Of a DNA stretch of 64,000 nucleotides, positions 1 to 64,000 are shown one piece after another. The translations under genes were made by a program, and so were the position numbers. Within the stretch, counting starts at the first letter, position 1; the number at the start of each line of letters is the position of its first letter. This stretch comes from Candidatus Omnitrophota bacterium (GTDB lineage: Bacteria; Omnitrophota; Gorgyraeia; Zapsychrales; Fredricksoniimonadaceae). The stretch spans positions 134,994 through 198,993 of the forward strand of contig JBGAJA010000001.1 of the NCBI GenBank assembly GCA_044225175.1, read 5' to 3'. The notes under the pieces were generated by a model. It made no database searches. It was given only the letters and a program-made list of their open reading frames with translations, and was not told the DNA's origin.

Positions 1-1953
1 CATTTTTGTGCTGGAACTTTAGGCTGGCCGTATATTAAGAAGGATGTAAATTTTTCTGAGTTCTTCTTGCTTATATCGACTCATTTTTTGGCTGTCATAC
101 GAATGGTTATTCTATGTCTATGGGAAAACAAACTAGCATCAATGGATTTTATGTATGGGCTTTTCAAGAAAGAAAATGTCTTAGTTGAGCTAAAATTTGT
201 ACCTTTGCGTGTTTTAATTTGTATCCTTCTGCGCGAATTAATCACCCTTGGTGCCGTCATGGATACCATTCGAGGCCTGCCAATTATCCATCTTAATTAT
301 TTAGGATATGATGAACAAGCTCATCGGCGTAGTCCAGACTCCCAAACAGCCCATTGGGCATTAAAAGGAATAGATAAGTCTATCGCTAGAATTTATTCTG
401 CTGCGATCAAGTCATCTCGACGGCACTATGATGTCTGGGTTTATTCAGACCATGGGCAGGAAGCTACAATTCCTTATGTTGGTTTGTATGGAAAAACTGT
501 GGAAGAAGCTGTCGCTCAAGTCTTTCATGGCCTGTTTGATCCGAAAATAAAAGAAACTAGCAAATTCAATTCAGCAAAGAAAACACATGAGAGTATTCAG
601 CTGCAAAGGGCCCGTTATCTAGGTCAATGGGTTAGAAAAATAGGGATTTTGGATCAAGGACCAGATTTAGCTTTGGATGCTGATTTGGTTACAACTGCGA
701 TGGGACCTTTAGGAGGGATCTATGTATTTAAAGAATTGACGGCCGAGGAACGATTGCGTTTTGCTAAAGAGTTAGTGCGCACAGCCAAGATTCCATTGGT
801 TCTGATGCAGCAAGAAGAGGGCAAGGTGCTGGCATGGACTAATCAAGGTCAATTTAATCTGCCAGAGCAAGCCCGTGACGTTATAGGCGCTGATCATCCT
901 TTTTTTGAAGATATCCTCAAAGATCTTATTGCATTATGCCATCATCCTAATGCTGGAACTTTAACAATTTCTGGATGGCGGCCAAATGAAAAACCCTTGA
1001 GTTTTCCTTTTGAGAATGGGGCTCACGCGGGTCCAGGAAGACTAGAGACAAACGCGTTTGCGTTACTGCCAGCCAATGTTAAATTACGTTCTTACGAACG
1101 CACATATTTTAGAACTAAAGATTTGCGTGAATCTGCCTTGCGATTGTTGAAACGAACACCTGAATCTCATTTAAGTGCTTCTTCAAAAATCATTGTTCCA
1201 AATACGTCTCATCCATCGAAAACCATCCGAATCATGACCTACAATGTTCATGGTTGTAAAGGCTTAGATGGCAAGGTTTCTCCTGAGAGAATTGCCAAAG
1301 TGATTGGACGCTATGAACCGGATATCGTGGTGCTTCAAGAACTAGATATGGGGCGCAAGCGTTCTGGAAAAATGGACCAACCGCATGTGATTGCTAAAGA
1401 ATTAGAGATGATGTACCACTTTCATCCTGCCATTCACGTTGAAGAAGAACGATATGGTAATGCCATACTTAGCCGTTATCCCATGGATTTAATCCATGCA
1501 GCCGTATTGCCCCCTTTAAAAAATAGATTTAATTGCGAACCGCGTGGGGCTATGTGGGCTTCAGTCAAGGTAGGAGATGTTCATCTACAAGTCATTAACA
1601 CACATTTAAGTTTTCATAGCCATGAGGGATGGCATCAAGCGAATGCTTTAATGGGTGATGAGTGGACAGCGCATCCCCATTGTCAGGGGCCAGTTGTTCT
1701 TTGTGGAGATTTTAATTGTCTACCAAATTCTGCCACATGGCGTACAATTAATGGTAAATTTCAAGACGTTCAACGGATATTAGATAATCACCGTCCAAAG
1801 GCAACATGGTTTGGACATTATCCGATAGGGCGCATTGATCATGTTTTTATAAGTCCAGATATAAAGGTTTCTGCCATTGATGTTCCTAGGACTAAATTAA
1901 ATAAAATATCGTCGGATCATTTACCATTAATTGTAGATTTGGAGGTGTTTTAA
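1..1953 (+). CDS. 5-prime partial CDS (open to window start); alkaline-phosphatase-like/type I phosphodiesterase N-terminal region fused to an endonuclease/exonuclease/phosphatase (EEP) C-terminal domain
   Basis: Frame is open from nt 1 (no stop before the first Met at 67). SDHGQ motif is typical of the AP-superfamily phosphodiesterase core. C-terminal MTYNVHGC...VLQELD...SDHLPL pattern matches the EEP fold. Stop overlaps the start of the next gene. Confidence 0.5.
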   Translation, partial: HFCAGTLGWPYIKKDVNFSEFFLLISTHFLAVIRMVILCLWENKLASMDFMYGLFKKENVLVELKFVPLRVLICILLRELITLGAVMDTIRGLPIIHLNYLGYDEQAHRRSPDSQTAHWALKGIDKSIARIYSAAIKSSRRHYDVWVYSDHGQEATIPYVGLYGKTVEEAVAQVFHGLFDPKIKETSKFNSAKKTHESIQLQRARYLGQWVRKIGILDQGPDLALDADLVTTAMGPLGGIYVFKELTAEERLRFAKELVRTAKIPLVLMQQEEGKVLAWTNQGQFNLPEQARDVIGADHPFFEDILKDLIALCHHPNAGTLTISGWRPNEKPLSFPFENGAHAGPGRLETNAFALLPANVKLRSYERTYFRTKDLRESALRLLKRTPESHLSASSKIIVPNTSHPSKTIRIMTYNVHGCKGLDGKVSPERIAKVIGRYEPDIVVLQELDMGRKRSGKMDQPHVIAKELEMMYHFHPAIHVEEERYGNAILSRYPMDLIHAAVLPPLKNRFNCEPRGAMWASVKVGDVHLQVINTHLSFHSHEGWHQANALMGDEWTAHPHCQGPVVLCGDFNCLPNSATWRTINGKFQDVQRILDNHRPKATWFGHYPIGRIDHVFISPDIKVSAIDVPRTKLNKISSDHLPLIVDLEVF

Positions 1954-2615
1954 TGGGTGAACATTTTAAAGGTGATCAAAAGCATTTGGATCATGTTTTA
2001 CTTCAAAATGAAAAAAGACTTCTTAATTTTCTACTTCCTTTTGTTCCGTCTTGGATCAGCACTGTCCATTTAACATTGATGACTATTGTGTGGGCTTCTC
2101 TTATTGTTTTGTTTGGCTATTTGGCTAATACAAACATCATTTGGTTGCTTGGCTTCAATGCGTGCATATTTCTTCAATATGTGACAGATATGTTAGATGG
2201 GGCAGTAGGTCGTCAAAGAAATGAGGGGTTGATTAAATGGGGTTTTTATATGGACCATTTTCTTGATTATGTGTTTTTATGTTCAATCATTATCGGATAC
2301 TCATTTTTATTACCTTCATCTTATTTATTTTTAGTTTTATCTTGTTTAGCCATAACAGGTGGTTTTATGGTCCATGTTTTAATGGATTTTGCTATCACAA
2401 GTGATTTTAAAATCAGTTTCAATCATTTTGGTGTATCAGAAGTTCGAATTCTTTTGATTCTTTTTAATTTTTCTTTAATTTATTTAGGTAAAATGTTTTT
2501 TGTTCAAGTTTTTCCATGGGTTGTCTTATGTTCTCTACTTGCTTTAGTTGTTATGGTCTATCAATCTCAAAAAATATACGCAAGTATAGACATGCAGGAA
2601 AAGAAAAATAGTTAA
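1953..2615 (+). CDS. CDP-alcohol phosphatidyltransferase family membrane protein
   Basis: Polytopic membrane protein with DMLDGAVGRQRNEGLIKWGFYMDHFLD, resembling the D-G-x2-A-R...G-x3-D-x3-D signature. Translationally coupled to the upstream phosphodiesterase. Confidence 0.5.
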   Translation: MGEHFKGDQKHLDHVLLQNEKRLLNFLLPFVPSWISTVHLTLMTIVWASLIVLFGYLANTNIIWLLGFNACIFLQYVTDMLDGAVGRQRNEGLIKWGFYMDHFLDYVFLCSIIIGYSFLLPSSYLFLVLSCLAITGGFMVHVLMDFAITSDFKISFNHFGVSEVRILLILFNFSLIYLGKMFFVQVFPWVVLCSLLALVVMVYQSQKIYASIDMQEKKNS

Positions 2616-2632
2616 TCTAAGAAAGGACACTT

Positions 2633-2869
2633 ATGATTTTTTCAGAAGAAGAAATTTTGGCCATCCTAAAAAAAGAATTACCTGAAGTTAATGGTAAAAA
2701 CTTGGAAGATGTTGCCGGTTCTATTATTCGTTCAGGGAAACATTGGCAGGAAGTTGATTTGGACGAACATGTCCATGATGATGTCAAAATGCAGGTGCTT
2801 CATGATCTGTGCAAACCTACAAATAATAATGAGCCGCCCAAAGATGTTCGTTTATTTTTTAAAAAATAA
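2633..2869 (+). CDS. small acidic hypothetical protein (78 aa)
   Basis: ORF with SD-like AAGGA upstream and plausible composition. No family recognised. Confidence 0.3.
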   Translation: MIFSEEEILAILKKELPEVNGKNLEDVAGSIIRSGKHWQEVDLDEHVHDDVKMQVLHDLCKPTNNNEPPKDVRLFFKK

Positions 2870-2922
2870 AAAAACGTCAAAGCCATGGCATTGCCAGATC
2901 AACAAATTCCCAATAGAACCAT

Positions 2923-4323
2923 ATGAAAATCCAATTCTTAGGCGCTGCTTCGAATGTCACAGGATCTCGTTTCTTATTGGAAACTGACGATAAAGTTATT
3001 CTGATTGATTGCGGTTTATATCAAGAGCGGAATTTATTGGAAAGAAATTGGCAGAAGTTTCCCTTTAATCCATTTAAGATTGACGCTGTCATATTGACCC
3101 ACGCCCACATCGATCATTGCGGCTATTTACCGAAACTGATCAAAGAAGGGTATCGAGGGAAGATCTATTGCACCCCACCTACGGCCGAGATAGCCAAGGT
3201 TGCCTTGCTTGATTCGGCTAACATTCAAGAAGCTGATAGTGAATATAAGAGAAAACGTCATGCCAAAGAAGGAAGAAGGGGCCCTCATCCTGAAACACCT
3301 CTTTATACAGCTGATGATGCCAAAAAAGTGTTCCCTCATTTTCATCATATCCAATATGAAAAACCAATTGATCTAGGGAAGAATTTAACAGCGACATTTT
3401 ATGATGCAGGACATATCTTGGGTGCTGCGATGATCCAAATGGAATATCGAGAGAATAATACTACAAAGAAAATTGTTTTTTCAGGTGATATAGGAAGATG
3501 GAATAGACCCATTTTAAAAGACCCGCATCTTTTTAATGATGCAGATTATGTAATCATGGAGGGTACCTATGGGGATCGGTTTCATAGTGATGATGCCAGT
3601 TGTTTGAATGATTTGGAGAAGGTGATCAATAGAACCTATCAAAAGGGTGGGAATATTGTTATTCCAAGCTTTGCGATAGGAAGAACCCAGGAACTTTTAT
3701 ATGATTTGAACCTTCTTCTGAAAGCTAAAAAAATCCCTTCTATTTCAACTTTTGTTGATAGTCCAATGGCAATGGAGATTACAGAAATAGTTAAGTTTTA
3801 TTCTGATTATTTCGATACAGAGGCCCGTGAAATATTACGTCAAGGTTTGGAATTATTTGATTTTCCTTTATTGAAATTTACTGCAACTCCCAATGAATCA
3901 AAGGCCATCAATCACATTCAAGGAACATCCATTATTATGGCCGGAGGAGGGATGTGTACAGGAGGAAGAATTAAACATCACCTGGCTCTTAATCTACCCA
4001 GGCCAGAAAGCACTATTCTTTTTGTTGGATATCAAGCGCTTGGTACTTTAGGCAGAATCATATTAGAGAAACCCGAGGAAGTAAGACTTTTTGGAAAGAA
4101 TCTGAAGGTTAAGGCTAGCATTGAACATATCAATGGATTCTCAGCCCATGCGGATCAAAGAGAATTATTGAAATGGTTGAGCGCTTTTAAGAAACAGCCG
4201 CAAAAAGTCTTTATTGTCCATTCCGAGCAGAAAGCCGCAGAGGCTTTAAAGAACGAGATTCAAAAAACAATGTCCACAGAAGTACATATTCCTTCCTACC
4301 AAGAACAATTTATTTTTTCCTGA
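2923..4323 (+). CDS. MBL-fold beta-CASP RNA-metabolising hydrolase (RNase J-like)
   Basis: HAHIDHCGYLP (HxHxDH) metallo-beta-lactamase motif. beta-CASP-like C-terminal region with the conserved late His. Confidence 0.75.
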   Translation: MKIQFLGAASNVTGSRFLLETDDKVILIDCGLYQERNLLERNWQKFPFNPFKIDAVILTHAHIDHCGYLPKLIKEGYRGKIYCTPPTAEIAKVALLDSANIQEADSEYKRKRHAKEGRRGPHPETPLYTADDAKKVFPHFHHIQYEKPIDLGKNLTATFYDAGHILGAAMIQMEYRENNTTKKIVFSGDIGRWNRPILKDPHLFNDADYVIMEGTYGDRFHSDDASCLNDLEKVINRTYQKGGNIVIPSFAIGRTQELLYDLNLLLKAKKIPSISTFVDSPMAMEITEIVKFYSDYFDTEAREILRQGLELFDFPLLKFTATPNESKAINHIQGTSIIMAGGGMCTGGRIKHHLALNLPRPESTILFVGYQALGTLGRIILEKPEEVRLFGKNLKVKASIEHINGFSAHADQRELLKWLSAFKKQPQKVFIVHSEQKAAEALKNEIQKTMSTEVHIPSYQEQFIFS

Positions 4324-4428
4324 TGCCATAGTTTTGTTTGATGAATTAAGGGAATTGTATATAATCCTACATATTCAAAATATAAGAGAGAACGAAATAG
4401 GGGTACATCCCTTATTATTAGGTTAAAC

Positions 4429-5133
4429 GTGAAGAAAATTTCGAAATCAAACGGTATCAAATCATGGCCATTAGATGACAGGCCAAGAGAGAAATTGCTT
4501 AAAAAAGGTGCAGGCACTTTGAGCAACTCCGAACTCTTGGCTATTTTATTACGCACCGGCACAGCAGGCACCAGCGCCGTTGAACTTTCCCGCAAAATCC
4601 TTGGCAAATTCGGCTCCTTTAGGAGTATGGCCCATACCGACATCCGTGATTGGAAGGAATTCAAAGGTTTAGGCGGGGCTAAGATGGCTCACATTCAGGC
4701 CGCACTTGAAATCGGGCGGCGTTATCAACAGGACGTTGTGTTGTCTCCGGGCAAGCAGAAGATCGCTTCCGCCAAGGACATCGTTGATCTTGTTTTACCC
4801 CACATGCGCGATCTTAAAACCGAAGTCTTTAAAGTTATCTATCTTGATAACAATAACCGAATCATCGATATTACCGACGCCGCCATTGGAACGGTAGACC
4901 ATGCCTTTCCCATCATTCGCGAAATAATCCACAGCGCCTTACAGAAATTCGCCAAGTCGATTGTTTGTGTGCATAACCATCCAAGTGGCGAAACTGCCCC
5001 TAGTGTGCAGGATAAGAAATTTACCAAAGAAATAAATGATGCCGCGCGATTGATGGAAATTAAAGTGTTGGATCACATTATTATTGGTGGGGATAAGTAT
5101 TTTAGTTTTGCCGACGAAGGGCTTATATGTTGA
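4429..5133 (+). CDS. radC: RadC-like JAB/MPN (JAMM) domain protein
   Basis: N-terminal helix-hairpin-helix-like region (LSNSELLAILLRTGT). C-terminal JAMM motif HNHPSG. Stop overlaps the start of the SNF2 gene. Confidence 0.8.
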   Translation: MKKISKSNGIKSWPLDDRPREKLLKKGAGTLSNSELLAILLRTGTAGTSAVELSRKILGKFGSFRSMAHTDIRDWKEFKGLGGAKMAHIQAALEIGRRYQQDVVLSPGKQKIASAKDIVDLVLPHMRDLKTEVFKVIYLDNNNRIIDITDAAIGTVDHAFPIIREIIHSALQKFAKSIVCVHNHPSGETAPSVQDKKFTKEINDAARLMEIKVLDHIIIGGDKYFSFADEGLIC

Positions 5134-8009
5134 CAGATTACCACGCAAAATATTTTGCCTATGAGCTCACTAAACGGTGCGCATCCGATAGTTTAGAGAA
5201 GCTATCAGCAACTCTTTCTAATGCTCAGGTCGATTTAAATCCTCACCAAATTGAAGCCGCGCTTTTTGCCTTTCGTTCACCTCTCTCTAAAGGAGCTATT
5301 CTTGCTGATGAAGTTGGTTTAGGTAAAACAATTGAAGCTGGTATTGTTATTTCCCAAAAGTGGGCAGAGCGGCAGAGAAAGATTCTGATCATTGTTCCAG
5401 CGAATTTAAGAAAACAATGGAATGAAGAATTGTTGGATAAGTTTTTTATCCCGTCGATTATTCTTGAAAAGAAATCGTTCAATGAAGAAATCAAGAAAGG
5501 AAATTTAAATCCTTTAAACCAAAAGGATTTGGTTGTTATTTGTTCCTATCATTTTGCTAAATCCAAAGATGTTTATATTAAACAGGCTGGATTCGATTTA
5601 GTGATCATCGATGAAGCGCATCGTTTACGAAATGTTTATAAGGAATCGAATAAAATTGCCAACGCGATTAAAAATTGTTTGAAAGACTTTCCCAAAATTC
5701 TTTTAACCGCAACACCGCTTCAAAACTCGCTTGTTGAGCTTTATGGTTTAGTCAGCATTGTTGATGAGCAGGTCTTTGGTGATTTAGAAAGTTTCAAAGC
5801 ACAATATTGCCATAGTGAACCTCCGAATTATGCAGAATTAAAGGAGCGAATCAAGCCAGTATGTCTTCGGACGCTAAGAAGGCAAGTGTTGGAATATATC
5901 AAGTACACCAATCGTATTGCTATTACCCAAGAATTTTATCCCAAAAAAGAAGAGCAGGATTTGTATAACCTTGTTACCGATTATCTTCAACGAGACAGAC
6001 TTTATGCTCTTCCCAAAGCTCAACGACACTTGATGACGTTGATATTAAGAAAGCTTTTAGCATCGTCCACCTATGCTATTGCTGGCACATTATTGGGTTT
6101 AGCTCGCAAATTAGAATTTCTACTTAAGAATCAGGATAGGCCAGAGGTTGTCGAGGAAATCTTGGCTCAAGATTATGAAACCTATGAGGAAACCAAGGAT
6201 GAATGGCTTGATGATGAAGAAGGTGATGAAGATGAGAAGGATGAAGCTCCACAAACAAAATTAACCGAAGAGGATATTAACAATATTAATGAAGAAATCG
6301 GCTTATTGAAACAAATGCATGAATTAGCGAAATCGATACATAAGAACTCTAAAGGAGAGGTCTTATTAAAAGCTTTGCAGAAAGGGTTTGAAGAAGCTCA
6401 GAATAAGGGAGCATTAAAGAAAGCCATTATTTTTACAGAATCTACCCGAACACAAAGCTATATCCTTGAAATTTTAAGTCAAACGGAATATACGGGCAAG
6501 ATTGTCCTTTTTAATGGAAACAATAATAGTCCGCATGCGAGAGAGATTCTTAAGAAATGGACAGAACGGAATAAAGATACAGATCGAATCACCGATTCTT
6601 CAACTGCCAATATGAGAGCGGCCTTGGTTGATTATTTTCGTAATGAAGGTGTCATTATGATTGCGACTGAAGCTGCCGCTGAGGGCATCAATCTTCAATT
6701 TTGCTCTTTAATTGTTAATTATGACCTTCCTTGGAATCCACAACGCATCGAACAGCGCATAGGCCGCTGTCACCGATATGGCCAAAAGCACGATGTTGTT
6801 GTAGTTAATTTTCTCAATAAAAAGAACGCCGCAGATGTTCGGGTTTATGAATTATTGGAAAAGAAATTCCAGCTTTTTAGCGGTGTATTCGGGGCCAGTG
6901 ATGAAGTCTTAGGCGCTTTGGAGTCCGGTGTTGATTTCGAACGCCGTATTGCCGAGATTTATCAAAATTGCCGAACTGAAGCACAGATTCAAATCTCATT
7001 TGACCAGCTTCAAAAAGATTTGGAAGAAAATATATCAGAGAAAATCACCCAAACAAAACAACGTCTTTTGGAAAGTTTTGATGAGGAAGTTGCTGAAAAA
7101 CTAAGAATAAATTCGATTAAGAGTAATGAGTACAAAGACAAATATGAAAAGTGGCTTTGGGATTTAACGCAATATTTTTTACAACCTTACGCAAAGTTTG
7201 ACCAAGATAATTATTCTTTTGTGCTCGTCGATAATCCATTCCCATCTGAAAAAATTGATCCAGGCCCATACAGAATTGGCAAAAATGTTGATGATGCGCA
7301 TGTTTATAGGGTGGGTCATCCCTTAGCGCAGAAAGTCATTAGCCAATTTAAAAGCAAAGAATTGCCAGCAGTGGAAGTGTGCTTTGACTATGAGAATTCT
7401 GGAAAAAAAATTTCGATATTAGAAGGATTGATTAGCAAGGCGGGATGGCTTACTGTTTATAACTTCACAATCCAGTCTTTTGAAGAAGAGGATCATGTTG
7501 TGTTATGTGGTTTAACTGATGACGGGCAGGAGCTTAATGCAGATCAATGCCGAAGATTATTTTCACTTCCCGGTAGTGTGATAGCTGAAGCGATAACGCC
7601 GGACGGAATTAACAAAAGGATTGCTGAAATTGTGGGCAAACGAAAAGCAATGATTCTGGACACCAATATGCACCGCAACTCAGGATTTTTTGATAAGGAA
7701 ATAGATAAGCTTGACAAGTGGGCAGAAGATAAACGCAATTCATTAAAGCTATCTTTAAAAGATCTTGATGAAGAGATTAAAGAGTTAAAAAAGACAGCTA
7801 AACAAGCGCAGAGTTTGCCTGATAAGTTAGCCGCACAAAAGAAAGTAAAAGCATTAGAGAAAAAGCGAGATGAAGCATGGCGTGAGTACGATGCTACAGG
7901 TCGAAAGATTGAAGAAGAAAAAGATAAGCTTATAGAAACAATTGAACAAAAACTTTCTGCTAAAGAATGCTTAGGGGAAGTTTTTTCAATCCGCTGGAAG
8001 GTTGTTTGA
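5127..8009 (+). CDS. SNF2-family (SF2) ATPase/helicase with C-terminal coiled-coil domain
   Basis: Walker A GLGKT, DEAH box (DEAHRLRN), LLTATPLQN (SNF2 motif III), helicase C motifs (QRIGRCHRYGQ). About 300 aa non-helicase C-terminal extension with coiled coil. Overlaps the radC stop. Confidence 0.8.
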   Translation: MLTDYHAKYFAYELTKRCASDSLEKLSATLSNAQVDLNPHQIEAALFAFRSPLSKGAILADEVGLGKTIEAGIVISQKWAERQRKILIIVPANLRKQWNEELLDKFFIPSIILEKKSFNEEIKKGNLNPLNQKDLVVICSYHFAKSKDVYIKQAGFDLVIIDEAHRLRNVYKESNKIANAIKNCLKDFPKILLTATPLQNSLVELYGLVSIVDEQVFGDLESFKAQYCHSEPPNYAELKERIKPVCLRTLRRQVLEYIKYTNRIAITQEFYPKKEEQDLYNLVTDYLQRDRLYALPKAQRHLMTLILRKLLASSTYAIAGTLLGLARKLEFLLKNQDRPEVVEEILAQDYETYEETKDEWLDDEEGDEDEKDEAPQTKLTEEDINNINEEIGLLKQMHELAKSIHKNSKGEVLLKALQKGFEEAQNKGALKKAIIFTESTRTQSYILEILSQTEYTGKIVLFNGNNNSPHAREILKKWTERNKDTDRITDSSTANMRAALVDYFRNEGVIMIATEAAAEGINLQFCSLIVNYDLPWNPQRIEQRIGRCHRYGQKHDVVVVNFLNKKNAADVRVYELLEKKFQLFSGVFGASDEVLGALESGVDFERRIAEIYQNCRTEAQIQISFDQLQKDLEENISEKITQTKQRLLESFDEEVAEKLRINSIKSNEYKDKYEKWLWDLTQYFLQPYAKFDQDNYSFVLVDNPFPSEKIDPGPYRIGKNVDDAHVYRVGHPLAQKVISQFKSKELPAVEVCFDYENSGKKISILEGLISKAGWLTVYNFTIQSFEEEDHVVLCGLTDDGQELNADQCRRLFSLPGSVIAEAITPDGINKRIAEIVGKRKAMILDTNMHRNSGFFDKEIDKLDKWAEDKRNSLKLSLKDLDEEIKELKKTAKQAQSLPDKLAAQKKVKALEKKRDEAWREYDATGRKIEEEKDKLIETIEQKLSAKECLGEVFSIRWKVV

Positions 8010-8032
8010 TTTAAATGATAAGGAGATCGTAA

Positions 8033-9871
8033 ATGGAAGAACCGAAGAAAATGGATTTGCGCTCAATCGATATGACCGCAGAGCATAAAGCTAAATTAAT
8101 GCAGATTTTCCCGCATGTATTTAATGAGGACAAGATTGATTTTGAACGTCTCAAGCAAACACTTGGTGAAGATATTGATTCGGGCTTGGAGCGCTTTGGT
8201 TTGACATGGCCGGGGAAATCTGAATGCATGAAGATCATTCAGCAACCAAGCATTGGGACCTTAAAGCCATGTAAAGAGGAGTCGGTTAATTTTGATACGA
8301 CTGAAAATATTTTTATTGAAGGCGATAATCTGGAGGTATTAAAGCTTTTGCAGAAGTCCTATTATGGCAAGGTTAAGATGATCTATATCGACCCGCCCTA
8401 CAATACAGGAAAAGAATTTATTTACCCTGACAAGTATTCTGAAACTTTGGAAACATATCTTGCTTATACTGGGCAAGTTGACTCTGAAGGAAAAAAGTTT
8501 TCGACAAATACGGAGGCTGACGGGCGGTTTCATTCGAAGTGGCTTAATATGATGTTTCCACGTATATTTTTTGCGCGTAATTTATTAAAGGAAGATGGGG
8601 TAATTTTCATAAGTATTGATGATCATGAAGTTGATAATTTAAGAAAGTTATGCAGTGAGGTTTTTGGAGAAGAGAATTTTATTGCACAAATATGTCATAA
8701 GGCAAGAGCTTCAGTCTCAAACGACAAAATAATATCAAGCAATCATAACCATGTTCTTCTTTACGCAAAGAATGCACAAGAGATTCATGAAAAAAGGCAT
8801 TTATTTGGTTTAGATCCAGAGTTAGAAGGTTTTGATAAAAAGGATGATGTGGATTTTTATAAATTGGTACCAGTTGATGGGCCTGGAGGGGCTGCGAAAG
8901 GTAATCCATATTATGAATTTTTGGGTATAAAACAGTATTTCAGGTTTTCTTTAGAAACAATGAAAAGGAAATATGATGAAGGCCGCATTGTAAAAGTTGG
9001 CAATGGTATTCAGCAGAAACTTTATTTGAGTGAAGCTAAAAATACTAGAAAAACCGATACAACTTGGTGGGATGAAAAATTGTATACTTCTACAGCAACT
9101 GCAAGGCTTAGTGAGCTTATGGGGGGCGATTATTTTGACAACCCAAAACCAGTAGAGTTGATTCAAAGAATGCTTAGGTTATGGTCTAGAGATCAAACTG
9201 ATATTATCTTGGATTTTTTTGCAGGATCAGGCACTACCGCACAAGCTGTTATCGAATTAAATAAATCTGATGGGATAAATCGTAATTTTATTTTGATCCA
9301 ACTTCCAGAATTGTGTACACAAGATACGGAAGCCTTTAAGGCGGGTTATAAAACTATTGCTAGCATTACTAAAGAACGTATTAGGCGGGTTATTAAGAAA
9401 ATTCAAGAAGAATCAAAAAGCCAGTTGGATTTTAAGAATAGCAAAATTGATTTAGGTTTTAAAGTTTTCAAGCTCGACCAGTCGAACTTTAAGATTTGGG
9501 ATGGGGTCATCGATCAAGCTACAGATGGTAAGAGAATTGAGAAACAGCTTGAGCTTCAGATTGAACATATCAATCCCAAGGCAACGGAAGATGAAATCTT
9601 ATATGAGTTGTTGCTGAAGTCCGGGTTTGCATTAACGACCAAGGTGGAAGTTTTGCAAATGGCTGGGAAAAAGGTCTATTCCATTGAGAATGGGGCATTG
9701 TTGATTTGTTTGGATAAGAATTTAACCAAAGAAGTCATAACAGAAATGGCGCGTAAAGAGCCGGCCCGTGTGATATGCCTCGATTCTGGCTTTAGCGGGA
9801 ATGATCAATTAAAAACCAATGCAGTTCAGATCATGAAGTCACATAAAGTAGAAGATTTTCGAACGGTTTAA
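8033..9871 (+). CDS. mod: Type III restriction-modification Mod subunit (N6-adenine DNA methyltransferase, beta class)
   Basis: Motif IV DPPY (IYIDPPYNTG) precedes motif I (FFAGSGTT), the beta-class order typical of Type III Mod. N-terminus resembles annotated Type III Mod proteins. Confidence 0.8.
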   Translation: MEEPKKMDLRSIDMTAEHKAKLMQIFPHVFNEDKIDFERLKQTLGEDIDSGLERFGLTWPGKSECMKIIQQPSIGTLKPCKEESVNFDTTENIFIEGDNLEVLKLLQKSYYGKVKMIYIDPPYNTGKEFIYPDKYSETLETYLAYTGQVDSEGKKFSTNTEADGRFHSKWLNMMFPRIFFARNLLKEDGVIFISIDDHEVDNLRKLCSEVFGEENFIAQICHKARASVSNDKIISSNHNHVLLYAKNAQEIHEKRHLFGLDPELEGFDKKDDVDFYKLVPVDGPGGAAKGNPYYEFLGIKQYFRFSLETMKRKYDEGRIVKVGNGIQQKLYLSEAKNTRKTDTTWWDEKLYTSTATARLSELMGGDYFDNPKPVELIQRMLRLWSRDQTDIILDFFAGSGTTAQAVIELNKSDGINRNFILIQLPELCTQDTEAFKAGYKTIASITKERIRRVIKKIQEESKSQLDFKNSKIDLGFKVFKLDQSNFKIWDGVIDQATDGKRIEKQLELQIEHINPKATEDEILYELLLKSGFALTTKVEVLQMAGKKVYSIENGALLICLDKNLTKEVITEMARKEPARVICLDSGFSGNDQLKTNAVQIMKSHKVEDFRTV

Positions 9872-9873
9872 TT

Positions 9874-12774
9874 ATGAAATTTAAATTTGATGCTAATCAA
9901 CAATATCAACTAGACGCTGTGAATGCAGTAGTCGAGCTTTTTAAAGGGCAGCGTGAGAACCGCGGAGCCTATGAGATCAGTTTTCGCAAAGAGACTCAGT
10001 TTATGGGGCAATCCATGACTCAGAAAACGCTTGGTTTGGGGAATAATTTGGATATTGATGACGCTATTCTGCAAGATAATCTCACCTTAGTTCAAAAGAA
10101 TAACAGTATTTTTCAAGAAGCCTCAATTCATTCTAGAGGGCGGAATTTCTCTATTGAGATGGAAACAGGGACGGGTAAGACCTATGTTTATCTGCGAATG
10201 CTTTTTGAATTGAATAAAGTTTATGGTTTTAAGAAATTTATCATTGTTGTGCCATCGGTGGCCATCCGTGAAGGGGTTTTGAAATCTATTGAGATGATGG
10301 AGTCGCATTTTCGTGAGCTTTATAACAATGTGCCTTTTGATAAATTCCTTTATGATTCCAAAGATGTTGCCAAGCTTCGAGGGTTTGCCACAAGCAATGA
10401 AATGCAATTGATGATTATTAATATCGATTCATTCAACAAAAAATCTATCAACATCATTTATGACTATCGCGACCAGATGAGCGGCTATAAGCCGATTGAA
10501 TTTGTGCAGGCAACAAATCCTATTGTCATTATGGATGAGCCACAGAATATGGAAAGTGATAAGGCCAAAGAAGCCATTGCCTCTCTAAATCCGTTATGTA
10601 CGTTACGTTATTCTGCAACACATCGGGATAAGTACAATCTCATTTATCAATTAGATCCGATTAAAGCCTTCCAGATGCGCTTGGTTAAGAAGATATCAGT
10701 GAATTCCGTCACAGCTGAAAGCGATCCCACGCAAACATATCTAAGGGTGGAAGAAATCAAGAATCAAAGAGGCAGTTTTAAGGTCAAGCTTTCCTATTTT
10801 GAGCAAACTAAAGATGGGGTTCAAAAGAAAAGTAAGCAGTTTAAACAGCACGATGATCTTTTTGTGGCTTCTAAAGAATATGAGCCATATCGCAATGGAT
10901 TTGTTATTGATGAAATAAATGCGCGCCCGGGGATGGAGTTTGTGCGGTTTGCTAATGGAATTAGGCTGGGACTTGGGGAAGAGCAGGGAGGCAACCGAGA
11001 CGATATTGTAAAGAAGCAAATTAAAGAGACGATCAAAGCTCATTTTGAAAAAGAATATCAGGTCAAGGATATGGGTATCAAGGTATTGTCCTTATTCTTT
11101 TTGGATCGTGTTGAAAATTACCGTATTCATAAAAAAGATAGTTATGAATTAGGGAAATATGCCCAGTGGTTTGAAGAAATTTATACCAAGCTAGGGCAAG
11201 AATACCAAACATTGTTTAAGCAAGATGTTATGCCCGCTGATAAAGTCCACAATGGTTATTTTGCCAAAGATAAAAAGGGTGATTATAAGAATACATCGGG
11301 TGATACCAAGGATGATGAGGATACATATTCCCTGATCATGCAGGATAAAGAAAAACTTTTGGATCTATCTAATTCCTTGAAGTTTATTTTTTCGCATTCG
11401 GCTCTTCGTGAAGGATGGGACAATCCAAATGTTTTTCAAATCTGTAATTTGAGAGAAATGGGAACTGCTACGGAACGCAGGCAAACAATTGGACGAGGGT
11501 TGCGTTTGCCAGTGTCAGCATTAACAGGTGAACGGGTTCGTGATGAATATGTAAATAATTTAGTCGTGGTATGCACGGAATCTTTTAAAGACTTTGTGGA
11601 AGGTCTACAGAAAGAATTAGAAGACGATTGTGGCGTTGTTTTTGGTCGTTTGCCAATTGAAGCGTTTGTGGGGATTGATTTTAAGCAGTATGGCATGGAC
11701 AAGCTTGATAAAGAGTCATCCCAAGAGATTTGGAATCACCTTAAGAAAGACAAAGTGATCGCGGATGATGGGTTAATCTTATCGGCCTTTAAGGAAAAGG
11801 TCGATGCTCATACTTTTTCTGTTCCCGAAAAATACAAAGAAGTCACGAATGATATTATTCGCGCCATTGAGCAGTATCAAATGGAGCGCCATATCGAGGA
11901 TCATAATAAGAAGGTTAGAGTAAAGGTTAATGAAAAAGTTCTTTTAGATCCTGAATTTGAGAAATTCTGGAAGGCCATTAATACCAAAACAATTTATTCG
12001 GTCAAATACTCAACAGATGAGCTTATTGACAATGCTGTGCATGCGATATCCAAGATACCTAGGGTAGAACCATTGAGATTGCGCTCTGTTCTGGTTGGTC
12101 TTGATATTGATCAACGTGGGGTTACGGCTACCATGGAAAAGACTCCAGATGTGGAATATTCCAGTAAAGCTGTTCAACTGCCCGACATTTTATCTTATGT
12201 GCAAAGCAAGGTTGAACTAACACGCAGTACTATTTTTCAGATTTTAAAGAAATCCAGCCGATTGGATGAGTTTTCTATCAATCCCCAGCAATTTATGGAT
12301 GCTGTTGTTAAGGAAATCCGAGATGTACTTCACCGAATGGTGATTGAAGGAATTCAGTATGAAAAGCTTGATGAAATATCTTATGAGATGTCTTTATTCC
12401 GTGTAGATGAGCACAAAATGATGTTTGCGCAGGATAGAGTGGTGCCCACACAAAAGTCAGTCTATGACTATATTTTATGGGAATCAGGGGTAGAAAAGCG
12501 ATTTGCTGAAGGATTGGAAGGTTTAAAGAATATCAAATATTTTATTAAATTGCCCAGCTGGTTCAAAATTGAAACGCCTATTGGTACATATAATCCCGAT
12601 TGGGCAATTTTGAAGGAAAACGGCAAGATTGTCTATATGGTTCGAGAAACCAAGGCAACGAAGGAACAATTGAAACTGCGCTTACCCGAAGTAGACAAAA
12701 TCGAATGCGGCCGCCAGCATTTTCTCGCAATTGGCGTGAATTATGATGTTGCCACTTCGGTTGAAGAATTATGA
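9874..12774 (+). CDS. res: Type III restriction enzyme Res subunit (SF2 helicase plus PD-(D/E)xK nuclease)
   Basis: N-terminus MKFKFD...QLDAVNAVVELF is typical of Res. Walker A TGTGKT, DExx box IMDEPQN, C-terminal PD...ETK nuclease motif. Starts 3 nt after the mod stop. Confidence 0.8.
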   Translation: MKFKFDANQQYQLDAVNAVVELFKGQRENRGAYEISFRKETQFMGQSMTQKTLGLGNNLDIDDAILQDNLTLVQKNNSIFQEASIHSRGRNFSIEMETGTGKTYVYLRMLFELNKVYGFKKFIIVVPSVAIREGVLKSIEMMESHFRELYNNVPFDKFLYDSKDVAKLRGFATSNEMQLMIINIDSFNKKSINIIYDYRDQMSGYKPIEFVQATNPIVIMDEPQNMESDKAKEAIASLNPLCTLRYSATHRDKYNLIYQLDPIKAFQMRLVKKISVNSVTAESDPTQTYLRVEEIKNQRGSFKVKLSYFEQTKDGVQKKSKQFKQHDDLFVASKEYEPYRNGFVIDEINARPGMEFVRFANGIRLGLGEEQGGNRDDIVKKQIKETIKAHFEKEYQVKDMGIKVLSLFFLDRVENYRIHKKDSYELGKYAQWFEEIYTKLGQEYQTLFKQDVMPADKVHNGYFAKDKKGDYKNTSGDTKDDEDTYSLIMQDKEKLLDLSNSLKFIFSHSALREGWDNPNVFQICNLREMGTATERRQTIGRGLRLPVSALTGERVRDEYVNNLVVVCTESFKDFVEGLQKELEDDCGVVFGRLPIEAFVGIDFKQYGMDKLDKESSQEIWNHLKKDKVIADDGLILSAFKEKVDAHTFSVPEKYKEVTNDIIRAIEQYQMERHIEDHNKKVRVKVNEKVLLDPEFEKFWKAINTKTIYSVKYSTDELIDNAVHAISKIPRVEPLRLRSVLVGLDIDQRGVTATMEKTPDVEYSSKAVQLPDILSYVQSKVELTRSTIFQILKKSSRLDEFSINPQQFMDAVVKEIRDVLHRMVIEGIQYEKLDEISYEMSLFRVDEHKMMFAQDRVVPTQKSVYDYILWESGVEKRFAEGLEGLKNIKYFIKLPSWFKIETPIGTYNPDWAILKENGKIVYMVRETKATKEQLKLRLPEVDKIECGRQHFLAIGVNYDVATSVEEL

Positions 12775-12808
12775 AAAACCTAACGCCACTTAAAAGCACA
12801 TTAATATC

Positions 12809-13957
12809 ATGACCCGAGGCATTTTAATAGAAATTAACCCACAGCTCTTAAGATATGCTAGAGAGAGGGTTGGTTTGAATATTGAAGAAGCTGAAGCGCA
12901 TTCTGGTGTAGGCGATTTAGCTGTTCTAGAAAAGTCCGGGGGATATCTAAATTTATCCAATCTACGACAGCTCTCAAGTCTTTACAAAAGAGCTATTCCA
13001 TTCTTCTTATTGCCTGAGACTCCTAAAGAAAAACCAATACCAACAGAATTGAGAACAATTGCATCCCAAAGAAATGTTCATTTTTCATATGAAACTTGGT
13101 TAGCATTTAATAGAGGGTTGGATATACAAGCTATTGCTAAAGAATTGGCTGACAATATCGGCTATAAGAATAAATTGAACTTTAAATATATTAACTTAGA
13201 AAATGATCCGGAAAACGAAGCTCTAAATTTTAGAAAACATATAAAGCTGACTTTAGAAATACAAAGGAAATGGAAGAATTCTAGCGCTGCGTATACAGAA
13301 TTAAGAAAAATGATTGAAGAGATAGGTATCCTCACAGCTCAATGGCCTTTTCCATTTGAAGAAGCGAGAGGTTTTGCTATTAATGATCTAGAATTTCCAA
13401 TGATTATGGTTAATAGTAAAGACTGGCTTAATGGTCAGATATTTACTCTCTGTCATGAGCTCGCTCATATCTTGCTTAATCATAGTGGAGTTGTTCAAAA
13501 TGATCTCACCTTAACTTCCCGCCATAGAACAATAGAATCATTCTGTAATCATTTCGCTGGCGCGGTACTTGTTCCTAAGAAGGCCTTACTTGACAAATTA
13601 CCCTCAGATATTAATTTTGAGAAGGAGGAAGACGATTCAAAACTGCAAAGGTTGGCAACTTTCTTTCGTGTAAGTAAAGAAGCTATTCTTAGAAGGCTTG
13701 TAATTTTAGAGATAGTAAAACAAGATTTCTACAAGACCAAAAGAGCCCAGTGGGAAGTAGAATTCAAAAAATTATCTCCTCGCAAGATATTTGCTTCGGA
13801 CCCAGCTAAGCAATGCCTTACAAGAAACGGAAAGAAAGTCCTCGAATTAGGCTTTAAGAATTATAATTCCGGTAAAATCGGTGATTACGACTTTGGCTCT
13901 TATTTTAATGTTAAAGCTAAACATATTTCTAATATTGAACATATTTACCATTCATGA
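12809..13957 (+). CDS. XRE-family HTH fused to ImmA/IrrE-type zinc metallopeptidase domain
   Basis: N-terminal HTH_XRE-like segment. HEXXH (CHELAHILLNH) in the C-terminal half, typical of ImmA/IrrE (COG2856) peptidases. Confidence 0.7.
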   Translation: MTRGILIEINPQLLRYARERVGLNIEEAEAHSGVGDLAVLEKSGGYLNLSNLRQLSSLYKRAIPFFLLPETPKEKPIPTELRTIASQRNVHFSYETWLAFNRGLDIQAIAKELADNIGYKNKLNFKYINLENDPENEALNFRKHIKLTLEIQRKWKNSSAAYTELRKMIEEIGILTAQWPFPFEEARGFAINDLEFPMIMVNSKDWLNGQIFTLCHELAHILLNHSGVVQNDLTLTSRHRTIESFCNHFAGAVLVPKKALLDKLPSDINFEKEEDDSKLQRLATFFRVSKEAILRRLVILEIVKQDFYKTKRAQWEVEFKKLSPRKIFASDPAKQCLTRNGKKVLELGFKNYNSGKIGDYDFGSYFNVKAKHISNIEHIYHS

Positions 13958-14397
13958 AGAAATATTGTTTTGATACCTCAAGTTATATTCAATTTAAGCG
14001 ATATTACCCGCAAATACATCCAAAATTTAAAGATGACTGGACAAAATTCGAAGCAATGATTGACAAGGGATTAATTGTTTCCCCAAATGAAGTATTCGAA
14101 GAAATTGAAGAAGGTGGAGATGGGCTTTTTGATTGGATAAGAACCAGAAAAGATAAGATATTTGTTCTGCCAGATACGGCGATTTTTCAAAAGATGGGAG
14201 ATTTACTTAAAACTCATCCTGAATTACATGACATAAAAAAGAAGAGACATGATGCCGATCCATATGTAGTAGCTTTTGCTTCCTTAAATGGTGCAATTGT
14301 GGTTGCAGAAGAAAAGAAAATAAGGCTAATTTGTGAGAAATATAAAATAAAATCTATAAGTTTATTGGAATTCTTTAATGAATGTGACTTTCAATAA
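13954..14397 (+). CDS. PIN-like DUF4411-family protein (candidate toxin partner of the ImmA-like gene)
   Basis: 147 aa. N-terminal CFDTSSYI acidic motif fits a PIN-like fold. Start overlaps the ImmA-like stop, the pairing usually seen for DUF4411 genes. Family assignment is from memory, not a search. Confidence 0.45.
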   Translation: MKKYCFDTSSYIQFKRYYPQIHPKFKDDWTKFEAMIDKGLIVSPNEVFEEIEEGGDGLFDWIRTRKDKIFVLPDTAIFQKMGDLLKTHPELHDIKKKRHDADPYVVAFASLNGAIVVAEEKKIRLICEKYKIKSISLLEFFNECDFQ

Positions 14398-14436
14398 AGA
14401 ATAGGGACGCACCCCTAGTATTAAGGATAGGTAATC

Positions 14437-15096
14437 ATGGACAAAACCTTTTGGCATCACAAGTGGGAGGCAGGTGATACTGCGTTTCACCAAGATCAAG
14501 TTAATCCTGCTTTATGTAAATATTTCGATCAACTGAAAGTTAATAAAGGTGCGCGTATTCTTGTTCCTCTATGCGGTAAAACCTCAGATATAGCGTGGCT
14601 TTTATCGCAAGGGTATCAGGTGGTCGGGGTTGAATTAAGCCAAAAGGCCATTGATCAATTATTTGAAAACCTTGGAACTAAACCAATGATCAACCGTTTG
14701 GGTGCGTTTGAGCATTATCATGCTGAAAATATAGATATTTTGATAGGGGATTTCTTTCAGGTATCCAAAGGGATACTAGGCCATGTGGACGCCGTTTATG
14801 ATCGAGCCGCTTTGGTTGCTTTGCCTTATGAAATGCGAGAAAAATATACCAAACATTTATCGAGCATCTCAAATCAGGTGCCTCAATTACTGATTTGCTA
14901 TGAGTATGATCAGCGTTTACAAGAAGGCCCGCCTTTTTCAGTAAATAAAGAGGAAGTGAAGCGGCATTACAGCAATTTGTTTGAATTAACATTGCTTGAA
15001 ACGATAGACATTCCAGGCGGGCTTAAAGGTAAATGTGCTGCTCAAGAGGATGTGTGGTTGTTAAAAGCAAGAACAGGTAAGCAGAAAAATGTTTAA
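14437..15096 (+). CDS. tpm: thiopurine S-methyltransferase
   Basis: N-terminus FWHHKWEAGDTAFHQDQVNPALCKYF matches the TPMT family signature. SAM-binding class I MTase core. Confidence 0.8.
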   Translation: MDKTFWHHKWEAGDTAFHQDQVNPALCKYFDQLKVNKGARILVPLCGKTSDIAWLLSQGYQVVGVELSQKAIDQLFENLGTKPMINRLGAFEHYHAENIDILIGDFFQVSKGILGHVDAVYDRAALVALPYEMREKYTKHLSSISNQVPQLLICYEYDQRLQEGPPFSVNKEEVKRHYSNLFELTLLETIDIPGGLKGKCAAQEDVWLLKARTGKQKNV

Positions 15097-15223
15097 CGCA
15101 GCTGTAGTTTGTGGTAAAAAGTAGGTCAACGGTTTCCCAAATCGTTTGATATATAGCAGGGCGCCTTTCCCCGGGTGCAGAGAAATAAAATCCAAATTAA
15201 CCTGACTCTTCAAGGAGGGGAAA

Positions 15224-16060
15224 ATGAATCTTCAGAAAATCAACGGTCAAAAATCAGTGTTCGAAAGTATTAAACAGCAATCACCAGAAGGTCAAGAATT
15301 TTGGTTAGCTAGAGAGTTTCAGAATATTTTGGATTATAAAGAATGGCGTAAGTTTTCTAACGTTATAGAAAAAGCAAAAGAAGCTTGTATCAATTCAGGT
15401 TACAAGATAAGTGACCATTTCGTCCATATGGACAAAATGGTCCAAATTGGATCTAAAACTCATAGAGTTGTATCCGATATCAGGCTGTCTAGATATGCCT
15501 GCTATTTAATCGTTCAAAACGCTGATCCGTCCAAACCTATCGTTGCATTAGGGCAAACCTATTTTGCGGTACAAACACGCAAACAGGAAATCATGGAGCG
15601 GGAGGATTATGCGAATTTAAGATCAGAAGATGAAAAACGTTTATTTTTACGTAATCAATTAAAGGTTAATAATAAGAAATTAGCAGGTGCTGCCAAAGAA
15701 GCAGGTGTCATTACAGCCTTGGATTATGCTATTTTTCAAGATCATGGATATAAAGGGCTTTACGGTGGTTTAGGAGCTAAAGATTTGCATGAACGTAAAC
15801 GATTGAAGAAAAGTCAGGAAATATTGGATCATATGGGCAGCACAGAGTTAGCAGCCAATCTATTTAGAGCAACTCAGACGGAAGAAAAGATCAAGCGTGA
15901 GCAAATTAAGGGTAAGATTAAAGCTAATGTTACGCATTATGAAGTAGGACAAAAAGTTCGCCAGACCATTAAGGAATTGGGCGGTACTATGCCTGAACAG
16001 TTGCCCGCCTCAGATAATATTAAAGTAGTTAAGAAGAAGCTATTAAAAGTTCGAAGGTAG
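15224..16060 (+). CDS. dinD: DNA damage-inducible protein D
   Basis: Long collinear similarity to E. coli DinD (LSRYACYLIVQNADPSKP..., GQTYFAVQTRKQE, DEKRLFLRNQLK, LDHMGSTELAANLFRATQTEEK). Confidence 0.85.
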   Translation: MNLQKINGQKSVFESIKQQSPEGQEFWLAREFQNILDYKEWRKFSNVIEKAKEACINSGYKISDHFVHMDKMVQIGSKTHRVVSDIRLSRYACYLIVQNADPSKPIVALGQTYFAVQTRKQEIMEREDYANLRSEDEKRLFLRNQLKVNNKKLAGAAKEAGVITALDYAIFQDHGYKGLYGGLGAKDLHERKRLKKSQEILDHMGSTELAANLFRATQTEEKIKREQIKGKIKANVTHYEVGQKVRQTIKELGGTMPEQLPASDNIKVVKKKLLKVRR

Positions 16061-16061
16061 A

Positions 16062-16340
16062 ATGAAGAAAGAAAAAGGTGCGCCAATGAATCAGGAAAAT
16101 TCTAAAATGGATAAAGATACCTTACGGACAGTTTTGGCTAATGAACGTACAATGCTGGCGTATGTTCGCACTGCATTGTCGGCGGTTATTTTCGGCATGG
16201 CGATATTGAAGTTCTTTTATGAGTCTGCTTTTTTGGTTGTTATCGGCTGGGTGGCGGTTATTAGCGGGATCTATGTTTTTGTACGGGGAATGTTGGAGTA
16301 TGCCATGCGTAATCGAACCATCCGAAACATGAATGATTAA
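16062..16340 (+). CDS. yidH: DUF202/YidH-family small inner-membrane protein
   Basis: ERTMLAYVRTALS motif followed by two TM helices, typical of DUF202. Confidence 0.6.
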   Translation: MKKEKGAPMNQENSKMDKDTLRTVLANERTMLAYVRTALSAVIFGMAILKFFYESAFLVVIGWVAVISGIYVFVRGMLEYAMRNRTIRNMND

Positions 16341-16463
16341 ATAATCAGGACACGATGAATTTCTAAAAGAGTAATTCCGGCAATTGTTGGGGTGGGATTA
16401 CATTTAACAAAGGCAGTGATTTTGTAGTAGCGATGTTGATAGGCATGGCGTTGGCTAAATTCC

Positions 16464-16494
16464 TCCGTATTACCACGTAGTTTCTTACGTATTT
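16464..16494 (+). promoter_or_regulatory. Direct-repeat array GTATT-N5-GTAGT-N7-GTATT (10 and 12 bp centre spacing), about 29 nt upstream of a TACAAT -10-like box; candidate activator site (copy A)
   Basis: Same array and spacing recur at 20548-20574 and 22190-22226. The adjacent conserved block GAATTTATTT and the downstream AATTAAAGCATGTT are also shared. Confidence 0.4.
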
Positions 16495-16536
16495 CATCGA
16501 ATTTATTTCCTTCCTAGCTCCAGCTACAATTAAAGC

Positions 16537-16947
16537 ATGTTTAAACCATGCATCTTACTGATTGAAGACCACAAAGAATACCGGGAAGCTGTATTACATT
16601 TTCTCGAGTTAAGTAATATCAAGGCGCATTTTTTAGAAGCTTCTTCAGGGGAAGAGGGTGTGCTTTTAGCCAAAACAAAGAAGCCTAGCATTGTAATCAT
16701 AGATTTCTCTTTGGGAGGGATTGATGGATTGGAGGTATCCCGCCAAATTAAAAAATATCTGCCTCAATGCAGCATTATCATGCTCAGCATGTACGACCCC
16801 AAGGAAATTCTTCGAAGAAATGGACACGGAAATGTCAGCTCTTTTGTCAATAAAAGCGATCTATATGAACAGCTTGTACCTGCTATTAACAAGATTCTGA
16901 TTGATTCTAAAAAGAATAGAAAATATTTATTGAGTAAGAAAGGGTAG
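16537..16947 (+). CDS. single-domain response regulator (CheY-like receiver only)
   Basis: ILLIEDH...IVIIDFSLGGIDGL receiver motifs with the phospho-acceptor Asp. No output domain. Confidence 0.75.
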   Translation: MFKPCILLIEDHKEYREAVLHFLELSNIKAHFLEASSGEEGVLLAKTKKPSIVIIDFSLGGIDGLEVSRQIKKYLPQCSIIMLSMYDPKEILRRNGHGNVSSFVNKSDLYEQLVPAINKILIDSKKNRKYLLSKKG

Positions 16948-16949
16948 TT

Positions 16950-19172
16950 ATGTTTTGGAAATGGTTTCCATGGAGGTATTTGGTACGAAATGCTGCACGC
17001 AGGCGGGGTTTTTTGGATCCAGTCAAGATTCTTTCTCAAACACAAAATTTTGTTCAACCTTCGGAAGTAGCTGCACCTACGGAATTATTACGCTTGGGTG
17101 TTGTTTTACACGCCCGAGGGTTGATGAACAGTCTAGCGATTCAGCATAATCTTGACTGGATCTGGCCTTATTGGGTGGAATGTCAATACAATCCCCGCAA
17201 TCAAGCATTTATCCCTCGTGCATTTTCTTTGACACAAATCAATCTTACACAACGAAATTGGACGGCCATAGGCCTTCCCGGAAGCGACAAATTTCCCATT
17301 GTAGATCCACGAGGTCTTTTAACGCCGCATTATGACGGATGGTCTATTGATGTCTGGATTATTCCTAAAAACGGCCAGCCTTTGATTCCATCACGGATGC
17401 CATCGGTTGCTCAGAAATTAAATATCAACGGTAATCTTTCGGTCACAACGCAATCTTGTCTTGATCAAATGGAACTTCGCACGAAGGCGCAGGTCATTGG
17501 TTCTCCTGAATCACCTATTTGCAGAATGGAAATTTCTGGATTCTCGCTATTAGATGCTTGGCTAGTTATATCGTTACGTCCATATAATCCCGAAGGGGTA
17601 AGTTTTATTCAAAATATCGCTTTGCTGGACCATCATTTGGGTTGGCAGGTGAATAAGAAGCATCGTGTATATTTCGATACCCCTACCGATCAATGTGAAT
17701 TTTCTTATTATGCTCATGGAGATGTTTATAGCCGCCTGCCTGCCGGACAGGCAGCTTTGCCATCCAAAGAAGACAAGACCGAAGTTTTCTGTAAAGTTGG
17801 TATGGCAACCGCCGCAGCCATGTATCGAATCAAAGGTGGGAAAGAGCGTGAGATTGTTGTTGAAATACCATTGATAGACTTTCCTTTTGAAAAAGAATCT
17901 CATGAACATTATCCACAAGTGGCAGAGAAATCCTGGGACAATAATTTAAAAAATAAATGTTCTTTGAAAATCCCTGATCAACATTTTCAGTTTCTTTATG
18001 AGGCAGCGATACGTACGTTGATATTGCATTCTCCTAATGAAGTGTATCCTGGACCTTTTCTTTATCGGCGATTTTGGTTTCGTGATGCTGCATTCATTTT
18101 GAATGCTTTATTATGTGTAGGTTTTAAGGAACGTGTAGCCATGGTCCTGGATTGTTTTCGTCATAAACAGAATAGAAATGGATATTTTCTTTCCCAAGAA
18201 GGTGAATGGGATTCCAATGGGGAAGCATTGTGGATCATGCAGCGTTATTGTGCGTTGACTGGAAATCCACCACCGGATCAATGGAAGCAATCTATTGATA
18301 AAGGTGGACGCTGGATCCATGAAAAACGTTTGCCTGCCGGCTCAAAATTGGATCACGCGGGTTTACTTCCTGCGGGATTTAGTGCCGAACATTTTGGACC
18401 GAATGATTTTTATTATTGGGATGATTTCTGGGGTGTGGCTGGTTTAAAATCAGCGGCAAGTTTATGTAAGGCCTATAAAGATAATAATGAAGCTGGACAT
18501 TTTGAAGAAGAGGCTCATAAGTTATCAGAGTGTATTGATCAAAGTCTTAAACATGTGAGTTCACGTTTAAAAAGATTAGCTGTCCCATCATCCCCATATA
18601 GGCGTTTGGATACAGCAGCTATAGGTTCTTTAGTGGCAAGTTATCCTTTGCGTTTATGGAAAGAAGATGATTCTCGGATGTTGGATACAATTGAGTTTTT
18701 AATGCAAATGTGCATGTTCGAAGATGGTTTTTTTCATGATATGAGTCATTCAGGAATTAACCCTTATCTGACTCTCCATTTGGCGCAGGCTCTTTTACGG
18801 GCTGGAGATAAACGATATTTTGATTTGATGAAAGCAATTGCCAAGCTTGCTTCACCAACGGGACAATGGCCGGAAGCGATACATCCTATTACTAAAGGAG
18901 GATGTATGGGCGATGGACAACATGCCTGGGCTGCTGCAGAATGGATTATGATGATCAGAAATTGTTTTGTGCGTGAAGAGGAAAATCGATTGATTTTATG
19001 TTCAGGAATTCCAAAAGAATGGCTTGATAAGCAACAGACTATGTCTTTTGGACCAACTCCAACAGAATTTGGTGATATCCAAATAATCATCACATTTGCC
19101 GGAGAAAAACCAAAAGTAGAATGGAAAGGTCAATGGCGTGGAAAGTCACCTGAAATTGAGGTGCGACTATGA
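16950..19172 (+). CDS. six-hairpin (alpha/alpha)6 glycoside hydrolase-like protein (GDE_C/GH15/GH63-like), function unknown
   Basis: 740 aa. FWFRDAAF resembles the WGRD motif of GDE_C/GH15-type glycosidases. Coupled to the downstream GT4. Family call is tentative. Confidence 0.4.
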   Translation: MFWKWFPWRYLVRNAARRRGFLDPVKILSQTQNFVQPSEVAAPTELLRLGVVLHARGLMNSLAIQHNLDWIWPYWVECQYNPRNQAFIPRAFSLTQINLTQRNWTAIGLPGSDKFPIVDPRGLLTPHYDGWSIDVWIIPKNGQPLIPSRMPSVAQKLNINGNLSVTTQSCLDQMELRTKAQVIGSPESPICRMEISGFSLLDAWLVISLRPYNPEGVSFIQNIALLDHHLGWQVNKKHRVYFDTPTDQCEFSYYAHGDVYSRLPAGQAALPSKEDKTEVFCKVGMATAAAMYRIKGGKEREIVVEIPLIDFPFEKESHEHYPQVAEKSWDNNLKNKCSLKIPDQHFQFLYEAAIRTLILHSPNEVYPGPFLYRRFWFRDAAFILNALLCVGFKERVAMVLDCFRHKQNRNGYFLSQEGEWDSNGEALWIMQRYCALTGNPPPDQWKQSIDKGGRWIHEKRLPAGSKLDHAGLLPAGFSAEHFGPNDFYYWDDFWGVAGLKSAASLCKAYKDNNEAGHFEEEAHKLSECIDQSLKHVSSRLKRLAVPSSPYRRLDTAAIGSLVASYPLRLWKEDDSRMLDTIEFLMQMCMFEDGFFHDMSHSGINPYLTLHLAQALLRAGDKRYFDLMKAIAKLASPTGQWPEAIHPITKGGCMGDGQHAWAAAEWIMMIRNCFVREEENRLILCSGIPKEWLDKQQTMSFGPTPTEFGDIQIIITFAGEKPKVEWKGQWRGKSPEIEVRL

Positions 19173-20551
19173 AAATACTTATGATGACCAATACTTATGC
19201 GCCTATGGTTGGAGGAATAGAAGAATCCATTCGTTCCTTTACACATGAGTTTGAAAAGTTGGGCCATGAAGTTCTTATTGTTGCTCCTGAATCTGAGGGG
19301 GCGCCCCCTGATGAGGTGGGTGTGATACGTTTACGTGCCATTAAAAACTTTAATCATTCGCATTTTTCTATTGCCTTGCCCATGTCTGGTCTTTTGCCGG
19401 AACTCATGAAAACTTTTATGCCGGATATCATCCATTGTCATCATCCTTTTTGGATGGGAGATATTGCCTTACGTTTAAGCAGTCAATACCATATCCCACT
19501 GGTCTTTACTTATCATACGATGTTCGAGCAACATATGCATTATCTGCCCATTCAGAATGAAGGGGTAAAACGCTTCATCATTGATTTATTTGCCGGTTAC
19601 GCGAATTTGGTGACCCAAGTGATTGTTCCGAGTGAAAGTGTTCGCGACATTCTTTTGGCACGTGAGGTTAAGACACCTATAGAAGTAGCGCCAACGGGCG
19701 TAGATTTACAAAGATTTTCAAAAGGAAATGGAAATATTATTCGTCAACGTTTGGGTATTCCTTTAGATGCTGTCGTCATTGGTTATGTCGGTCGACTGGC
19801 TACAGAGAAAAATTTAGAGTTTTTAAGCCGCAGCATTGCAGAATATTTAAAGAAAGAAACCAAAGTGCATTTCTTGGTAGGTGGGGACGGTCCCCTTAAG
19901 GATACAGTCAAGAAGATCTTCAATGATCAAAGGGTTGAAAAACGGCTGCACTTGGCCGGTATGCTTAAAGACCAAGATTTGGTTGACGCTTATCATGCGA
20001 TGAATATTTTTGCTTTTGCCTCTTTAAGTGAGACACAGGGGATTGTTTTGGTTGAAGCGATGGCCGCTGGAGTTCCGGTAGTAGCCATTGATGCTCCAGG
20101 TGTTAGGGAAGTTGTTAAAGACGGCTACAACGGAAGATTAATTTTCGGAGAAAATCAAAACAATTTCTTAGAAGCCCTTACGTGGTGTCTCAAGCAGCCC
20201 GTTAGTGAATTTGATCAGATGAAGAAGAATGCCCAAGCAACGACAAAAGAATTCGCCGTTGATCTTTGCGCTAATCGGATGTTGAAGATTTATGAAGATG
20301 TCAGGGTTAAAGAATATACTTGGTCTGATCACAAAAATAGAGCCTGGGACTCTCTGACGGATCGTCTTAAAAGTGAATGGGATATGTTTAAAAATATGAT
20401 GCATGCCGGCAGTGCAGCTATGGACACGGCAGGTTCAGAAAAACCGATAGAAAAAAGAGCTAAGGGCTTGTTCCTTATTCTTCCTCGACTATTATCTTTA
20501 AGAGAGTGGTCTGCAAGACTTTTGCATCGCAGATATCCGTCCTCTAAGTAG
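19169..20551 (+). CDS. GT4-family glycosyltransferase
   Basis: N-terminal GT4-like domain. C-terminal E..AMAAGVPVVA nucleotide-sugar binding motif of GT-B retaining transferases. Start overlaps the upstream stop. Confidence 0.75.
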   Translation: MKILMMTNTYAPMVGGIEESIRSFTHEFEKLGHEVLIVAPESEGAPPDEVGVIRLRAIKNFNHSHFSIALPMSGLLPELMKTFMPDIIHCHHPFWMGDIALRLSSQYHIPLVFTYHTMFEQHMHYLPIQNEGVKRFIIDLFAGYANLVTQVIVPSESVRDILLAREVKTPIEVAPTGVDLQRFSKGNGNIIRQRLGIPLDAVVIGYVGRLATEKNLEFLSRSIAEYLKKETKVHFLVGGDGPLKDTVKKIFNDQRVEKRLHLAGMLKDQDLVDAYHAMNIFAFASLSETQGIVLVEAMAAGVPVVAIDAPGVREVVKDGYNGRLIFGENQNNFLEALTWCLKQPVSEFDQMKKNAQATTKEFAVDLCANRMLKIYEDVRVKEYTWSDHKNRAWDSLTDRLKSEWDMFKNMMHAGSAAMDTAGSEKPIEKRAKGLFLILPRLLSLREWSARLLHRRYPSSK

Positions 20552-20574
20552 TTCCACGTAGTTCCTCCCGTATT
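20548..20574 (+). promoter_or_regulatory. Direct-repeat array GTAGT-N5-GTAGT-N7-GTATT, candidate activator site (copy B), upstream of CBS-ldhA
   Basis: Same box sequence and 10/12 bp spacing as copies A and C. Followed by GGATTTATTT and a TAAACT -10-like box at similar distance. Confidence 0.4.
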
Positions 20575-20714
20575 TCTGCGGATTTATTTATCGAATAACC
20601 AGTGATAAACTTAATTTATAACGTTCAAAGAAAGGGGATGGTAGCGAACATGCAGTACATCATCCACAACAATAAAGAAATTGTCTTATATTAAGACCAA
20701 AAGGAAGGATTTTT

Positions 20715-21140
20715 ATGTCAAAAGCTATTCCATCAGTTCAAAAATTTATGACTTACAACCCTATCACTATTAATGCCTCAAAATCAGTAGCTGAGGCTCA
20801 AAATTTAATGAAGGAAAAACAAATCCGTCATTTACCTGTAATGGATCAAGATAAAATTGTCGGTATTATTTCTGATCGGGATGTAAAGTTGGTTTTGAGT
20901 TTGGTTCTTACTACACCCCAGAGTTTAAAGATTAAAGACATTGCACATGGCAGTGTGTATACGGTACATCCTGAAACCCCTATCGATCAGGTTGCTGATG
21001 AAATGGCTTCTAAGCATTATGGTTGCGCAGTAGTGGAAGATAATCATAAGATAGTGGGTATATTTACCGTTCTCGATGGATTAAAAGCGATTTCAGACAT
21101 TTGTCATCAAAGATATCATGTTAATCATGGGGAAAAATAA
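20715..21140 (+). CDS. CBS-pair domain protein
   Basis: Two CBS-like segments (IRHLPVMDQDKIVGIISDRDV and HYGCAVVEDNHKIVGIFTVLD). Confidence 0.7.
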   Translation: MSKAIPSVQKFMTYNPITINASKSVAEAQNLMKEKQIRHLPVMDQDKIVGIISDRDVKLVLSLVLTTPQSLKIKDIAHGSVYTVHPETPIDQVADEMASKHYGCAVVEDNHKIVGIFTVLDGLKAISDICHQRYHVNHGEK

Positions 21141-22147
21141 TGAAGGTGGCTGTTTTTAATACTAAACCATATGACAGGGAGTTTTTGGGTGAGGCAAACA
21201 AGAAATTTGGGCATGATTTTACATATTTTGAAGTTCATCTGAATCGTGACACCTGCAAGCTGGCTTTTGGCTTTGAGGCTGTTTGCGCATTCGTTAATGA
21301 TCGTTTAGATAAGGAAATATTAACTTTAATGGCAAATAACGGAGTTCGCCTAATTGCTTTGCGGTGTGCTGGATTTAACAATGTGGATTTGCAGGCGGCT
21401 TGCGCATTGAAATTAACGGTTGTCCGTGTTCCTGCGTATGCTCCTCATGGCGTGGCAGAACATGCGGTAGCATTGATACTGGATTTAGACAGAAAGATTC
21501 ACAGGGCCCACAATCGTATCCATGATGGCAATTTTTCTTTGGATGGCCTGCTTGGTTTTGAAATTTATGGCCGCACTGTTGGTATCATAGGGACAGGAAA
21601 GATTGGGAGTATAGTGGCCCGCATTATGAGTGGTTTCGGTACAAAAGTCCTAGCTTATGATCCTATAAAAAATAACGATTGTCTGGCGTTAGGAGTCGAA
21701 TATGTCAGTTTAGAAGAGCTTTACAGGCAAAGCGATATCCTTTCATTACATCTTCCTTTGACTAAAGAAACTCATCATATGATAAATGAACAGGCAATTA
21801 GCCAAATGAAAAGCGGTGTCATGCTTATTAACACCAGCCGTGGCGGACTTGTCGATACAGTCAGTATCATTGAAGGGCTGAAATCAGGACGCATTGGTTT
21901 TTTAGGTCTTGATGTTTATGAAGAAGAAGGAGACATGTTTTTTGAGGATTTTTCCGGACACATCATTCAGGATGACATTTTTGCCAGACTTTTAACCTTC
22001 CCTAATGTGGTTATAACCGGTCATCAGGCTTTCTTTACAAAAGAGGCGCTCACCAATATTGCTGAGACGACGCTCAAAAATATCACTGCCTTTGAGCGCG
22101 GCCAGGTGGCCCCAGAGAATTGCGTAACTATAAATTTAATCCGATGA
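21140..22147 (+). CDS. ldhA: fermentative D-lactate dehydrogenase (D-isomer-specific 2-hydroxyacid dehydrogenase)
   Basis: Collinear with E. coli LdhA: ALRCAGFNNVDL, VVRVPAYAPHGVAEHA, GIIGTGKIGS NAD-binding motif, INTSRGGLVD, GLDVYEEE. Confidence 0.85.
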   Translation: MKVAVFNTKPYDREFLGEANKKFGHDFTYFEVHLNRDTCKLAFGFEAVCAFVNDRLDKEILTLMANNGVRLIALRCAGFNNVDLQAACALKLTVVRVPAYAPHGVAEHAVALILDLDRKIHRAHNRIHDGNFSLDGLLGFEIYGRTVGIIGTGKIGSIVARIMSGFGTKVLAYDPIKNNDCLALGVEYVSLEELYRQSDILSLHLPLTKETHHMINEQAISQMKSGVMLINTSRGGLVDTVSIIEGLKSGRIGFLGLDVYEEEGDMFFEDFSGHIIQDDIFARLLTFPNVVITGHQAFFTKEALTNIAETTLKNITAFERGQVAPENCVTINLIR

Positions 22148-22189
22148 ACCGACCTTTTGAACCAAAATTATTTACTGTTTTCGCGAAAG

Positions 22190-22226
22190 GTAGTACTAGG
22201 TAGTACTACGTAGTTATTTCCGTATT
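22190..22226 (+). promoter_or_regulatory. Direct-repeat array GTAGT x3 (10 bp spacing) plus GTATT (12 bp), candidate activator site (copy C), upstream of the tandem winged-helix/response-regulator operon
   Basis: Followed about 29 nt later by a TTATAAT -10 box and the conserved AATTAAAGCATGTT leader. Confidence 0.4.
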
Positions 22227-22288
22227 TTAGCGAATCACTCCTCGTCATATCCTCAGTTATAATTAAAGCATGTTAATCAACCACCTAT

Positions 22289-22861
22289 ATGGAGAAGATT
22301 ATGATTACTGAAATAGGAGTAGTTTCTGGTGAAATTCTTGAGCTTCTTGAACAGCGAAATGGTTTTGTTGTTTTTAGTGAAATCAAAAGTGTCTTGCAGG
22401 AATCCCATGATATGGTTTTGATGAGTTTAGGTTGGCTTCTTCGAGAGGGGCATGTGCAGGTCATGGAAGATGCTTTAACAGCGCCCTATCATAAGGAAGA
22501 CATCAGAGCAGATGTGAGCGAAGTGTGTATGAATGATTTGGTTATAGCCAAGAATGTATCAGATATTTCACCACATAGAATTAAACATATGTCTGAGCAT
22601 ATCGATGCTGTTTCTAAAAAAATATTATTTTTTCTTAAAAAGTGTGGAGATTTATCCGATTTACCAACGATTGAAGCTAATATTAATGAGCACAGGGATA
22701 TTATTTTAATGGGATTGGGCTGGCTCATTCGAGAAGAATTTGTTAAGGGTGTCGTGAAATTACAAAATGTTTACATTATTAGATTAAATCATAAAAAGGA
22801 AGATGTAGCCTCATTGAATGAGCTTGAAAGAAGTGAAGTTAACGCAGGAGGTATTAAATGA
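22289..22861 (+). CDS. hypothetical protein with two tandem winged-helix-like repeats
   Basis: Internal duplication (…VLMSLGWLLREGHVQV… and …ILMGLGWLIREEFVKG…). True start may be the ATG at 22301 (GGAG 8 nt upstream). Stop overlaps the next response-regulator start. Confidence 0.35.
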   Translation: MEKIMITEIGVVSGEILELLEQRNGFVVFSEIKSVLQESHDMVLMSLGWLLREGHVQVMEDALTAPYHKEDIRADVSEVCMNDLVIAKNVSDISPHRIKHMSEHIDAVSKKILFFLKKCGDLSDLPTIEANINEHRDIILMGLGWLIREEFVKGVVKLQNVYIIRLNHKKEDVASLNELERSEVNAGGIK

Positions 22862-23226
22862 GGAAGAAAATATTAATCGTAGATGATCATGCGGATTTTC
22901 GAAAGGTAGTAAAAAATTATCTCAATTTGCATAAGCTTAATATAGAGATTTTTGAAGCCAATAGCGGTGAAATGGGGGTGACGAAAGCATCCTTTGTAAA
23001 GCCGCATATTGTTTTAATGGATATTAATTTGCCGAATATTAATGGATTAGAAGCTGTTCGCCGCATCAGGGAAGATCATCCGGTATGCGATGTTATTATT
23101 TTAACTGTATTTGATGTCCCGGTTATGAAAAAGGTAGCAGAGAAAATTAAGGCCGTAGATTTTATAGGAAAGAATGATATTTATGACAGACTAATGCCAG
23201 CTCTTATGAAATGTCTTGAAAAATAA
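22858..23226 (+). CDS. single-domain response regulator (receiver only)
   Basis: ILIVDDH...IVLMDINLPNINGLE receiver motifs. 122 aa, no output domain. Confidence 0.75.
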   Translation: MRKKILIVDDHADFRKVVKNYLNLHKLNIEIFEANSGEMGVTKASFVKPHIVLMDINLPNINGLEAVRRIREDHPVCDVIILTVFDVPVMKKVAEKIKAVDFIGKNDIYDRLMPALMKCLEK

Positions 23227-23252
23227 CGAAGTGATTAAGAAGGGAATGCTTT

Positions 23253-23639
23253 ATGATAAAAAAGATTCTTGTATGTAATGTCGAGCATGAATTTATAAAA
23301 ACAGTTGTTGCGAGATTGAAATCTTGGGGATATCAAGTTGTTATTGCTGAAGATGCTCCACAGAGTGTGCATTTAGCTCATCTTGAAAAACCAGATTTGA
23401 TCCTTTTAGATATTATGATGCCTGCAGGTGGAGGAGCGGCAGTCTGTAAGAATTTAGGTCTTTCTATTGAAACCGAATTAATTCCTATTCTTCTTTTTGC
23501 GGATCTTCCAGAAGAGGAAGTATGCATTCTGGCTGAGAAATATGGTGCTGCAGATTATATAATTAAACATTATGATCCTTATGTTTTGCATTCCAAGATT
23601 CAAAAAATTTTTGGTGATGCACAACAGTATAAGGTTTGA
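23253..23639 (+). CDS. single-domain response regulator (receiver only)
   Basis: DLILLDIMMP receiver core. 128 aa. Confidence 0.7.
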   Translation: MIKKILVCNVEHEFIKTVVARLKSWGYQVVIAEDAPQSVHLAHLEKPDLILLDIMMPAGGGAAVCKNLGLSIETELIPILLFADLPEEEVCILAEKYGAADYIIKHYDPYVLHSKIQKIFGDAQQYKV

Positions 23640-23663
23640 GATTTTTGAGTTTTTCCTAAAACT

Positions 23664-24308
23664 ATGATGAATAAAAACCGTATAGAGGCCTTAAGTGACG
23701 CGGTATTTGCCGTTGCGATGACGATCCTTGTCATTGACATCAAGGTGCCGCCGTTAGCAGGGCCAGCCAACGGTTATGAGTTGATAGAACAGTTATGGAA
23801 GATGTGGCCGCTGTTTCGCAGTTATTACATCAGTTTTGCGATTTTGGGGATGTACTGGATTGCTCACCACACACTTTTTCATTATTTTGCCAAACATGCC
23901 AATAGACCGCTGACCTATTTAAATATATTATTTTTGTGTCTCATCACCTTGATTCCTTTTTCCACTCATTTGATTGGGGAGTATCCGATCAATACGGTGG
24001 CGGTCGCTATTTATGGGGTCAATGTCATTGTTATCGGCACTGTACAATATTGGATGTTTCGTCTGACAATTAAAGATCCGCAGGCGCTTCACGAGGGGAT
24101 ACCCCCACAGATGCTTATGCATTCAAACGTAAGTATGCTGATGCCTCCAGCCTTTGCGGTGCTCGGTATCATTGCCGGGTTTTACCATTCTTCAGTCAGC
24201 TTTTTCTTATTCGCATTTCCCGTGGTATTTAATATTATCCCAGGCAGTTTAGGTTTTATTGAACGTTTCTTTTTAAAAAGAGCCGCTAATCAGGAAAGAA
24301 ATAATTAA
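23664..24308 (+). CDS. TMEM175/DUF1211-family membrane protein (putative K+ channel), paralog 1
   Basis: N-terminal RIEALSDAVFAVAMTILV signature of DUF1211. Six predicted TM helices. Confidence 0.6.
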   Translation: MMNKNRIEALSDAVFAVAMTILVIDIKVPPLAGPANGYELIEQLWKMWPLFRSYYISFAILGMYWIAHHTLFHYFAKHANRPLTYLNILFLCLITLIPFSTHLIGEYPINTVAVAIYGVNVIVIGTVQYWMFRLTIKDPQALHEGIPPQMLMHSNVSMLMPPAFAVLGIIAGFYHSSVSFFLFAFPVVFNIIPGSLGFIERFFLKRAANQERNN

Positions 24309-24311
24309 GAT

Positions 24312-26165
24312 ATGACATTTCTTAGGGTCGATAAGGAAATTTATATTGCTTTCTTAGCCATCCTTGGGATTAGTCTATATTTATTTTTCCATTTCTTTTT
24401 AGGTGTTCCCAAAGATATAGCCAATTGGCCATTGTGGATCACTCTTTTTCTAGGCGGGATCCCGTTGGTTTGGGATCTTTTGCTTAAACTTTCCAAACGT
24501 CAATTCGGTTCTGATCTTTTAGCCGGGATTTCAATTATTACCTCTGTTTTATTGGGTGAATATTTAGCTGGAACCCTGGTGGTTTTAATGCTTTCCGGCG
24601 GGGAGGCTTTAGAAAGTTTTGCTGTGCGACGCGCCTCATCGGTGTTAGCTGCATTAGCCAAACGTATGCCGAATAAAGCACACCGTAAAAGCGCGGGAGC
24701 TGTGATTGATATTACAATTGATCAGATCAATATCGGTGATGAGTTGGTCATTTTTCCACATGAGATTTGTCCAGTTGATGGTCAAGTAATTGAAGGTCAT
24801 GGTGCCATGGATGAATCGTATTTAACTGGAGAGCCGTTTATTATTTCAAAGGTGGCTGGATCAAATGTTCTTTCCGGTGCTATTAATGGTGAAGCTTCTC
24901 TGACGATTGCTGCAACAAAACGCGCGATGGATTCACGCTATGCCAAAATTATGGAAGTCATGCGTGCAGCTGAAGAGAAACGTCCGAGTATTCAACGTTT
25001 AGGCGATCAACTAGGCGCGATCTATACGCCGGTGGCCTTAATATTGGCGATTGGTGCTTGGATTTTTAGCCATGATCCCATGAGGTTCTTATCAGTTTTA
25101 GTTATTGCGACACCTTGCCCATTGTTGATTGCCATTCCGGTTGCTGTTATAGGATCAATTTCTTTGAGTGCCCGTCGTGGGATTATCATCCGAAATCCAG
25201 CAATTCTTGAACAAATTGACCGCTGCCGCACCATTATCTTAGATAAGACAGGGACATTGACCTATGGGAGGCCGACTGTTACGGAAGTCAATTGTTTCAA
25301 TGGTTTTGATAAGTCCAAAGTGTTGAAATATGCATCAAGTTTAGAACAGTATTCCAAACATCCTTTAGCGCATTCAATTGTTGAGGCAGCCCAAAAGGCA
25401 GGTGCTGGTTTTATAGAAGTAGGCCAAATCAGTGAGGCAGCAGGGGAAGGTTTACGAGGCGTTGTTGATGGGCATACAGTTTTAATCACCAGTCGCGGTA
25501 AATTGATTAAACAAGGTAAGGAGTCATGGTTTAAGGATATTCCACAAATGGGCGGTTTGGAATGTGTACTCGTCATTGACAATAAAATGGCTGGGCACTT
25601 TCATTTTCACGATGAACCTCGTTTAGAGGGGAAATCGTTTATTAAACATTTAAGCCCTCGGCATAAAATCAATCGAGTCATGATTGTTTCTGGTGACCGT
25701 GAGAGTGAAGTGAAATATTTGGCTGATAAAGTAGGCATTGATATGGTTTATGCTGGTAAAAGCCCCGAGGAGAAAATCGAGATTGTTCGTAAGGAAACTC
25801 TTTCTGGGCCGACTATTTATTTGGGTGACGGCATCAATGATGCGCCTGCACTTACCGCCGCGACGGTCGGAATTGCATTCGGCCAAAATAGTGATATTAC
25901 TGCGGAAGCCGCTGGGGCTGTGATCATGGAGAGTTCCTTAGCCAAGGTGGATGAGTTAATGCATATTAGCCGTAGGATGAGGACAATTGCACTTCAGAGC
26001 GCGCTGGGAGGGATGGCCTTGTCAATTTTTGGAATGTTGCTGGCAGCTGGGGGACATTTGACACCTGTAGCGGGTGCCATAGGTCAGGAAATTATTGATG
26101 TCATTGCTGTTCTTAATGCTTTACGCGCAGCTTTTCCTCCTAAAGACCTGACGGATTTTGCTTAA
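24312..26165 (+). CDS. P1B-type heavy-metal translocating P-type ATPase (no N-terminal metal-binding domain)
   Basis: CPx motif (ATPCPL) in TM6, DKTGTLT phosphorylation site, GDGINDAPAL hinge motif. Confidence 0.8.
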   Translation: MTFLRVDKEIYIAFLAILGISLYLFFHFFLGVPKDIANWPLWITLFLGGIPLVWDLLLKLSKRQFGSDLLAGISIITSVLLGEYLAGTLVVLMLSGGEALESFAVRRASSVLAALAKRMPNKAHRKSAGAVIDITIDQINIGDELVIFPHEICPVDGQVIEGHGAMDESYLTGEPFIISKVAGSNVLSGAINGEASLTIAATKRAMDSRYAKIMEVMRAAEEKRPSIQRLGDQLGAIYTPVALILAIGAWIFSHDPMRFLSVLVIATPCPLLIAIPVAVIGSISLSARRGIIIRNPAILEQIDRCRTIILDKTGTLTYGRPTVTEVNCFNGFDKSKVLKYASSLEQYSKHPLAHSIVEAAQKAGAGFIEVGQISEAAGEGLRGVVDGHTVLITSRGKLIKQGKESWFKDIPQMGGLECVLVIDNKMAGHFHFHDEPRLEGKSFIKHLSPRHKINRVMIVSGDRESEVKYLADKVGIDMVYAGKSPEEKIEIVRKETLSGPTIYLGDGINDAPALTAATVGIAFGQNSDITAEAAGAVIMESSLAKVDELMHISRRMRTIALQSALGGMALSIFGMLLAAGGHLTPVAGAIGQEIIDVIAVLNALRAAFPPKDLTDFA

Positions 26166-26496
26166 ATCTTAAAGAATGCTATCTGGTCCAAGATTCAATA
26201 TTAAAATTTCTTTATAATTGCTTTAAACTTCATGATTTGCTTCACTTATTCCCAAAGAATCAATTGAAAAAATCCATATACAAAAAGATAATCTATTGGA
26301 ATTTATCGTCGATAAACCACAGATTTTTCCTTTAACCTGTTTGACTCTATTTTAACCACTTTTGCGTAAAAGTGGACACTTTTTGGACACCAAATGGTTT
26401 CTAAATTTCATATTAGATATCTAGAACCTTGTTGCTCTTTTATTTTTATTTGATAGTATAAATTTGGGTCTGGAGAATTTTTCCAGAGGGTGTTTT

Positions 26497-26543
26497 GATG
26501 GTCGGGCCGCCATCTGATTGAAAAATCAGATGGCTTTTTTTTT
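26497..26543 (+). promoter_or_regulatory. Conserved leader element, copy 1. GATGG-N8-CCATC competes with an 11 bp hairpin GCCATCTGATT/AATCAGATGGC followed by a 9-T run; candidate attenuator immediately upstream of the nhaD-like start
   Basis: Shares the GATGGTCGGGCCGCCATCTGRTTGAAAAAYCAG core with copy 2 at 29428. The stem differs by a compensatory change (A-T to G-C). The U-tract abuts the RBS. Confidence 0.4.
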
Positions 26544-26556
26544 GGAAAGGAAGTGT

Positions 26557-27831
26557 ATGTTTGAAGCTTTGATTGTGAGTGTATTCTTGTTTGGATATGC
26601 GGCAATGGCGTTTGAACATAAGATTGGGGTTAATAAGGCTGCTTCGGCACTTTTAACAGCAGTTGTTTGCTGGGTTCTTTTGGCTTTGCAACATATGAAT
26701 CTTTCTAGTGGGAATGGTCATCAAATTGTAGAAAGTTTATCCCATCATTTAGAGGAGGCTGCGCAGATTGTTTTCTTCCTAATTGGAGCTATGACTATTG
26801 TGCAGTTAATGGAAACGCATGGAGGATTTCAGGTTGTTACAAAAATGCTTCAGATCAAGAATAAGAAACTGCTTTTGTGGGTGATTTCTTTGATCACTTT
26901 TTTTCTTTCACCTGTTTTAGATAATTTAACAACATCAATTGTTATGGTTTCGCTGATGCATCGTTTAATAAGCGATAAAGATGATCGTCTTATTTTTAGC
27001 AGTATGGTTATTATTGCTGCTAATGCGGGAGGCGCTTGGTCGCCGATTGGTGATGTGACAACAACAATGCTGTGGATTGGAGGGCAGGTAAGCGCTTTAA
27101 GGATCGTGCAGATGCTTTTTGTCCCAAGCTTGATTGCTATGCTTATACCCTTAATATATTTTACTTTGATGATGAAAAAAGGAGAGGTTTTGAAGTTTGC
27201 TCCTTTTGCTGATGAATGGCAGGTTGGTACCAAAAGAGTGTTCTATTTAGGATTATGTGCGCTCATTTTTGTTCCAATTTTTAAGGCGGTTACAGGCCTT
27301 CCCCCATTTATTGGGGTGCTTTTGGGGCTGGGTTTGGTATGGATGGTGACTGACCTTATTCATAATGAAGATAGGGATTACTTAAAAGTTCCAAAAGCAT
27401 TAAATAAGATTGATATGTCAAGCATACTATTCTTTCTTGCTATTTTATTAGCTGTGGCTGCTCTGGATACTTGCGGGGCTTTAAAGAGTATGGCTATATG
27501 GATGGATCGGACAATCATTAATAAAGATCTTATTGCAACTACACTGGGGCTTTTATCTGCAATTATAGACAATGTTCCGTTAACTGCGGCGACGATGGGG
27601 ATGTATGATTTAACACATTATCCGATGGATTCAAAATTATGGGAACTTTTAGCTTTTACTGTTGGAACGGGAGGAAGTGTCCTCATTATAGGGTCAGCGG
27701 CAGGTGTTGTGGTGATGGGGATTGAGAAGATAAGTTTTCTTTGGTATCTAAAAAAGGTGTCATTGCCCGTTTTATTAGGTTATTTTGCTGGCGTTGGTGC
27801 GTATTTATTAATTTATCGAATTATTGCTTAA
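26557..27831 (+). CDS. ArsB/NhaD-superfamily ion permease (NhaD-like Na+/H+ antiporter)
   Basis: Polytopic membrane protein with the PF03600-like repeated topology. ORF-track start 26518 (TTG) lies inside the leader hairpin. The ATG at 26557 with GGAAAGGAAG upstream is the more likely start. Confidence 0.55.
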   Translation: MFEALIVSVFLFGYAAMAFEHKIGVNKAASALLTAVVCWVLLALQHMNLSSGNGHQIVESLSHHLEEAAQIVFFLIGAMTIVQLMETHGGFQVVTKMLQIKNKKLLLWVISLITFFLSPVLDNLTTSIVMVSLMHRLISDKDDRLIFSSMVIIAANAGGAWSPIGDVTTTMLWIGGQVSALRIVQMLFVPSLIAMLIPLIYFTLMMKKGEVLKFAPFADEWQVGTKRVFYLGLCALIFVPIFKAVTGLPPFIGVLLGLGLVWMVTDLIHNEDRDYLKVPKALNKIDMSSILFFLAILLAVAALDTCGALKSMAIWMDRTIINKDLIATTLGLLSAIIDNVPLTAATMGMYDLTHYPMDSKLWELLAFTVGTGGSVLIIGSAAGVVVMGIEKISFLWYLKKVSLPVLLGYFAGVGAYLLIYRIIA

Positions 27832-27853
27832 ATAACTTTCAGGTGGAGTTGCT

Positions 27854-28687
27854 TTGAAAATAAATAAAAGCTTACCAATTAAGTTAATAAGCGCAACAAG
27901 CATAGCCATTGCGATTTGTTTTATTGTTCAACCTTCTTTTCTAGTTATGGCTCAACCAATTTTCTTATCATTAGAGGAAATTGAGCAAATCGGAGTTAAG
28001 GTTTTTAAAAATGAATGTGCAGGTAAAAATGAATGTCTTTTGGAGTGGAATGAAGGAGAGGGTTTTCTCTCTTTAGGGATAGGGCATTTTATTTGGTATC
28101 CTCAAGGAGTTACAGAACCTTTTGAAGAGAGTTTTCCAGTCCTGATTAAATATTTAAAAGAAAAGGGAATAAAACTTCCAGCCTGGCTAGATCAAGAACC
28201 TTTTCCAACATGTCCGTGGATAACAAGAGAAGATTTCATAAAGAACAAATCTGGTTTTAAAGCACAGGAACTATATAAATTATTAAGCGAGACTAAGTCA
28301 TTGCAAAGCGCTTTTTTAGTATCACGTTTGGATGTGATTTTATCTTTAATATTAGAAAACGTTGATGATAGGGATGATTTTAGAATTAAGAATAAATTTA
28401 AAAGACTTGCCAGTACTCCTCAAGGAATTTTTGTATTGGTCGATTATGCTAATTTTAAAGGTCTAGGGATTTCTTTAGGTGAGCGTTATCAAGAGCAGGG
28501 TTGGGGGCTTGTACAGGTTTTATCTAGAATGAAAGATGATGAACAAGAATTAAATCCTGTCGAAGAATTTGTAAAAGAGGCTCAAAAAATTTTGACAGAA
28601 CGTGTTAATAATGCTCCTGTAGGAAGGCAGGAGCAAAAATGGTTGCTTGGTTGGCAAAACAGGGTTAATTCGTATTTAAAAGAATAA
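27854..28687 (+). CDS. secreted hypothetical protein (signal peptide)
   Basis: N-terminal hydrophobic signal, then MAQP. No recognised family. Confidence 0.4.
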   Translation: MKINKSLPIKLISATSIAIAICFIVQPSFLVMAQPIFLSLEEIEQIGVKVFKNECAGKNECLLEWNEGEGFLSLGIGHFIWYPQGVTEPFEESFPVLIKYLKEKGIKLPAWLDQEPFPTCPWITREDFIKNKSGFKAQELYKLLSETKSLQSAFLVSRLDVILSLILENVDDRDDFRIKNKFKRLASTPQGIFVLVDYANFKGLGISLGERYQEQGWGLVQVLSRMKDDEQELNPVEEFVKEAQKILTERVNNAPVGRQEQKWLLGWQNRVNSYLKE

Positions 28688-28756
28688 TTAGCAATCAAAT
28701 TTATTTTTAATGGGAAATCTAAATTGACAAGAACGTTCTTTTATATATACTCGTGA

Positions 28757-28772
28757 GTAAGCATTTGCTTAC
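28757..28772 (+). promoter_or_regulatory. Perfect palindrome GTAAGCA-TT-TGCTTAC, candidate TetR operator overlapping the tetR promoter
   Basis: 16 bp inverted repeat 20 nt upstream of the tetR-family start. TetR regulators commonly autoregulate via such operators. Confidence 0.35.
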
Positions 28773-28793
28773 ATTTATTTGATAGAGGACAGA

Positions 28794-29387
28794 ATGTCAA
28801 AATTAAGAACTGTTCGTCAACAAAAGATAATTGATGCGTCACGTAGAATTATTATTCTTAAGGGGATGGAAAAGTTAACCGTAAGAGAGATTGCTAAAGA
28901 GCTCGGAATCACGGACGGGGCTTTATACAGACATTTTAAGGGAAAAAAACAAATTATAAGTCTTTTAATTGATGATATTGAAGAAACTCTATTAAGTGCA
29001 ATTGATGAAGCAGCTTCAACAACAGAGAATCCTTTAAAAAAGTTGGAAAATGTATTCTGGTCTCATCTTTCTTATGTAGAAAAACGTAAAGGAGTTTCGT
29101 TTATTGTTATTAACAATATTCTGGGTATGAAAGATAAATATCTTCAAAACAAAATTTATAGCCTTATTAATCAATATTTAAAAAGAATAAAGAAAATTTT
29201 AAACGAAGGAATTAAAAAAGGTCTTTTTCGAAAGAGTCTGGATATTGAGGCAGCCAGTACAGCATTTTTTGGAATCATTCAATCTAAAGTAACGCTCTGG
29301 GGATTGAGCGATTATAAATATTCAATAGGAAATGAACATATGGCAGGGTCATTTGATTTTTTTGAGAAAGGAATTCTAGCAAAATAA
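28794..29387 (+). CDS. TetR/AcrR-family transcriptional regulator
   Basis: N-terminal HTH (LTVREIAKELGITDGALYRHF). ATG at 28794 with a GAGGA SD is preferred over the track's TTG at 28779. Confidence 0.75.
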   Translation: MSKLRTVRQQKIIDASRRIIILKGMEKLTVREIAKELGITDGALYRHFKGKKQIISLLIDDIEETLLSAIDEAASTTENPLKKLENVFWSHLSYVEKRKGVSFIVINNILGMKDKYLQNKIYSLINQYLKRIKKILNEGIKKGLFRKSLDIEAASTAFFGIIQSKVTLWGLSDYKYSIGNEHMAGSFDFFEKGILAK

Positions 29388-29427
29388 TTTAATAAAGGGT
29401 CCATAAGGTTTGCCTTATGGAGGATTA

Positions 29428-29474
29428 GATGGTCGGGCCGCCATCTGGTTGAAAAACCAGGGGGTGGCCTTTTT
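29428..29474 (+). promoter_or_regulatory. Conserved leader element, copy 2 (GATGG...CCATC, hairpin CCATCTGGTT/AACCAGGGGGTGG, then TTTTT), 22 nt upstream of the otsA start
   Basis: See copy 1. Hairpin plus U-tract sits between the tetR stop and the otsA RBS, leaving no room for an independent promoter. Confidence 0.4.
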
Positions 29475-29495
29475 AGTTGTAAAAGGAGAATTTTA

Positions 29496-31742
29496 ATGAA
29501 GATAACTCTACGTTTAATTTTATATTTAGTATCTATAGTTGCTTTAGTAGCTTTTGGGTTTTCATTTTGGCAGGCACGTCAGGAAGATTTCCGTCTCAGG
29601 AATGAATTAGAAAAAAGAGCTAATTTTATTGCTGATAGTTTGAGGGTTTCAGTTGAACCATTATTATCTATTGAAGGAGGAAATCAGAGTCTACAGAAGA
29701 TTGTAGATAGATTTTCTAATCGTGAAAAATTGGTTGGTATTGATATACATGACATTAGAGGAAATTTGATTGTTTCCTCTTCAGGAATTCGACCTAAGAT
29801 TGAAGCTAATTCTCAAGTTTTATCTGAAGTGATTCAAGAGATTGAACGGCTAGGCTCTGAGCGAGGTAGTTTTGTTAATCTTGGTAAAGAATCTTTATAT
29901 GCCTATGCAGTACCTTTAACCACAGCAGAGAAACCAACCCATGTTTTAACTCTCTTTTATGATGTTGATTATATTCAAGATCGAGTACAGAGACTTTTAA
30001 TTAATAGTTTTTGGAGAGCGTTGATACAGGCTTTTTTAATATCATTGACGACATTTATTATTATTTATTTTAATGTCATGGCACCTATTAGAAAAACGAC
30101 AGATTGGATTAAAAGAATCCGTAGAGGAGATAGAGTTAAGCCATTAGATGGAAAAGGGCAGCTGCTATTAGGTCCTTTGGCACAAGAAATTTCTCAAATG
30201 GCTAAGAGTTTAGAAATGGCCAGGGCTGCAGCTGAAGAAGAAGCTCGGTTAAGATATTCATCTGAGTCTCGATGGACTCCAGAGCGATTAAAAGAATTTG
30301 TTCGTTTGAAATTGGAGGATCGTCCGCTTTTTGTGGTTTCTAATCGGGAACCCTATATGCATATTAAAAATAAAGACAAAATTGAATGTATTGTTCCAGC
30401 TAGTGGGCTGGTTACTGCTTTGGAACCTATACTTAATGCCTGTGGTGGAACCTGGATTGCTCAAGGAAGTGGAAGCGGGGATCGAGAAACTGTCGATAAA
30501 AATGACAGGTTAAGAGTTCCTCCAGAAGAACCAAAATATACCTTACGGCGGGTTTGGGTGGATAAAGATTTAGAAGAAGGTTTCTATTCTGGATTTTCTA
30601 ATGAAGGTCTTTGGCCTCTATGTCATATTGCTCATACCAGGCCCATTTTTAGAGCCAAAGATTGGGAAGATTACAAAGCTGTTAACCAGAAATTTGCTCA
30701 GGCAGTTGCCCAAGAGATCGATGGAATATCAAATCCGTTTGTTTTAATTCAAGATTACCACTTTGCTCTTTTACCTGGTTTGATCAAAAAACTCAAAGCC
30801 GATGCAAAGATAGCAATATTCTGGCACATTCCCTGGCCTAATCCTGAATCATTTGGTATATGTCCCTGGCGAAAAGAGCTTCTGCAAGGAATGTTAGGGG
30901 CTGACATTATTGGCTTTCATACACAGTTTCACTGTAATAATTTTATTGAGTCTGTTGATAGATTTTTGGAGTCCCGTATTGATTATGAGCATTTTACAAT
31001 CAATCGTGAAGGACATACAACATTCATAAAACCATTCCCTATTAGTATTAATTTTGAATCAGCCAATGAAAGTGCTACTAAAGCAGAAGAGAGCAAGGCA
31101 GCGCTTTTAAAGAGCTATGGTATTCAAGCTAAATTCTTGGGGGTGGGTGTCGATCGTTTGGATTATACGAAGGGTATTTTGGAAAGATTTCGTGCGGTTG
31201 AAAGTTTGATGGAGCTTGATCAATCATACATAGGAAAATTTACTTTTGTAGAACTTGGTGCCCCTAGTCGAACTATGATTCCTAAGTATAAAGAATTTAT
31301 CGATGAAATAGTCAAAGAAGTTGAACGGATTAATACAAAATTTAAGACAAAAAATTGGCAGCCGATTCTTTTGTTGATGAAGCACCATAGTCATAAGGAT
31401 ATTTTACCTTTTTATAAAGCAGCAGATGTGTGCATGGTTACTTCTTTACACGATGGAATGAATTTAGTAGCTAAAGAGTTCATTTCTGCTCGCAGCGATG
31501 AACAGGGTGTTTTAATTCTGAGTCAGTTTACTGGTGCTGCTAGAGAATTGCAGGATGCTTTAATTGTCAATCCTTACGACGTAGGCCAGACATCACGAGC
31601 CATCAAATGTGCTTTGGAAATGCCAAAAGAAGATCAAGCAAAGCGCATGAAACAAATGAGAGAAATAGTTAAAAGTAATAATATTTATCGATGGGCAGGA
31701 GAATTAGTTGGCCAATTGACACAAGTTCGTACAGAGAGTTAG
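29496..31742 (+). CDS. otsA: membrane-anchored sensor-domain/HAMP-like linker fused to trehalose-6-phosphate synthase (GT20, OtsA)
   Basis: Residues 1-260: TM helix, about 150 aa extracytoplasmic domain, second TM, HAMP-like amphipathic linker. Residues about 270-748: GT20 OtsA core (VVSNREPY..., GFFLHIPWP-like motifs). Confidence 0.8.
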   Translation: MKITLRLILYLVSIVALVAFGFSFWQARQEDFRLRNELEKRANFIADSLRVSVEPLLSIEGGNQSLQKIVDRFSNREKLVGIDIHDIRGNLIVSSSGIRPKIEANSQVLSEVIQEIERLGSERGSFVNLGKESLYAYAVPLTTAEKPTHVLTLFYDVDYIQDRVQRLLINSFWRALIQAFLISLTTFIIIYFNVMAPIRKTTDWIKRIRRGDRVKPLDGKGQLLLGPLAQEISQMAKSLEMARAAAEEEARLRYSSESRWTPERLKEFVRLKLEDRPLFVVSNREPYMHIKNKDKIECIVPASGLVTALEPILNACGGTWIAQGSGSGDRETVDKNDRLRVPPEEPKYTLRRVWVDKDLEEGFYSGFSNEGLWPLCHIAHTRPIFRAKDWEDYKAVNQKFAQAVAQEIDGISNPFVLIQDYHFALLPGLIKKLKADAKIAIFWHIPWPNPESFGICPWRKELLQGMLGADIIGFHTQFHCNNFIESVDRFLESRIDYEHFTINREGHTTFIKPFPISINFESANESATKAEESKAALLKSYGIQAKFLGVGVDRLDYTKGILERFRAVESLMELDQSYIGKFTFVELGAPSRTMIPKYKEFIDEIVKEVERINTKFKTKNWQPILLLMKHHSHKDILPFYKAADVCMVTSLHDGMNLVAKEFISARSDEQGVLILSQFTGAARELQDALIVNPYDVGQTSRAIKCALEMPKEDQAKRMKQMREIVKSNNIYRWAGELVGQLTQVRTES

Positions 31743-31751
31743 GAGGGTATT

Positions 31752-32846
31752 ATGACAAACTTAATTGAAAATTTAAGAATAATTCAGGGAACGGTTATTT
31801 TTAAGAATACGATACAGGATTATTGCGTTGCATTGGTCGCCTTTTTAATTTTATTTTATGGTCTATCTATCTTTAAAAGAATAATTGTTAAGCATCTAGG
31901 GAAATTGGCTTCTAAAACGAGTTCTGATTTTGATGACTTTATTGTCAGGCTGCTTTCTCAAATTGGTTGGCCTTCTTTTAGTGTTGTGTCGTTGTTTCTA
32001 GCTACCGCTTCTCTTGAAATGCCTTCAATGGTTCATTCAATGATTAAATATGTAATGGTTTTTGTTCTGACCATCCGATCCATTTTATTACTACAAGAAA
32101 TAATTCAGTATGGTGTTAATAAAACATTGCTTAGGCGTATGGGGGCTGATAATTCCTCATCCAAGGCGATGATTAATAGTGTTGTATGGGTCATCAAATG
32201 GGCAATATGGATATTAGGGGCTGTTTTCATTTTGGATAATTTGGGGGTCAATATATCTTCCTTAGTTGCTGGAATTGGAATCGGTGGTATTGCAGTTGCA
32301 ATGGCTTCTCAAGCTGTATTGGGGGATGCTTTTAGTGCACTATCCATTTATATGGATAGGCCATTTGAAATTGGTGATTTTATCATCATTGATGATTGTA
32401 TGGGTACTGTTGAGCATATTGGAGTTAAAACAACCCGTATCAGAAGTCTTTCGGGGGAACAGTTAGTTCTTTCGAATTCAGATTTAACAAAGAGCCGTGT
32501 TAAAAATTATAAACGCATGCAAACACGACGTATTGCCTTCAAGATTGGTGTTACTTATCAAACTTCTCTGGAAAAGGTCGAAAGAATTCCACAAATAATT
32601 AAGGGTTTATTAGAGAAAGCTGAAGTCAAAATAGACCGCGTGCATTTTCAGAGTTTTGGAGATTTTTCTCTTGTTTATGAGATTGTCTACTATGTTTTAA
32701 GTGCGGATTACAACGTTTATATGGATAAGCAGCAGGCTATTAATCTTGCTATTATGCAAGAGTTTGAGCGCGAGGGAATTGAATTTGCATATCCGACCCA
32801 GACTCTTTTTATAAGAAATGAAATGGCAAATAATCTATCGAGGTGA
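31752..32846 (+). CDS. MscS-family mechanosensitive channel
   Basis: Conserved TM3/pore region LVAGIGIGGIAVAMASQAVLGDAFSALSIYMDRPFEIGDFI and a beta-domain C-terminus. Confidence 0.8.
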   Translation: MTNLIENLRIIQGTVIFKNTIQDYCVALVAFLILFYGLSIFKRIIVKHLGKLASKTSSDFDDFIVRLLSQIGWPSFSVVSLFLATASLEMPSMVHSMIKYVMVFVLTIRSILLLQEIIQYGVNKTLLRRMGADNSSSKAMINSVVWVIKWAIWILGAVFILDNLGVNISSLVAGIGIGGIAVAMASQAVLGDAFSALSIYMDRPFEIGDFIIIDDCMGTVEHIGVKTTRIRSLSGEQLVLSNSDLTKSRVKNYKRMQTRRIAFKIGVTYQTSLEKVERIPQIIKGLLEKAEVKIDRVHFQSFGDFSLVYEIVYYVLSADYNVYMDKQQAINLAIMQEFEREGIEFAYPTQTLFIRNEMANNLSR

Positions 32847-33648
32847 AAATTGGATAATGGAACATCTTTTTAAAAAATTAGATACATTAAAAAAACAATT
32901 ACATAAGAGTCAAGCTGCACTTTTTCTAGATTACGATGGCACTTTAACTCCGATTGTTGAGAGGCCTGAGTTAGCCATTCTTTCTTCTAAAACAAAGAAC
33001 CAATTAAAGAAATTAGCTAAAAACGAACGGTTTAAAGTTTTTATTATTAGTGGAAGAGCTTTAGCTGATGTAAAAAGGTTGGTTGGTGTTAGTAATATTG
33101 AATACGTAGGTAATCATGGCTTTGAAATTCAAGGGGCAGATTTAGATTTTGGGGATTTTTCTTTTTTGCGATTTAGAGAAATCTTGGAATATTTAAAATG
33201 GGAGATTACCAAAGAACTTGTCTTTTTTAAAGGAGCTTTTGTAGAGGATAAGGGTCTTGGTTTAAGTGTGCACTATCGTTTGCTTAATTTGAAGGATGAA
33301 TCAATTTTTAATACTTTTCTTAAGGTTATTACTCGTGAATTTTCTTCAAGAGGTGAAATTCGAATTACTCAAGGTAAAAAAGTATTTGAAATTCAAGCGC
33401 CATTGGATTGGGATAAAGGTAAAGCAGTCGCTTTGATTCTTAAAAATAAAGAATTAATCCATGGAAAACATAAAGTCCTTCCGATTTATATAGGGGATGA
33501 TGTTACAGATGAAGATGCTTTTTCAGTTTTGAAAAATACCGGGATTACAGTTTTTGTAGGTGAGTTGAGGCCGTCTCAGGCGCAATATTACTTAAATAAT
33601 GCTAATGAAGTTGTCGAATTCTTAAAATATATAAATGAGGTTAAATAA
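32818..33648 (+). CDS. otsB: trehalose-6-phosphate phosphatase (HAD-IIB)
   Basis: DYDGTL motif (LFLDYDGTLTPIV), HAD motifs II-IV, GDDVTDEDAF. Alternative start ATG at 32857. Confidence 0.8.
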   Translation: MKWQIIYRGENWIMEHLFKKLDTLKKQLHKSQAALFLDYDGTLTPIVERPELAILSSKTKNQLKKLAKNERFKVFIISGRALADVKRLVGVSNIEYVGNHGFEIQGADLDFGDFSFLRFREILEYLKWEITKELVFFKGAFVEDKGLGLSVHYRLLNLKDESIFNTFLKVITREFSSRGEIRITQGKKVFEIQAPLDWDKGKAVALILKNKELIHGKHKVLPIYIGDDVTDEDAFSVLKNTGITVFVGELRPSQAQYYLNNANEVVEFLKYINEVK

Positions 33649-35481
33649 ATGAAACAATTAAAGAATCTTAACTATGCCATTATTGGTAATTGCACGAGCG
33701 CTGCCTTGATTAATGATGATTGTTCGATAGATTGGCTATGTCTACCTTTTTTCGATTCTTCTTCCATATTTGCTCGAATTCTTGACGACCAAAAAGGAGG
33801 ATATTTTAAAATAGGGGCTAAAGACATTATCAGTGTTGAACAGACTTATTTGTATCATACGCCTATTTTGAAAACGGTCTTTACGACCAAGGATGGCATA
33901 TTTGAGGTGCGTGATTATATGCCTCGATTTGATACTAATGATGTTCAGATTTATTGTCCAGCTGAGATCCACCGAAGTATTTATTTAGTTCAAGGTAGTC
34001 CGAAGGTGCTTATTGAATTTAATCCGAGGCCTAATTATGGCTTAAGTGAAGCAAAATTGACGCCTTTTCCTGAGTATTTAAAAATTACATCTTTAGAAGG
34101 AGAATATAATAGTTACTATCTTTACACAAATTTCAATATGAGTGATCTTGTTGATGGTAAAGAAATTGAACTTAAAGAGTCCGCTTATTTTCTTTTGTCC
34201 TATCATGAAAAAATTGAACCAATAACCAAAGAGAGAATGTTTTTGGAGTACGAGAAAACAAAGAGTTATTGGCTGTATTGGGCTTATCGAACGGAAGTTC
34301 CTGAAAAGTACAAGGAATTGGTAATTCGCTCTATTATTACGCTCAAACTTCTCATGTTTCAGCGAACTGGAGCAGTCATTGCAGCGCCAACTACCTCTTT
34401 GCCAGAAATCATAGGGAAAGAACGTAATTGGGACTACCGTTACTGCTGGGTGAGAGATGCGTCTATGATTATTGATTTGTTTGCCCGTATGGGGCATTCC
34501 AAAACTTCTTTAAGATATATTAATTTTATTCTTAACCGAATGCGGCTTAAAGATTACAAAATATCTGTTATGTATGGAATTAATGGGGAAGAGAATTTGG
34601 AGGAAAGAACCCTTGATCATTTAAGTGGGTATGAAGGTTCCCTTCCGGTACGAATAGGTAATGCTGCTTACAATCAGAAACAAAATGATGTCTATGGGCA
34701 ATTAATTGAGACAATTTACACTTCATTTGTGGTTGATTTTAGAAATGATTTAATATTGAATGAAGAAACCTGGACAGTGGTTCGCTCATTAGCAAAGAAA
34801 GTGCAAGAAATATGGAAAGAAGCTGATTGCGGTATATGGGAACGCCGGGGGCCAATGCAACACTTTGTACATTCTAAATTAATGAGTTGGGTTGCCATGG
34901 ATCGTGCAGCTAAGATTGCTAAATTTATCGGTAAAAAACAATATGTTGCTAAGTATTTATCAGTAGCTAATGAAATCAAGGAAGATATTCTTAAGAACGG
35001 ATGGGATGAAGAGTTAAAAAGTTTTGTGATGTATTATGGGTCTAAAGAATTGGATGCATCTAATCTTTTGATGCTTCATTATGGTTTTTTAGATAAGAGT
35101 GATCCGCGTATCATCAATACAGTGCTTAATACGTATAAAGAACTAGCTAAAGATGGTCTTATCTTACGTTATAAAGCTGCTGATGAATTTGGGGTCCCTC
35201 AAAATGCATTTATTGTATGCACCTTCTGGATGATTAATTCTTTGTATCTTATTGGAAAAGAAAAGGAAGCTCGCATAATGCTTGAGAAAATTGTATCTCA
35301 TGCCAACAGAGTTGGGCTTTTTTCTGAAGATATCGAAACAGATACTGGGCGTTTAACTGGCAATTTTCCCCAAGGGTACTCACACCTAGCTTTTATCCAA
35401 ACAGTCTTTTTGTTAGAAACACAGTATGATTGGAGTGATGCAGTTAAATCTGGGCGTTCTTTATTTAAAGCTCCTGATTAA
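33649..35481 (+). CDS. GH15-family glycoside hydrolase (glucoamylase/trehalase-like)
   Basis: WDYRYCWVRDAS (GH15 WxRD motif) and GIWERRG (catalytic acid region). Start abuts the otsB stop. Confidence 0.8.
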   Translation: MKQLKNLNYAIIGNCTSAALINDDCSIDWLCLPFFDSSSIFARILDDQKGGYFKIGAKDIISVEQTYLYHTPILKTVFTTKDGIFEVRDYMPRFDTNDVQIYCPAEIHRSIYLVQGSPKVLIEFNPRPNYGLSEAKLTPFPEYLKITSLEGEYNSYYLYTNFNMSDLVDGKEIELKESAYFLLSYHEKIEPITKERMFLEYEKTKSYWLYWAYRTEVPEKYKELVIRSIITLKLLMFQRTGAVIAAPTTSLPEIIGKERNWDYRYCWVRDASMIIDLFARMGHSKTSLRYINFILNRMRLKDYKISVMYGINGEENLEERTLDHLSGYEGSLPVRIGNAAYNQKQNDVYGQLIETIYTSFVVDFRNDLILNEETWTVVRSLAKKVQEIWKEADCGIWERRGPMQHFVHSKLMSWVAMDRAAKIAKFIGKKQYVAKYLSVANEIKEDILKNGWDEELKSFVMYYGSKELDASNLLMLHYGFLDKSDPRIINTVLNTYKELAKDGLILRYKAADEFGVPQNAFIVCTFWMINSLYLIGKEKEARIMLEKIVSHANRVGLFSEDIETDTGRLTGNFPQGYSHLAFIQTVFLLETQYDWSDAVKSGRSLFKAPD

Positions 35482-35519
35482 TTCGGATGACGAAATAAAG
35501 TGAGAATTTTTTTGAATAA

Positions 35520-35774
35520 GTGCTCTCTAACCAAAACGAAAGTAACACAAAATTGCTCCAATTAAAGCTATTGCCTATTAAATTAAGAATTATTGTAACA
35601 ATTTTTTATATAACCTTCTTGGGGCAAGGATGTTGCATTATTGAACGTAATAAGCAAAAGGATTTAACTAAGCTTAGCCTAGAGGATCTAATGAATATTG
35701 AAGTCAGTTCAACCCAAGAACTAAAATTGAATAATCGTCCTCTGAAGCTTCCATTAATCTATCCAAGAATTTAA
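35520..35774 (+). pseudogene. N-terminal remnant of a TonB-dependent receptor gene
   Basis: LSLEDLMNIEVSS matches the conserved TBDR N-terminal motif, but the ORF stops after 84 aa in a 450 bp AT-rich gap. Confidence 0.35.
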
Positions 35775-35931
35775 CAAATTGATTTTGTAAGAATGAAAAG
35801 AATGGTTAATGAGAAGAAACAGTAAGAGAAAATATCGGAAATATTTTATTAATACATTCTGATGTCGGTATTATTATTAAATAATTTGATCGGTGTATAT
35901 TGCAGTTGCTTAATTAGATTTCTAAAAGGAG

Positions 35932-36153
35932 TTAATCGTTTAATAAATCGCCAGGTTTGATTTTGAGGGCTTTGGCGATCACATCTAGGTTTTGGACGCC
36001 TATATTCTTCTCACCACGTTCAATTTGACCAATATAAGCACGATGTAAATCAGCTTCATGGGCTATTAGTTCTTTCTTGAGATATCTATGAAATCCTTCT
36101 TTACAGCCCATAATAATTCCGGTATAAAATCCTCTCTTTACCGTTCTTTTCAA
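35932..36153 (-). CDS. XRE-family helix-turn-helix regulator (73 aa)
   Basis: HTH_XRE core ...IGQIERGEKNIGVQNLDVIAKALKIKPGDLL. TTG start at 36153. First about 23 codons lie inside the 177 bp repeat. Confidence 0.6.
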   Translation of the reverse strand: MKRTVKRGFYTGIIMGCKEGFHRYLKKELIAHEADLHRAYIGQIERGEKNIGVQNLDVIAKALKIKPGDLLND

Positions 36154-36260
36154 GTTATAATTTTTGCTTCAGCCAAAGGCTGATCCGCCTTGGGCGGAGG
36201 CTTTACAGTTAAATAAATTTACGCTGGCTTAGCTCAGTTGGTAGAGCAGCTGATTTGTAA
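36084..36260 (+). repeat. 177 bp direct repeat, copy 1 (tRNA-Thr upstream region plus tRNA positions 1-38); attL-like
   Basis: About 98% identical to 42008-42184 (2 substitutions, 1 indel). Identity stops exactly in the anticodon loop. Confidence 0.8.
36223..36260 (+). other. 5-prime fragment of tRNA-Thr (positions 1-38, acceptor/D-arm/anticodon stem-loop only)
   Basis: Identical to the first 38 nt of the intact tRNA-Thr(UGU) at 42147. Followed by unrelated sequence. Confidence 0.8.
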
Positions 36261-36483
36261 ACCCTAACAGCAAAATCTTCTAACCCGCTCCAATTCTTGT
36301 AATTACGTCTACTACCAATAAGTTGCGACAAAATCCAAAACACACCAATTGCTACAATTTAGTTTATTTTGCCTTTCCGTTTAGCACGTTTTAAGCACAA
36401 AGTGAGGTGAGTAAGCGTTTTCTCATATTGCCATTCCAGCCCTTGTTTTTACTTATCTATAGTCTAAACTTTATAGTAAGACT

Positions 36484-39400
36484 ATGAGATACCCCATATC
36501 ATCTAAATATTGGCAAAAGGCCATTAGTTTATTCGTCATTGTTACGTTTATTTTGACTGGTTTTAATATTCCTTTGGCTCAAGCTCAAGAATTTCATTTA
36601 CCAAAGCCTGGGGTAATGGTTCATTTAAGTCCTGAATTTAATCCGCCGATTTTAAAAGGTATTAAAGTCCATGCCGATAATCCTTTCAGATTTGAATTCA
36701 TTTTGGACAAAGGGGATAGCAATAAAAATAACGATCAGCTAAAAGAGGAATCTTCTAAGCTGATTAAATATTTTTTAGCTTCTTTAACCATCCCTGAGAA
36801 AGACCTTTGGGTCAATTTAAGCCCTTATGAAAAAGATCGTATTATTCCTAATAGTTTTGGTTTAACCGAAATGGGTCGTGATTTGTTGGCGCAAGATTAT
36901 ATGCTCAAACAGATAACAGCTTCTTTGATCTACCCTGAAGATGAAATAGGAAAGAAATTTTGGAAACGCATATACGAAGAATCTTCTAAGAAATATGGAA
37001 CAACTAATATTCCAGTGAACACATTTAATAAGGTTTGGATTGTTCCTGAGAAAGCTGTTGTGTATGAGAACGCTAAGGCGGGGACAGCATATGTGGTGGA
37101 ATCTAGGCTCAAGGTTATGTTAGAGCAAGATTACCTTTCATTACAAAAGCATGAAGGCGAAACACAATCTCAGGTCAAGGAAACTAATCAATTAGGTAGT
37201 CAAGTTATCCGTGAGATTGTTATTCCTGAACTTACCAAAGAGGTTAATGAAAATAAAAATTTTACCCAGCTTCGCCAAGTCTACAATTCTTTAATTCTTG
37301 CAACGTGGTATAAGAAGAAAATAAAAGACAGTATTCTGTCTCAAGTGTATGCCGATAAAAATAAGGTAATGGGAGTAAACATTGATAATCATAAAGAGAA
37401 AGAAAAGATTTATCAGCAATACTTACAAGCTTTCAAGAAGGGTGTCTATAGCTACATTAAAGAGGAGCAAGACCATTTAACTGGGCAACCTATTCCAAGG
37501 AAATATTTTTCAGGAGGAGCAACATTTTTTGGATTAGCGGATAAGGCAATGGTAATCATGCCAGTAGGTGGAAATGTTGTTATTGATAATGCCCCTAATT
37601 CCATGTTAACTGTTTCAACTGCTCTCAATGTTATTGGAGCGGCTGAAGAAAGTAGACCATTTAAAACTCAAATACCTCAGAATCCAGAAATGGATGGTAT
37701 GTTCGAAAGAGGAAGAAGTTTAATACAAGAAAGTTTAAACCAGGAATTAGTGTATCTAAGACTTTTCCGAGGGAATAAAGTGTTAGCTATGAATGACATT
37801 GAAATTCCTTCCGCCTTAAAAGGAATGATCGGAGAAACAGGGAAGGTTGTTCAAATTTATGATAGCGATCTTCTTGCTTCTATGCGTAGAGAAGCTCCAG
37901 ATGTCATGGAAGAAGAAACAGCAAAATCGTTTTTGGTTACTTTTAACCAAAATGGAGATGTTTTTAAAATCTATTTAATCGCGCCACATAATATGGCATA
38001 TGCTTTAGATGAATTAGAGACTGAGAATCAATTAGCCAAACAAATTAAAGTTATGGTAGTAAAAATATTAAGTACTCAAGCACAGGCTAACAAGATACAA
38101 ACAAGTTTAGACCAGGTAAAGAATCAGGACTTACACACAAGGTATGGAAATATTCTTATTCCTTTTGGAGTTGAACTGAATTTAGTCCAAAGTATATTGA
38201 AACATCCTATAGCAAGGAATTTATTGTCTGGACTCCAGGGGAGGGTTTCTTTACTGAGCGCTGGTCAGGTTATTTACGTATCAGGTTCTCAGGTTGGTTA
38301 TGATGACTATGAGGAATCTTTGTTTCAAGAAAGTCAGATTGATGAGGAATTAATTGCTCATCTTACACAAATGGTAGTTATGGATCAGAAAGAAAAGCCC
38401 TTCGACTACCGATCACCGAAAGAAAAAAGAAATCATTGGCTAAGAGGACTAGCTGATTCAAATAAATTGATTACAGGAGCATTGCAAGGGCAAAGAATAA
38501 ATGGAGTATTTTATAATCCTAAACTTTATGACCAAGGAGAACAAGGTGTTTTAGGGACAATCGTTCACGAAATAGTTCATCTTTATTTGAAAGAGGCGCT
38601 AGCGCAAGTAAGGCCAATATTATTGAGAATAAAGGCGCGCCATGGAGATTTTATTGAATCTTTAAGTAATCCCAATGGTTTATTTTTTAATCTTCAATTA
38701 TCTGATGAAGATCAAAAAGATTTACGAGAGGTGGGCATTTTACCTAGAGTTGTGGGGGATGAGGCAATGGTGGCAGCTTCCGAATTTTATAGTAGAACAT
38801 TGCAGCCGACAATTGGGACCACATGGAGTGAATTAGATGAAAGTATTCAAAAAATGATTGGAAGGCATGTCGATGATCCTGATTTAATTGAAATGGTGAA
38901 AGCATCGAACAATGAAGCTAAGAACTCATTGGCCTGGATTGTACGTGTTGTTACACAAGAAGTGCTTTTTAAGGCTATTTATGAGTCTATGGCAGGAGAT
39001 TTTGATCGTGAACAATTCGAAAAACAATTATTTAAGATAGGGAAACTTCACGGAGAACATGCAGCTACTTTCTTTGCTATCTTAAATGTAATTTCTCCCT
39101 CGAAAAGACCAAAGATAGAAGATATCAGCAAAATAATGATAGAGGAATCTAATCATAATCTAGCCACGGGGCGGCATTATTATGTCGCTTTAAAAACACT
39201 TACTTTTCTTGTTACAAAAGATAATTTTAAAGAGGTCTGGGAGCAAATAGGTGAGCTTTTGGATTCTGTTTTTGAGGAAGGTACAGATTATTTTTTAAAT
39301 GTTACGCTACCGTCATTTAAGGGCTTAATAAAAACCCTGGCCGATTTAAAGAAGTTTTATACAATTTTTAGAAAAGCCATTGATGAAGATGAACTCGAGG

Positions 39401-40554
39401 ATATAGATACTTCAGAATTTCTGTTGGCATTAAATGTCGTCAAGGATGTCGTAAAAACTCTACAAGATTTAAGGGGAGTTGCAAAGATTGTTGTCGAATT
39501 GGAAAACTCTTTACCTTATTATACAAATTCTGCCTATATCCTTTTAACAGCATTAAAGCATATAATTAAAACAAAAGATGATTTAGTTGCGGTGCATAAA
39601 GCTCTCTTAAGAATTAAGAAAAAACATGAAGAAGAATTTGAGAATTTATGTCGGTATGGGTTTCCGAGTATAGGTAGTTCAATTCAAAAAGTTGAGGATT
39701 TAGAGACAGCTGCCGACCAACTTGTTTTACTTTTAGATTCGGCAAAAATGGGAAGTAAAGAGACTGTAGAACATTTAGTGAGTATTATGGAATCTAGTCA
39801 GAAAATAGAGGGAGATCAACAGCACGGTTCAGCATTCATTGTTGCAGGGTTATGGCAAATTTTTTTAGCAGATGCAAAATTTTTTCAAGAAAAATCTACG
39901 GATGAAAGAACTATCTGGGTTAGAGAAGTATTAAGAAAGTTTGGAAAATATACCGTTAAGCAATTGATGGAAGCTAAAATAGAAAAATCCTCTTCCGGTG
40001 ATAAACTTTACGTAAATGAGTATCTAAGTATGATGATGATAGATGAAATTAAGCCTTTATTTGATAGATTGACTGCTGTTCCTCTTGAGGAAGCTCAGTT
40101 AATGTTAAATGAAGCTTTACCTGATGATGAGCAATACGGTAAGTTTTTGTTGGCAATGGTTCCTTATGTTTTATTCTTCAAAGATAGAAAAATGAGAGAT
40201 ATTTTGATTTCTAAAAGGACCAGAAAAGTTATTGCTAGTTTGGGAGAAAAAGAGGCGGAGGTCAGTTATCTACCAAAGCTTTTGGTAGGGGGAGAAATGC
40301 CCGAGATAGATCTGGCGATGCTCAATATACCGATTCAAGTTAAAAGTACATCCGATAAAAATTTTACCAAAGGTGGTATTGACTTAACCCCCGTCAATAT
40401 GAATTTACAAACCAAAAATAGCGGGAACGAATTCAAATTTCATATTGACCCTGCTATGCTGAAACAACTCCAAAATGCCCCAGGTTTTTATCCTGTCATT
40501 ATTAATATTCAGCCAATGACGGATTTACAAATGTTCCTTGGCTTAAAAAATTAG
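36484..40554 (+). CDS. 1356 aa secreted protein with HExxH motif (candidate zinc-metallopeptidase-like effector/toxin), cargo of the tRNA islet
   Basis: Signal peptide (…NIPLAQA-QE). Single HEIVH motif near residue 700 with Glu/His candidates downstream. No other family recognised. Confidence 0.55.
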   Translation: MRYPISSKYWQKAISLFVIVTFILTGFNIPLAQAQEFHLPKPGVMVHLSPEFNPPILKGIKVHADNPFRFEFILDKGDSNKNNDQLKEESSKLIKYFLASLTIPEKDLWVNLSPYEKDRIIPNSFGLTEMGRDLLAQDYMLKQITASLIYPEDEIGKKFWKRIYEESSKKYGTTNIPVNTFNKVWIVPEKAVVYENAKAGTAYVVESRLKVMLEQDYLSLQKHEGETQSQVKETNQLGSQVIREIVIPELTKEVNENKNFTQLRQVYNSLILATWYKKKIKDSILSQVYADKNKVMGVNIDNHKEKEKIYQQYLQAFKKGVYSYIKEEQDHLTGQPIPRKYFSGGATFFGLADKAMVIMPVGGNVVIDNAPNSMLTVSTALNVIGAAEESRPFKTQIPQNPEMDGMFERGRSLIQESLNQELVYLRLFRGNKVLAMNDIEIPSALKGMIGETGKVVQIYDSDLLASMRREAPDVMEEETAKSFLVTFNQNGDVFKIYLIAPHNMAYALDELETENQLAKQIKVMVVKILSTQAQANKIQTSLDQVKNQDLHTRYGNILIPFGVELNLVQSILKHPIARNLLSGLQGRVSLLSAGQVIYVSGSQVGYDDYEESLFQESQIDEELIAHLTQMVVMDQKEKPFDYRSPKEKRNHWLRGLADSNKLITGALQGQRINGVFYNPKLYDQGEQGVLGTIVHEIVHLYLKEALAQVRPILLRIKARHGDFIESLSNPNGLFFNLQLSDEDQKDLREVGILPRVVGDEAMVAASEFYSRTLQPTIGTTWSELDESIQKMIGRHVDDPDLIEMVKASNNEAKNSLAWIVRVVTQEVLFKAIYESMAGDFDREQFEKQLFKIGKLHGEHAATFFAILNVISPSKRPKIEDISKIMIEESNHNLATGRHYYVALKTLTFLVTKDNFKEVWEQIGELLDSVFEEGTDYFLNVTLPSFKGLIKTLADLKKFYTIFRKAIDEDELEDIDTSEFLLALNVVKDVVKTLQDLRGVAKIVVELENSLPYYTNSAYILLTALKHIIKTKDDLVAVHKALLRIKKKHEEEFENLCRYGFPSIGSSIQKVEDLETAADQLVLLLDSAKMGSKETVEHLVSIMESSQKIEGDQQHGSAFIVAGLWQIFLADAKFFQEKSTDERTIWVREVLRKFGKYTVKQLMEAKIEKSSSGDKLYVNEYLSMMMIDEIKPLFDRLTAVPLEEAQLMLNEALPDDEQYGKFLLAMVPYVLFFKDRKMRDILISKRTRKVIASLGEKEAEVSYLPKLLVGGEMPEIDLAMLNIPIQVKSTSDKNFTKGGIDLTPVNMNLQTKNSGNEFKFHIDPAMLKQLQNAPGFYPVIINIQPMTDLQMFLGLKN

Positions 40555-40609
40555 GAAAATGCTCTAGTAAGAATTTAAATTAAGCTTTTTGCTTTAAATC
40601 CTTTGTAAT

Positions 40610-42000
40610 ACCAAAATAGAATTGTCCGGATTGACCAAAATAAGAATGTCCGCTTTTAGAATGTTCATAATGCAATCAAGGAGGCATTATGGACAACGGG
40701 AAGGACATTTTTATGATGAGTCGCAAGGAGATCAAAAGATATCGTGATTCGAAAAGTCATTGATAAGCAGATCAAGCAAAAGGAAGCGGCAGAATATTTA
40801 AAATTGGATAGCAGGCAAGTGCGGCGAATCATAAGACGCATTGAGCGTGAAGGAGAAGCTGGGGTCATTCATAAGCTTAGAGGTAAAGAAGGCAACCGTA
40901 AGATAGGATTAAGCTTTAGGAAGAAGGTTTTAGATTTATACAGGAAGAGTTATTGGGATTTTGGACCTGTGTTAGCGTCGGAGAAGTTGTTGGAGCGGGA
41001 TGGAATTACGGTCTGTGATGAGACGTTGCGATTATGGTTGATTAAAGAAGGTCTTTGGCAATTAAGCAAGAGAGCAAAGCCTAAAGATAGGACAAGGCGA
41101 GAACGCCGTGAACATTTTGGGCAGATGGTGCAGATGGATGGCAGTCATCATGATTGGTTGGAAGGCCGAGGGCCTAAATTGGTATTAATGGGATATATTG
41201 ATGATGCTAATAGTCGATTTCATGGTGAATTTCATGATTATGAAGGTACGATGCCTGCGATGGCAGGATTGAAGGGCTATATTCAGCGTTATGGGCTGCC
41301 GGCAAGCATTTATTTAGATAAACACTCGACGTACAAAAACAATCGTAAGAATACTTTTATAGATTGGCCATTTAGAGATGAAGAAGAATTGACTCAGTTT
41401 GGCAGAGCCTGTCACGAGCTTGGTATAGAGCTTATATTTGCCCATAGTCCGCAGGCTAAGGGACGTGTTGAGCGGGTCTTTGAGACTCTACAAGATAGAT
41501 TAGTTAAAGAATTACGTTTAGAACAGATCAATAGCCTTGAAGATGCCAACCGACTACTTAAAACGTATTTACCTGTTTTTAATAAGAAGTTTGAGGTATT
41601 GGCCCGTGGCAGTGGGGATTTTCACAGGTCGGTTCCTAAAAAGACTAACCTCGAGGATATATTATCTGTGCAGACAGGACATGTGTTACGTAATGACCGA
41701 ACATTGGTGCACAATAATCAATGGTATCAGGTGTTAGACAAAACCAGGGCTCAGCGGGTTGTGGTGCATGAATATCTTGATGGACAGATAGGTATCTTGC
41801 ATGGTAAAAACAGGCTTAATTTTAAGCCAATAGATAGACCAGCAGCCAAAGTATATCAACCAGTTAAGCGTAGATTTCCTAAATTTAGAAGCAGAAGACC
41901 AGTGGCCTTGACCAATGGTTTTCGCTTATTTAAGTTGCCAGGCAGTTATACAAAAAGCGGACATTTCTAATTTGGTAGAAAGCGGACATTTCTATTTTGG
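40610..42000 (+). mobile_element. Insertion sequence (about 1.39 kb) with about 48 bp imperfect terminal inverted repeats, each containing two copies of CCAAAATAGAA(A/T)TGTCCG
   Basis: Left end CCAAAATAGAATTGTCCG...CCAAAATAAGAATGTCCGCTTTT matches the reverse complement of the right end. Single DDE transposase gene inside. Ends plus or minus 2 nt. Confidence 0.6.
40744..41970 (+). CDS. DDE transposase (rve integrase-core, IS481/ISNCY-like); N-terminus apparently frameshifted
   Basis: HTH N-terminus then DDE core (VQMDGSHHDW, GYIDDANSR). Upstream ATG-ATG encodes MMSRKEIKRY, the typical family N-terminus, in another frame ending after 16 codons. Track ORF restarts at GTG. Confidence 0.7.
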   Translation: MIRKVIDKQIKQKEAAEYLKLDSRQVRRIIRRIEREGEAGVIHKLRGKEGNRKIGLSFRKKVLDLYRKSYWDFGPVLASEKLLERDGITVCDETLRLWLIKEGLWQLSKRAKPKDRTRRERREHFGQMVQMDGSHHDWLEGRGPKLVLMGYIDDANSRFHGEFHDYEGTMPAMAGLKGYIQRYGLPASIYLDKHSTYKNNRKNTFIDWPFRDEEELTQFGRACHELGIELIFAHSPQAKGRVERVFETLQDRLVKELRLEQINSLEDANRLLKTYLPVFNKKFEVLARGSGDFHRSVPKKTNLEDILSVQTGHVLRNDRTLVHNNQWYQVLDKTRAQRVVVHEYLDGQIGILHGKNRLNFKPIDRPAAKVYQPVKRRFPKFRSRRPVALTNGFRLFKLPGSYTKSGHF

Positions 42001-42007
42001 CGGGACA

Positions 42008-42184
42008 ATCTATGAAATCCTTCTTTACAGTCCATAATAATTCTGGTATAAAATCCTCTCTTTACCGTTCTTTTCAAGTTATAATTTTTGCTTCAGCCAA
42101 AGGCTGATCCGCCTTTGGCGGAGGCTTTACAGTTAAATAAATTTACGCTGGCTTAGCTCAGTTGGTAGAGCAGCTGATTTGTAA
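42008..42184 (+). repeat. 177 bp direct repeat, copy 2 (includes the 5-prime 38 nt of the intact tRNA-Thr); attR-like
   Basis: See copy 1. Begins 7 nt after the IS right end. Confidence 0.8.
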
Positions 42185-42219
42185 TCAGCAGGTCGGGGGT
42201 TCGAAGCCTCTAGCCAGCT
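42147..42219 (+). tRNA. tRNA-Thr (anticodon UGU)
   Basis: Cloverleaf: 7 bp acceptor GCTGGCT/AGCCAGC, D-arm GCTC-AGTTGGTA-GAGC, anticodon stem GCTGA/TCAGC with loop TTTGTAA, T-arm GGGGG-TTCGAAG-CCTCT. No encoded CCA. Confidence 0.85.
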
Positions 42220-42289
42220 TTATTTTTGAGATTTGAAATTAGAGATTGGATTATCCAATTTCGAATTTCTAATATCAAATTTCTATAAT

Positions 42290-42370
42290 GGGCAGTTACC
42301 CAAGTGGTCAACGGGGGCAGATTGTAAATCTGCTGCACACGCTTCGGAGGTTCGAATCCTTCACTGCCCA
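42290..42370 (+). tRNA. tRNA-Tyr (anticodon GUA), class II with long variable arm
   Basis: Acceptor GGGCAGT/ACTGCCC, anticodon stem-loop GCAGA-TTGTAAA-TCTGC, T-loop TTCGAAT. Closely resembles E. coli tRNA-Tyr. Confidence 0.85.
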
Positions 42371-42438
42371 TTCTACTTCGCCCTTAAATTTTCATGTAAG
42401 GGCTTCGTAGAATGAGTTCTTTATAGTTAGCGAGTTAT

Positions 42439-42512
42439 GCGGGAGTAGTTCAGTGGTAGAACTCTAGCCTTCCAAGCTAGTAGCGAGGGTTCGATTCTCT
42501 CCTCCCGCTCCA
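42439..42512 (+). tRNA. tRNA-Gly (anticodon UCC), CCA encoded
   Basis: Acceptor GCGGGAG/CTCCCGC, anticodon stem-loop CTAGC-CTTCCAA-GCTAG, T-loop TTCGATT, 3-prime TCCA. Confidence 0.85.
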
Positions 42513-42655
42513 TTCTACTTTGTCCTTAAATTTTCATGTAAGGGCTTCGTAGGAATGGTTCCTGCGAAGCTCAATTTGTAAACATTGAGCGAAGCAGAAC
42601 AAATTATTAATAAATACCTATCACAAGAATCTAATCTCAATATAATATCCCAAAT

Positions 42656-43360
42656 ATGAAAGTTACCCTTTTAATCCCTACCCTTAACGAATCTGTTGGT
42701 ATGCGAACTGTCATGCCTAAGGTCAAAAAAGAGTGGGTGGATCAAATCTTAGTGGTCGATGGTAAATCCAAAGACGGCACTGCTGACATTGCCCGCGAAA
42801 TGGGTTATGACGTGGTTATCCAAGAAACCCCTGGGATTCGAGGGGCTTATATGGATGCGCTTCCTTTTGTCAAGGGAGACGTCATTTTGACATTCAGTCC
42901 TGATGGAAATTCTATCCCTGAACTTATTCCTGTATGCATTGCTAAAATGAAAGAAGGCTATGACATGGTCATAGTCTCCCGATATGCTCAAGGTGCTAAG
43001 AGCTATGATGATGATGCGGTCACAAGCTTTGGTAATTGGCTTTTTACCGGTACTGTGAATAATTTACATGGTGCAAAGTATACAGATGCTATGGTTATCT
43101 ATCGTGCCTACTATAAGAAACTAATTTATGATTTAGATTTGGATAAAGATTCAAGCTATGAATTTGAAGAAAAGCTTTTTAAAACTAAGATTAGTTGGGA
43201 ACCATTGCTTTCTGTCAGAGCTGCAAAACGAAAATTAAAGATTGCCGAAATTCCAGGTGATGAACCTGCCCGAGAAGGAGGAGAGCGTAAATTACAAGTT
43301 CTCAAGTGGGGGGCAGCTTACATGTTTGAATTCTGGCGTGAAATTTTTATCTGGCGATAA
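42656..43360 (+). CDS. GT2-family polyprenyl-phosphate sugar synthase (dolichyl-phosphate mannose synthase/GtrB-like)
   Basis: N-terminal GT-A fold: LIPTLNE, VVDGKSKDGT, DxD-like region. 234 aa. Confidence 0.75.
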   Translation: MKVTLLIPTLNESVGMRTVMPKVKKEWVDQILVVDGKSKDGTADIAREMGYDVVIQETPGIRGAYMDALPFVKGDVILTFSPDGNSIPELIPVCIAKMKEGYDMVIVSRYAQGAKSYDDDAVTSFGNWLFTGTVNNLHGAKYTDAMVIYRAYYKKLIYDLDLDKDSSYEFEEKLFKTKISWEPLLSVRAAKRKLKIAEIPGDEPAREGGERKLQVLKWGAAYMFEFWREIFIWR

Positions 43361-43362
43361 AT

Positions 43363-45087
43363 ATGGTCGAATCTTTCCAGGAACGCTTCAGAAAACTCTT
43401 CCTCAATGATTTTTTTCTCGCTTTACTTTTTCTTATTGGTTACTTGTGTACGAACAGCTATGTGTATGGCTGGGATGATCAGCATTTAGAAATACCCTTA
43501 CTGAAACATCTGATTGATCCTTCGTTATATAAAGGGGACTATTATGTTGAAGGTCTAACCAAGCATTTTTCTTCTTATCTTTTTCCAGTTTTATCAAAAT
43601 TTATTTCTGTTGCTCAAATTCCTACTGCATATTTGATATTATTCTTGATTGCTCGCTATTGCATGTTTTTGTGGGTCTTTAAACTGTGGAATTTTATTTC
43701 CAAAGACAGATTTTCGGCCATTTGTGCGACGGTCATGTTTTTTGTTTTAGGCCGCACCGAAGAATTTCTTTATCGAACTTTTTCCCACCAAGAATTAGCA
43801 GAAGGCATCATGTTTGCAGGAATTTATTTCTTCTTTAAAGAGAGATATATTCTTGCGGCTTTTATTTTCGGTTTTGCAGCGAATATTCATGCCATTTATA
43901 ATTTATTTCCAATGTGTTTTATGATGGTCTTTTTGGTTTTATTTCATCCCGACCGCTGGCGTGTTGCTTTCAAAGCTGGTTTAACGTTCACAATCACTTG
44001 CTTACCTTTCTTAATGTGGCAAATCCCAGGATCGTTGCATGACAAGATTATGAATGTTCCGGTCCCTTTGAGTGAGTGGATGCCTTTGTACCTAAAGTCT
44101 AATCCTCAGAATTTTCTATTTACAGATAAGCCAATTGGAGAGGCTCTCAGTAATCCTTTGTTCATTTTTCAACAATTAGAGCCGTATTTATTTCTCATAG
44201 TGGTTTATATATTTCTTTTGTTTTTATATCCTGCCTTTAGAAGTGATCGAAAAGTCCACACAAGTATATGGACGGCATATGCGTTTATCATTATTTCTTG
44301 TATTTTTACCTATGTCATTCCCAGCCGTTTTGCTATAGATCTTAATCTTTTACGTAATGAGCAGTATGTTCGGTTCTTTTTAATGGGTTACACTACGCTG
44401 TGGGCGGTCAAATCTGTGAAAGAAGGCTCTGTATGGAAGGCCCTATTAGCTGCCGTTATGTTCGTGTTCATTGGTTTTGGAAATGTTTTTTACTTCTGGC
44501 CTAAAATTCAGAAATATCATGTCAGTTTAATATTAATGCTCCTTGTATGGGTCTTAATTTATTTAAAAAAATGGCCACAATGGGACTCTTATTTAAGAAA
44601 ACTACTGATTATTATTCCATTAACAGGTGCTTTTATAGGATTTTGTCAGCTTCACTATGACTATTTACAGGCCAAAAATCATGGTTTAGGATTCTGGCAG
44701 TTTCAAAGAAATTGGGTAGATATGCAGCTTTATGTTAAGGATCATACTCCCAAAGATGCTCTGATCTTGACGCCTATCAATACAGATATGGGGGGGTTTC
44801 GGGTTCGTAGTGAAAGAAAGATAGTTGTTTGTATTCGAGATTGTGGGATTATAGGATTTGACTATAAAGCTTCTGAAGAATGGCAGAGGCGTATGGAAGA
44901 TTTAAAAGACTATATGTGGATGACGCAAAAGCCTGTTGATCAAGCTATTTTTACAGCTATTTTTAAATATAAAGTAGATTATATTGTTTTTATGAATTAT
45001 TATGAACCCAAAAAGGACAACCCTGTCTTAACCAAAATGTATCAAAACGAAGTCCTTTCTTTATATAAGGTGAATATTCCGCGATGA
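43363..45087 (+). CDS. polytopic membrane protein, putative GT-C-type glycosyltransferase
   Basis: 574 aa, at least 10 TM helices, acidic GWDDQH motif in the first extracytoplasmic loop as in GT-C enzymes. Follows a polyprenyl-P-sugar synthase. Confidence 0.4.
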   Translation: MVESFQERFRKLFLNDFFLALLFLIGYLCTNSYVYGWDDQHLEIPLLKHLIDPSLYKGDYYVEGLTKHFSSYLFPVLSKFISVAQIPTAYLILFLIARYCMFLWVFKLWNFISKDRFSAICATVMFFVLGRTEEFLYRTFSHQELAEGIMFAGIYFFFKERYILAAFIFGFAANIHAIYNLFPMCFMMVFLVLFHPDRWRVAFKAGLTFTITCLPFLMWQIPGSLHDKIMNVPVPLSEWMPLYLKSNPQNFLFTDKPIGEALSNPLFIFQQLEPYLFLIVVYIFLLFLYPAFRSDRKVHTSIWTAYAFIIISCIFTYVIPSRFAIDLNLLRNEQYVRFFLMGYTTLWAVKSVKEGSVWKALLAAVMFVFIGFGNVFYFWPKIQKYHVSLILMLLVWVLIYLKKWPQWDSYLRKLLIIIPLTGAFIGFCQLHYDYLQAKNHGLGFWQFQRNWVDMQLYVKDHTPKDALILTPINTDMGGFRVRSERKIVVCIRDCGIIGFDYKASEEWQRRMEDLKDYMWMTQKPVDQAIFTAIFKYKVDYIVFMNYYEPKKDNPVLTKMYQNEVLSLYKVNIPR

Positions 45088-46088
45088 AAACAATCAGAAA
45101 AATAACTATTATTGGAGATGGTGGCTGGGGAACAACATTAGCTATTCATTTGGCAAAGAAGAAATATCCTGTTGTTCTTTGGGGAGCATTTCCAGAATAT
45201 GTTGCTACAGTTAAAAAAACCAGGATAAATCAGAAATTCTTACCAGGGTATAAAATTCCTCCTAATGTGAAATTAACCTCCGATCTTAATGAAGCCATTG
45301 CTTTTGGAGATTTAATAGTTCTAGCCAGTCCTTCTGAATATTTAAGCCAAGTTGTCCGTCAAATTAAAAACACTATGTATCGAGGTAAGGTTTTCTTAAG
45401 TGTTGTTAAAGGAATTCACCCTCAATCATTCTTACGGATGTCTCAGATTATCCAAGAAGCATTAGGCAATATTCATTTGGCTGTATTATCAGGACCAACC
45501 ATTGCTTCAGAAGTGGCGGCTGGTGTTGCGACGACAGCGGTTGTTTCTTGCAAGAAGAAAGACTTGGCCCAACAAATTCAAAAAATCTTTCATTCGCCAA
45601 CCTTTCGAATTTATACCAATAATGATGTCATTGGAACAGAAGTGGGAGCTAGTATTAAGAATGTCATTGCTATTGCTTGTGGGATCTGTGACGGCTTGAA
45701 GCTTGGCACCAATGCAAAAGCAGCTTTGTTAACGCGGGGATTAGTGGAAGTTACTCGTTTAGGAGTTGCTTTAGGGGGAAAGAAAGAAACTTTCTATGGC
45801 TTGACCTGTTTAGGAGATTTGGTGACAACATGTATGAGTGCTCAAAGCCGTAATAGAACAGTAGGTGAGGCTTTAGGAAAAGGGCAAGATATAAAGAAGA
45901 TTCTGGGTTCTATGTCTATGGTTGCAGAGGGCGTTATTACTTCTAAAGCAGTTTATTTTTTAAGTCGTAAGAAGAAGATCCCAATGCCAATTACGGAACA
46001 AGTTTATAAAATTATTTTTCAACGTAAAAATGCTTCAAAAGCAATGCAAGAGCTGATGACCCGCCAGTTAAAATCTGAAAATGATTAA
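45084..46088 (+). CDS. gpsA: NAD(P)H-dependent glycerol-3-phosphate dehydrogenase
   Basis: ITIIGDGGWGTTLA Rossmann motif, NVIAIACGICDGL, C-terminal GpsA-like region. Confidence 0.8.
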   Translation: MKTIRKITIIGDGGWGTTLAIHLAKKKYPVVLWGAFPEYVATVKKTRINQKFLPGYKIPPNVKLTSDLNEAIAFGDLIVLASPSEYLSQVVRQIKNTMYRGKVFLSVVKGIHPQSFLRMSQIIQEALGNIHLAVLSGPTIASEVAAGVATTAVVSCKKKDLAQQIQKIFHSPTFRIYTNNDVIGTEVGASIKNVIAIACGICDGLKLGTNAKAALLTRGLVEVTRLGVALGGKKETFYGLTCLGDLVTTCMSAQSRNRTVGEALGKGQDIKKILGSMSMVAEGVITSKAVYFLSRKKKIPMPITEQVYKIIFQRKNASKAMQELMTRQLKSEND

Positions 46089-48213
46089 ACAAAAATTTTT
46101 ACGACTTAATTCTTCCTTTTTTTGGATGATTTTGAGTTTTGCTATTTGGATCTTTGCTTTTAGAGGATTTTTGGCCTCCAAGCTTGCCATTGTAGATGAT
46201 GCTGTCCCCTATCAAGATCACACGAGATTTTTTATAGAAAATATTGCAAAAGGTGTTTTGCCTCTTTGGGATCCATTTTGGTTTCAGGGTGTGTCCAATG
46301 ATTTCTTTTTACGACGATTAGGTATCATAAACCCGCTTTATTACGGCATTCTTTTCTTTGAAGCATTTGGAATTCCTTATAAATTAGCTTACATATGGAC
46401 GATGGCAGGTAATTATCTTGGTGGGACGGTGGCTTTTTATTTATTGGCCATGCGGGTTTTTAACCATCGTTTAATTGCCTATGGTGGCTTTCTCATTCTT
46501 TTATTTTCTGCTTTGGGAACAAGGCTATTTGATTCTTATATGATGCTGGTTGCTGTACCTTTTATTTGGTTTTTTTACTTTCTTGTCGCATTCACTCAGA
46601 CTCCCAGAATAAATTTCTTTCTTGGTATTTGCTTATCTTTCATGATATTAGCGAGCACCTATATTCCTTTTTATTTTATTTTTTTCTTTGGAATTTTTCT
46701 GGTCATTTTCACTCTTTTCTATTTTAAATCTATTCCAGAAATATTATCTAAATACGCTCAATTCTTTAGGTCGAACAAGTTGTTAGTTGTTATCTCCGGG
46801 CTTATTGTTCTATTTTCTTTTGTTCCGCTCTTAGAGTTTTATCATTACTCGTCTAAAGGACAAATTGTTCTACCAGGACGACATGGTACTTCTGAGGCTA
46901 GCGAGATCTTAACAGTTCCTTCTTGGACGTATAAATGGGGGGCAATGGAGGACATCTATTACTCTTCTTATTTTACTGATTTAAGATCATATAAATTTGC
47001 AATTATCTACATACCATTTTTTGTCTGCATTCTCTTAGGATTGGGGCTGTTTTGTCGAAACACGGTAAGAACAGCCTTTATATTTACACTGGGAATAGTT
47101 TCATTGCTTTCTATTTTGCCTTTTGGGTTACCATTTTTCCCTTTTTTCTATAAATATATTTTCTTTTTAAAATATTTTCGAAATCTGCATTTTTTCTTGT
47201 GGTTTGTGCTTATTCCATTGTTTATTTTGTTCGCTCTAGAGAATTGGTCCTTATTTGAAAAGCTCAGGGAAGGAAAGGCTATTAAGAAGAAATTTCTTCT
47301 ATTGTATGTATTGGCTGTCCATCTTTTGGCTGTTTTATTTGTGTGGTACAAAGGAACGCCACTGATAACCACTTATTTGATGCTTATTTTAAGTCTTATA
47401 TTCTGGGTTATAGTTGTTTGGAAAGATTTTAAAAATGATTTCTGGAAATTCTTAATATTAACTGCAGTTGTTGTTATACAGCCGCTAGAAGTCTATTCAT
47501 ACCTATCTCTTAGAGCCTTACAGGCACCTAAAGATTATGGGTATAGATTTTCATTTCAGAAATTAGATCTTCAGGAATATCTTGAAATCCCTTCTAAAGA
47601 GAATTTGCCTATTAAGAAATCAGCGATATATTATGCCAATAAAAATTATGATGCTCTTTATGAGAATATTGATATGTATTCTTTTTTGAAATATAACCAA
47701 AGCAAATTCTTGTTAGTAGATCATTTAGTCGTTATAGATCCTAAGAAAGTCAATTTTGTTATTTTAGGTAAACAATTTTTAAATAATGAAAATAGGGCCT
47801 TTGTTTTTGCAGATCCATCTGCAAACATAAAGAAGCAAAGTAATGATCCTTCTGATCGACTGCAGGCAGTACAGATCACTCAAGAGGATGATCGTTTTAA
47901 AATCCTGTCTTTTAATGCTAATACTGTGAAGATTTTCATAGATGTTCCTTATGAGAAATTTCTTATTTATAACGATAGTTACGATTCTCATTGGCAGGCT
48001 TTTGTTAATGGAAAAAAGACCCCTATTTATCAAACGAACGTTGCTTTTAAGGGGATTTGGCTTCCTGCAGGTAAGAGTATTGTTGAATTCAAATATGGTT
48101 TTTGGTGGCAGTATGCCATGAACATCTTCTTAATGGTCTCTTCGGTTGTTATTCTTATGGGGATTATCTGGTCCTCTAGGGATTTAATATTTTGTAAGGT
48201 AAAAGATCAATGA
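46081..48213 (+). CDS. large polytopic membrane protein, putative GT-C/YfhO-like glycosyltransferase
   Basis: 710 aa. DD motif (IVDDAVPYQDH) after TM1, at least 12 TM helices, about 250 aa soluble C-terminal domain. Confidence 0.35.
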   Translation: MIKQKFLRLNSSFFWMILSFAIWIFAFRGFLASKLAIVDDAVPYQDHTRFFIENIAKGVLPLWDPFWFQGVSNDFFLRRLGIINPLYYGILFFEAFGIPYKLAYIWTMAGNYLGGTVAFYLLAMRVFNHRLIAYGGFLILLFSALGTRLFDSYMMLVAVPFIWFFYFLVAFTQTPRINFFLGICLSFMILASTYIPFYFIFFFGIFLVIFTLFYFKSIPEILSKYAQFFRSNKLLVVISGLIVLFSFVPLLEFYHYSSKGQIVLPGRHGTSEASEILTVPSWTYKWGAMEDIYYSSYFTDLRSYKFAIIYIPFFVCILLGLGLFCRNTVRTAFIFTLGIVSLLSILPFGLPFFPFFYKYIFFLKYFRNLHFFLWFVLIPLFILFALENWSLFEKLREGKAIKKKFLLLYVLAVHLLAVLFVWYKGTPLITTYLMLILSLIFWVIVVWKDFKNDFWKFLILTAVVVIQPLEVYSYLSLRALQAPKDYGYRFSFQKLDLQEYLEIPSKENLPIKKSAIYYANKNYDALYENIDMYSFLKYNQSKFLLVDHLVVIDPKKVNFVILGKQFLNNENRAFVFADPSANIKKQSNDPSDRLQAVQITQEDDRFKILSFNANTVKIFIDVPYEKFLIYNDSYDSHWQAFVNGKKTPIYQTNVAFKGIWLPAGKSIVEFKYGFWWQYAMNIFLMVSSVVILMGIIWSSRDLIFCKVKDQ

Positions 48214-49130
48214 TTCTTCAATTTATAAAGATTTTTGCAACAAGAACAATTTTTATGTATTTAGTATGTGCATTGATTGTTTGGCGAATTTTAGATTATC
48301 CTGTTTTTAAGAAGAATGCTGTAGAACAAAGCATGAATCGTTTGCCTCCTTTAGTGAATTATTTTAAAGATTTTGTTCAGAACAAAGGTCCTTATGATTC
48401 TTTTTTGTTGAGCCGGTGCATTGTTTATCATCAAAAGGTGGTTGATTTTTTTCCTTTCGAAAGAGCTGAAGCTTATTCTATCTTGGGTTATCTTTATGAT
48501 CTTAGCGGAGATTCTCAAAAGGCAATTAAGGCCTACAAGGCTTGCTTGGACTTGAATCCGAATTACTTCTGGCCTTGGTATAATTTAGGAATCGGGGCAT
48601 TTAAAAAAGGCAATTATTCTAAAGCAGTTGAATATTTTCAAACTGCACTCGAGAGAAATGTTAACATTAATATGCTTCTTTTGATACGAGCCAAAGTCTA
48701 CTCTGATATCCGATTAACGGACGCAAATTTTACAAACTATGATTTTGAACAGGCTATTGATGAAGGGCGGGAAAATTCCTACATTTTTTTGATGGAGAGT
48801 TTATTTAAGCTAGGACAATATCCCAAGATTTTTAATGTAGCCATGCTTGGTTTAAAAGAAGAACATGTTTCACATCCAGACATCTTTTATTTTTACGCGG
48901 GGAAAGCTGCATATCATCAGAAAATGTATGGTGAAGCTTTCTCAGTGTTGGAACTAGCCCTTAAGAATAATCCGGTAAATTCTGATGCAATATATTATGC
49001 AGCCTTGACTTTGGATAATATGGGAAGAAAAAGTGAGGCTGCAGAATATTATAAAAAAGCACAAGACCTGCAAGCATTGGGTGGGTCTATCATTGATCAA
49101 CATTTAAAAGCTGGGGTCAGATTTTATTAA
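48210..49130 (+). CDS. TPR-repeat protein with N-terminal membrane anchor
   Basis: TPR-like repeats (AIKAYKACLDLNPNYFWPWYNLGIGAFKKGNYSKAVEYFQTAL). Confidence 0.6.
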   Translation: MILQFIKIFATRTIFMYLVCALIVWRILDYPVFKKNAVEQSMNRLPPLVNYFKDFVQNKGPYDSFLLSRCIVYHQKVVDFFPFERAEAYSILGYLYDLSGDSQKAIKAYKACLDLNPNYFWPWYNLGIGAFKKGNYSKAVEYFQTALERNVNINMLLLIRAKVYSDIRLTDANFTNYDFEQAIDEGRENSYIFLMESLFKLGQYPKIFNVAMLGLKEEHVSHPDIFYFYAGKAAYHQKMYGEAFSVLELALKNNPVNSDAIYYAALTLDNMGRKSEAAEYYKKAQDLQALGGSIIDQHLKAGVRFY

Positions 49131-49131
49131 T

Positions 49132-49827
49132 ATGAAATATCAAGATGTAGTTGATGAATTTAAGAAAAGGTCTAGTGATAAAAAAGCAGTTCTTTCACAA
49201 AGATTCTTTAAAACCGCTTCAGGAGAATATGGTTATGGGGATGTCTTTTGGGGAATCTCTGTTCCTCAAAATAGATTGATTTCTAAGAAGTTCAAAGATC
49301 TGCCCTTGAAAGATATTGTTAAATTAGTAGAACATGATGTGCATGAAATTAGGCTTTGCGGTTTATTAATTCTTATTGATCAATACAAAAGCCAGCCTAA
49401 ACAGGTTTTTCAGACCTATATTGCTAATAAGAAAAGGATCAATAATTGGGATTTGGTTGATTTAAGTGCTGATAAAATTGTGGGCGCTTATTTGGAGAAT
49501 AACTCTAAAAAAATTCTCTATGATCTTGCGCAATCGAAAAGTCTCTGGGATCGCAGGATAGCTATTGTTTCTACTTTTTATTACATCAAAAGAGGTTGTT
49601 CCAAAGAAACATTTAAAATAGCAGATATATTATTAAATGATAAAGAAGATTTGATTCATAAGGCTGTAGGATGGATGTTAAGAGAAGTGGGAAAACGCTG
49701 CAGTACAGAAGAGCTAGAGATTTATTTGAGAGAACGTTATAAGAAAATGCCGCGTACAATGCTACGTTATGCTATTGAACGTTTTTCTATGAATATGAGA
49801 AAGAAGTATCTTGCAGGTCAAATTTAA
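49132..49827 (+). CDS. DNA alkylation repair enzyme family (AlkD/AlkC-like HEAT-repeat glycosylase)
   Basis: Pattern FFKT..GEYGYGDVFWGISVP, NNWDLVDLSA and WMLREVGK resembles PF08713. Confidence 0.6.
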   Translation: MKYQDVVDEFKKRSSDKKAVLSQRFFKTASGEYGYGDVFWGISVPQNRLISKKFKDLPLKDIVKLVEHDVHEIRLCGLLILIDQYKSQPKQVFQTYIANKKRINNWDLVDLSADKIVGAYLENNSKKILYDLAQSKSLWDRRIAIVSTFYYIKRGCSKETFKIADILLNDKEDLIHKAVGWMLREVGKRCSTEELEIYLRERYKKMPRTMLRYAIERFSMNMRKKYLAGQI

Positions 49828-49838
49828 GGAGTTTTACG

Positions 49839-50096
49839 ATGAATTGGGATAGAACGACAAAAGAAAATTTTGATAAAATGATAGAAAAGGTGCCTGTTTT
49901 TATGCGGTCTTTGGCTCAAGAAACAGTTTCTAAGAAGATAGAAAGTCTTGCTCAGAAACTAGGTAATAGTGAAGTGACTGAGAAGGATATGGTGGATGGT
50001 TTCTTTTTGGCGACACCTTTTGGGTTTCATGGGCCAATGAAAGAAGATTTGGAATCTTTAGGGGTTGATTATACAAAATATGGATATGATCAATGA
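49839..50096 (+). CDS. small PCP_red-like domain protein
   Basis: KVPVFMRSLAQETVSKKIESLAQKLG resembles the PF08369 (PCP reductase-like) helical domain found standalone in bacteria. Confidence 0.4.
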   Translation: MNWDRTTKENFDKMIEKVPVFMRSLAQETVSKKIESLAQKLGNSEVTEKDMVDGFFLATPFGFHGPMKEDLESLGVDYTKYGYDQ

Positions 50097-50176
50097 TTGA
50101 AGTTATAAATATTTGCAAGAAAGGGTTTAAAAGGTTATATTAAAAACTCTTTATAGGAATATGGAATTGATTTCTT

Positions 50177-51097
50177 ATGTTAAAAAAATATATTTTAAAT
50201 AACGGTCGTTTAAAAGAAACGATTGAGAGCAAAGCTGATATCTTTGTTTATATTGATCCCGATGATAAAGAAAAAGCTAGCTTAGTCTCATTTCTTTTGG
50301 TTGATGAGCATACGTTAAATTCCTCTTTGGATCCGGATGAATTGGGCCGTGTGGAATTTGAAGCAGAGCACGTGGCAGCCATTGTTAAGCGTCCTAAGAA
50401 ATATTGTCAGAATGATAATTTTGTTTTCAAAATTTCCTCCACAGGGCTTTTTTTATTTTCAGATAAGTTGGTGGTGGTTCTCAGTGAGGAAGATATTAAT
50501 TGGGATGCCAGGGTATTCGGTAGATTAAACTCGATTAAAGACATCTTCCTGAGAATTATTTATCATTACGTAATCCATTTTGAAGAACATCTTAAGGTTA
50601 TTCGTAAGATATCCGAAGAACTAGAAGGAGAGATTAATCAAGCTGTAACTAATAAAGATCTCCTGCACATGTTTAAATTAACTAAGGGCCTTGTTTATTA
50701 TTTGGATGCTATCAACTCTAATAGTAAAGTGATTGAAAGGCTTAAAATTCATTCTCCTAAGATTTCATTTGATCAAACGATGAATGATTTTCTGGACGAT
50801 CTTATTATTGAAAGTTCTCAATGTTATCAACAAGCTGATTCCTACATGGACGTTTTGTCAGGAATGACAGATGCTTTAGCATCAATCATTAATAATAATC
50901 TTAATATTCGCCTTAAACGTCTTACAGTTGTCTCCATTTGTATTATGACTCCCACCTTTGTCGTAAGTCTATTTTCTATGAATGTTCCTTTACCTTTACC
51001 CCAGACAGGGACATTATTTTCGTTTTGGGTGGTTATGAGTATGTCTGCTGTTTCTGTGATTGCATTATTAATTGTGGGTCAGTTTAAAAAACTATGA
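50177..51097 (+). CDS. CorA-superfamily divalent cation transporter
   Basis: 306 aa, two C-terminal TM helices flanking a (G/S)MN loop (FSMNVPLP), large N-terminal cytoplasmic domain. Confidence 0.55.
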   Translation: MLKKYILNNGRLKETIESKADIFVYIDPDDKEKASLVSFLLVDEHTLNSSLDPDELGRVEFEAEHVAAIVKRPKKYCQNDNFVFKISSTGLFLFSDKLVVVLSEEDINWDARVFGRLNSIKDIFLRIIYHYVIHFEEHLKVIRKISEELEGEINQAVTNKDLLHMFKLTKGLVYYLDAINSNSKVIERLKIHSPKISFDQTMNDFLDDLIIESSQCYQQADSYMDVLSGMTDALASIINNNLNIRLKRLTVVSICIMTPTFVVSLFSMNVPLPLPQTGTLFSFWVVMSMSAVSVIALLIVGQFKKL

Positions 51098-51408
51098 TTA
51101 GAATTGCCGCAGTCTATCCTCGCGAACAAGGAAAAAAGTTTGATGCAGAGTATTATGTGCATACTCATTTGCCTTTAGTTCAAAAGAAATTTTCTCCTTA
51201 TGGCTTAACTAAAATTGAAGTTGATCGAGGGTTAGAAACACCAGGTAGAGGAGAATCTCCATTTTTTGCAATTGGATACCTGTACTTTAAAGATTTAGAT
51301 GGTTTTAGACAGGCTTATGCCGCCGTAGGAGCGGGGGTCATCGCAGATATCTCCAAATATACGGATGTTAAGCCTATGATTCAAGTTGGAGAAATAATAG
51401 AGTGTTAA
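51094..51408 (+). CDS. EthD-family protein (ferredoxin-like fold)
   Basis: 104 aa. The AAVYPREQG..FDAEYYVHTHLPLV..YTDVKPMIQVGE pattern is typical of EthD domain proteins. Confidence 0.65.
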   Translation: MIRIAAVYPREQGKKFDAEYYVHTHLPLVQKKFSPYGLTKIEVDRGLETPGRGESPFFAIGYLYFKDLDGFRQAYAAVGAGVIADISKYTDVKPMIQVGEIIEC

Positions 51409-51409
51409 T

Positions 51410-52633
51410 GTGAAGAAACAATCCTTCCTTCAAGCTTACAATTCCTCAATCATTTTAATTATTGCTATTGTTATTGGGTCTATCCTTGGTTTTATGTTAA
51501 AAGAACAGGCGGTTATTCTTAAACCGTTGGGTGATGTTTTTTTGAATCTACTTTTTACTGTTGTTGTTCCTCTAGTTTTTTTTTCTATTTCTTCTTCTGT
51601 AGCTCAAATGACAGATATCAAGCGTTTAGGTAAGATCGTATCCGCCATGCTTGTAGTATTTCTTGTTACGGGAATAGGCGCTTCTATTCTTATGATTATA
51701 GGTGTTAAATTTTATCCTCCAACCTTAGGAAGCCAATTCGCCTTTAACCATCCTATGAATGCAGAGCATGCTGATATTGCCTCCCAGATTGTGCGAACAT
51801 TAACAGTTTCAGATTTTATGGACTTGTTCTCCAAGAAGAACATGTTGGCTTTGATTATTTTTTCATTTCTCATAGGATTAGCAACTTCGGCTGTAGGTGA
51901 CAGGGGAAGATATTTCGCGCAATTTTTAGTTGCAGGAAATGAAGTAATGACGAAAGTCATAGGATATGTGATGCTGTATGCACCGATCGGTCTTGGAGCT
52001 TATTTTGCATACTTAGTCGGGACACTAGGGGCACAATTATTTGGTTCATATTTTCGTGCGATGGCGCTTTATTATCCATTAGCGCTTATATATTTTGCTG
52101 TGGGATCAACTTTTTATGTATGGCTTGCTGGAGGCAGGCAAGCTATCGATGTGTTTTGGAAGAATATTATTCCGCCAGCATTGACAGCCTGGGGAACGGG
52201 AAGTGGCCTGGCGACGCTGCCGATCAATCTTGAGGCTGCTAGAAAAATAGGGATCCCTGATGATGTGAGGCAGGTTGTTGTTAATATGGGGGCCTCTATA
52301 CATAGCGATGGTTCATGTTTAGCAGCGGTTATGAAGATCGCTTTGTTGTTTGGCATTTTTGGTGTTCCTTTTACAGGTATTGAGACATATGTATCTGTTA
52401 TTGCAGTAGCTCTATTATGTGGCACAGTGATCAGTGGTATTCCTTCAGGAGGCATGTTAGGGGAGCTTCTCATTATTACTATGTTTGGATTTCCAATTGA
52501 AGCTATGCCTATTATTACCATGCTAGGAACATTAGTTGATCCGCCAGCAACTATGATCAATGTTGTTGGTGATAATGTGGGTGGTATGTTAGTTTCAAGG
52601 ATGATTAATGGTAAACGCTGGATGGAAAAGTAG
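51410..52633 (+). CDS. dicarboxylate/amino acid:cation symporter family (DAACS/SLC1-like) transporter
   Basis: 407 aa polytopic protein with re-entrant loop-like NMGASIHSDGS and C-terminal conserved region. Confidence 0.5.
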   Translation: MKKQSFLQAYNSSIILIIAIVIGSILGFMLKEQAVILKPLGDVFLNLLFTVVVPLVFFSISSSVAQMTDIKRLGKIVSAMLVVFLVTGIGASILMIIGVKFYPPTLGSQFAFNHPMNAEHADIASQIVRTLTVSDFMDLFSKKNMLALIIFSFLIGLATSAVGDRGRYFAQFLVAGNEVMTKVIGYVMLYAPIGLGAYFAYLVGTLGAQLFGSYFRAMALYYPLALIYFAVGSTFYVWLAGGRQAIDVFWKNIIPPALTAWGTGSGLATLPINLEAARKIGIPDDVRQVVVNMGASIHSDGSCLAAVMKIALLFGIFGVPFTGIETYVSVIAVALLCGTVISGIPSGGMLGELLIITMFGFPIEAMPIITMLGTLVDPPATMINVVGDNVGGMLVSRMINGKRWMEK

Positions 52634-52654
52634 TATAAAAAGATTGGGATTATC

Positions 52655-53440
52655 ATGAATCCAATAATCCTGTTAATTATATTTTTTTTTAGTCCTTTTG
52701 CTTGGGGGCAAGAGATTGTCTCTTCATCTTCGTCCAATCCTACGCAAATCCTCTTTAAAGAAGCTCTTTCTGCTAAAGAAAAAGGATATTTTCTTAAAGC
52801 CCGTTGGGATTTAGAGAAAATTCTAAAAAATTCTCCTGATTTTTCTCAAATTAATGAAGTCCACGATCAATGGGCCCGTGTGATGTGGAAAATAATCCAT
52901 TTAAATATTTCAACACCTGAGACTGATATCTACGAGGTCAAGAATGGCGACACCATTAGGAAAATTGCTAAGAAATTTGGAACAACGGTTGAGCTTATTA
53001 AAAAGAGAAACCGTCTCAAGGACAATAAGATTAGGGTACATCAAGAACTATCACTTTGGGTTACTCCTTTGATCATCCATGTTAATAAAAAAACAAATCA
53101 GCTTAGAGTCGTTTTGAAAGGCAAAACTATTAAAACTTTCCCCGTTTCTACGGGAAAATCTGAGACCACAACACCATTAGGACAATTTGTGATTCAAGAG
53201 CGTTATCCAAATCCTGTTTGGTTTCATCATGGAGAAATTGTTCCAGCCGGCAGTCCAGATAATTTTCTAGGAACACGGTGGTTAGGTTTCAATATTCCTA
53301 AATATGGAATTCATGGGACCATTTATCCCGAATTAATTGGTCAGTCAGTATCCGGTGGTTGTATAAGAATGAAAAATGCAGATGTGGAAGAACTGTACGA
53401 TGTGATTCCTGTGGGGACGAAGGTTATTATAGAGGACTAA
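52655..53440 (+). CDS. LysM-domain L,D-transpeptidase (YkuD fold)
   Basis: Signal peptide, LysM (NGDTIRKIAKKFGTTVELIKKRN), catalytic HGT...SGGCIRM motif. Confidence 0.75.
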   Translation: MNPIILLIIFFFSPFAWGQEIVSSSSSNPTQILFKEALSAKEKGYFLKARWDLEKILKNSPDFSQINEVHDQWARVMWKIIHLNISTPETDIYEVKNGDTIRKIAKKFGTTVELIKKRNRLKDNKIRVHQELSLWVTPLIIHVNKKTNQLRVVLKGKTIKTFPVSTGKSETTTPLGQFVIQERYPNPVWFHHGEIVPAGSPDNFLGTRWLGFNIPKYGIHGTIYPELIGQSVSGGCIRMKNADVEELYDVIPVGTKVIIED

Positions 53441-53442
53441 TA

Positions 53443-54030
53443 GTGAAGAAGAAAGAAGCGCAACTTAAAACGTTAAGAGCATTAATGGAAAAGGCGGAAT
53501 TGCCTTTAAAGAAGACGGCGCATACTCTCGTCTTTGGTGAAGGAAGTCCTGATGCAAAAATATTTTTTATTGGAGAAGCTCCAGGTAAGAATGAAGACCT
53601 TAAAGGACTACCTTTTATTGGCAGTGCAGGAAAGATTTTAGATCAACTTCTTTGCTCAATTAATTTAAATAGAGCAGATATATTTATCAGTAGTATTTTA
53701 AAATATCGTCCTCCTCATAATCGCAACCCTAGCTTGTCAGAAATCGTAGCGCATACTCCGTACTTGATTGATCAAATAAGAATTATTCGACCTCATGTAA
53801 TTGTGCCTCTTGGAAATTTTGCGACACGGTTTGTTTTAAGTGGTTTTGATGTCAAAAAGATGTCTGCAATTCCAGGGATTTCTGCCTTACATGGTAAGGT
53901 CGAGCAAATAAATTTTGAAAACATGAGTTTTTCAGTTATGGCTTTGTATCATCCCGCAGCTGTCCTCTATAACTCGTCTTTGCGTAAGGTTCTACAAAAG
54001 GACTTTCAGCTAATTAAAAAAGTAATTTAA
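53443..54030 (+). CDS. uracil-DNA glycosylase superfamily protein (family 4-like)
   Basis: VFGEGSPDAKIFFIGEAPG (GE[AG]PG motif), PFIGSAGKIL, YHPAAVLYN. Track ORF starts at 53359, overlapping the L,D-transpeptidase gene by 82 nt. GTG at 53443 or ATG near 53482 is more likely. Confidence 0.6.
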   Translation: MKKKEAQLKTLRALMEKAELPLKKTAHTLVFGEGSPDAKIFFIGEAPGKNEDLKGLPFIGSAGKILDQLLCSINLNRADIFISSILKYRPPHNRNPSLSEIVAHTPYLIDQIRIIRPHVIVPLGNFATRFVLSGFDVKKMSAIPGISALHGKVEQINFENMSFSVMALYHPAAVLYNSSLRKVLQKDFQLIKKVI

Positions 54031-54250
54031 TTCTATATTCATCTTCTGTTTATTTTTCAATGATTAATCTGGATTTAACGGGAGGTTAATCTATGAGAAT
54101 ACATTACCTCAGGTTGTATTTAATGGGTATGAATGGTTAGGGGAGACAAAGTGGTATTTCGTTATTAATTGCTCCTGACAGTAAATGGTAGTTGTGTTAT
54201 ACTTTTTCTTTTGCTTGTCTGTTAGATGATGATATTGAAAGGAAAGTTGT

Positions 54251-54769
54251 ATGAATATGTTTGTGGCAATTATTCCGTTGTTTTTGTTGGTTTTTCTTGT
54301 TGCTGGAGTTGTGGATGTTAAAAGAATTCGTAAAGAAGCTGATATAAAGACTACTAATGTTGATATCGTAGCTAGGAATATCTCGGATCTTCAGATTCTT
54401 GATATAGAAAATAATAAAGACGTCGGAAGATGGAGCAAGGCTGGTTTCGAAAGAATGATTGAAAGAAAGCAAAAGATCTATCAACTCCTTAAAGCAACTA
54501 CGATGACAAATGAGGAAATTGAGCAAAAAGTTAAAATTATTGATGGGAGCATCATAAAAGATTTAGAATTTCAATTTGATCTTGAACTACAAGATCCTTC
54601 TTTTCTTCCTTCCACTCTTGAGGAGGAAAGAAAGGAAGTTGTTAATACAATTCATCAACTATTAAAAGATTCTATGATTGTTAAACTTAAAGATTACCTC
54701 GCCTCTAAGGATCTGTATCATTCTAGCCTGAAGGAAATTATCAATGCTATTCAATTACTTAAATCATAG
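54251..54769 (+). CDS. hypothetical membrane-anchored protein
   Basis: N-terminal TM helix, charged coiled-coil-like remainder. The antisense ORF 54197-54526 is considered spurious. Confidence 0.35.
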   Translation: MNMFVAIIPLFLLVFLVAGVVDVKRIRKEADIKTTNVDIVARNISDLQILDIENNKDVGRWSKAGFERMIERKQKIYQLLKATTMTNEEIEQKVKIIDGSIIKDLEFQFDLELQDPSFLPSTLEEERKEVVNTIHQLLKDSMIVKLKDYLASKDLYHSSLKEIINAIQLLKS

Positions 54770-54790
54770 TCATTTCATTAAGGGAATAAT

Positions 54791-55171
54791 ATGACCAATC
54801 AGAAGAATGTTTTAGGTGGATTGCTTCAATCTTGCTGTAAGTTTCCCATGACAGGATTTTATCGGGATGGATATTGTCATACCGGTGTGGAAGATATTGG
54901 TCGACATGTTGTTTGTATCAGAGTTACGCTTGAGTTTTTGGAATTTTCTAAAAATGCTGGTAATGATCTTTCAACCCCAATGCCACAGGCAGACTTTCCA
55001 GGACTTATTGAGGGAGACCAATGGTGCTTATGTGCTTTGCGCTGGCAAGAAGCTTTTGAAGTTGGGGCTGCTCCTAAGGTAGTACTAGAGTCTACTCATG
55101 AATCTGCCCTAGAGGTTTTAAAGCTTGAAGATTTGAAAAAACATGCGTTTCAAGAGAACTTGCAGTTTTAA
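54791..55171 (+). CDS. DUF2237-family protein
   Basis: LGGLLQSCC...TGFYRDGYCHTG...GNDLSTPMP...GDQWCLCALRW conserved pattern. Confidence 0.55.
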   Translation: MTNQKNVLGGLLQSCCKFPMTGFYRDGYCHTGVEDIGRHVVCIRVTLEFLEFSKNAGNDLSTPMPQADFPGLIEGDQWCLCALRWQEAFEVGAAPKVVLESTHESALEVLKLEDLKKHAFQENLQF

Positions 55172-55194
55172 GCGAATCTAAGAAAGGAAATGAG

Positions 55195-55842
55195 ATGGGA
55201 AAAATTATTTTTAATGTAGTTTTAGTGTGTTCTTTTTTAGTAATGGGAACTATAAGTTTTAGCGCAAATGTCAAGATGACTAAAGAAGACTTTGAAAAAA
55301 TGAAAACAAATATGCCGGCAATGTCGGAAGAGCAAAAAGTTATGCAGGCGAGAATGATGGATTATACAACTCCTAATAGCAATCATGAGGTGCTTAAATC
55401 TTGGGTTGGATCATGGAAAGCGGAAGTGAAGTTTTGGATGGACCCTAAAGCCCCTGCAGAAGTCTCGCAAGGAACAAGTGAGAACAAATTGGTTATGGGA
55501 GGGCGTTTTTTGGAAGAGACATATAATGGAAGCATGATGGGAAAAGCATTTGAAGGTCGTGGTCTAATCGGATATGACAATTTACGTAAGCAATACACTA
55601 GTCTATGGTTTGATAATATGGCAACGGGTATCATGATAAGTTCTGCTAAATATGATCCTACAGCTAAAAAATTGACGGAAGAAGGCAGTATGTCCTGTCC
55701 TATTACTCAGGAAGCCCATCGCTGGTATAAGGCTGTGACGACATGGGTTGATGCAGATCACTATACGTATGAATCTTTTATGAAGGATAAAGATGGTAAA
55801 GAATTTAGGGGAATGATGATTAATTATTCTCGTTCTAAGTAA
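55195..55842 (+). CDS. secreted DUF1579-like protein
   Basis: Signal peptide. LKSWVGSWKAEVKFW...GYDNLRKQYTSLWFDNMATG pattern. Confidence 0.45.
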   Translation: MGKIIFNVVLVCSFLVMGTISFSANVKMTKEDFEKMKTNMPAMSEEQKVMQARMMDYTTPNSNHEVLKSWVGSWKAEVKFWMDPKAPAEVSQGTSENKLVMGGRFLEETYNGSMMGKAFEGRGLIGYDNLRKQYTSLWFDNMATGIMISSAKYDPTAKKLTEEGSMSCPITQEAHRWYKAVTTWVDADHYTYESFMKDKDGKEFRGMMINYSRSK

Positions 55843-55852
55843 TAAACTTGCT

Positions 55853-55888
55853 GACGGACACCTCTTAATGAGGGTGTCCGTTATTTTT
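55853..55888 (+). terminator. Rho-independent terminator
   Basis: GC-rich hairpin ACGGACACC...GGTGTCCGT followed by TATTTTTT, directly after the stop at 55842. Confidence 0.6.
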
Positions 55889-55908
55889 TCTAAGGAGATT
55901 CTAATTAT

Positions 55909-56439
55909 ATGTTAAAGATTATTTTTATTTGTGTGCTTGTTATTATTATGGGTTTAGTTGTTATTGTTAATATGCAGCCCAATGAATTTAAAGTCACTCG
56001 ATCACTAGCTATATCAGCACCTCCCTCTGCAATTTTTGTGCATGTCAATAATCTGCATAATTGGAATGGTTGGTCTCCTTGGTCCAAGATGGATCCCAAT
56101 TCTAAAGCAATTTATCAAGGTCCTGTAGAAGGGGTTGGAGCTGGTTTCAAATGGGAGGGTAACGATAAGGTTGGTGTTGGAATTATGACAATTACAGAGA
56201 GTCGCCCTAATGAGTATGTGGAGTTTCATCTGGAATTTATTAAGCCTTTTACAGCTACAAATATTGCTGAGTTCACATTTAAGCCTCAAGGTAGTGAAAC
56301 TATTGTAACCTGGAGTATGTCAGGACAAAATAATTTTATAGGTAAGGCCATGGGACTTATTATGAATTGTGACAAGTTAGTTGGTGACCAATTTGAAAAA
56401 GGTCTGACAGATTTGAAATCGGTAGTTGAAAATAAATAA
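55909..56439 (+). CDS. SRPBCC-superfamily protein (membrane-anchored)
   Basis: N-terminal TM helix, then START/Bet v1-like length and pattern. Confidence 0.5.
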   Translation: MLKIIFICVLVIIMGLVVIVNMQPNEFKVTRSLAISAPPSAIFVHVNNLHNWNGWSPWSKMDPNSKAIYQGPVEGVGAGFKWEGNDKVGVGIMTITESRPNEYVEFHLEFIKPFTATNIAEFTFKPQGSETIVTWSMSGQNNFIGKAMGLIMNCDKLVGDQFEKGLTDLKSVVENK

Positions 56440-56499
56440 GAAGTGTCAAAGGTTCGGTTGAAATAGCCTGAATTTACAAAAGCCAAAGGATGATAAATA

Positions 56500-56859
56500 A
56501 TGAATGTTGCGGTCATAGGAGCTTCAGATAAACCTGATCGTTTTTCATACAAAGCTTTCAAACTCCTTCAAGAAAAAGGCCATCAGGTCTATCCTGTGCA
56601 TCAGAGGATCAAAACAGTGGAAGGAACTCCTGTTTTTGCTTCAATTAAGGATATTCCACAAGACATTGATACGGTGACACTATATGTCGCAGCTGATATC
56701 TCTAATCAATTAACAAACGACATCCTTGAGTGTGTTCCTCAACGAATTATTTTTAATCCAGGCGCCGAAAATCCCCAACTTGCCGCAAAAGCCCAGGCCA
56801 AAGGAATCCACACTGTTGAAGATTGCACATTGGTTATGTTACGTACAGGTCAATTCTAA
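56500..56859 (+). CDS. CoA-binding domain protein (YccU-like)
   Basis: VAVIGASDKPDRFSYKAFKLLQEKGHQVYPV Rossmann-like CoA-binding motif. 119 aa. Confidence 0.65.
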   Translation: MNVAVIGASDKPDRFSYKAFKLLQEKGHQVYPVHQRIKTVEGTPVFASIKDIPQDIDTVTLYVAADISNQLTNDILECVPQRIIFNPGAENPQLAAKAQAKGIHTVEDCTLVMLRTGQF

Positions 56860-56883
56860 ATAAAATAGATCTTACATATAGAA

Positions 56884-58752
56884 ATGATCAAAACATTCTA
56901 CTGTTTTCTTGTTGGACTCTTTTCATTAATCACTATCTCTAGTGTCTACGCTGAGCCTGTTTACGATGCCCATACCCATGTGGATCTTGTGGCTAAGAAT
57001 GAAAGCATTAGGGCGGGAGAGTCGTTTACTGTGGGTTTATTCATGACGATCGATGATGATTGGCATGTTTATTGGGTCAATCCAGGTGACTCAGGATTAC
57101 CGCCTACAATCAATTGGCAATTACCAGAAAGATTACATGCAGGTCAAATCCAATGGCCTTACCCAAAACGCATCAATGTCAGTTCTTTAACGAGTTATGG
57201 TTATGAGAAACAAGTATTATTTCCTATCCAAATGGATGTGGAACCTTCTATTCAATCCTCTTCAATTACGTTAAAAGCAAAAGTAAGTTGGTTAGCCTGC
57301 AAAATTGAATGCATTCCAGGTAAAGCAGAACTTCAGTTAACATTGCCTATTTCTTCAGAAATACCTCAGCTGAATTCCAAATTTAAAGAAATTTTTGAAC
57401 AAGCCCAACAAAATTTGCCTAAGCATGATTCAACTCAACAGCCTTTCGCTCAAATGAACGCATCTTCCATCCATTTGGTTTTTAAAAAAGCTCCATTAGA
57501 CAATCTCGAATTCTTTCCAGAACGTTCAGATTTAATCGAGCATTCTGCAGTACAGAAGATGGAATCCCATAAAGATGGTTTTCATTTAGTGATTCCAAAA
57601 TCAAATCTATTCCCATCAGAGGTGAATCGTTTAAAAGGAATAGTAGTCCGTCAAGGCTCTCAAGCTTTATCTATAGATGTACCAATCACCTTTGTACCGG
57701 TTTCACAAAGTTCAAACTTAAACCTTTGGTTGGCCTGCGTCTTTGCAATTATAGGAGGATTAATCCTTAATCTAATGCCTTGTGTTTTACCCGTGTTATC
57801 GCTCAAAGTTTTAAGCTTAGTAAAACATAAAGATAATCGGCTAGAGTCGTTCTTTCATGGATTGATTTTTACCCTGGGAATTCTATGTTCTTTTTGGATT
57901 CTAGCTGGCGTTCTCATTTTTTTAAAGACTGCCGGTCAAAATATAGGGTGGGGCTTTCAGTTTCAATCTCCATTTTTTGTAGGTTCCATGGCATTATTAT
58001 TGTTTGTTTTAGGGTTGAATCTTTTTGGGGTTTTTGAATGGAATATTTTCTTAGCAAGTCGTCCTAGCCAGGGCAAAGGTTTTATATCGAGTTTTTGGGG
58101 AGGAGTTCTAGCTACAGTATTAGCTACGCCTTGTACGGCTCCATTCATGGGGGCCGCTTTAAGCTATGCTTTGACTCAAACTTCCGTAGTTGCTTTACTT
58201 ATTTTCACATGTTTGGGTTTGGGCATGGCGCTTCCATATTTAATCTTAAGTGCAAACCCTGCATGGCTTACATTGATCCCTAAACCTGGTCCTTGGATGG
58301 TCACTTTAAAAAGAATTTTTGGAGTCTTGATGATGTTTTGTGTCGTGTGGTTAGTATGGGTCTTTAGTTTACAAACAGGCCTCTATAAACCTTCCATTAA
58401 CTTAAATAAGGGTGGAATTGCTTGGCAGGAGTTTTCCTCGTCGAAACTACAGACACTAAGGTCTGGAACTCAGCCTATCTTCATTGATTTTACAGCTGCC
58501 TGGTGTCTGACATGTCAGGTTAATGACCGTACGGTCTTTAATCAAGAAAGTGTCATCAAAAGATTCCAAGAATTGTCTATTGTTCCACTTAAAGCTGATT
58601 GGACTAATTATGATCAGGACATCACCAATGCTTTAAAGGCCTATGGAAGAAATAGTATTCCTTTATATATCTATTATCCAAAACCTAATGGAGAGCCTAT
58701 CATTTTGCCAGAGCTTATAACGGCTGCTATAATAACCGAACGTTTAGAATAA
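56884..58752 (+). CDS. dsbD: thiol:disulfide interchange protein DsbD (protein-disulfide reductase)
   Basis: N-terminal DsbD-alpha periplasmic domain, central CcdA-like TM core (LMPCVLPVL), C-terminal thioredoxin domain with CxxC (WCLTCQ). Confidence 0.8.
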   Translation: MIKTFYCFLVGLFSLITISSVYAEPVYDAHTHVDLVAKNESIRAGESFTVGLFMTIDDDWHVYWVNPGDSGLPPTINWQLPERLHAGQIQWPYPKRINVSSLTSYGYEKQVLFPIQMDVEPSIQSSSITLKAKVSWLACKIECIPGKAELQLTLPISSEIPQLNSKFKEIFEQAQQNLPKHDSTQQPFAQMNASSIHLVFKKAPLDNLEFFPERSDLIEHSAVQKMESHKDGFHLVIPKSNLFPSEVNRLKGIVVRQGSQALSIDVPITFVPVSQSSNLNLWLACVFAIIGGLILNLMPCVLPVLSLKVLSLVKHKDNRLESFFHGLIFTLGILCSFWILAGVLIFLKTAGQNIGWGFQFQSPFFVGSMALLLFVLGLNLFGVFEWNIFLASRPSQGKGFISSFWGGVLATVLATPCTAPFMGAALSYALTQTSVVALLIFTCLGLGMALPYLILSANPAWLTLIPKPGPWMVTLKRIFGVLMMFCVVWLVWVFSLQTGLYKPSINLNKGGIAWQEFSSSKLQTLRSGTQPIFIDFTAAWCLTCQVNDRTVFNQESVIKRFQELSIVPLKADWTNYDQDITNALKAYGRNSIPLYIYYPKPNGEPIILPELITAAIITERLE

Positions 58753-58774
58753 CAATCACTAAAGGAGAGAGCAT

Positions 58775-59380
58775 ATGTCAGTCTTAAAATTGCTGGTCGT
58801 AACATTAGGGTTATTCTTATCAGTCCAACCACTTCATGCAGCTGTAACCACAGGTCAACCTGCACCCGATTTTTCTTTAGCAGACACTAAGGCAGTAGCT
58901 CACAGCCTATCGCAATATAAAGGTAAGTATGTTGTATTGGAATGGTTAAATCATGGATGCCCTTTTGTAAAAAAACATTATGAAAGTAACAATATGCAAA
59001 GTTTACAAAAAGAATTTACAGGCAAAGGCGTGATTTGGCTTTCTATCAATTCTTCCTCAAAAGGCAAAGAAGGTTACACATCTGGCCAAGAAGCAGATCA
59101 ATTAACTCAGCAGAAGAATGCATCCCCGACCGCCGTGCTCTTAGATCCTAAGGGAACAGTTGGTCATTTATATGCTGCCAAGACAACCCCCCATATGTAT
59201 ATCATTAATCCAGAAGGTATTTTGATTTACCAAGGTGCTATTGACGATAAACCAAGTGCAGATACAGCTGATGTGGCATCAGCTAAAAATTATGTTAAAG
59301 CAGCTCTAGATCAATCCATGGCTGGTCAACCCGTTGAAGTATCATCCACTAAATCTTACGGATGCGGTGTGAAATATTAG
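58775..59380 (+). CDS. secreted thioredoxin-fold (redoxin-like) protein
   Basis: Signal peptide. EWLNHGCPFVKKHY active-site-like region of AhpC/TSA-redoxin proteins. Adjacent to dsbD. Confidence 0.5.
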   Translation: MSVLKLLVVTLGLFLSVQPLHAAVTTGQPAPDFSLADTKAVAHSLSQYKGKYVVLEWLNHGCPFVKKHYESNNMQSLQKEFTGKGVIWLSINSSSKGKEGYTSGQEADQLTQQKNASPTAVLLDPKGTVGHLYAAKTTPHMYIINPEGILIYQGAIDDKPSADTADVASAKNYVKAALDQSMAGQPVEVSSTKSYGCGVKY

Positions 59381-59447
59381 TATGTCATCATTTTTTGCTG
59401 TGACTAAGAGGTATTTAACTGCCAGGCTTCTTGGCAAGTAAGGGAAT

Positions 59448-60251
59448 ATGATCTGGAGAGATAATTTACGCAAGGTTGTGGATGAATCAAAAACCCACTT
59501 TGGACGTGCTTTTGACGTCATGGTTTTTGTTTCTATTGGTTTGAGTGTGATTGTAGTTATTTTAGAAAGCATTCCTTCCGTAAAAGCTGTTCATGGAGAG
59601 CTATTACGTCAAGTGGAATGGGGAGTGACAATTTGGTTTACCATTGAATACCTCATGAGACTGATAACGGCGCATAATGCTATTAAGTATGCGACAGGAT
59701 TTTACGGGATTATTGATCTTTTGGCTGTCATCCCGACGTATCTTAGTCTCTTTGTTGTGGGATCCCAGTCATTGATCGTCTTTCGAGCATTTCGTTTCTT
59801 GAGAATTTTTCGAGTTTTTAAGCTGATACGTTGCATTAATGAAGCAGCGACCCTGATGGTGGCTATGAAAGCGAGCCGTCAAAAAATTACTGTCTTTATG
59901 TGCGTGGTGCTTGCTATAGCGCTTGTGATGGGAACATTGATGTATATGGTGGAAGGTGAAAGCGGAGGGTTTGATAGCATTCCCTCGGGAATTTACTGGG
60001 CAATTGTCACCATGACAACGGTTGGGTATGGGGATTTGGCACCGCATACTCCACTAGGTAAACTCTTAGCATCATTTTTAATGCTGATAGGATACTCTAT
60101 TATTGCTATTCCCACGGGTATAGTTTCTGTTGAGATTGCTCAGGCAAATCGTGTTGCCATGGAATCACGGGTCTGTCCTGTTTGTAGCCGTCAAGGACAT
60201 CAAAGCGAGTCTTCTTTCTGTCGATTTTGTGGTGGAAAACTTAATACATGA
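59448..60251 (+). CDS. voltage-gated-like K+ channel (selectivity filter TVGYGD) with C-terminal zinc-ribbon
   Basis: S4-like RAFRFLRIFRVFKLIR, pore TTVGYGDL, C-terminal CPVC-x13-CRFC. Confidence 0.75.
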   Translation: MIWRDNLRKVVDESKTHFGRAFDVMVFVSIGLSVIVVILESIPSVKAVHGELLRQVEWGVTIWFTIEYLMRLITAHNAIKYATGFYGIIDLLAVIPTYLSLFVVGSQSLIVFRAFRFLRIFRVFKLIRCINEAATLMVAMKASRQKITVFMCVVLAIALVMGTLMYMVEGESGGFDSIPSGIYWAIVTMTTVGYGDLAPHTPLGKLLASFLMLIGYSIIAIPTGIVSVEIAQANRVAMESRVCPVCSRQGHQSESSFCRFCGGKLNT

Positions 60252-60271
60252 TATTTTTATAAGGAGAACAG

Positions 60272-60574
60272 ATGGCATTAAAACAGTTATTCAAAAGGGG
60301 TGGTTTATTAAGTATTTGTTTAGTTGCTTTTGTTATTATTCCTCAACCATCCCAAGCAGAATTGCATTTTTCACCTATAGATGGCGGCCTTACTTTTCAA
60401 GATAGCGTTAGGGTAGATGATGCTCCTGCTCATACGGATCAGATTTATCCTGAAGTTGCTGTGGATCAGAATAACAATGTTTATACAGTTTGGAATGATG
60501 CCCGTAATAGCGACTCTCCAGACATCTATTTCTCAAGAAATGCTTTCATGTTAAAAACTCCAAGAGAAAGATAA
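60272..60574 (+). CDS. secreted hypothetical protein (100 aa)
   Basis: Signal peptide, no family recognised. Confidence 0.3.
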   Translation: MALKQLFKRGGLLSICLVAFVIIPQPSQAELHFSPIDGGLTFQDSVRVDDAPAHTDQIYPEVAVDQNNNVYTVWNDARNSDSPDIYFSRNAFMLKTPRER

Positions 60575-60590
60575 AGAAAAGGAGCATTAA

Positions 60591-61034
60591 ATGTCAACTA
60601 ATACCGTTCGTCTTCATCGTGTTTTACGTACAACACCAGAGAAGCTGTACAGGGCTTTTCTTGAGCCGGATGCTATTGCCAAATGGATTCCGCCCAATGG
60701 ATTTACGTGTAAGGTTCACCATATGGATGTGAAGGTGGGGGGTACATACAAAATGTCTTTCACTAACTTTACAACGGGGCAAAACCATTCCTTCGGGGGC
60801 AAATATATTGAATTGATGCCTAATCGCTTGCGCTATACGGACAAATTTGATGACCCAAACATGCCGGGCGAAATCATGGTTACGATTGAATTCAAAAAGG
60901 TCTCTTGTGGTACAGAACTTAACATTGTTCAAGAAGGTTTACCTGCAGTTATACCTGTAGAAATGTGCTATTTAGGCTGGCAAGAGTCGCTTAGTTCTCT
61001 AGCAAAACTTGTGGAGCCGGAAATTAAAGAGTAG
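60591..61034 (+). CDS. SRPBCC/AHSA1-like (activator of Hsp90 ATPase homolog) domain protein
   Basis: 147 aa. The LHRVLRTTPEKLYRAFLEPDAIAKWIPP pattern is typical of AHSA1-domain proteins. Confidence 0.65.
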   Translation: MSTNTVRLHRVLRTTPEKLYRAFLEPDAIAKWIPPNGFTCKVHHMDVKVGGTYKMSFTNFTTGQNHSFGGKYIELMPNRLRYTDKFDDPNMPGEIMVTIEFKKVSCGTELNIVQEGLPAVIPVEMCYLGWQESLSSLAKLVEPEIKE

Positions 61035-61037
61035 CTT

Positions 61038-61913
61038 ATGAAATATTGGTGTATAAGCTTTGTTTTGGTATGCTTTTTGGCAGGCTGTGCTTCTGTCATA
61101 AAGAAAGAAGATATCCTGATTGAAGCTAAACAGATTAAAGCAGAGTCGATTGCTCAACCCGCTGTGAATGTAGAACAAAATCCCGTCATAACTACAGAGT
61201 CTAATCCTGTCTCTAGTATTCCCGCTACAGTGCCGTTATCTTCTCCTATATATCCTACTCAAAAACTTATTTATAAGGCGAAATATTTAGGGATACCTTT
61301 TTGTGAATATATTGTCCAGAATAAGGGGAAAACAGCCGTAAATGGTAAAGAAGCCTATTTGTTAGAAATTGAAGTTAAAACAAATCCTATTTTGGAGAAA
61401 CTCTTTCAAAATAAAGACCGGTATGTGTCCTATATGGATACAGAGAAGTTGGTGGTTTTGCGTCATGAGGAATATGTGAACAAAGGGGTCTTATTAGAAT
61501 CCAGTGTGGATTTTGATTATACGACGCATGTGGCTCGTTATAAGAATTATATTAATCACAGTGAGAAGACAACGCCCATACCAGATAAGATTTTTGACAT
61601 TGTCAGTGGAGGTTTTTATTTGCGAATGATTCCTTGGGAATTAGGTGATGTGGTTGAGATGAATATTTATGCAGATGAGAAGATTTATAATTTTGTAGGC
61701 CTGGTGCATTCAAGAACAGTATTAAATTTGCCGCCCCATGGCAAGCAGGAAGCATATCTTTTTAAGCCATACTTATTTGAAAATGGAGTCCAGGTGAAAA
61801 ATCTTTCTGCTGAAGCGTTCTTTTCTCCAGTTATTCTTAGAACGCCTCTTCGTGCTATTCTTCACACCTTTTTAGGTAGTATAGCCGTCGTGTTAGTCGA
61901 AGAACCCATATAA
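61038..61913 (+). CDS. lipoprotein, function unknown
   Basis: Lipobox LAGC after a signal peptide. Confidence 0.45.
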   Translation: MKYWCISFVLVCFLAGCASVIKKEDILIEAKQIKAESIAQPAVNVEQNPVITTESNPVSSIPATVPLSSPIYPTQKLIYKAKYLGIPFCEYIVQNKGKTAVNGKEAYLLEIEVKTNPILEKLFQNKDRYVSYMDTEKLVVLRHEEYVNKGVLLESSVDFDYTTHVARYKNYINHSEKTTPIPDKIFDIVSGGFYLRMIPWELGDVVEMNIYADEKIYNFVGLVHSRTVLNLPPHGKQEAYLFKPYLFENGVQVKNLSAEAFFSPVILRTPLRAILHTFLGSIAVVLVEEPI

Positions 61914-62037
61914 GTTCCTTCTTTTGTTCCTTTTCACGATCATGATTAATTTACTTTTAATCTTCCCTTAATTTCTTTTCTTTTATATTGAAATCAGTAG
62001 TGATGATTTTAATAACTCTAAAGAAAGGAATTAAACT

Positions 62038-62235
62038 ATGAATAAGGGAACCGCTATAGCTCTAGTAGTTGTAGGAATTATTTTATTGATCTTTGGATAT
62101 AACTCTTATCATTCAGCTAGTTCAAGTATTTCTGAAGTTGTAACAGGTTCGCCCACCTCTAAGGCCATCTGGCTTTTAATTGGTGGATTAATTGCAACAA
62201 TTGTAGGTGGATTTAATTTAGCTCGTGCTAAATAA
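62038..62235 (+). CDS. small two-TM membrane protein
   Basis: 65 aa, two hydrophobic helices. Confidence 0.4.
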   Translation: MNKGTAIALVVVGIILLIFGYNSYHSASSSISEVVTGSPTSKAIWLLIGGLIATIVGGFNLARAK

Positions 62236-62294
62236 ATCTAAGTGCATTCCAAAATCCCACTGCATAGGAATTATGCAGTGGGAAGATAAAGGAG

Positions 62295-62477
62295 ATGGTT
62301 ATGCCAAAATACGGTCAAAAAGCTAAAGATACTGTTGAAAATGCCATGCATAAATATAAAAGAGGCAAATTAAAAAGCGGAAAAAGTGCTAAAACCGTTC
62401 AAAGTCGCCAACAAGCAATAGCCATTGGTCTTTCCGAAGCCCGAAAAAAGGGAGCGAAGGTTCCTGAAAAAAAGTAA
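62295..62477 (+). CDS. small basic conserved hypothetical protein
   Basis: 60 aa with KYGQKAKDTVENAMHKYKRGKLKSG...QAIAIGLSEARKKG, a recurrent small-protein pattern in bacteria. Confidence 0.35.
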   Translation: MVMPKYGQKAKDTVENAMHKYKRGKLKSGKSAKTVQSRQQAIAIGLSEARKKGAKVPEKK

Positions 62478-62607
62478 TTTTTACCTACCCTGCCTAGTAT
62501 TTACTCAAATAAAGAAATCTTGATCGATCCCAAAGAAATAGTTAGAATCGAGCCTTAAATACAGGTATCCCAGAAATTTTTCAAAGAACACATTTTATAG
62601 AGGCATT

Positions 62608-62787
62608 ATGAAAAAATATGGTTTTTCGTTTTCATGGAAACGAGCCATTGGACTTTCGGGTCTCAAGGCTAAGATTTCAAGGAAAATAGGCGTTCCATTA
62701 ACTCAAAGCGGCCGAGAACGTAAGTTGGGGCATGTTATTTTTCAATTCTTGGCTGATCTCTTGGGGCGCTTGTTTAATAGAAAATAG
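62608..62787 (+). CDS. unannotated small ORF (59 aa), hypothetical
   Basis: ATG with an upstream AGAGG-like SD. Below the ORF-track length cutoff. Basic protein MKKYGFSFSWKRAIGLSGLKAKISRKIGVPLTQSGRERKLG... Confidence 0.25.
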   Translation: MKKYGFSFSWKRAIGLSGLKAKISRKIGVPLTQSGRERKLGHVIFQFLADLLGRLFNRK

Positions 62788-62827
62788 ATGTATGGCTCTA
62801 TACCATTAACCGACATATGGAGAGAAT

Positions 62828-63436
62828 ATGTTTAGATCTTTTAGAAAAATAATGAGTGGCCAGAAGTTTGGAGCAACTCGATTAGAAGCTTTTAGCGACG
62901 GGGTATTTGCTATTGTGATCACTCTTTTAGTTTTAGAGTTGCGTGTTCCAGAGGTTCATAGCGCAGAAGAATTGGTTCAGGGTTTAAAAGAACTCATGCC
63001 TAAGTTTATCAGTTTCATCGTCAGTTTTATCTACATTACAATTTATTGGATTAATCACCATCAATTATTCAGCATGATTAAAAGTACCAATAGAGGGCTA
63101 TTTTGGCTTAATAGTCTTTTTTTAATGTGCCTTACCTTTATTCCATTTCCAACGGCGTTAATTGGAAGCTACCCTAATGAATCAGTGGCTGTCATTTTTT
63201 ATGGTTTAGCTATGATAGCAACCGCGATCAGTTTTGTTTTAATGAAAAGTTATGCGTTTTTTGGGCCTCTGGTGGATGAGAAGCATGCCAGACCCAAAGT
63301 TAGATTTTTAATAGCGGGTCCTTTGCTTTATTTAATCGCTGTTGGGCTGGCTCAATTGAACCCAATGTATGCCATCAGCATTTATTTATTAATTCCAATT
63401 ATTTATTTCTTTGCGAGCGGAATAGAAGAGATTTAG
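62828..63436 (+). CDS. TMEM175/DUF1211-family membrane protein, paralog 2
   Basis: RLEAFSDGVFAIVITLLVLELRVP signature. Same family as 23664-24308. Confidence 0.6.
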   Translation: MFRSFRKIMSGQKFGATRLEAFSDGVFAIVITLLVLELRVPEVHSAEELVQGLKELMPKFISFIVSFIYITIYWINHHQLFSMIKSTNRGLFWLNSLFLMCLTFIPFPTALIGSYPNESVAVIFYGLAMIATAISFVLMKSYAFFGPLVDEKHARPKVRFLIAGPLLYLIAVGLAQLNPMYAISIYLLIPIIYFFASGIEEI

Positions 63437-63448
63437 GAGTTTATAAAT

Positions 63449-63634
63449 ATGAATGAGAATAAGAAAACAGTTGAGAAATACTTAGATGGTTTTAATAAAT
63501 TGGATCATACTCAGATTCTGTCGTGTTTGACAGAAGATGTAGAGTGGATTATCCCAGGTATGTTTCATATTAAAGGTCAAGAAGCATTTGATAAAGAAAT
63601 AGAAAATGATGCTAGTTTTTTGAGAAAATATTGA
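63449..63634 (+). pseudogene. truncated NTF2/SnoaL-like fold protein fragment (61 aa)
   Basis: N-terminal VEKYLDGFNKLDHTQILSCLTEDVEWIIPG matches the first half of SnoaL-like proteins (normally 120-140 aa). Premature stop. Confidence 0.35.
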
Positions 63635-63693
63635 AATGTAAAAGAAGTCATGATAAGTTAAAGCCAATTTCTTGTAATTTATAAAGTATTATT

Positions 63694-63996
63694 ATGGACA
63701 ATAAGTCACAAATTCTCTCAGCGATTATTGAAGCAATTAAAGAGGTCAACCAGACCCTACCATTGGAGCGGCAAATAACCACAGATCTTCAAGCTCCTTT
63801 ATATGGCCCACCAAGTCCTGTAGATTCATTGACGGTAACGCTTTTAATTGTGGCCATTGAACAAAAAATCGAACAGAGTATGGGAAAAGTCGTAACATTA
63901 GTGGATTATTCCGTTGGTTTATCGCCTTTAAAGAACATTCATACTTTATTGGAGTATATCGCTTCTTTAATTGAGCGTGATAGTTATGCCGTCTAA
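63694..63996 (+). CDS. possible carrier-protein-like (PP-binding) small protein
   Basis: DSL motif in a helical context (PVDSLTVTLLIVAIEQ) resembles the phosphopantetheine attachment site. Tentative. Confidence 0.3.
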   Translation: MDNKSQILSAIIEAIKEVNQTLPLERQITTDLQAPLYGPPSPVDSLTVTLLIVAIEQKIEQSMGKVVTLVDYSVGLSPLKNIHTLLEYIASLIERDSYAV

Positions 63997-64000
63997 TCTT

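Follow-up and report, generated by a model that had tools for sequence, protein, structure and literature searches.

A probable mobile Type III restriction-modification cassette with an SNF2-family ATPase gene 5′ of mod and a coupled radC gene upstream

Four co-oriented genes, radC, SNF2, mod and res, occupy positions 4429-12774 on the plus strand of the window, by which we mean the whole 64,000-nucleotide stretch of Candidatus Omnitrophota DNA that was analysed (Table 1). SNF2 starts with an ATG inside the sequence that ends radC (ATGTTGA), so that the two genes overlap by 7 nt; SNF2 and mod are separated by 23 nt that contain an AAGGAG ribosome-binding site, and the mod stop at 9871 is followed after a gap of 2 nt by the res start at 9874 on the same strand. 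The open reading frames, the overlap and both gaps all matched the tight four-gene coupling described in the initial annotation. The best promoter-like site upstream of radC falls outside the block discussed below, and such sites are no more numerous in this region than expected by chance. The GC content is 0.385 in the cassette and 0.372 in the rest of the window, and the cassette lies in a small defence island that also contains DinD/PDC-S13 and an M78-DUF4411 pair.

Table 1 Window coordinates of the cassette genes, their domains and an upstream promoter-like site.
Feature	Coordinates	Strand	Description
Best promoter-like site upstream of radC	4338..4365	+	TTGATG-16-TATAAT, consensus match only
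radC	4429..5133	+	234 aa, full-length RadC/JAB protein, GTG start
SNF2-family ATPase	5127..8009	+	960 aa, RapA/DrmD-like, conserved third gene 5′ of mod
SNF2 ATPase core, aa ~28-680	5208..7166	+	Walker A GLGKT64, DEAH162, motif VI QRIGRCHRYGQ543
SNF2 C-terminal module	7191..8006	+	Alpha+beta domain, coiled-coil hairpin, terminal beta hairpin (AlphaFold models)
mod	8033..9871	+	612 aa, Type III beta-class DNA methyltransferase
Variable central region of mod, presumed target-recognition domain	8692..9278	+	Window-L083 blastn alignment is interrupted here
res	9874..12774	+	966 aa, Type III restriction subunit, SF2 helicase-like ATPase and C-terminal PD-(D/E)xK nuclease
Res PD-(D/E)xK catalytic motif	12595..12654	+	P908-D909 ... 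E925-T-K927, inside PF19778 match

That the four genes belong together is also seen in another genome. A block of 8.3 kb (window 4444-12777) shares about 80% nucleotide identity with locus L083, whose flanking sequences are unrelated. Identity is 81.5% for radC and 80-82% for SNF2 and res, and drops to background level in the flanks. The four genes are therefore a real, tightly coupled unit, as had been proposed. Integrases or recombinases adjoin the cassettes of relatives, the cassette is found on conjugative plasmids, and in E. coli O104:H4 it lies within an island at tRNA-Phe. Together, these findings suggest that the cassette is horizontally mobile and that the block was transferred as a unit.

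A Pfam search identified Mod as a member of the N6_N4_Mtase family (PF01555), and its motif order, with DPPY120 ahead of FAGSG396, is that of the beta class. Its best PADLOC matches are the MTase_III models (670 bits). Among solved structures, the closest is a Mod-type adenine methyltransferase (6K0W, E 7e-77), with the Mod subunit of EcoP15I next (4ZCF_A, E 1e-59). The beta-class part of the earlier assignment as an N6-adenine methyltransferase thus stands, but N6-adenine specificity is not readable from the sequence, as m4C is another possible product of Type III Mods in this class (PMC8259958). Res contains ResIII and RE_endonuc domains (the latter PF19778, aa 860-961) and carries the motifs GTGKT99 and QTIGRGLR537 in addition to the catalytic motif listed in Table 1; its closest solved structure is the Res subunit of EcoP15I (4ZCF, E 2e-60). 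The nuclease motif, the PF19778 match and a score of 961 bits with PADLOC REase_III bear out the claim that this helicase is a true Type III Res with a PD-ExK site. To judge by their sequences, Mod and Res form a bona fide EcoP15I-like Type III pair. The central region of mod is the sole part of the block without a nucleotide match to L083, a 90% identical relative, and at the protein level Mod is 71% identical to its L083 counterpart, compared to 90-91% for SNF2 and Res.

The third conserved gene encodes an ATPase with SNF2-rel_dom and Helicase_C domains (Pfam). Domains, intact motifs and position confirmed the 960-aa SNF2 ATPase directly upstream of Mod. RapA, the E. coli Swi2/Snf2 ATPase, is both its best match in the PDB and its nearest sequence relative; nevertheless, the protein reaches only 176 bits on the RapA model PRK04914 (cut-off 576), and the match begins at RapA position 137. 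RapA uses N-terminal Tudor domains on RNA polymerase. SNF2 lacks these domains, and only about 28 residues precede its ATPase core. In its C-terminal module, an alpha+beta domain spanning aa 689-821 is followed by a long coiled-coil hairpin of antiparallel helices (aa 826-942), and a beta hairpin at aa 946-959 ends the protein. The coiled-coil helices, residues 826-893 and 897-942, are confidently predicted by AlphaFold (pLDDT 88), and comparison of the module with PDB folds gave no significant match (best E 0.046). This coiled-coil domain had been considered unique, but the module is kept throughout the SNF2 family, including an E. coli protein that is 42% identical. Pfam, NCBIfam and PADLOC models detected no nuclease family in the SNF2 protein, although it may still have a degenerate nuclease-like fold of the kind proposed for RapA and BrxHII (PMC12839542). 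We regard SNF2 as a RapA/DrmD-like ATPase whose motifs are intact.

More than 8000 SNF2 homologues were found, and the family occurs in many phyla, on Salmonella and Klebsiella plasmids and in E. coli O104:H4. Linkage of SNF2 to mod and res, the check that the initial annotation had set in advance, proved near-obligate: among full-length family members with at least 7.5 kb of downstream sequence, Mod-like and Res-like genes follow on the same strand in 89 of 91 loci. When 80 loci were clustered all against all, conserved clusters emerged for SNF2, Mod and Res only, and their order and strand are held across many phyla even where other genes have been inserted between them; unrelated defence genes are often found inside the operon. 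The distances among SNF2 proteins correlate with those among their partners, with a Mantel r of 0.63 for Res and 0.58 for Mod (p <= 0.0005). This arrangement is far beyond chance. Between Mod/Res flavours, SNF2 retains 57% identity compared to 17% for Res, and such high conservation beside a divergent Res fits poorly with an intimate, co-adapting protein-protein interface. Homologues of Res occur on 271 plasmids but the SNF2 family on only 50, which indicates that SNF2 needs Mod-Res whereas Mod-Res does not need SNF2. The SNF2-mod-res arrangement is not new: a conserved extra helicase-like ATPase 5′ of mod has been reported in more than 500 genomes (Murray et al. 2021, PMC8259958), and the earlier statement that the arrangement had not been described as a unit was wrong for this part. 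In that study, the ATPase was dispensable for methylation, and an Eco86II preparation without it cut DNA in vitro (PMC8259958). E. coli genomes carry the SNF2 family of the window 5′ of mod, and the ATPases of Eco86II and BspHIV probably belong to this same family.

The position of RadC is different. The protein has the domains UPF0758_N (PF20582) and JAB (PF04002), scores 234 bits on NCBIfam NF000642 (cut-off 180) and retains an intact HxHx7Sx2D metal-binding motif (HNHPSGETAPSVQD, from aa 182). Its gene is co-inherited with SNF2-mod-res in L083 and L089 in the same arrangement. However, radC is confined to relatives at least 90% identical plus one independent case among 80 loci (L058, in which a 29% identical RadC is encoded 127 nt upstream); as an adjacent same-strand gene it is absent from 78 of the 80 GTDB loci of the family (~98%). 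Relatives that are 79-83% identical lack it, and a small HTH_17 gene mostly takes its place. This distribution suggests that RadC is a recent, lineage-specific addition to the cassette, most likely a passenger or late accessory and no core part. The proposed unit of a Type III system, an SNF2 ATPase and a JAB-domain protein accordingly holds for SNF2, while RadC is not a conserved member.

RadC could alternatively be a functional fourth component, such as a JAB protein that cooperates with SNF2 and processes nucleic acids or acts like a nuclease. Its translational coupling to SNF2, with the overlap placed exactly at the natural C-terminus of RadC, and the co-transfer of its gene at the identity level of SNF2 and res mean that RadC may exceed a passenger role, and the shared layout in L083 and L089 as well as the independent case in L058 point in the same direction. 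A role of RadC in nucleic-acid processing has further been proposed, and fusions of RadC to helicases occur in conjugative elements (PMC5512222). Yet no relative at or below 83% identity, and almost none of the family loci, has the gene; RadC has no match among the PADLOC models; and RadC-like JAB genes are common backbone genes of the mobile elements that bear such cassettes, such as yeeS 3 kb upstream in E. coli F9792 or a gene in a Cronobacter element. We therefore consider a functional fourth component unlikely and keep to RadC as a late addition.

The initial annotation had also suggested a DISARM-like minimal variant. In this scenario SNF2 would correspond to DrmD, Mod would be equivalent to DrmMI, and Res would stand in place of DrmA, with a mechanism unlike the classical two-site cleavage of Type III enzymes. 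DISARM DrmD is indeed the nearest named family of SNF2 (714 bits with PADLOC DrmD PDLC02619; 713 bits with NCBIfam NF038318, DrmD_b), and the ATPase core is 40% identical to that of a true DrmD_b protein. Moreover, in the true DrmD_b loci L137-L143, DrmA is preceded by Mod-like and Res-like genes that have homologues in flavour-B cassettes, so that SNF2-mod-res and DISARM are related; the evolutionary link, as judged from these homologies, is real. The NF038318 match, however, covers only aa 29-678 and stays below the cut-off of 950, while a true DrmD_b protein reaches 1301-1318 on this model; on NF038317 (DrmD), SNF2 scores 259 bits against a cut-off of 610. Every SNF2-family member tested remained below the NCBIfam DrmD cut-offs. 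The model searches proposed for DISARM, Type III and SNF2 families thus recovered the Type III part through MTase_III and REase_III, but stayed below the NCBIfam cut-offs for DrmD.

Class 1 DISARM, according to Ofir et al. 2018, reportedly comprises DrmD, DrmMI, DrmA, DrmB and DrmC. Among the window proteins we found no DrmA (pfam00271; NCBIfam DrmAS/DrmAL), and a tblastn search with true DrmA gave no match in any of the 91 SNF2-family loci, DrmA being found only in DrmD_b loci. The absence of DrmB and DrmC, noted before, was likewise seen as a lack of DUF1998 and PLD matches among the window proteins scanned, and across the 80 clustered loci no further conserved cluster accompanies SNF2, Mod and Res. 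The methylase is a PF01555 Type III Mod and not the pfam13659 N6-adenine methylase that defines DrmMI (bioRxiv 2021.12.28.474362). PADLOC requires all five genes for DISARM type I (PMC9252829), Mod and Res bear all Type III hallmarks, and cleavage by Eco86II in vitro proceeds without the ATPase (PMC8259958). Identity with DISARM was therefore rejected, and we regard a minimal DISARM variant as very unlikely.

The reading we favour, and consider probable, is that of a mobile Type III restriction-modification system of the subclass with an SNF2 ATPase 5′ of mod, to which a RadC/JAB gene has recently been added upstream and in which SNF2 acts as an accessory to Mod-Res. The Mod subunits of EcoP15I act as a dimer, which binds a short asymmetric recognition site and methylates a single DNA strand there. 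On an unmodified site, ATP hydrolysis by Res converts the Mod2Res complex into a state that slides along the DNA, and cutting occurs upon meeting a second complex at an inversely oriented unmodified site. Mod-Res of the cassette would follow the same course of recognition, one-strand methylation, sliding and two-site cutting. As an accessory, SNF2 may translocate on double-stranded DNA or act as a remodeller; it would rely on Mod-Res and work only in vivo. By analogy to RapA, its most likely role would be to strip bound proteins off the DNA, with RNA polymerase, stalled Mod-Res complexes or phage protective proteins as possible targets, so that long-range communication and enzyme turnover could proceed. 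This remodelling or recycling role is our inference from the likeness to RapA.

Alternatively, SNF2 together with its upstream neighbour (RadC in the window, an HTH gene elsewhere) might control establishment or expression without taking part in restriction, for example by RapA-like timing of res after transfer in the manner of a C protein. SNF2 is located at the 5′ end of the operon, where HTH_17 or XRE genes with overlapping stops also occur, its closest solved relative acts on RNA polymerase, and the cassette is often mobile; the dispensability of the ATPase for methylation and in vitro cleavage (PMC8259958) would agree as well. But a 960-aa ATPase kept at 55-65% identity across phyla would be a costly regulator, and SNF2, with some 28 aa ahead of its core, lacks the Tudor domains of RapA. 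An upstream HTH gene is present in only about 12 of 87 loci, and in ARMADA the defence itself depends on homologous SNF2 proteins. We hence give a purely regulatory role little credence. That SNF2 and radC merely neighbour a Type III system, each as an independent housekeeping or defence-island gene, as the full-length 'housekeeping' type of RadC (above the NF000642 cut-off), the similar GC contents and the island setting might suggest, is highly improbable and for SNF2 refuted, given the order and strand kept in 89 of 91 loci, the correlated distances between SNF2 and its partners and the transfer of the block as a unit.

A farther-reaching view, which we think quite unlikely, would be that SNF2-Mod-Res is the ancestral core of DrmD_b-type DISARM loci, to which DrmA was added, and possibly of other SNF2-methylase systems, that SNF2 alters how the Type III enzyme works in vivo, and that the coupled RadC is a true fourth component. 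If correct, SNF2 might allow a diffusion-limited two-site cutter to clear protein roadblocks, resist anti-restriction proteins or recycle spent complexes, and RadC/JAB would add a nucleic-acid-processing step, resulting in a four-component system in the lineage of the window.

Close counterparts of the cassette are Eco86II from E. coli NCTC86 and BspHIV from Acinetobacter sp. H, which share the co-oriented SF2 ATPase, mod and res, with the extra gene, in the window one with no recognisable nuclease motif, directly 5′ of mod and an association found in hundreds of genomes; both make m4C, however (PMC8259958), and the window cassette has a coupled radC in addition. EcoP15I and EcoPI (4ZCF) have a beta-class Mod with a central target-recognition region, mod directly upstream of res, and a Res composed of an SF2 ATPase and a C-terminal PD-(D/E)xK nuclease, but have been described as consisting of two genes, and no SNF2 or RadC partner is mentioned for them in PMC8259958. 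The operons of a 'helicase-related protein', DUF4391, mod and res on plasmids of Bacillus cereus, Enterococcus faecium and Methanomethylovorans hollandica also place a large SNF2-like ATPase 5′ of Type III mod-res, sometimes with a small HTH gene upstream, and their Res belongs to the same subfamily (38-41% identical to the window Res). Their ATPase of 1085 aa, in contrast, is from another family, with only 26% identity in the core, and a DUF4391 gene, absent from the window, invariably comes after it. RapA is related to SNF2 in structure and sequence but differs by its N-terminal Tudor domains, and the coiled-coil-bearing C-terminal domain of SNF2 gave no significant match in the PDB. DISARM class 1 and the DrmD_b-type loci (NF038318) share an SNF2 ATPase of the RapA-like clade next to an amino-methyltransferase; the cassette differs in lacking DrmA, DrmB and DrmC, in the C-terminal alpha+beta domain of SNF2, in a methylase of another family than DrmMI and in a Res with its own nuclease. 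A RapA-like SNF2 gene paired with a DNA methyltransferase gene also occurs in BREX-3 (BrxHII), ARMADA (ArmA) and DISARM-1 (PMC12839542, PMC12458937); compared to the BrxHII and ArmA systems, the window has no BREX, YprA or DUF499 partners, and its methylase is a Type III Mod rather than a PglX-like enzyme.

The radC, SNF2, mod and res genes lie on one strand and are tightly spaced, as the initial annotation had described. The 3′ end of radC (…ATATGTTGA…) contains the ATG of SNF2, resulting in an overlap of 7 nt; SNF2 and mod are separated by 23 nt carrying an AAGGAG motif, and mod and res by 2 nt. No convincing intergenic terminator was found within the cassette. On the + strand, the best candidate promoter is located 5′ of radC (4338-4365), in a region where the number of such sites does not exceed that expected by chance. 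Neither tRNA genes near the cassette, nor flanking direct repeats, nor an anomaly in its GC content were detected, and the only tRNA cluster noted (Thr-TGT, Tyr-GTA and Gly-TCC; 42147-42512) is distant, leaving the island borders without a tRNA. Tandem repeats indicative of phase variation were absent from the window, positions 1-20000 did not match any Rfam family, and a search of plasmids for near-identical DNA returned only short, uninformative methylase-motif matches.

Coordinates of the cassette, its neighbours and selected comparison loci (window positions, or positions within the fetched locus where an L handle is given)
Feature	Position	Strand	Remarks
beta-CASP metallo-beta-lactamase nuclease	2923-4323		directly upstream of cassette; best NCBIfam match Cas14
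radC	4429-5133	+	ORF, GTG start
SNF2	5127-8009	+	ORF, ATG start
mod	8033-9871	+	ORF
res	9874-12774	+	ORF
M78/ImmA-type peptidase with N-terminal HTH region (382 aa) and DUF4411 gene (147 aa)	12809-14397		directly 3′ of res, 4-nt overlap
thiopurine S-methyltransferase (TPMT)	14437-15096		above NCBIfam cut-off; in small island
DinD (DNA damage-inducible protein D)	15224-16060		PADLOC candidate PDC-S13, 392 bits
two large ORFs (740 aa; 1356 aa)	16950-19172; 36484-40554		no Pfam or PADLOC match
second SNF2-like 'helicase-related protein' and DUF4391	L173:1062-9943; L174:744-9991; L175:978-11003		5′ of mod-res
passenger insertions, examples from L001-L135 and L177	L019:12993-14036; L074:8709-10688; L177:10388-13765		
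true DrmD_b locus	L139:5276-20681		serine recombinase, WYL regulator, C5-methylase, DrmD_b, Mod-like PF01555 methylase, ResIII helicase, DrmA

Mod is a PF01555 protein in which DPPY (residue 120) precedes FAGSG (residue 396), the order of the beta class. It matched the PADLOC model MTase_III with 670 bits, and among solved structures the Mod-type methyltransferase 6K0W ranked first and EcoP15I Mod second. Whether such a Mod generates m6A or m4C cannot be told from its sequence alone (PMC8259958). Res combines a ResIII and an RE_endonuc domain with the motifs GTGKT99, QTIGRGLR537 and PD…ExK (residues 908-927), and scored 961 bits against PADLOC REase_III and E 2e-60 against EcoP15I Res. In the textbook picture, Type III enzymes consist of these two subunits: EcoP15I Mod2Res binds an asymmetric site, converts to a sliding state upon ATP hydrolysis, and cleaves when triggered by two unmodified sites in inverse orientation. 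[quoted passage not shown]

The SNF2 protein comprises an SNF2-rel_dom and a Helicase_C domain with intact GLGKT, DEAH and motif VI. Among named families, it is matched best by DrmD models (PADLOC PDLC02619, 714 bits; NCBIfam DrmD_b, the DISARM SNF2 model NF038318, 713 bits), the DrmD_b match remaining below the cut-off of 950 bits and covering only residues 29-678. The nearest solved relative is RapA, both by hmmsearch (E 1e-47) and, over the full length, by Foldseek (E 4e-18). A RapA orthologue was rejected on account of a sub-threshold score and the absence of Tudor domains. Residues 680-960 were modelled confidently by AlphaFold (pLDDT 88) as an alpha+beta domain, an antiparallel coiled-coil hairpin of about 115 residues and a closing beta hairpin, for which a comparison with the PDB gave no significant match. 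The coiled coil proposed initially is thus real. It is not unique, since it is kept in 52 aligned homologues as well as in an E. coli protein of 42% identity.

To determine how tightly SNF2 is linked to mod and res, we turned to its relatives, which number more than 8000 in a large protein collection. Among the 120 matches listed, nearly all are full length with at least 60% identity; the few named ones span several phyla, the best of them being a Candidatus Omnitrophota MAG (90%). At least 585 stretches from GTDB species representatives encode a relative. When the ORFs of 80 fetched GTDB loci were clustered all-against-all, only three conserved clusters emerged, SNF2 (78), Mod (57 loci) and Res (54 loci), always in this order and on one strand. 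We then extended the count to 80 loci from IMG/VR and to the neighbourhoods of close relatives, using three Mod/Res variant types ('flavours') as queries and considering only full-length family members with at least 7.5 kb downstream. Mod-like and Res-like genes followed on the same strand at 89 of these 91 loci, the two exceptions being the most distant SNF2 members (38% identity). The lack of conserved linkage that would have spoken against a unit is therefore clearly not seen. SNF2 distances also correlate with those of the partners (Mantel r 0.63 for Res and 0.58 for Mod, p <= 0.0005). Vice versa, the linkage is weak: 271 plasmids carry Res homologues and 50 the SNF2 family. The linkage is real and one-sided, with SNF2 depending on Mod-Res. 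Between flavours (46 loci compared), identity amounts to 57% for SNF2, 28% for Mod and 17% for Res; conservation of SNF2 so far above that of Mod and Res is unexpected if SNF2 docks directly on them. Fusions to Mod or Res, sought as a sign of physical interaction, were not found in the SNF2 family, the fusions present involving only unrelated modules (UvrD with PD-ExK; HATPase with a STAS-like domain).

The initial annotation knew of no description of the arrangement as a unit. Its SNF2-mod-res part is already on record: Murray et al. 2021 reported an extra gene 5′ of mod, with SF2 helicase motifs and without a nuclease motif, that is tied to mod/res in more than 500 genomes, and gave its role as unknown (PMC8259958). 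In the literature searched on SNF2 with Type III systems or DISARM, this was the only description of SNF2-mod-res as a unit. The extra ATPase was dispensable for methylation, and partially purified Eco86II cut DNA in a preparation in which no ATPase peptides were detected (PMC8259958). In E. coli, the family of the window SNF2 occupies the same position as this ATPase; the O104:H4 allele was counted in 74 complete genomes, and local DNA similarity to an E. coli family member extends to 253 of 5426 genomes. NCTC86, the strain of Eco86II, was not among the E. coli matches listed. On plasmids of B. cereus, E. faecium and the archaeon Methanomethylovorans, the gene in this position encodes a second, distantly related SNF2-like protein, annotated as 'helicase-related protein' (about 1085 aa; core identity 26%), and is followed by a gene for DUF4391, a domain with only 2 papers in the literature searched. 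The published ATPase class may therefore include either family. The window cassette adds only one further member, in which a RadC gene was gained recently.

We infer that SNF2 would be a translocase or remodeller of DNA, powered by ATP, whose help to the system is confined to in vivo conditions. Its most likely task, judged from RapA, would be to clear the DNA of bound proteins or of spent Mod-Res complexes, although this specific role is tentative and less likely than not. As an improbable alternative, SNF2 may serve establishment or expression control; the dispensability of the published ATPase for methylation would be compatible with such a role. The family can be approached genetically, as it is present in E. 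coli O104:H4, E24377A and 042 and on conjugative plasmids of Salmonella and Klebsiella.

The cassettes are mobile. Relatives adjoin integrases or serine recombinases, reside on conjugative IncFIB and IncFII plasmids or, in E. coli O104:H4, within an island at tRNA-Phe. The SNF2-mod and mod-res intervals often harbour variable inserted genes, while the outer cassette genes stay in place. These passengers include RhuM, an OLD-family nuclease, GmrSD with AlbA_2, YhcG/DUF1016, DUF3800, DUF2130 and M78-HTH, as well as an Abi gene with IS256 on a Salmonella plasmid and an AAA ATPase with an S8 peptidase in E. coli O104:H4. SNF2-Mod-Res operons act as insertion sites for other defence-type genes; Type I hsd operons embed a similar set of passengers.

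In the window, the genes 3′ of res begin with the M78/ImmA and DUF4411 genes, which resemble a toxin-antitoxin pair. The M78/ImmA protein weakly matches PADLOC RmrA and the NCBIfam spr1629 antitoxin, and M78-HTH homologues are also passengers within other SNF2-Mod-Res operons. TPMT gave a weak match to the MADS component mad2 of PADLOC (55 bits). DinD recurs beside or inside cassettes of unrelated genomes (L059:12968-13738, L107:8420-9145 and L176:19343-20167), in the SNF2-mod interval of L059 and 3′ of res in E. coli STEC639. On the upstream side, the beta-CASP nuclease scored 424 bits against the type VII CRISPR protein Cas14, below the cut-off of 800; the window contains no CRISPR array.

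RadC is full length (PF04002 and PF20582; NF000642, 234 bits with a cut-off of 180) and retains an intact JAB metal motif, HxHx7Sx2D. A block at 4444-12777 is common to the window and a 90%-identical relative (L083) at about 80% nucleotide identity (RadC 81.5%, SNF2 79.9%, Res 82.3%), broken only across 8692-9278, which presumably encodes the target-recognition region of Mod, and with flanks at background level. In L083, a primase-polymerase, an integrase and an HTH_3 gene precede the block, and CBASS-like genes follow it. The 7-nt overlap of the RadC C-terminus with SNF2 is likewise present in a 92% relative (L089). Relatives of 79-83% identity are without RadC, their shared nucleotide block starting at the SNF2 start, and in most of them the stop of an HTH_17 gene (59-62 aa) overlaps this start by 4 nt. 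Among the 80 GTDB loci, an adjacent same-strand RadC occurred only once (L058; 29% identical, 127 nt upstream). RadC-like JAB genes are common on the mobile-element backbones carrying such cassettes, e.g. yeeS in E. coli F9792 and in a Cronobacter element. RadC is a recent, lineage-specific addition. It is most likely a passenger or a late accessory and, less probably, a true fourth part of the system, a role that its tight coupling to SNF2 would allow but does not prove.

The initial annotation proposed a minimal DISARM variant. This holds as an evolutionary relationship and not as membership. DrmB and DrmC are indeed absent, with neither a DUF1998 nor a PLD protein among the window proteins scanned; DrmA is missing as well, and the remaining window genes are mostly devoted to metabolism and the envelope (glycosyltransferases, a P-type ATPase, trehalose enzymes, DsbD). 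All family members tested, including those on plasmids, reached 530-715 bits against DrmD_b and thus stayed below the 950-bit cut-off, whereas a true DrmD_b protein (P0258) scored 1318 bits. The core of P0258 is 40% identical to the window SNF2, while the C-terminal alpha+beta region differs. On these grounds, DISARM was rejected, as were a BREX-related (DUF499) system and ARMADA, whose partner genes are absent. Plasmids yielded no true DrmD_b, every match belonging to the restriction-linked family. True DrmD_b loci were recovered from IMG/VR (L137-L143). In L139, the locus analysed over its full extent (DrmD_b 1301 bits, DrmA 1250 bits), no DUF1998 or PLD gene lies nearby; in L137, L138, L142 and L143, tblastn placed the same three kinds of gene (Mod-like, Res-like and DrmA) behind a DrmD_b-like SNF2. 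No description of this DrmD_b-Mod-Res-DrmA architecture was found in the literature searched. Its Mod-like and Res-like genes share homology with their counterparts in flavour-B cassettes, with DrmA added, and would be compatible with a DISARM-like mode of action of the cassette; the missing DrmA and the sub-threshold SNF2 score make this an unlikely reading.

The interest lies in the role of the SNF2 motor and its connection to DrmD_b-type DISARM loci: a large, widely transferred Type III subclass retains a highly conserved SNF2 motor as its third component, and the DrmD_b loci link Type III restriction-modification to DISARM. ARMADA likewise pairs a related SNF2 protein with a methylase, and defence by this system depends on the Walker motifs of its SNF2. 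The cassette offers a simple three-gene model for SNF2 function in DISARM, BREX-3 and ARMADA.

Follow-up and report, generated by a model that had tools for sequence, protein, structure and literature searches.

The window, a stretch of 64 kb from an Omnitrophota genome, contains an nhaD-type antiporter gene and, downstream of it, a four-gene operon headed by an otsA fusion, and each is preceded by a copy of the same leader element (Table 1). The antiporter matches Pfam CitMHS (1.4e-30), NCBIfam NhaD_1 (NF038006; 152.8 bits, cut-off 80) and TIGR00775 NhaD (2.5e-119). An open reading frame for 277 amino acids, with no match in Pfam or NCBIfam, follows and is probably co-transcribed with nhaD. 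Next comes a tetR gene, whose reading frame opens at a TTG codon (28779) and whose likely start is the ATG at 28795, preceded by GAGGA. From the sequence, we infer that the segment 28724..28772 acts as promoter and operator for this regulator; the consensus promoter scan used here returned 15 sites against 13.1 expected from shuffled sequence, no excess. In the operon under the second leader copy, residues 4-251 of the OtsA fusion give weak matches to NCBIfam histidine-kinase sensor models. The first-pass annotation had supposed that the genes under control serve osmotic or sodium-related functions, and the gene content agrees: NhaD, a membrane-anchored OtsA, MscS, OtsB and a trehalase.

Table 1. 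Features of the nhaD-tetR-otsA region and the basis on which each was assigned
Feature	Position	Strand	Basis
nhaA-I aptamer, copy 1	26466..26515	+	Rfam RF03057, 49.4 bits (gathering score 37)
Intrinsic terminator, copy 1	26509..26543	+	Terminator scan and full-leader fold
nhaD-type Na+/H+ antiporter, 424 aa	26557..27831	+	RBS GGAAAGGAAG directly after the U-tract
277-aa ORF between nhaD and tetR	27854..28687	+	Translation
Sigma-70-like promoter, TTGACA-16-TATACT	28724-28751	+	Consensus promoter scan, 11/12 positions matching
Palindrome GTAAGCATTTGCTTAC, candidate TetR operator	28757-28772	+	Sequence
TetR-family regulator	28795..29387	+	Pfam TetR_N and TetR_C_4
nhaA-I aptamer, copy 2	29397..29446	+	Rfam RF03057, 48.2 bits (gathering score 37)
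Intrinsic terminator, copy 2	29435..29474	+	Full-leader fold
Four-gene operon under copy 2	29496..35481	+	Pfam and NCBIfam
Sensor-like OtsA fusion (TM, periplasmic domain, TM, HAMP-like)	29496-31742	+	Pfam GT20, NCBIfam OtsA
mscS	31752-32846	+	Pfam MscS
otsB	32818-33648	+	Pfam Trehalose_PPase, NCBIfam T6PP
GH15 trehalase-like gene	33649-35481	+	Pfam GH15 with TREH_N, NCBIfam TreH1-like

Two copies of a hairpin core followed by a U-tract had been described at 26497-26543 and 29428-29474, and a pattern search recovers exactly these. With up to three mismatches allowed, the 33-nt core GATGGTCGGGCCGCCATCTGRTTGAAAAAYCAG matches solely at 26497-26529 and 29428-29460, both on the plus strand, and is absent from 100 dinucleotide-preserving shuffles (chance expectation 0). 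The differences between the copies (A26517/G29448 and T26526/C29457) pair with one another in the terminator stem (copy 1, A-U; copy 2, G-C) and so are compensatory, as had been proposed. The stems are followed by T9 (26535-26543) and T5 (29470-29474), and in both copies the U-tract ends 13-21 nt from a start codon with its ribosome-binding site (ATG 26557 and ATG 29496). The extent originally given was too short, since each element begins 31 nt further 5' (at 26466 and 29397). The part left out is the 5' half of an aptamer (GGGU, hairpin P1 and an AGG linker), which was overlooked because the hairpin sequences differ between the copies.

The element is thus real but of a known type: the first-pass annotation had found the 3' half of a known riboswitch class without recognizing it as one that has been experimentally validated (White et al. 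2022, PMC9646797). The Rfam scan that it had suggested places both elements above the gathering score of RF03057, the nhaA-I motif RNA or Li+-I riboswitch (Weinberg et al. 2017, PMC5737381; White et al. 2022, PMC9646797). Both copies cover model positions 1-55 of 55, and the window holds no other RF03057 match. Copy 1 consists of GGGU, the P1 hairpin (CUGGA.../...UCCAG), the AGG linker and P2 (GAUGGU-CGGGCC-GCCAUC); copy 2 has GGGU, its own P1 (CCAUAAGG/CCUUAUGG), the AGG linker and P2. The nucleotides that are invariant in the family (GGGU, AGG and the loop GGUCGGGCCGCC) are all found in both copies, as are the G residues of the P2 loop whose mutation weakens Li+ binding (PMC9646797). The copies do not follow the consensus for lower P1 (GGGUGC...GCAGG) or have U after AGG, although their scores still exceed the threshold; one has GGGUCU...AGAGG-G and the other GGGUCC...GGAGG-A. 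This departure from the consensus reads as a subtype difference. Rfam scans of the region and of the whole window led us to reject T-box, DUF1646 motif and other Rfam families; for the DUF1646 motif there was no match in 26100-29800 at E<=10 or in the whole window at E<=0.5. Within nhaD, a weak SAM-III-like match to the minus strand (21 bits, gathering score 45) was put down to chance.

Alternative pairing between GATGG and CCATC had been noticed at the outset, and these strands are the aptamer helix P2. Truncated aptamers of 51 nt fold as P1 and P2 (-15.9 kcal/mol for copy 1, -21.2 kcal/mol for copy 2). The full leaders form P1 and the terminator, with P2 absent, at minimum free energies of -28.5 kcal/mol (copy 1) and -39.1 kcal/mol (copy 2, z = -5.4). 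In copy 1, an 11-bp stem (GCCAUCUGAUU / AAUCAGAUGGC) with a GAAA loop occupies 26509-26534 ahead of U9, with the 3' arm of P2 serving as its own 5' arm. In copy 2, the stem has about 15 interrupted base pairs (GGCCGCC-A-UCUGGUU / AACCAGG-G-GGUGGCC), again with a GAAA loop, ahead of U5, and its 5' arm is made of the P2 loop bases GGCC and the P2 3' arm. In these folding models, P2 (GAUGGU...GCCAUC) and the terminator are mutually exclusive, which, along with the RF03057 match, supports the earlier view of both leaders as conditional terminators with an anti-terminator alternative.

Cation binding, and the direction in which it acts, can be proposed by analogy with the tested members of the family. 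Without ligand, the terminator would form behind the polymerase and transcription would halt 13-21 nt 5' of the start codon. With a cation bound, P1, the linker and P2 would be stabilized, the CCAUC strand would be kept in P2, and the terminator would fail to nucleate. P2 stabilized in this way would act as the antiterminator because its loop and 3' arm double as the 5' arm of the terminator, the stronger of the two hairpins. RNA polymerase could then enter nhaD (copy 1) or the genes for sensor-OtsA, MscS, OtsB and trehalase (copy 2). We consider it highly probable that both elements are riboswitches of the nhaA-I family (the Li+-I class and Na+-II variants) working by antitermination as ON switches, a confidence that extends to family membership and mechanism and not to the choice between Na+ and Li+.

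It had also been argued that there is no room for a promoter. This applies to the gap between U-tract and RBS, and the 13-21 nt that separate the U-tract from the start codon are unlikely to hold a promoter; initiation upstream of the aptamers lies outside the argument, and -10-like AT-rich motifs occur just 5' of both aptamers. The stop codon of tetR lies 9 nt 5' of aptamer 2. Transcription into copy 2 could come either from the tetR promoter by read-through or from a weak promoter within the last part of tetR, and copy 2 is probably also the conditional end of the tetR transcript.

The window OtsA has no exact counterpart on record but has homologues at 68-91% identity in sequences named Omnitrophota or Omnitrophica, and the operon of sensor-otsA, mscS, otsB and trehalase recurs in related loci (L001-L009). 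Matches to nhaA-I above the gathering score lie 5' of the orthologous otsA in L001, L003, L004, L006, L007 and L009, and also 5' of nhaD in L001 and of a Na_H_Exchanger gene in L009. The order tetR-riboswitch-otsA is found in L001 and L006 as well, tetR directly abuts otsA in L002, and in L005 a c-di-AMP riboswitch occupies the nhaA-I position before the orthologous otsA. Across ten Omnitrophota copies, and between the two in the window, P1 varies throughout in sequence but remains paired, and the distal parts of the terminator stems likewise vary with their pairing kept.

Covariation analysis across relatives, proposed at the outset as a check, was extended to 110 unique aptamers of the subtype, 107 of them from metagenomes, and the helices covary. 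Pairs 5-8 of P1, in helices anchored at their ends, are canonical in 76-95% of cases, against 30-60% with the partner slid by one position, and there are up to six pair types per position; P1 pairs 1-4 and P2 pairs 1-5 were selected by the search pattern and are uninformative in this respect. An alignment of 14 aptamers by MAFFT misaligned the variable P1 arms and was not the basis of any covariance model. Against these covarying helices, loop and linker nucleotides are invariant in over 100 divergent copies. Of the 110 unique aptamers, 61 have a terminator that begins in the loop or 3' arm of P2, and of 19 metagenome loci taken for a spot check, all score at or above the Rfam gathering threshold. 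The marks of the subtype would be a P1 base of the form GGGUYY...RRAGG, U before CGGGCC and a terminator platform, the last being usual but not constant. The 89 downstream ORFs include OtsA, CitMHS/NhaD, SPFH, MscS, DUF1646, Mrp and a Na/Ca exchanger; none of the 89, which were chosen by a crude rule and often lie on short contigs, encodes NhaA (PF06965). The search pattern fixed both the U and the Y/R at the P1 base, and is silent on any association of genes with those nucleotides; the contrast with the GGGUG type is drawn from four examples. A scan of reference genomes with a loose pattern, GGGTN{12,42}AGGN{4,14}RGYCGGGCCGCY, gave, among the matches listed (at least 120), mostly chance occurrences in GC-rich genomes, and the only real aptamer was L078 (Caballeronia), a GGGUGU-type RNA 5' of nhaA and the sole match of that type recovered.

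By analogy, the predicted ligand is a small alkali cation. RNAs of the nhaA-I type bind Li+ and activate reporter genes, and validated canonical Li+-I members show selective 1:1 binding of Li+, with a KD of about 20-30 mM, and Li+-dependent gene activation (PMC9646797). In the D. propionicus variant, whose terminator is built in the same way, Na+ turns on single-round transcription (PMC9646797). Genes associated with nhaA-I include otsA (16), nhaD (6) and mscS (3) (Supplementary Table I of PMC9646797), and whether RNAs associated with otsA sense Li+ or Na+ was left open (White et al. 2022, PMC9646797). Experiments have linked Na+ selectivity to a single nucleotide, the C 5' of CGGGCC (D. propionicus position 54, placed on the window copies from the WT and M4 sequences), which is U in both copies (26502 and 29433). 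The sequence at this specificity position argues for Li+, because U is found there in Li+-selective members.

One reading is that the same RNA family and antitermination mechanism are strictly Li+-selective here, as in canonical Li+-I, with NhaD expelling Li+ and trehalose metabolism adjusted to Li+ toxicity. The U matches the Li+-I consensus at a place where C stands in the Na+-selective RNA of D. propionicus, the P2 loop shows no difference from that of the Li+-validated RNAs of P. monteilii, R. eutropha and A. caulinodans, and Li+ control of trehalose synthesis was considered possible by the authors of PMC9646797. However, the C54U mutant of D. propionicus, with U before CGGGCC, responds to Na+ and NH4+ besides Li+ (PMC9646797), so that, in a terminator-type scaffold, U alone does not confer selectivity for Li+. 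The P1 base of the window copies, GGGUCY...RGAGG, fits D. propionicus (GGGUCC...GGAGG) and is unlike that of all Li+-validated members, GGGUG(C/U)...(G/A)CAGG. Also against Li+, the regulon of the subtype is without nhaA and is made up mainly of genes for compatible solutes, mechanosensitive channels and Na+ transport, and a c-di-AMP riboswitch replaces nhaA-I at the L005 otsA. Finally, Li+ is as a rule orders of magnitude scarcer than Na+. Strict Li+ selectivity is, on balance, unlikely.

The terminator platform and the osmotic-stress genes resemble those of the Na+-sensing variant. The P1 base, the subtype genes without nhaA, nhaA behind the GGGUGU-type L078 aptamer and the c-di-AMP riboswitch of L005 all favour Na+. 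We hold intracellular Na+ under salt stress to be the somewhat likelier physiological trigger, possibly with a cross-response to Li+. More tentatively, and with slightly less than even confidence, the window copies may represent a large, mostly non-proteobacterial nhaA-I subtype that acts as a physiological sensor of Na+ and salt stress, and not of Li+.

Two further explanations do without a ligand. Ligand-independent leader hairpins or terminators, or a duplicated leader, with any regulation left to protein (such as the neighbouring TetR, or an attenuation protein that binds RNA), could point to tetR and its candidate operator directly 5' of copy 2. This is very improbable, given that both copies score, over the full length of the model, above the threshold curated in Rfam for a riboswitch class that has been validated, that loop and linker are conserved across divergent copies with covarying helices, and that the same aptamer lies 5' of unrelated genes with or without tetR nearby. 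A dispersed REP-like or mobile repeat, which the recurrence of a GC-rich palindromic core against an AT-rich genomic background might suggest, can be dismissed, since even a permissive Rfam scan (E<=0.5) finds only two copies in 64 kb, both on the coding strand and immediately 5' of genes, with positions conserved at orthologous loci in other genomes and functionally coherent gene associations.

For annotation, both leaders are best entered as riboswitches of the nhaA-I family (Li+-I / Na+-II) that carry terminator platforms, and the nhaD and otsA operons are to be read as cation-induced. As a natural pair for testing, the two leaders are clean, with one aptamer core, terminators of unequal strength, and an antiporter gene set beside a compatible-solute operon. 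They also afford an initial look at how the response to salt stress is regulated in an uncultured phylum. If the Na+-sensor reading is true, Na+ specificity would be independent of the C54 change alone and set elsewhere, for example in the P1 base or linker. Omnitrophota would have a master switch for a salt regulon of NhaD, trehalose synthesis and degradation, MscS, SPFH and DUF1646, and two gates would stand along one gene cluster, the second inside the tetR operon. The metagenome data suggest that terminator-type, U-containing members are common, with an osmotic-stress regulon lacking nhaA; if this were confirmed, the boundary between Li+ and Na+ inside the nhaA-I family would have to be redrawn.

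Several known systems resemble these leaders to different degrees. The c-di-AMP riboswitch (ydaO/yuaA, RF00379) shares with them osmotic-stress genes and, in L005, the position before the otsA operon, but it has an unrelated fold, binds an unrelated ligand and turns gene expression off. The Na+-I riboswitch (DUF1646 motif, PMC9337991) resembles them in its layout of two hairpins, its action as an ON switch based on a terminator, a regulon that overlaps theirs (DUF1646, nhaD and osmolyte synthesis) and a functional link to c-di-AMP riboswitches; it differs in its covariance model and in the conserved nucleotides of lower P1 and the P2 loop. With Li+-I, the window copies have in common GGGU, P1, the AGG linker and the P2 loop UCGGGCCG, including U before CGGGCC. 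They are also predicted genetic ON switches in the 5' leaders of cation-transport genes, and the published list of associated genes already includes otsA, nhaD, 'citrate transporter' and mscS. Unlike Li+-I, they have a P1 base of C-G / Y-R instead of the G-C / C-G consensus, no conserved U after AGG, and an intrinsic-terminator platform where masking of the RBS is thought usual; their subtype is without nhaA among the associated genes, and their host is in the Omnitrophota, whereas the published members come from Alpha-, Beta-, Gamma- and Deltaproteobacteria and environmental sequences (PMC9646797). Na+-II, the D. propionicus nhaA-I variant (PMC9646797), shares the P1 base GGGUCC...GGAGG, the predicted transcriptional ON switch and a terminator whose 5' arm is formed by the P2 loop and 3' arm, as in the template of Supplementary Table II. 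In contrast to the window copies, it has the diagnostic C before CGGGCC in place of U and an adjoining P2 pair of A-U in place of G-C, and the published RNAs are confined to Deltaproteobacteria, before genes of unknown function, not nhaD and otsA in Omnitrophota. The window copies are nearly a natural equivalent of the published C54U mutant (M4) of Na+-II.

A whole-window Rfam scan returned two nhaA-I matches (RF03057, gathering score 37), both spanning the full 55-position model, with no further copy in the window at E<=0.5; the related DUF1646 motif gave no match across 26100-29800 even at E<=10. The repeated hairpin and U-tract described in the first-pass annotation is real, but the matches begin upstream of it, so what was described is only the 3' portion of a longer RNA. 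The element adds a further member to an established, curated family of riboswitches whose gene associations are already published, and a routine Rfam scan suffices to detect both copies. Within the window, the 33-nt pattern GATGGTCGGGCCGCCATCTGRTTGAAAAAYCAG (up to three mismatches) matched two + strand sites only, 26497-26529 and 29428-29460, where the two copies had been placed, and 100 shuffled sequences gave 0 matches. Each aptamer consists of 5'-GGGU, a P1 hairpin, an AGG linker and P2 (GAUGGU-CGGGCC-GCCAUC). The P1 sequence is wholly different between the copies (CUGGAG.../CCAUAAGG...) and its pairing is kept. In the downstream hairpin, A26517/G29448 and T26526/C29457 are opposed in the stem, confirming that the change from A-U in copy 1 to G-C in copy 2 is genuinely compensatory. 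The hairpins end in U-tracts (T9 in copy 1, T5 in copy 2) followed within 13-21 nt by the RBS and start codon (ATG 26557 and ATG 29496).

Features of the two riboswitches and the genes around them
Feature	Position	Strand	Description
nhaA-I aptamer, copy 1	26466-26515	+	RF03057, 49.4 bits
NhaD-type Na+/H+ antiporter gene			Downstream of copy 1; Pfam CitMHS; NCBIfam NhaD_1 above cut-off
277-aa ORF	27854-28687		Downstream of copy 1, between nhaD and tetR; hydrophobic N-terminus
Sigma-70-like site and palindrome	28724-28772		Near-consensus TTGACA-16-TATACT, then perfect palindrome GTAAGCATTTGCTTAC; upstream of tetR
tetR start	28795		ATG; RBS GAGGA
nhaA-I aptamer, copy 2	29397-29446	+	RF03057, 48.2 bits
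OtsA, 748 aa	from 29496		First gene after copy 2; N-terminal TM, periplasmic, TM, HAMP-like region
MscS			Second gene after copy 2
OtsB			Third gene after copy 2
GH15 trehalase-like enzyme			Fourth gene after copy 2

Full leaders fold as P1 plus terminator with P2 absent (-28.5 kcal/mol for copy 1, -39.1 for copy 2), and RNAs ending at the end of P2 fold as P1 plus P2 (-15.9 and -21.2 kcal/mol). The terminator 5' arm is the 3' arm of P2 in copy 1, and that arm plus the loop bases GGCC in copy 2; P2 and terminator are therefore mutually exclusive. The proposed anti-terminator pairing of GATGG with CCATC corresponds to P2 itself, and this exclusivity and the nhaA-I identity support the earlier reading as conditional terminators. 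By analogy with the D. propionicus riboswitch, which has this arrangement and in which ligand raises read-through in vitro (PMC9646797), a cation-dependent ON switch is inferred: without cation the terminator would form and transcription would end at 26543 or 29474, while bound cation would lock P2, block the terminator and allow transcription of the downstream genes. Copy 2 has a longer P2 (8 bp vs 6 bp), a stronger terminator and a shorter U-tract than copy 1, so the two gates may have different thresholds.

Several features of the surrounding genes were recorded. The 277-aa ORF has no Pfam or NCBIfam match and is not present in the otherwise syntenic L001, a related Omnitrophota otsA locus. 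The OtsA N-terminal ~270 aa (29496-30330) comprise a TM segment, a ~150-aa extracytoplasmic domain, a second TM segment and a HAMP-like module, with weak matches to histidine kinase sensor parts, and more than 100 homologues keep the length of the fusion at 745-760 aa. This conserved sensor-like fusion suggests a trehalose-6-P synthase that is anchored in the membrane and possibly regulated by a signal. The C-terminal domain of TetR is YsiA/FadR-like, and TetR may autoregulate through the palindrome GTAAGCATTTGCTTAC, a candidate operator. The tetR stop lies 9 nt upstream of aptamer 2. In the related locus L002 (6972-7001), tetR and otsA are separated by a 28-nt spacer that holds no riboswitch, which suggests that the two genes are co-transcribed and that riboswitch 2 is an operon-internal gate in the window; alternatively, the last part of tetR may contain a weak promoter. 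The L002 arrangement also suggests a tetR-otsA operon that gained the riboswitch, or lost it, in different lineages. Directly upstream of riboswitch 1 are genes for a TMEM175-like K+ channel and a heavy-metal P-type ATPase (23664-26165), followed by a terminator-like hairpin (26356-26375); the riboswitch-controlled genes are thus part of a wider neighbourhood devoted to ion homeostasis. Across the window (1-64000) there are 44 ORFs of 150 aa or more, and 43 lie on the + strand, an unusually strong coding-strand bias.

OtsA homologues of 68-91% identity come from Omnitrophota MAGs, and nine related loci (L001-L009) were scanned with Rfam. nhaA-I scored above the gathering score before otsA in six (L001, L003, L004, L006, L007, L009). 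A further match precedes nhaD in L001, and another precedes a Na_H_Exchanger gene in L009; L002 and L008 gave no riboswitch match. L005 carries a c-di-AMP riboswitch (RF00379, 6810-6954, 53.6 bits, gathering score 38) before the orthologous sensor-otsA/otsB/GH15 operon, in the place that nhaA-I takes in other Omnitrophota, an apparent exchange of riboswitches at a single regulatory site. The P2 sequence is common to all ten aptamers from window and orthologues; their P1 and distal terminator stems differ with pairing preserved.

An earlier, over-degenerate pattern scan of genomes gave mostly chance, GC-rich matches. Scanning metagenomes with GGGUYY...RRAGG...WGGUCGGGCCGCCW gave at least 120 loci, almost all genuine aptamers, and all 19 spot-checked loci reached the Rfam gathering score, including the tandem L138, L143 and L174. 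The survey set comprised 110 unique aptamers passing helix checks (the matches listed plus the ten above). P1 pairs 5-8, outside the selection pattern, were 76-95% canonical, with many pair types, vs 30-60% in a slid control. Of the 110, 61 carry a terminator whose start falls within the loop or the 3' arm of P2 (median 12 pairs, -20.8 kcal/mol). Among the matches listed, 89 ORFs, each the first one downstream of its aptamer, were sorted by Pfam family. The 49 with a terminator included OtsA/GT20 (11), CitMHS/NhaD (5), SPFH (5), MscS (3) and DUF1646 (2); the 40 without included PF07399 antiporters (3), GT20 (2), SPFH (2), and Mrp, Na/Ca exchanger, DUF1646 and MscS (1 each). NhaA (PF06965) accounted for 0/89, and the one GGGUGU-type aptamer recovered, in the genome scan (L078, Caballeronia), lies upstream of nhaA. 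The survey's value is its indication that the terminator-type otsA/nhaD subtype is abundant outside Proteobacteria. Downstream of terminator-less aptamers, a conserved ~45-nt element, UCCGAAGAACUGAAUUGCUUUGGCGCAAUGAAGCUUCGGAU, recurs, as does GCCACAGCG...GAGGCGUGGCGA..AUGG before ~110-117-aa ORFs matching no named family (loci L139, L143, L145, L187, L214, L221, L227 and L241, and also L140, L148, L171, L180, L233 and L244); both are probably alternative expression platforms. The tandem aptamers (L174:1085-1291, minus strand; L138:423-564; L143:2552-3520), which in L174 have their own terminators and lie about 150 nt apart, match environmental tandems mentioned by White et al. 2022 (PMC9646797).

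The nhaA-I motif was discovered by comparative genomics (PMC5737381) and later validated as the Li+-I class, with Li+ KD of about 20-30 mM and reporters activated by Li+ (PMC9646797). The three Li+-validated RNAs all precede nhaA, the family's commonest gene association; listed downstream genes include otsA (16), nhaD (6), 'citrate transporter' (5) and mscS (3) (Supplementary Table I, PMC9646797). Rare intrinsic-terminator variants have been reported from Deltaproteobacteria; that of D. propionicus responds to Na+ instead of Li+ (group Na+-II), ligand raising read-through in vitro, and Na+ sensing by otsA-associated copies in osmotic response has been discussed as a possibility (PMC9646797). 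The D. propionicus RNA carries C in place of U at position 54 of the construct, which maps, from the published WT and M4 templates, directly 5' of CGGGCC, and its C54U mutant responds to Li+, Na+ and NH4+ (PMC9646797).

The value of the locus lies in the Li+/Na+ specificity question for this otsA/nhaD-associated, terminator-type subtype, on which the sequence signals are mixed. Na+ is far more abundant in nature than Li+, and this, the mixed signals, the C54U response, the osmotic-stress regulon and the c-di-AMP substitution in L005 together favour Na+, which we consider somewhat the likelier physiological signal. Strict Li+ selectivity, the main rival, appears rather unlikely: the U directly 5' of CGGGCC (26502 and 29433) is Li+-I-like and differs from the C of the Na+-II RNA, but the C54U mutant, effectively the same sequence type as the window copies, also responds to Na+ and NH4+, and the regulon and L005 likewise weigh against it. 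In their P1 base (C-G, Y-R), terminator platform, P2/terminator arrangement and gene set, the window copies resemble the Na+-responsive D. propionicus riboswitch.

Follow-up and report, generated by a model that had tools for sequence, protein, structure and literature searches.

The analysed window of 64,000 nucleotides carries an operon whose first gene joins a sensor-kinase-type input (Cache, transmembrane segment, HAMP) straight onto a GT20 trehalose-6-phosphate synthase domain. We confirmed that this junction is real and conserved. Directly upstream lies an nhaA-I class riboswitch with a terminator. Our preferred interpretation, to which we give a probability of roughly 0.55, is that this is a trehalose operon for salt or osmotic stress under two tiers of control, one at the RNA and one at the protein level. 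If correct, salt may act on both RNA and protein in the trehalose pathway of a bacterium from an uncultured phylum, most likely Omnitrophota.

Table 1. Features of the operon and its upstream region (positions in the window)
Feature	Position	Strand	Basis
Second nhaA-I aptamer with overlapping terminator, ahead of NhaD gene	26466..26543	+	Rfam
NhaD-type Na+/H+ antiporter	26557..27831	+	NhaD_1 152.6 bits (cut-off 80); TIGR00775 E 3e-119
TetR-family regulator, immediately upstream of synthase region	28779..29387	+	Pfam TetR_N, TetR_C_4
nhaA-I (Li+-I/Na+-II class) aptamer, tetR-otsA intergenic, 50 nt 5' of otsA start	29397..29446	+	Rfam RF03057
Terminator-type expression platform	29436..29474	+	Stem GGCCGCC-A-TCTGGTT/GAAA/AACCAGG-G-GGTGGCC, then TTTTT
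RBS AAGGAG, 7 nt 5' of ATG 29496	29483..29488	+	Direct sequence reading
Receptor-type trehalose-6-phosphate synthase, 748 aa (TM1, sCache, TM2, HAMP, linker, GT20)	29496..31742	+	ORF, Pfam
TM1, residues 7-25	29514..29570	+	KD19 = 2.35; helix in AF2 model
Periplasmic single-Cache/PDC (extracytoplasmic PAS-like), WalK-like, residues 26-175	29571..30020	+	
TM2, residues 176-194	30021..30077	+	KD19 = 1.99
HAMP, residues 195-241: AS1 (P197...G211), connector, AS2 (P227, E231, L239)	30078..30218	+	
Signalling linker, residues 242-272, A-R-x-A-A-E-E-E-A-R-L-R ... S-E-S-x-W-T-P-E-R-L-K-E	30219..30311	+	Conservation
GT20 (OtsA) catalytic domain, cytoplasmic	30312..31742	+	Pfam PF00982 E 5e-118
MscS-family mechanosensitive channel, YnaI-like, 364 aa, about 5 hydrophobic segments	31752..32846	+	Pfam, hydropathy
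Trehalose-6-phosphate phosphatase OtsB	32857..33648	+	TIGR00685 169 bits (cut-off 68); Pfam Trehalose_PPase
GH15 glycoside hydrolase with trehalase-like N-terminal domain, putative trehalase	33649..35481	+	Pfam

The sensor-fused synthase

The original prediction, made from the DNA letters, placed the open reading frames correctly, and the synthase frame is indeed single and uninterrupted. It gave the N-terminal extension 260 residues; the extension is there, but since Pfam GT20 covers residues 279-742 its length is about 275. The proposed order of transmembrane segment, periplasmic domain, second transmembrane segment and HAMP-like region agrees with hydropathy, with the AF2 model and with the NCBIfam WalK model, which aligns to residues 4-251 (E 2e-8); K2 and R6 mark the cytoplasmic side of TM1. 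By sequence the HAMP match of this protein is weak: Pfam gives E 3e-3 and 18.2 bits, where the gathering score is 25. In the homologue P0283 it scores 26.5 bits, over the Pfam cut-off, and when a profile of residues 188-262 was compared with PDB, chains of the Af1503 HAMP made up five of the seven top sequence matches (E 0.16-0.8, none significant individually). The AF2 models are of monomers, and linker residues 248-258 have confidence below 50 in the full-length one. A Pfam scan found no HisKA or HATPase domain in the synthase, in line with the proposal that the input is joined to GT20 without phosphorelay parts.

The GT20 part matches OtsA/TPS chains in PDB at E 1e-59 to 4e-73. Ten catalytic or substrate-binding residues were checked: R284, G304, Y364, W373, H444, R554, K559, R592, D653 and E661 correspond to R9, G22, Y76, W85, H154, R262, K267, R300, D361 and E369 of the Escherichia coli enzyme, and all ten are kept in 67 of 67 family members. 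Judging from these residues, the domain is apparently active. Its score lies under the NCBIfam equivalog cut-off, as does that of the GH15 protein (archaeal TreH1, the best NCBIfam match, 421 bits against 820), so the substrate specificity of both is not certain.

Rather than an artefact, the fusion represents a whole family. With the motif [ED][SA][LRV]WT[PS][ED]RLK we retrieved it from at least 154 species-level MAGs among the GTDB species genomes, in Omnitrophota, Elusimicrobiota, Nitrospirota, Verrucomicrobiota, Acidobacteriota and other phyla. Full-length homologues fall into more than 120 clusters (56-91% identity, 100% coverage). An N-terminal profile search with E <= 1e-30 gave 191 clusters when grouped at 50% identity, and nine of ten longer matches scanned contain GT20. 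All these proteins are annotated as "trehalose-6-phosphate synthase" and nothing more. Our literature search found no paper on a sensor-OtsA fusion, as had been supposed, and none in which HAMP has a glycosyltransferase for its output. The Cache-HAMP-GT20 receptor enzyme appears to be undescribed so far.

Conservation is uneven along the protein. Averaged over positions, the commonest residue among 67 family members has a frequency of 0.77 in the linker, 0.75 in GT20 and 0.48 in the periplasmic domain. Ten of the 31 linker positions are at least 95% conserved, and P197, W204, R209, G211 and E231 of HAMP are invariant. Few positions of the periplasmic domain reach 90% (E30, F73, G81, W168, R174), and family conservation revealed no recognisable ligand pocket or ligand-binding motif there. 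The linker matches the catalytic domain in conservation, which argues for coupling over mere tethering.

The riboswitch and its terminator

The original prediction was incomplete in one important respect, as it missed the nhaA-I riboswitch and terminator. The aptamer matches all 55 positions of RF03057 and scores 48.2 bits, the gathering score being 37. The terminator takes its 5' arm from aptamer helix P2, of which it reuses the loop and the 3' arm, and the minimum free energy fold consists of P1 plus the terminator hairpin (z = -4.7 versus shuffles). The hairpin is kept with compensatory changes in the related loci L003, L014 and L019. By pattern scan, 26 related loci have the aptamer ahead of their fusion gene, and Rfam confirmed all 11 that were tested; the aptamer precedes the fusion gene in other phyla as well. 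An analogous overlapping hairpin and T-run accompany 29 of 42 distinct aptamer instances.

The second aptamer of the window (26466-26515, 49.4 bits against the same gathering score) overlaps a terminator with its stem at 26509-26534 and its T-run at 26535-26543 (-17.1 kcal/mol). The probable NhaD start is ATG 26557; the mechanical ORF start, 26518, falls inside this terminator.

The association of this riboswitch with otsA is already known: the genes listed for the class include otsA (16), nhaD (6) and mscS (3), and the published RNAs are ON switches that raise expression with Li+, terminator-bearing variants answering Na+ (PMC9646797). The window aptamers resemble them in their full-length matches above the gathering score. 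They differ in that both combine terminator platforms with a U at the position that decides specificity; this U is typical of Li+-I, and published Na+-II variants have C there. In that study terminator platforms belong solely to deltaproteobacterial Na+-II variants with C, whereas the present set has them in Omnitrophota, Elusimicrobiota and further phyla. With riboswitch and terminator directly upstream of the operon, sensing would take place at least in part through RNA.

Operon genes and neighbours

The proposed identities of the three downstream genes are borne out. The channel gene has Pfam MS_channel_1st, 2nd and 3rd, its best PDB matches being YnaI (E 6e-28); since YnaI is of the low-conductance type, release of trehalose through this channel is putative. 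The hydrolase exceeds the Pfam cut-offs of GH15 (E 1.5e-66) as well as TREH_N (E 2.6e-17). The stop/start overlaps that had been described around mscS are not necessary. A 9-nt gap with GGAGG separates the otsA stop (31742) from the mscS ATG, a 10-nt gap separates the mscS stop (32846) from the otsB ATG, and otsB and the GH15 gene are directly adjacent. The longest ORF for otsB starts at 32818, and solely this upstream ATG creates a 29-nt overlap; the probable start, ATG 32857, has an RBS (GAGGTG) and coincides in alignment with the point where the L003 homologue begins.

Nor is the operon a fixed, self-contained module for sensing, making, releasing and degrading trehalose. OtsB, or an LMW phosphatase in its stead, is nearly constant across fusion loci. 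MscS occurs in 13 of 80 related loci, in varying position, and GH15 in 13 of 60, its place being taken in 32 of 60 by DUF5752 and a TreT-like glycosyltransferase. Recurrent neighbours are genes of ion and osmotic homeostasis (MscS, NhaD, Na+/H+ exchangers, ClC, MgtE, Mrp). A TetR gene is also found upstream in L003, L013, L019 and L020.

Proposed mechanism and its alternatives

By analogy with published members of the class, transcription from the tetR side would run into a riboswitch for monovalent cations. Without ligand the terminator would form; once Li+ or Na+ binds, the terminator 5' arm would stay in helix P2 and RNA polymerase would continue into otsA-mscS-otsB-GH15. The same type of switch would govern the NhaD gene 3 kb upstream. 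The synthase itself may be a dimeric transmembrane receptor enzyme, in which the WalK-like Cache domain, or the TM/HAMP unit itself, answers an extracytoplasmic or membrane cue. A HAMP four-helix bundle would pass the signal through the helical linker, whose end lies 12 residues ahead of strand beta-1 with the glucose-6-phosphate-binding Arg284. This could switch either the binding of the acceptor or the closing of the two GT-B lobes on or off without a phosphorelay. We infer such direct signal control of catalysis, which had also been proposed originally, from the architecture. OtsB would dephosphorylate trehalose-6-phosphate; at the end of stress the GH15 enzyme would hydrolyse trehalose, and on downshock the channel would relieve turgor.

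Several other explanations can be considered. That assembly or annotation had fused a sensor ORF to a separate otsA was a negligible prospect, and it is refuted: nothing was found in its favour, full-length homologues of about 750 residues lie on many independent contigs and assemblies, no in-frame stop separates the two parts, and in every one of the 72 testable loci the parts adjoin and share one reading frame. A serious though doubtful alternative is that the N-terminal module is a membrane anchor and dimerisation scaffold only, placing trehalose synthesis at the membrane (for lipid protection, say, or closeness to channels and transporters), all regulation being transcriptional through riboswitch and TetR. 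The weakly conserved periplasmic domain with no recognised ligand-binding motif, the sub-threshold HAMP score and a stress input already supplied by the riboswitch fit such an anchor. However, an anchor needs neither a folded Cache domain of 150 residues, kept across several phyla, nor invariant HAMP Pro, Gly and Glu, nor a linker conserved like an active site, and the layout is that of signal-transducing receptors from end to end. Inside-out signalling of the LapD kind is very unlikely; in that case the GT20 domain, according to its state (substrate, trehalose-6-phosphate or trehalose level), would act through HAMP on a periplasmic domain that binds or releases a periplasmic partner.

The nature of the stress is a separate matter. 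The operon might mainly serve against lithium toxicity, with canonical Li+-I aptamers and with trehalose offsetting Li+-inhibited sugar-phosphate metabolism, a possibility raised for otsA in PMC9646797, and the U in both aptamers suits it. We think this unlikely: in the same study terminator platforms go with Na+-responsive variants and a C54U mutant answers Li+, Na+ and NH4+, while Li+ is scarce in most habitats. NhaD, MscS, Na+/H+ exchangers and a compatible-solute pathway suit general salt stress.

Relation to known systems

Control of E. coli OtsA is transcriptional (RpoS, osmotic induction). The window system shares with E. coli OtsBA the GT20 fold (34% identity), all the checked residues, a HAD-type phosphatase partner and an osmoprotective role. 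E. coli OtsA is a soluble protein of 474 residues without an input domain, in contrast to the TM-Cache-TM-HAMP-linker module, the otsA...otsB order and the riboswitch found here. Sensor histidine kinases (WalK, for instance), chemoreceptors and HAMP-containing adenylyl or diguanylate cyclases have the same TM1, Cache/PDC, TM2, HAMP and helical linker; their outputs are kinases, methyl-accepting domains or nucleotide cyclases, whereas the output here, a GT-B glycosyltransferase, belongs to central compatible-solute metabolism.

An MscS gene within a trehalose operon is already known from archaea. In the msc-gt-tpsp operon of Thermoproteus tenax, an arrangement termed unique to Thermoproteales, the channel gene is co-transcribed with those for trehalose-6-phosphate synthesis, and the authors' model has trehalose made upon upshock and let out through the channel upon downshock (PMC3634074). 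Sister loci of the window similarly have a GT4 (TreT-like) gene beside otsA/otsB. In T. tenax, TPS and TPP are fused into a soluble enzyme that GT binding activates, and the operon is without membrane sensor, riboswitch or trehalase.

GH15 trehalases as such are also known, for example the mycobacterial, Thermoplasma and Sulfolobus TreH enzymes. The window protein has the TREH_N beta-sandwich and GH15 (alpha/alpha)6 domain of such trehalases, which are reviewed in PMC10969515. A structure search found no solved close relative; from family and context, the enzyme would act on trehalose.

There are other examples in which a physical stimulus switches compatible-solute supply at the protein level: salt-activated GgpS and the osmosensing ProP, BetP and OpuA. 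Sensing in these proteins relies on cytoplasmic electrostatics or on TM and C-terminal domains of their own, and none is known to have a Cache-HAMP receptor module. GgpS is itself a GT20 enzyme, and its model TIGR02398 is the third-best NCBIfam match of the window synthase.

Architecture of the fusion protein

The GT20 enzyme encoded by the fusion gene is preceded by a membrane receptor part. Hydropathy of the N-terminal 275 residues gives exactly two TM segments, at residues 7-25 and 176-194. Positive charges lie N-terminal of TM1 and C-terminal of TM2, and this distribution places residues 26-175 in the periplasm and the enzyme in the cytoplasm. An AF2 model (monomer only, built from a 19-sequence alignment, pLDDT 80.8) begins with a long helix that leads into an alpha/beta domain (helix 63-74, five strands, helix 99-119). 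A continuous TM2/AS1 helix follows (158-209), then a 16-residue connector (loop 210-225), a helix at 226-255 and a short helix at 262-272, just ahead of GT20 strand beta-1 at residue 278. The periplasmic part has the features of a single Cache/PDC fold, namely a long N-terminal helix, an antiparallel sheet between the TMs and likeness to known sensor domains. At the sequence level, the WalK extracellular domain was recovered by the family profile (E 2.4e-4). The NCBIfam WalK model aligns with residues 4-251 (E 2e-8) over model positions 8-258, which are its input part only. Pfam and NCBIfam found neither HisKA/DHp nor HATPase_c in the window protein. It thus differs from a two-component sensor histidine kinase in having the input part without these domains.

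The original prediction of two TM segments, a periplasmic domain and a HAMP-like linker is supported by hydropathy, by the AF2 model and by three residues that are 100% conserved in the family: P197 at the start of AS1, G211 at its end and E231 at the start of AS2. The layout is that of a HAMP domain (helix-connector-helix, about 50 aa, right after the last TM), and Af1503 HAMP domains head the PDB matches for a profile of residues 188-262, aligned end to end. However, the window HAMP falls short of the Pfam cut-off of 25, with a score of 18.2 bits (E 3e-3). Five of 19 relatives give a HAMP match at E < 0.01, and one homologue, P0283, exceeds the cut-off with 26.5 bits.

Conservation was expressed as the frequency of the most common residue, averaged over each region, in 67 full-length members that are 49-81% identical to the window protein. 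It is 0.77 in the linker (residues 242-272), 0.75 in the GT20 domain, 0.58-0.63 in the TM segments and HAMP helices (AS1, AS2) and 0.48 in the periplasmic domain. The segment joining GT20 to HAMP is therefore strongly constrained. Only E30, F73, G81, W168 and R174 are conserved at 90% or more in the periplasmic domain, where no known ligand motif was recognised. That the Cache domain is so poorly conserved speaks against a single small ligand for all members.

The catalytic domain is GT20: PF00982 matches residues 279-742 with 395 bits (cut-off 32.5, E 5e-118). The NCBIfam OtsA equivalog TIGR02400 is not reached (421.9 bits against 564.85), but it is still the best single-function match of the protein, with GgpS behind at 302 bits. 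In E. coli OtsA, we take R9, G22, Y76, W85, H154, R262, K267, R300, D361 and E369 to be the residues for catalysis and for binding of glucose-6-phosphate and UDP-glucose. This list follows the crystal-structure literature and leaves out W40, which did not map to a Trp in the numbering used. The window protein keeps all of the listed residues, as do 67 of 67 family members, so the GT20 domain looks active. Its putative product is trehalose-6-phosphate, made from NDP-glucose and glucose-6-phosphate, and the adjoining OtsB supports this assignment. Four cysteines of the GT20 domain (C376, C456, C480 and C646) are conserved in 66-67 of the 67 members, but E. coli OtsA lacks them. Two of the four lie within the motifs WPLCHIAH and FHCNNF, and H377 and H380 are further residues of note. 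The four cysteines may be a redox or metal site.

The fusion is a widespread family

Among the matches listed there are at least 120 full-length homologues of about 750 aa, with 56-91% identity and 100% coverage. The named ones carry only the label trehalose-6-phosphate synthase, and most come from Candidatus Omnitrophota MAGs. When the N-terminal profile was searched exhaustively, 191 clusters formed at 50% identity had E <= 1e-30, and nine of the ten longer matches scanned contain GT20. A homologue search with the N-terminus only returned 22 proteins, mostly fragments, and understates the family size in comparison with the full-length and exhaustive profile searches. Scanning one genome per GTDB species for the linker motif yielded 154 relatives in Omnitrophota, Elusimicrobiota, Nitrospirota, Verrucomicrobiota, Acidobacteriota, Eisenbacteria and Ignavibacteria/Bacteroidota, as well as in single Gammaproteobacteria and Deltaproteobacteria MAGs. 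The search for the same fusion in other genomes, which had been suggested, was thus positive. A mis-joined ORF or an assembly artefact is ruled out by the uninterrupted ORF, by the many full-length homologues and by the 72 of 72 loci with both halves on the contig, in all of which the sensor and GT20 parts are contiguous in a single frame.

One database start in the family deserves a comment. That of the homologue P0025 (L003, the source of a close homologue, 7001-7075) is 25 codons too early and reads through the riboswitch and the terminator (MVGPPSGLKTSGGLF...). Several family members of 775-814 aa may share such a mis-annotated N-terminus.

The operon and its relatives

The ORFs of window 29496-35481 are four closely spaced genes in one direction, which together with their surroundings are listed in the table.

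Features of the window around the trehalose operon
Feature	Position	Strand	Remarks
Heavy-metal (P1B-type) P-type ATPase gene	24312-26165		upstream of the nhaD riboswitch
nhaA-I aptamer, nhaD leader	26466-26515	+	Rfam 49.4 bits, gathering score 37
Terminator after nhaD aptamer	26509-26543	+	GC-rich hairpin and T-run
nhaD	26557-27831	+	probable start ATG 26557
277-aa ORF	27854-28687		between nhaD and tetR
Promoter and palindrome	28724-28772		just 5' of tetR
tetR	28779-29387	+	
nhaA-I aptamer, otsA leader	29397-29446	+	Rfam 48.2 bits, gathering score 37; 50 nt before otsA start
Terminator after otsA aptamer	29436-29474	+	GC-rich hairpin and T-run
Sensor-fused otsA	29496-31742	+	748 aa; AAGGAG 7 nt ahead of ATG
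mscS	31752-32846	+	364 aa; all three MscS domains (Pfam)
otsB	32818/32857-33648	+	Pfam/NCBIfam; above TIGR00685 equivalog cut-off
GH15 gene	33649-35481	+	610 aa; GH15 and trehalase-like N-terminal domain TREH_N (Pfam)
1356-aa ORF	36484-40554		3' of operon
Three clustered tRNA genes	42147-42509		farther downstream

Both the ORFs and the Pfam/NCBIfam matches bear out the predicted MscS gene between otsA and otsB and the GH15 enzyme after them. The stop/start overlaps that were proposed are unnecessary: otsA and mscS are 9 nt apart, mscS and otsB are 10 nt apart if otsB starts at ATG 32857, and otsB and the GH15 gene are directly adjacent. ATG 32857 has the RBS GAGGTG and lines up with the first codon of the closest homologue. 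A simple promoter/terminator scan found no terminator 3' of the GH15 gene.

The MscS domains PF21088, PF00924 and PF21082 (TM2/3, beta-domain and C-terminal domain) each score above the Pfam cut-off. Since the closest solved relatives are YnaI channels, permeation of trehalose through this MscS is uncertain. OtsB matches TIGR00685 with 169.1 bits (cut-off 68.05). The GH15 protein exceeds the Pfam cut-offs for both of its domains and is short of the NCBIfam equivalog cut-offs for TreH1 (421 against 820) and TreH2 (380 against 1000). A sequence search of the PDB gave no match for it at E <= 1e-3. GH15 trehalases are already known (review PMC10969515).

Genes downstream were counted in 60 loci with at least 3 kb 3' of the fusion gene. 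OtsB comes next in 51, and in 5 a low-molecular-weight phosphatase takes its place. GH15 occurs in 13 and a TreT-like GT4 glycosyltransferase in 32, in 28 of these with DUF5752; the GT4 gene and GH15 were found together in none of the 60. MscS is present in 13 of 80 loci. Seven of these, all closely related to the window, have it between otsA and otsB. In four, from lineages farther removed (Eisenbacteria and Nitrospirota among them), it lies directly upstream, and in two it is nearby. NhaD, Na+/H+ exchangers, ClC, MgtE and Mrp are other repeated neighbours. From these counts, the constant core is the sensor-fused OtsA and a phosphatase, and MscS and GH15/TreT-like proteins are accessory. The self-contained module that had been proposed for sensing, making, releasing and degrading trehalose is therefore constant in its synthetic part but not in its release and degradation parts.

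In loci L010-L089, DUF5752, for which we know of no function, is always accompanied by the TreT-like gene. GH15 on the one hand and DUF5752 with the TreT-like GT4 on the other may be alternative trehalose-turnover modules. The OtsB slot is filled by an LMWPc/ArsC-like phosphatase of 125-133 aa in L033, L035, L045, L046, L051, L064 and L008, mostly from Elusimicrobiota; this protein may be a non-homologous T6P phosphatase.

Two RNAs of the nhaA-I riboswitch class

The original prediction considered a sensor in the protein and missed two nhaA-I RNAs (RF03057) that score above the Rfam gathering score, one in the otsA leader and one in the nhaD leader. Each spans model positions 1-55 of 55. The antiporter gene behind the second aptamer scores above the cut-off of the NCBIfam model NhaD_1. 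In both copies the 3' arm of P2 doubles as the 5' arm of an intrinsic terminator, an expression platform that fits ligand-induced activation. The MFE fold of the otsA leader consists of P1 and the terminator (z = -4.7). These terminators were not flagged by the simple promoter/terminator scan. The mechanical start of the nhaD ORF, TTG 26518, falls within the terminator, so the true start is probably the downstream ATG.

In 26 related loci an aptamer sits within the 400 nt that precede the fusion gene, and about 13 others have one on the same strand at a greater upstream distance; Rfam confirmed it in 11 of 11 loci tested. The layout with two riboswitches and nhaD, tetR and otsA is repeated in L003. 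Overlapping intrinsic terminators were seen in 29 of 42 aptamer instances, including both window copies.

In the literature, the Na+-I riboswitch is the DUF1646 RNA, and the nhaA-I RNAs make up Li+-I and, in rare cases, Na+-II. Most nhaA-I RNAs are Li+-activated ON switches, and the rare variants that answer to Na+ have a terminator platform and C at position 54 (PMC9646797). Terminator platforms were reported only in Deltaproteobacteria, with C at this position, and a C54U mutant responded to Li+, Na+ and NH4+ (PMC9646797). When the construct of that paper is mapped onto our aptamers, position 54 (D. propionicus numbering) is the U of GGUCGGG. All 42 distinct aptamers (window and L001-L087) have U there, and the Na+-II marker C is absent. 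The window copies thus share the terminator platform with Na+-II but differ in having U instead of C. This slightly extends the class to terminator-type RNAs with U54 outside Deltaproteobacteria.

Genes reported with nhaA-I include otsA (16 of 944), nhaD (6), 'citrate transporter' (5) and mscS (3), and the link to otsA was termed intriguing and possibly osmotic (PMC9646797). That gene list is without accessions; the published association probably concerns the sensor-OtsA fusion family.

Discussion

No description of a sensor-OtsA or Cache-HAMP-GT20 fusion was found in the literature searched, which lacked most subscription journals, and database entries carry a generic name. This agrees with the suggestion that the fusion is undescribed. 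Omnitrophota genome papers mention 'trehalose synthesis' only. Precedents exist for every accessory: the OtsA/OtsB pathway, GH15 trehalases, MscS in a trehalose operon and the association of nhaA-I with otsA. The MscS precedent is the msc-gt-tpsp operon of Thermoproteus tenax, with the same model of release on downshock (PMC3634074). Both operons have an MscS gene, but the window lacks the GT4 activator gene, although a TreT-like GT4 is present in its sister loci, and its OtsA and OtsB are separate rather than a fused TPS-TPP.

The directly established features of the protein are its architecture, topology, conservation pattern and intact active site; those of the RNA are an aptamer overlapped by a terminator, and the recurrence of this element. 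From them a model can be inferred. Cation binding would stabilise P2 and block termination, and nhaD and the trehalose operon would be turned on jointly as cytoplasmic Li+/Na+ climbs. The enzyme would be a receptor that works as a dimer: HAMP would pass a cue from the periplasm or the membrane through the invariant linker, and this signal would gate either the binding of the acceptor or the closure of the lobes. Arg284 lies 12 residues beyond the end of the linker and is the equivalent of E. coli Arg9, which we take to bind the phosphate of glucose-6-phosphate. OtsB would finish the synthesis, GH15 would clear trehalose afterwards and MscS would vent solutes on downshock. In its furthest reading, the family would be the first HAMP-coupled TM receptor with a GT-B glycosyltransferase as output. 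It would be a one-protein osmotic or ionic sensor that switches compatible-solute synthesis allosterically, layered under a monovalent-cation riboswitch. Trehalose would then be made only if the cytoplasmic cation load (read by RNA) and an envelope or external cue (read by protein) agree. We give this reading a probability of roughly 0.4.

Other suggestions can be made. The N-terminal part might be merely a membrane tether. The periplasmic domain is the least conserved region, as could be said for a tether, while the HAMP-GT20 linker is conserved as highly as the enzyme itself, and we consider a tether unlikely. A lithium-specific role would suit the Li+-I class and the U at position 54, which is also the base of the mutant with a broader cation response; we regard such a role as improbable. 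Finally, the signal might run inside-out, as in LapD, but we would be surprised if inside-out signalling were the answer.

If true, allosteric switching by the receptor would offer a directly testable coupling of signal to metabolism without a kinase, a response regulator or a second messenger, and a glycosyltransferase would join the short list of HAMP outputs. At the protein level, the matching of compatible-solute supply to external osmolarity is, to our knowledge, well understood for transporters but not for biosynthetic enzymes. The family occurs widely in phyla represented almost entirely by MAGs, Omnitrophota and Elusimicrobiota among them, and would thus give a concrete physiological handle on these organisms. 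The locus is also a clean natural setting for the published and unexplained association of otsA with the Li+-I riboswitch, and its paired aptamers, in front of nhaD and otsA, would be useful for deciding between Li+ and Na+ specificity.

Further observations on the surroundings

The region just 5' of tetR contains a strong sigma-70-like promoter (TTGACA-16-TATACT, 11 of 12 matches), directly followed by the perfect palindrome GTAAGCA-TT-TGCTTAC, which may be a TetR operator for autoregulation. Since the otsA riboswitch begins 10 nt past the tetR stop, otsA may be transcribed from the tetR promoter. The 277-aa ORF has no Pfam or NCBIfam match and the 1356-aa ORF no Pfam match. Two related loci have riboswitches of other classes a few kb 5' of the fusion gene, c-di-GMP-I in L024 (733-810) and 2'-dG-II in L033 (1622-1739).
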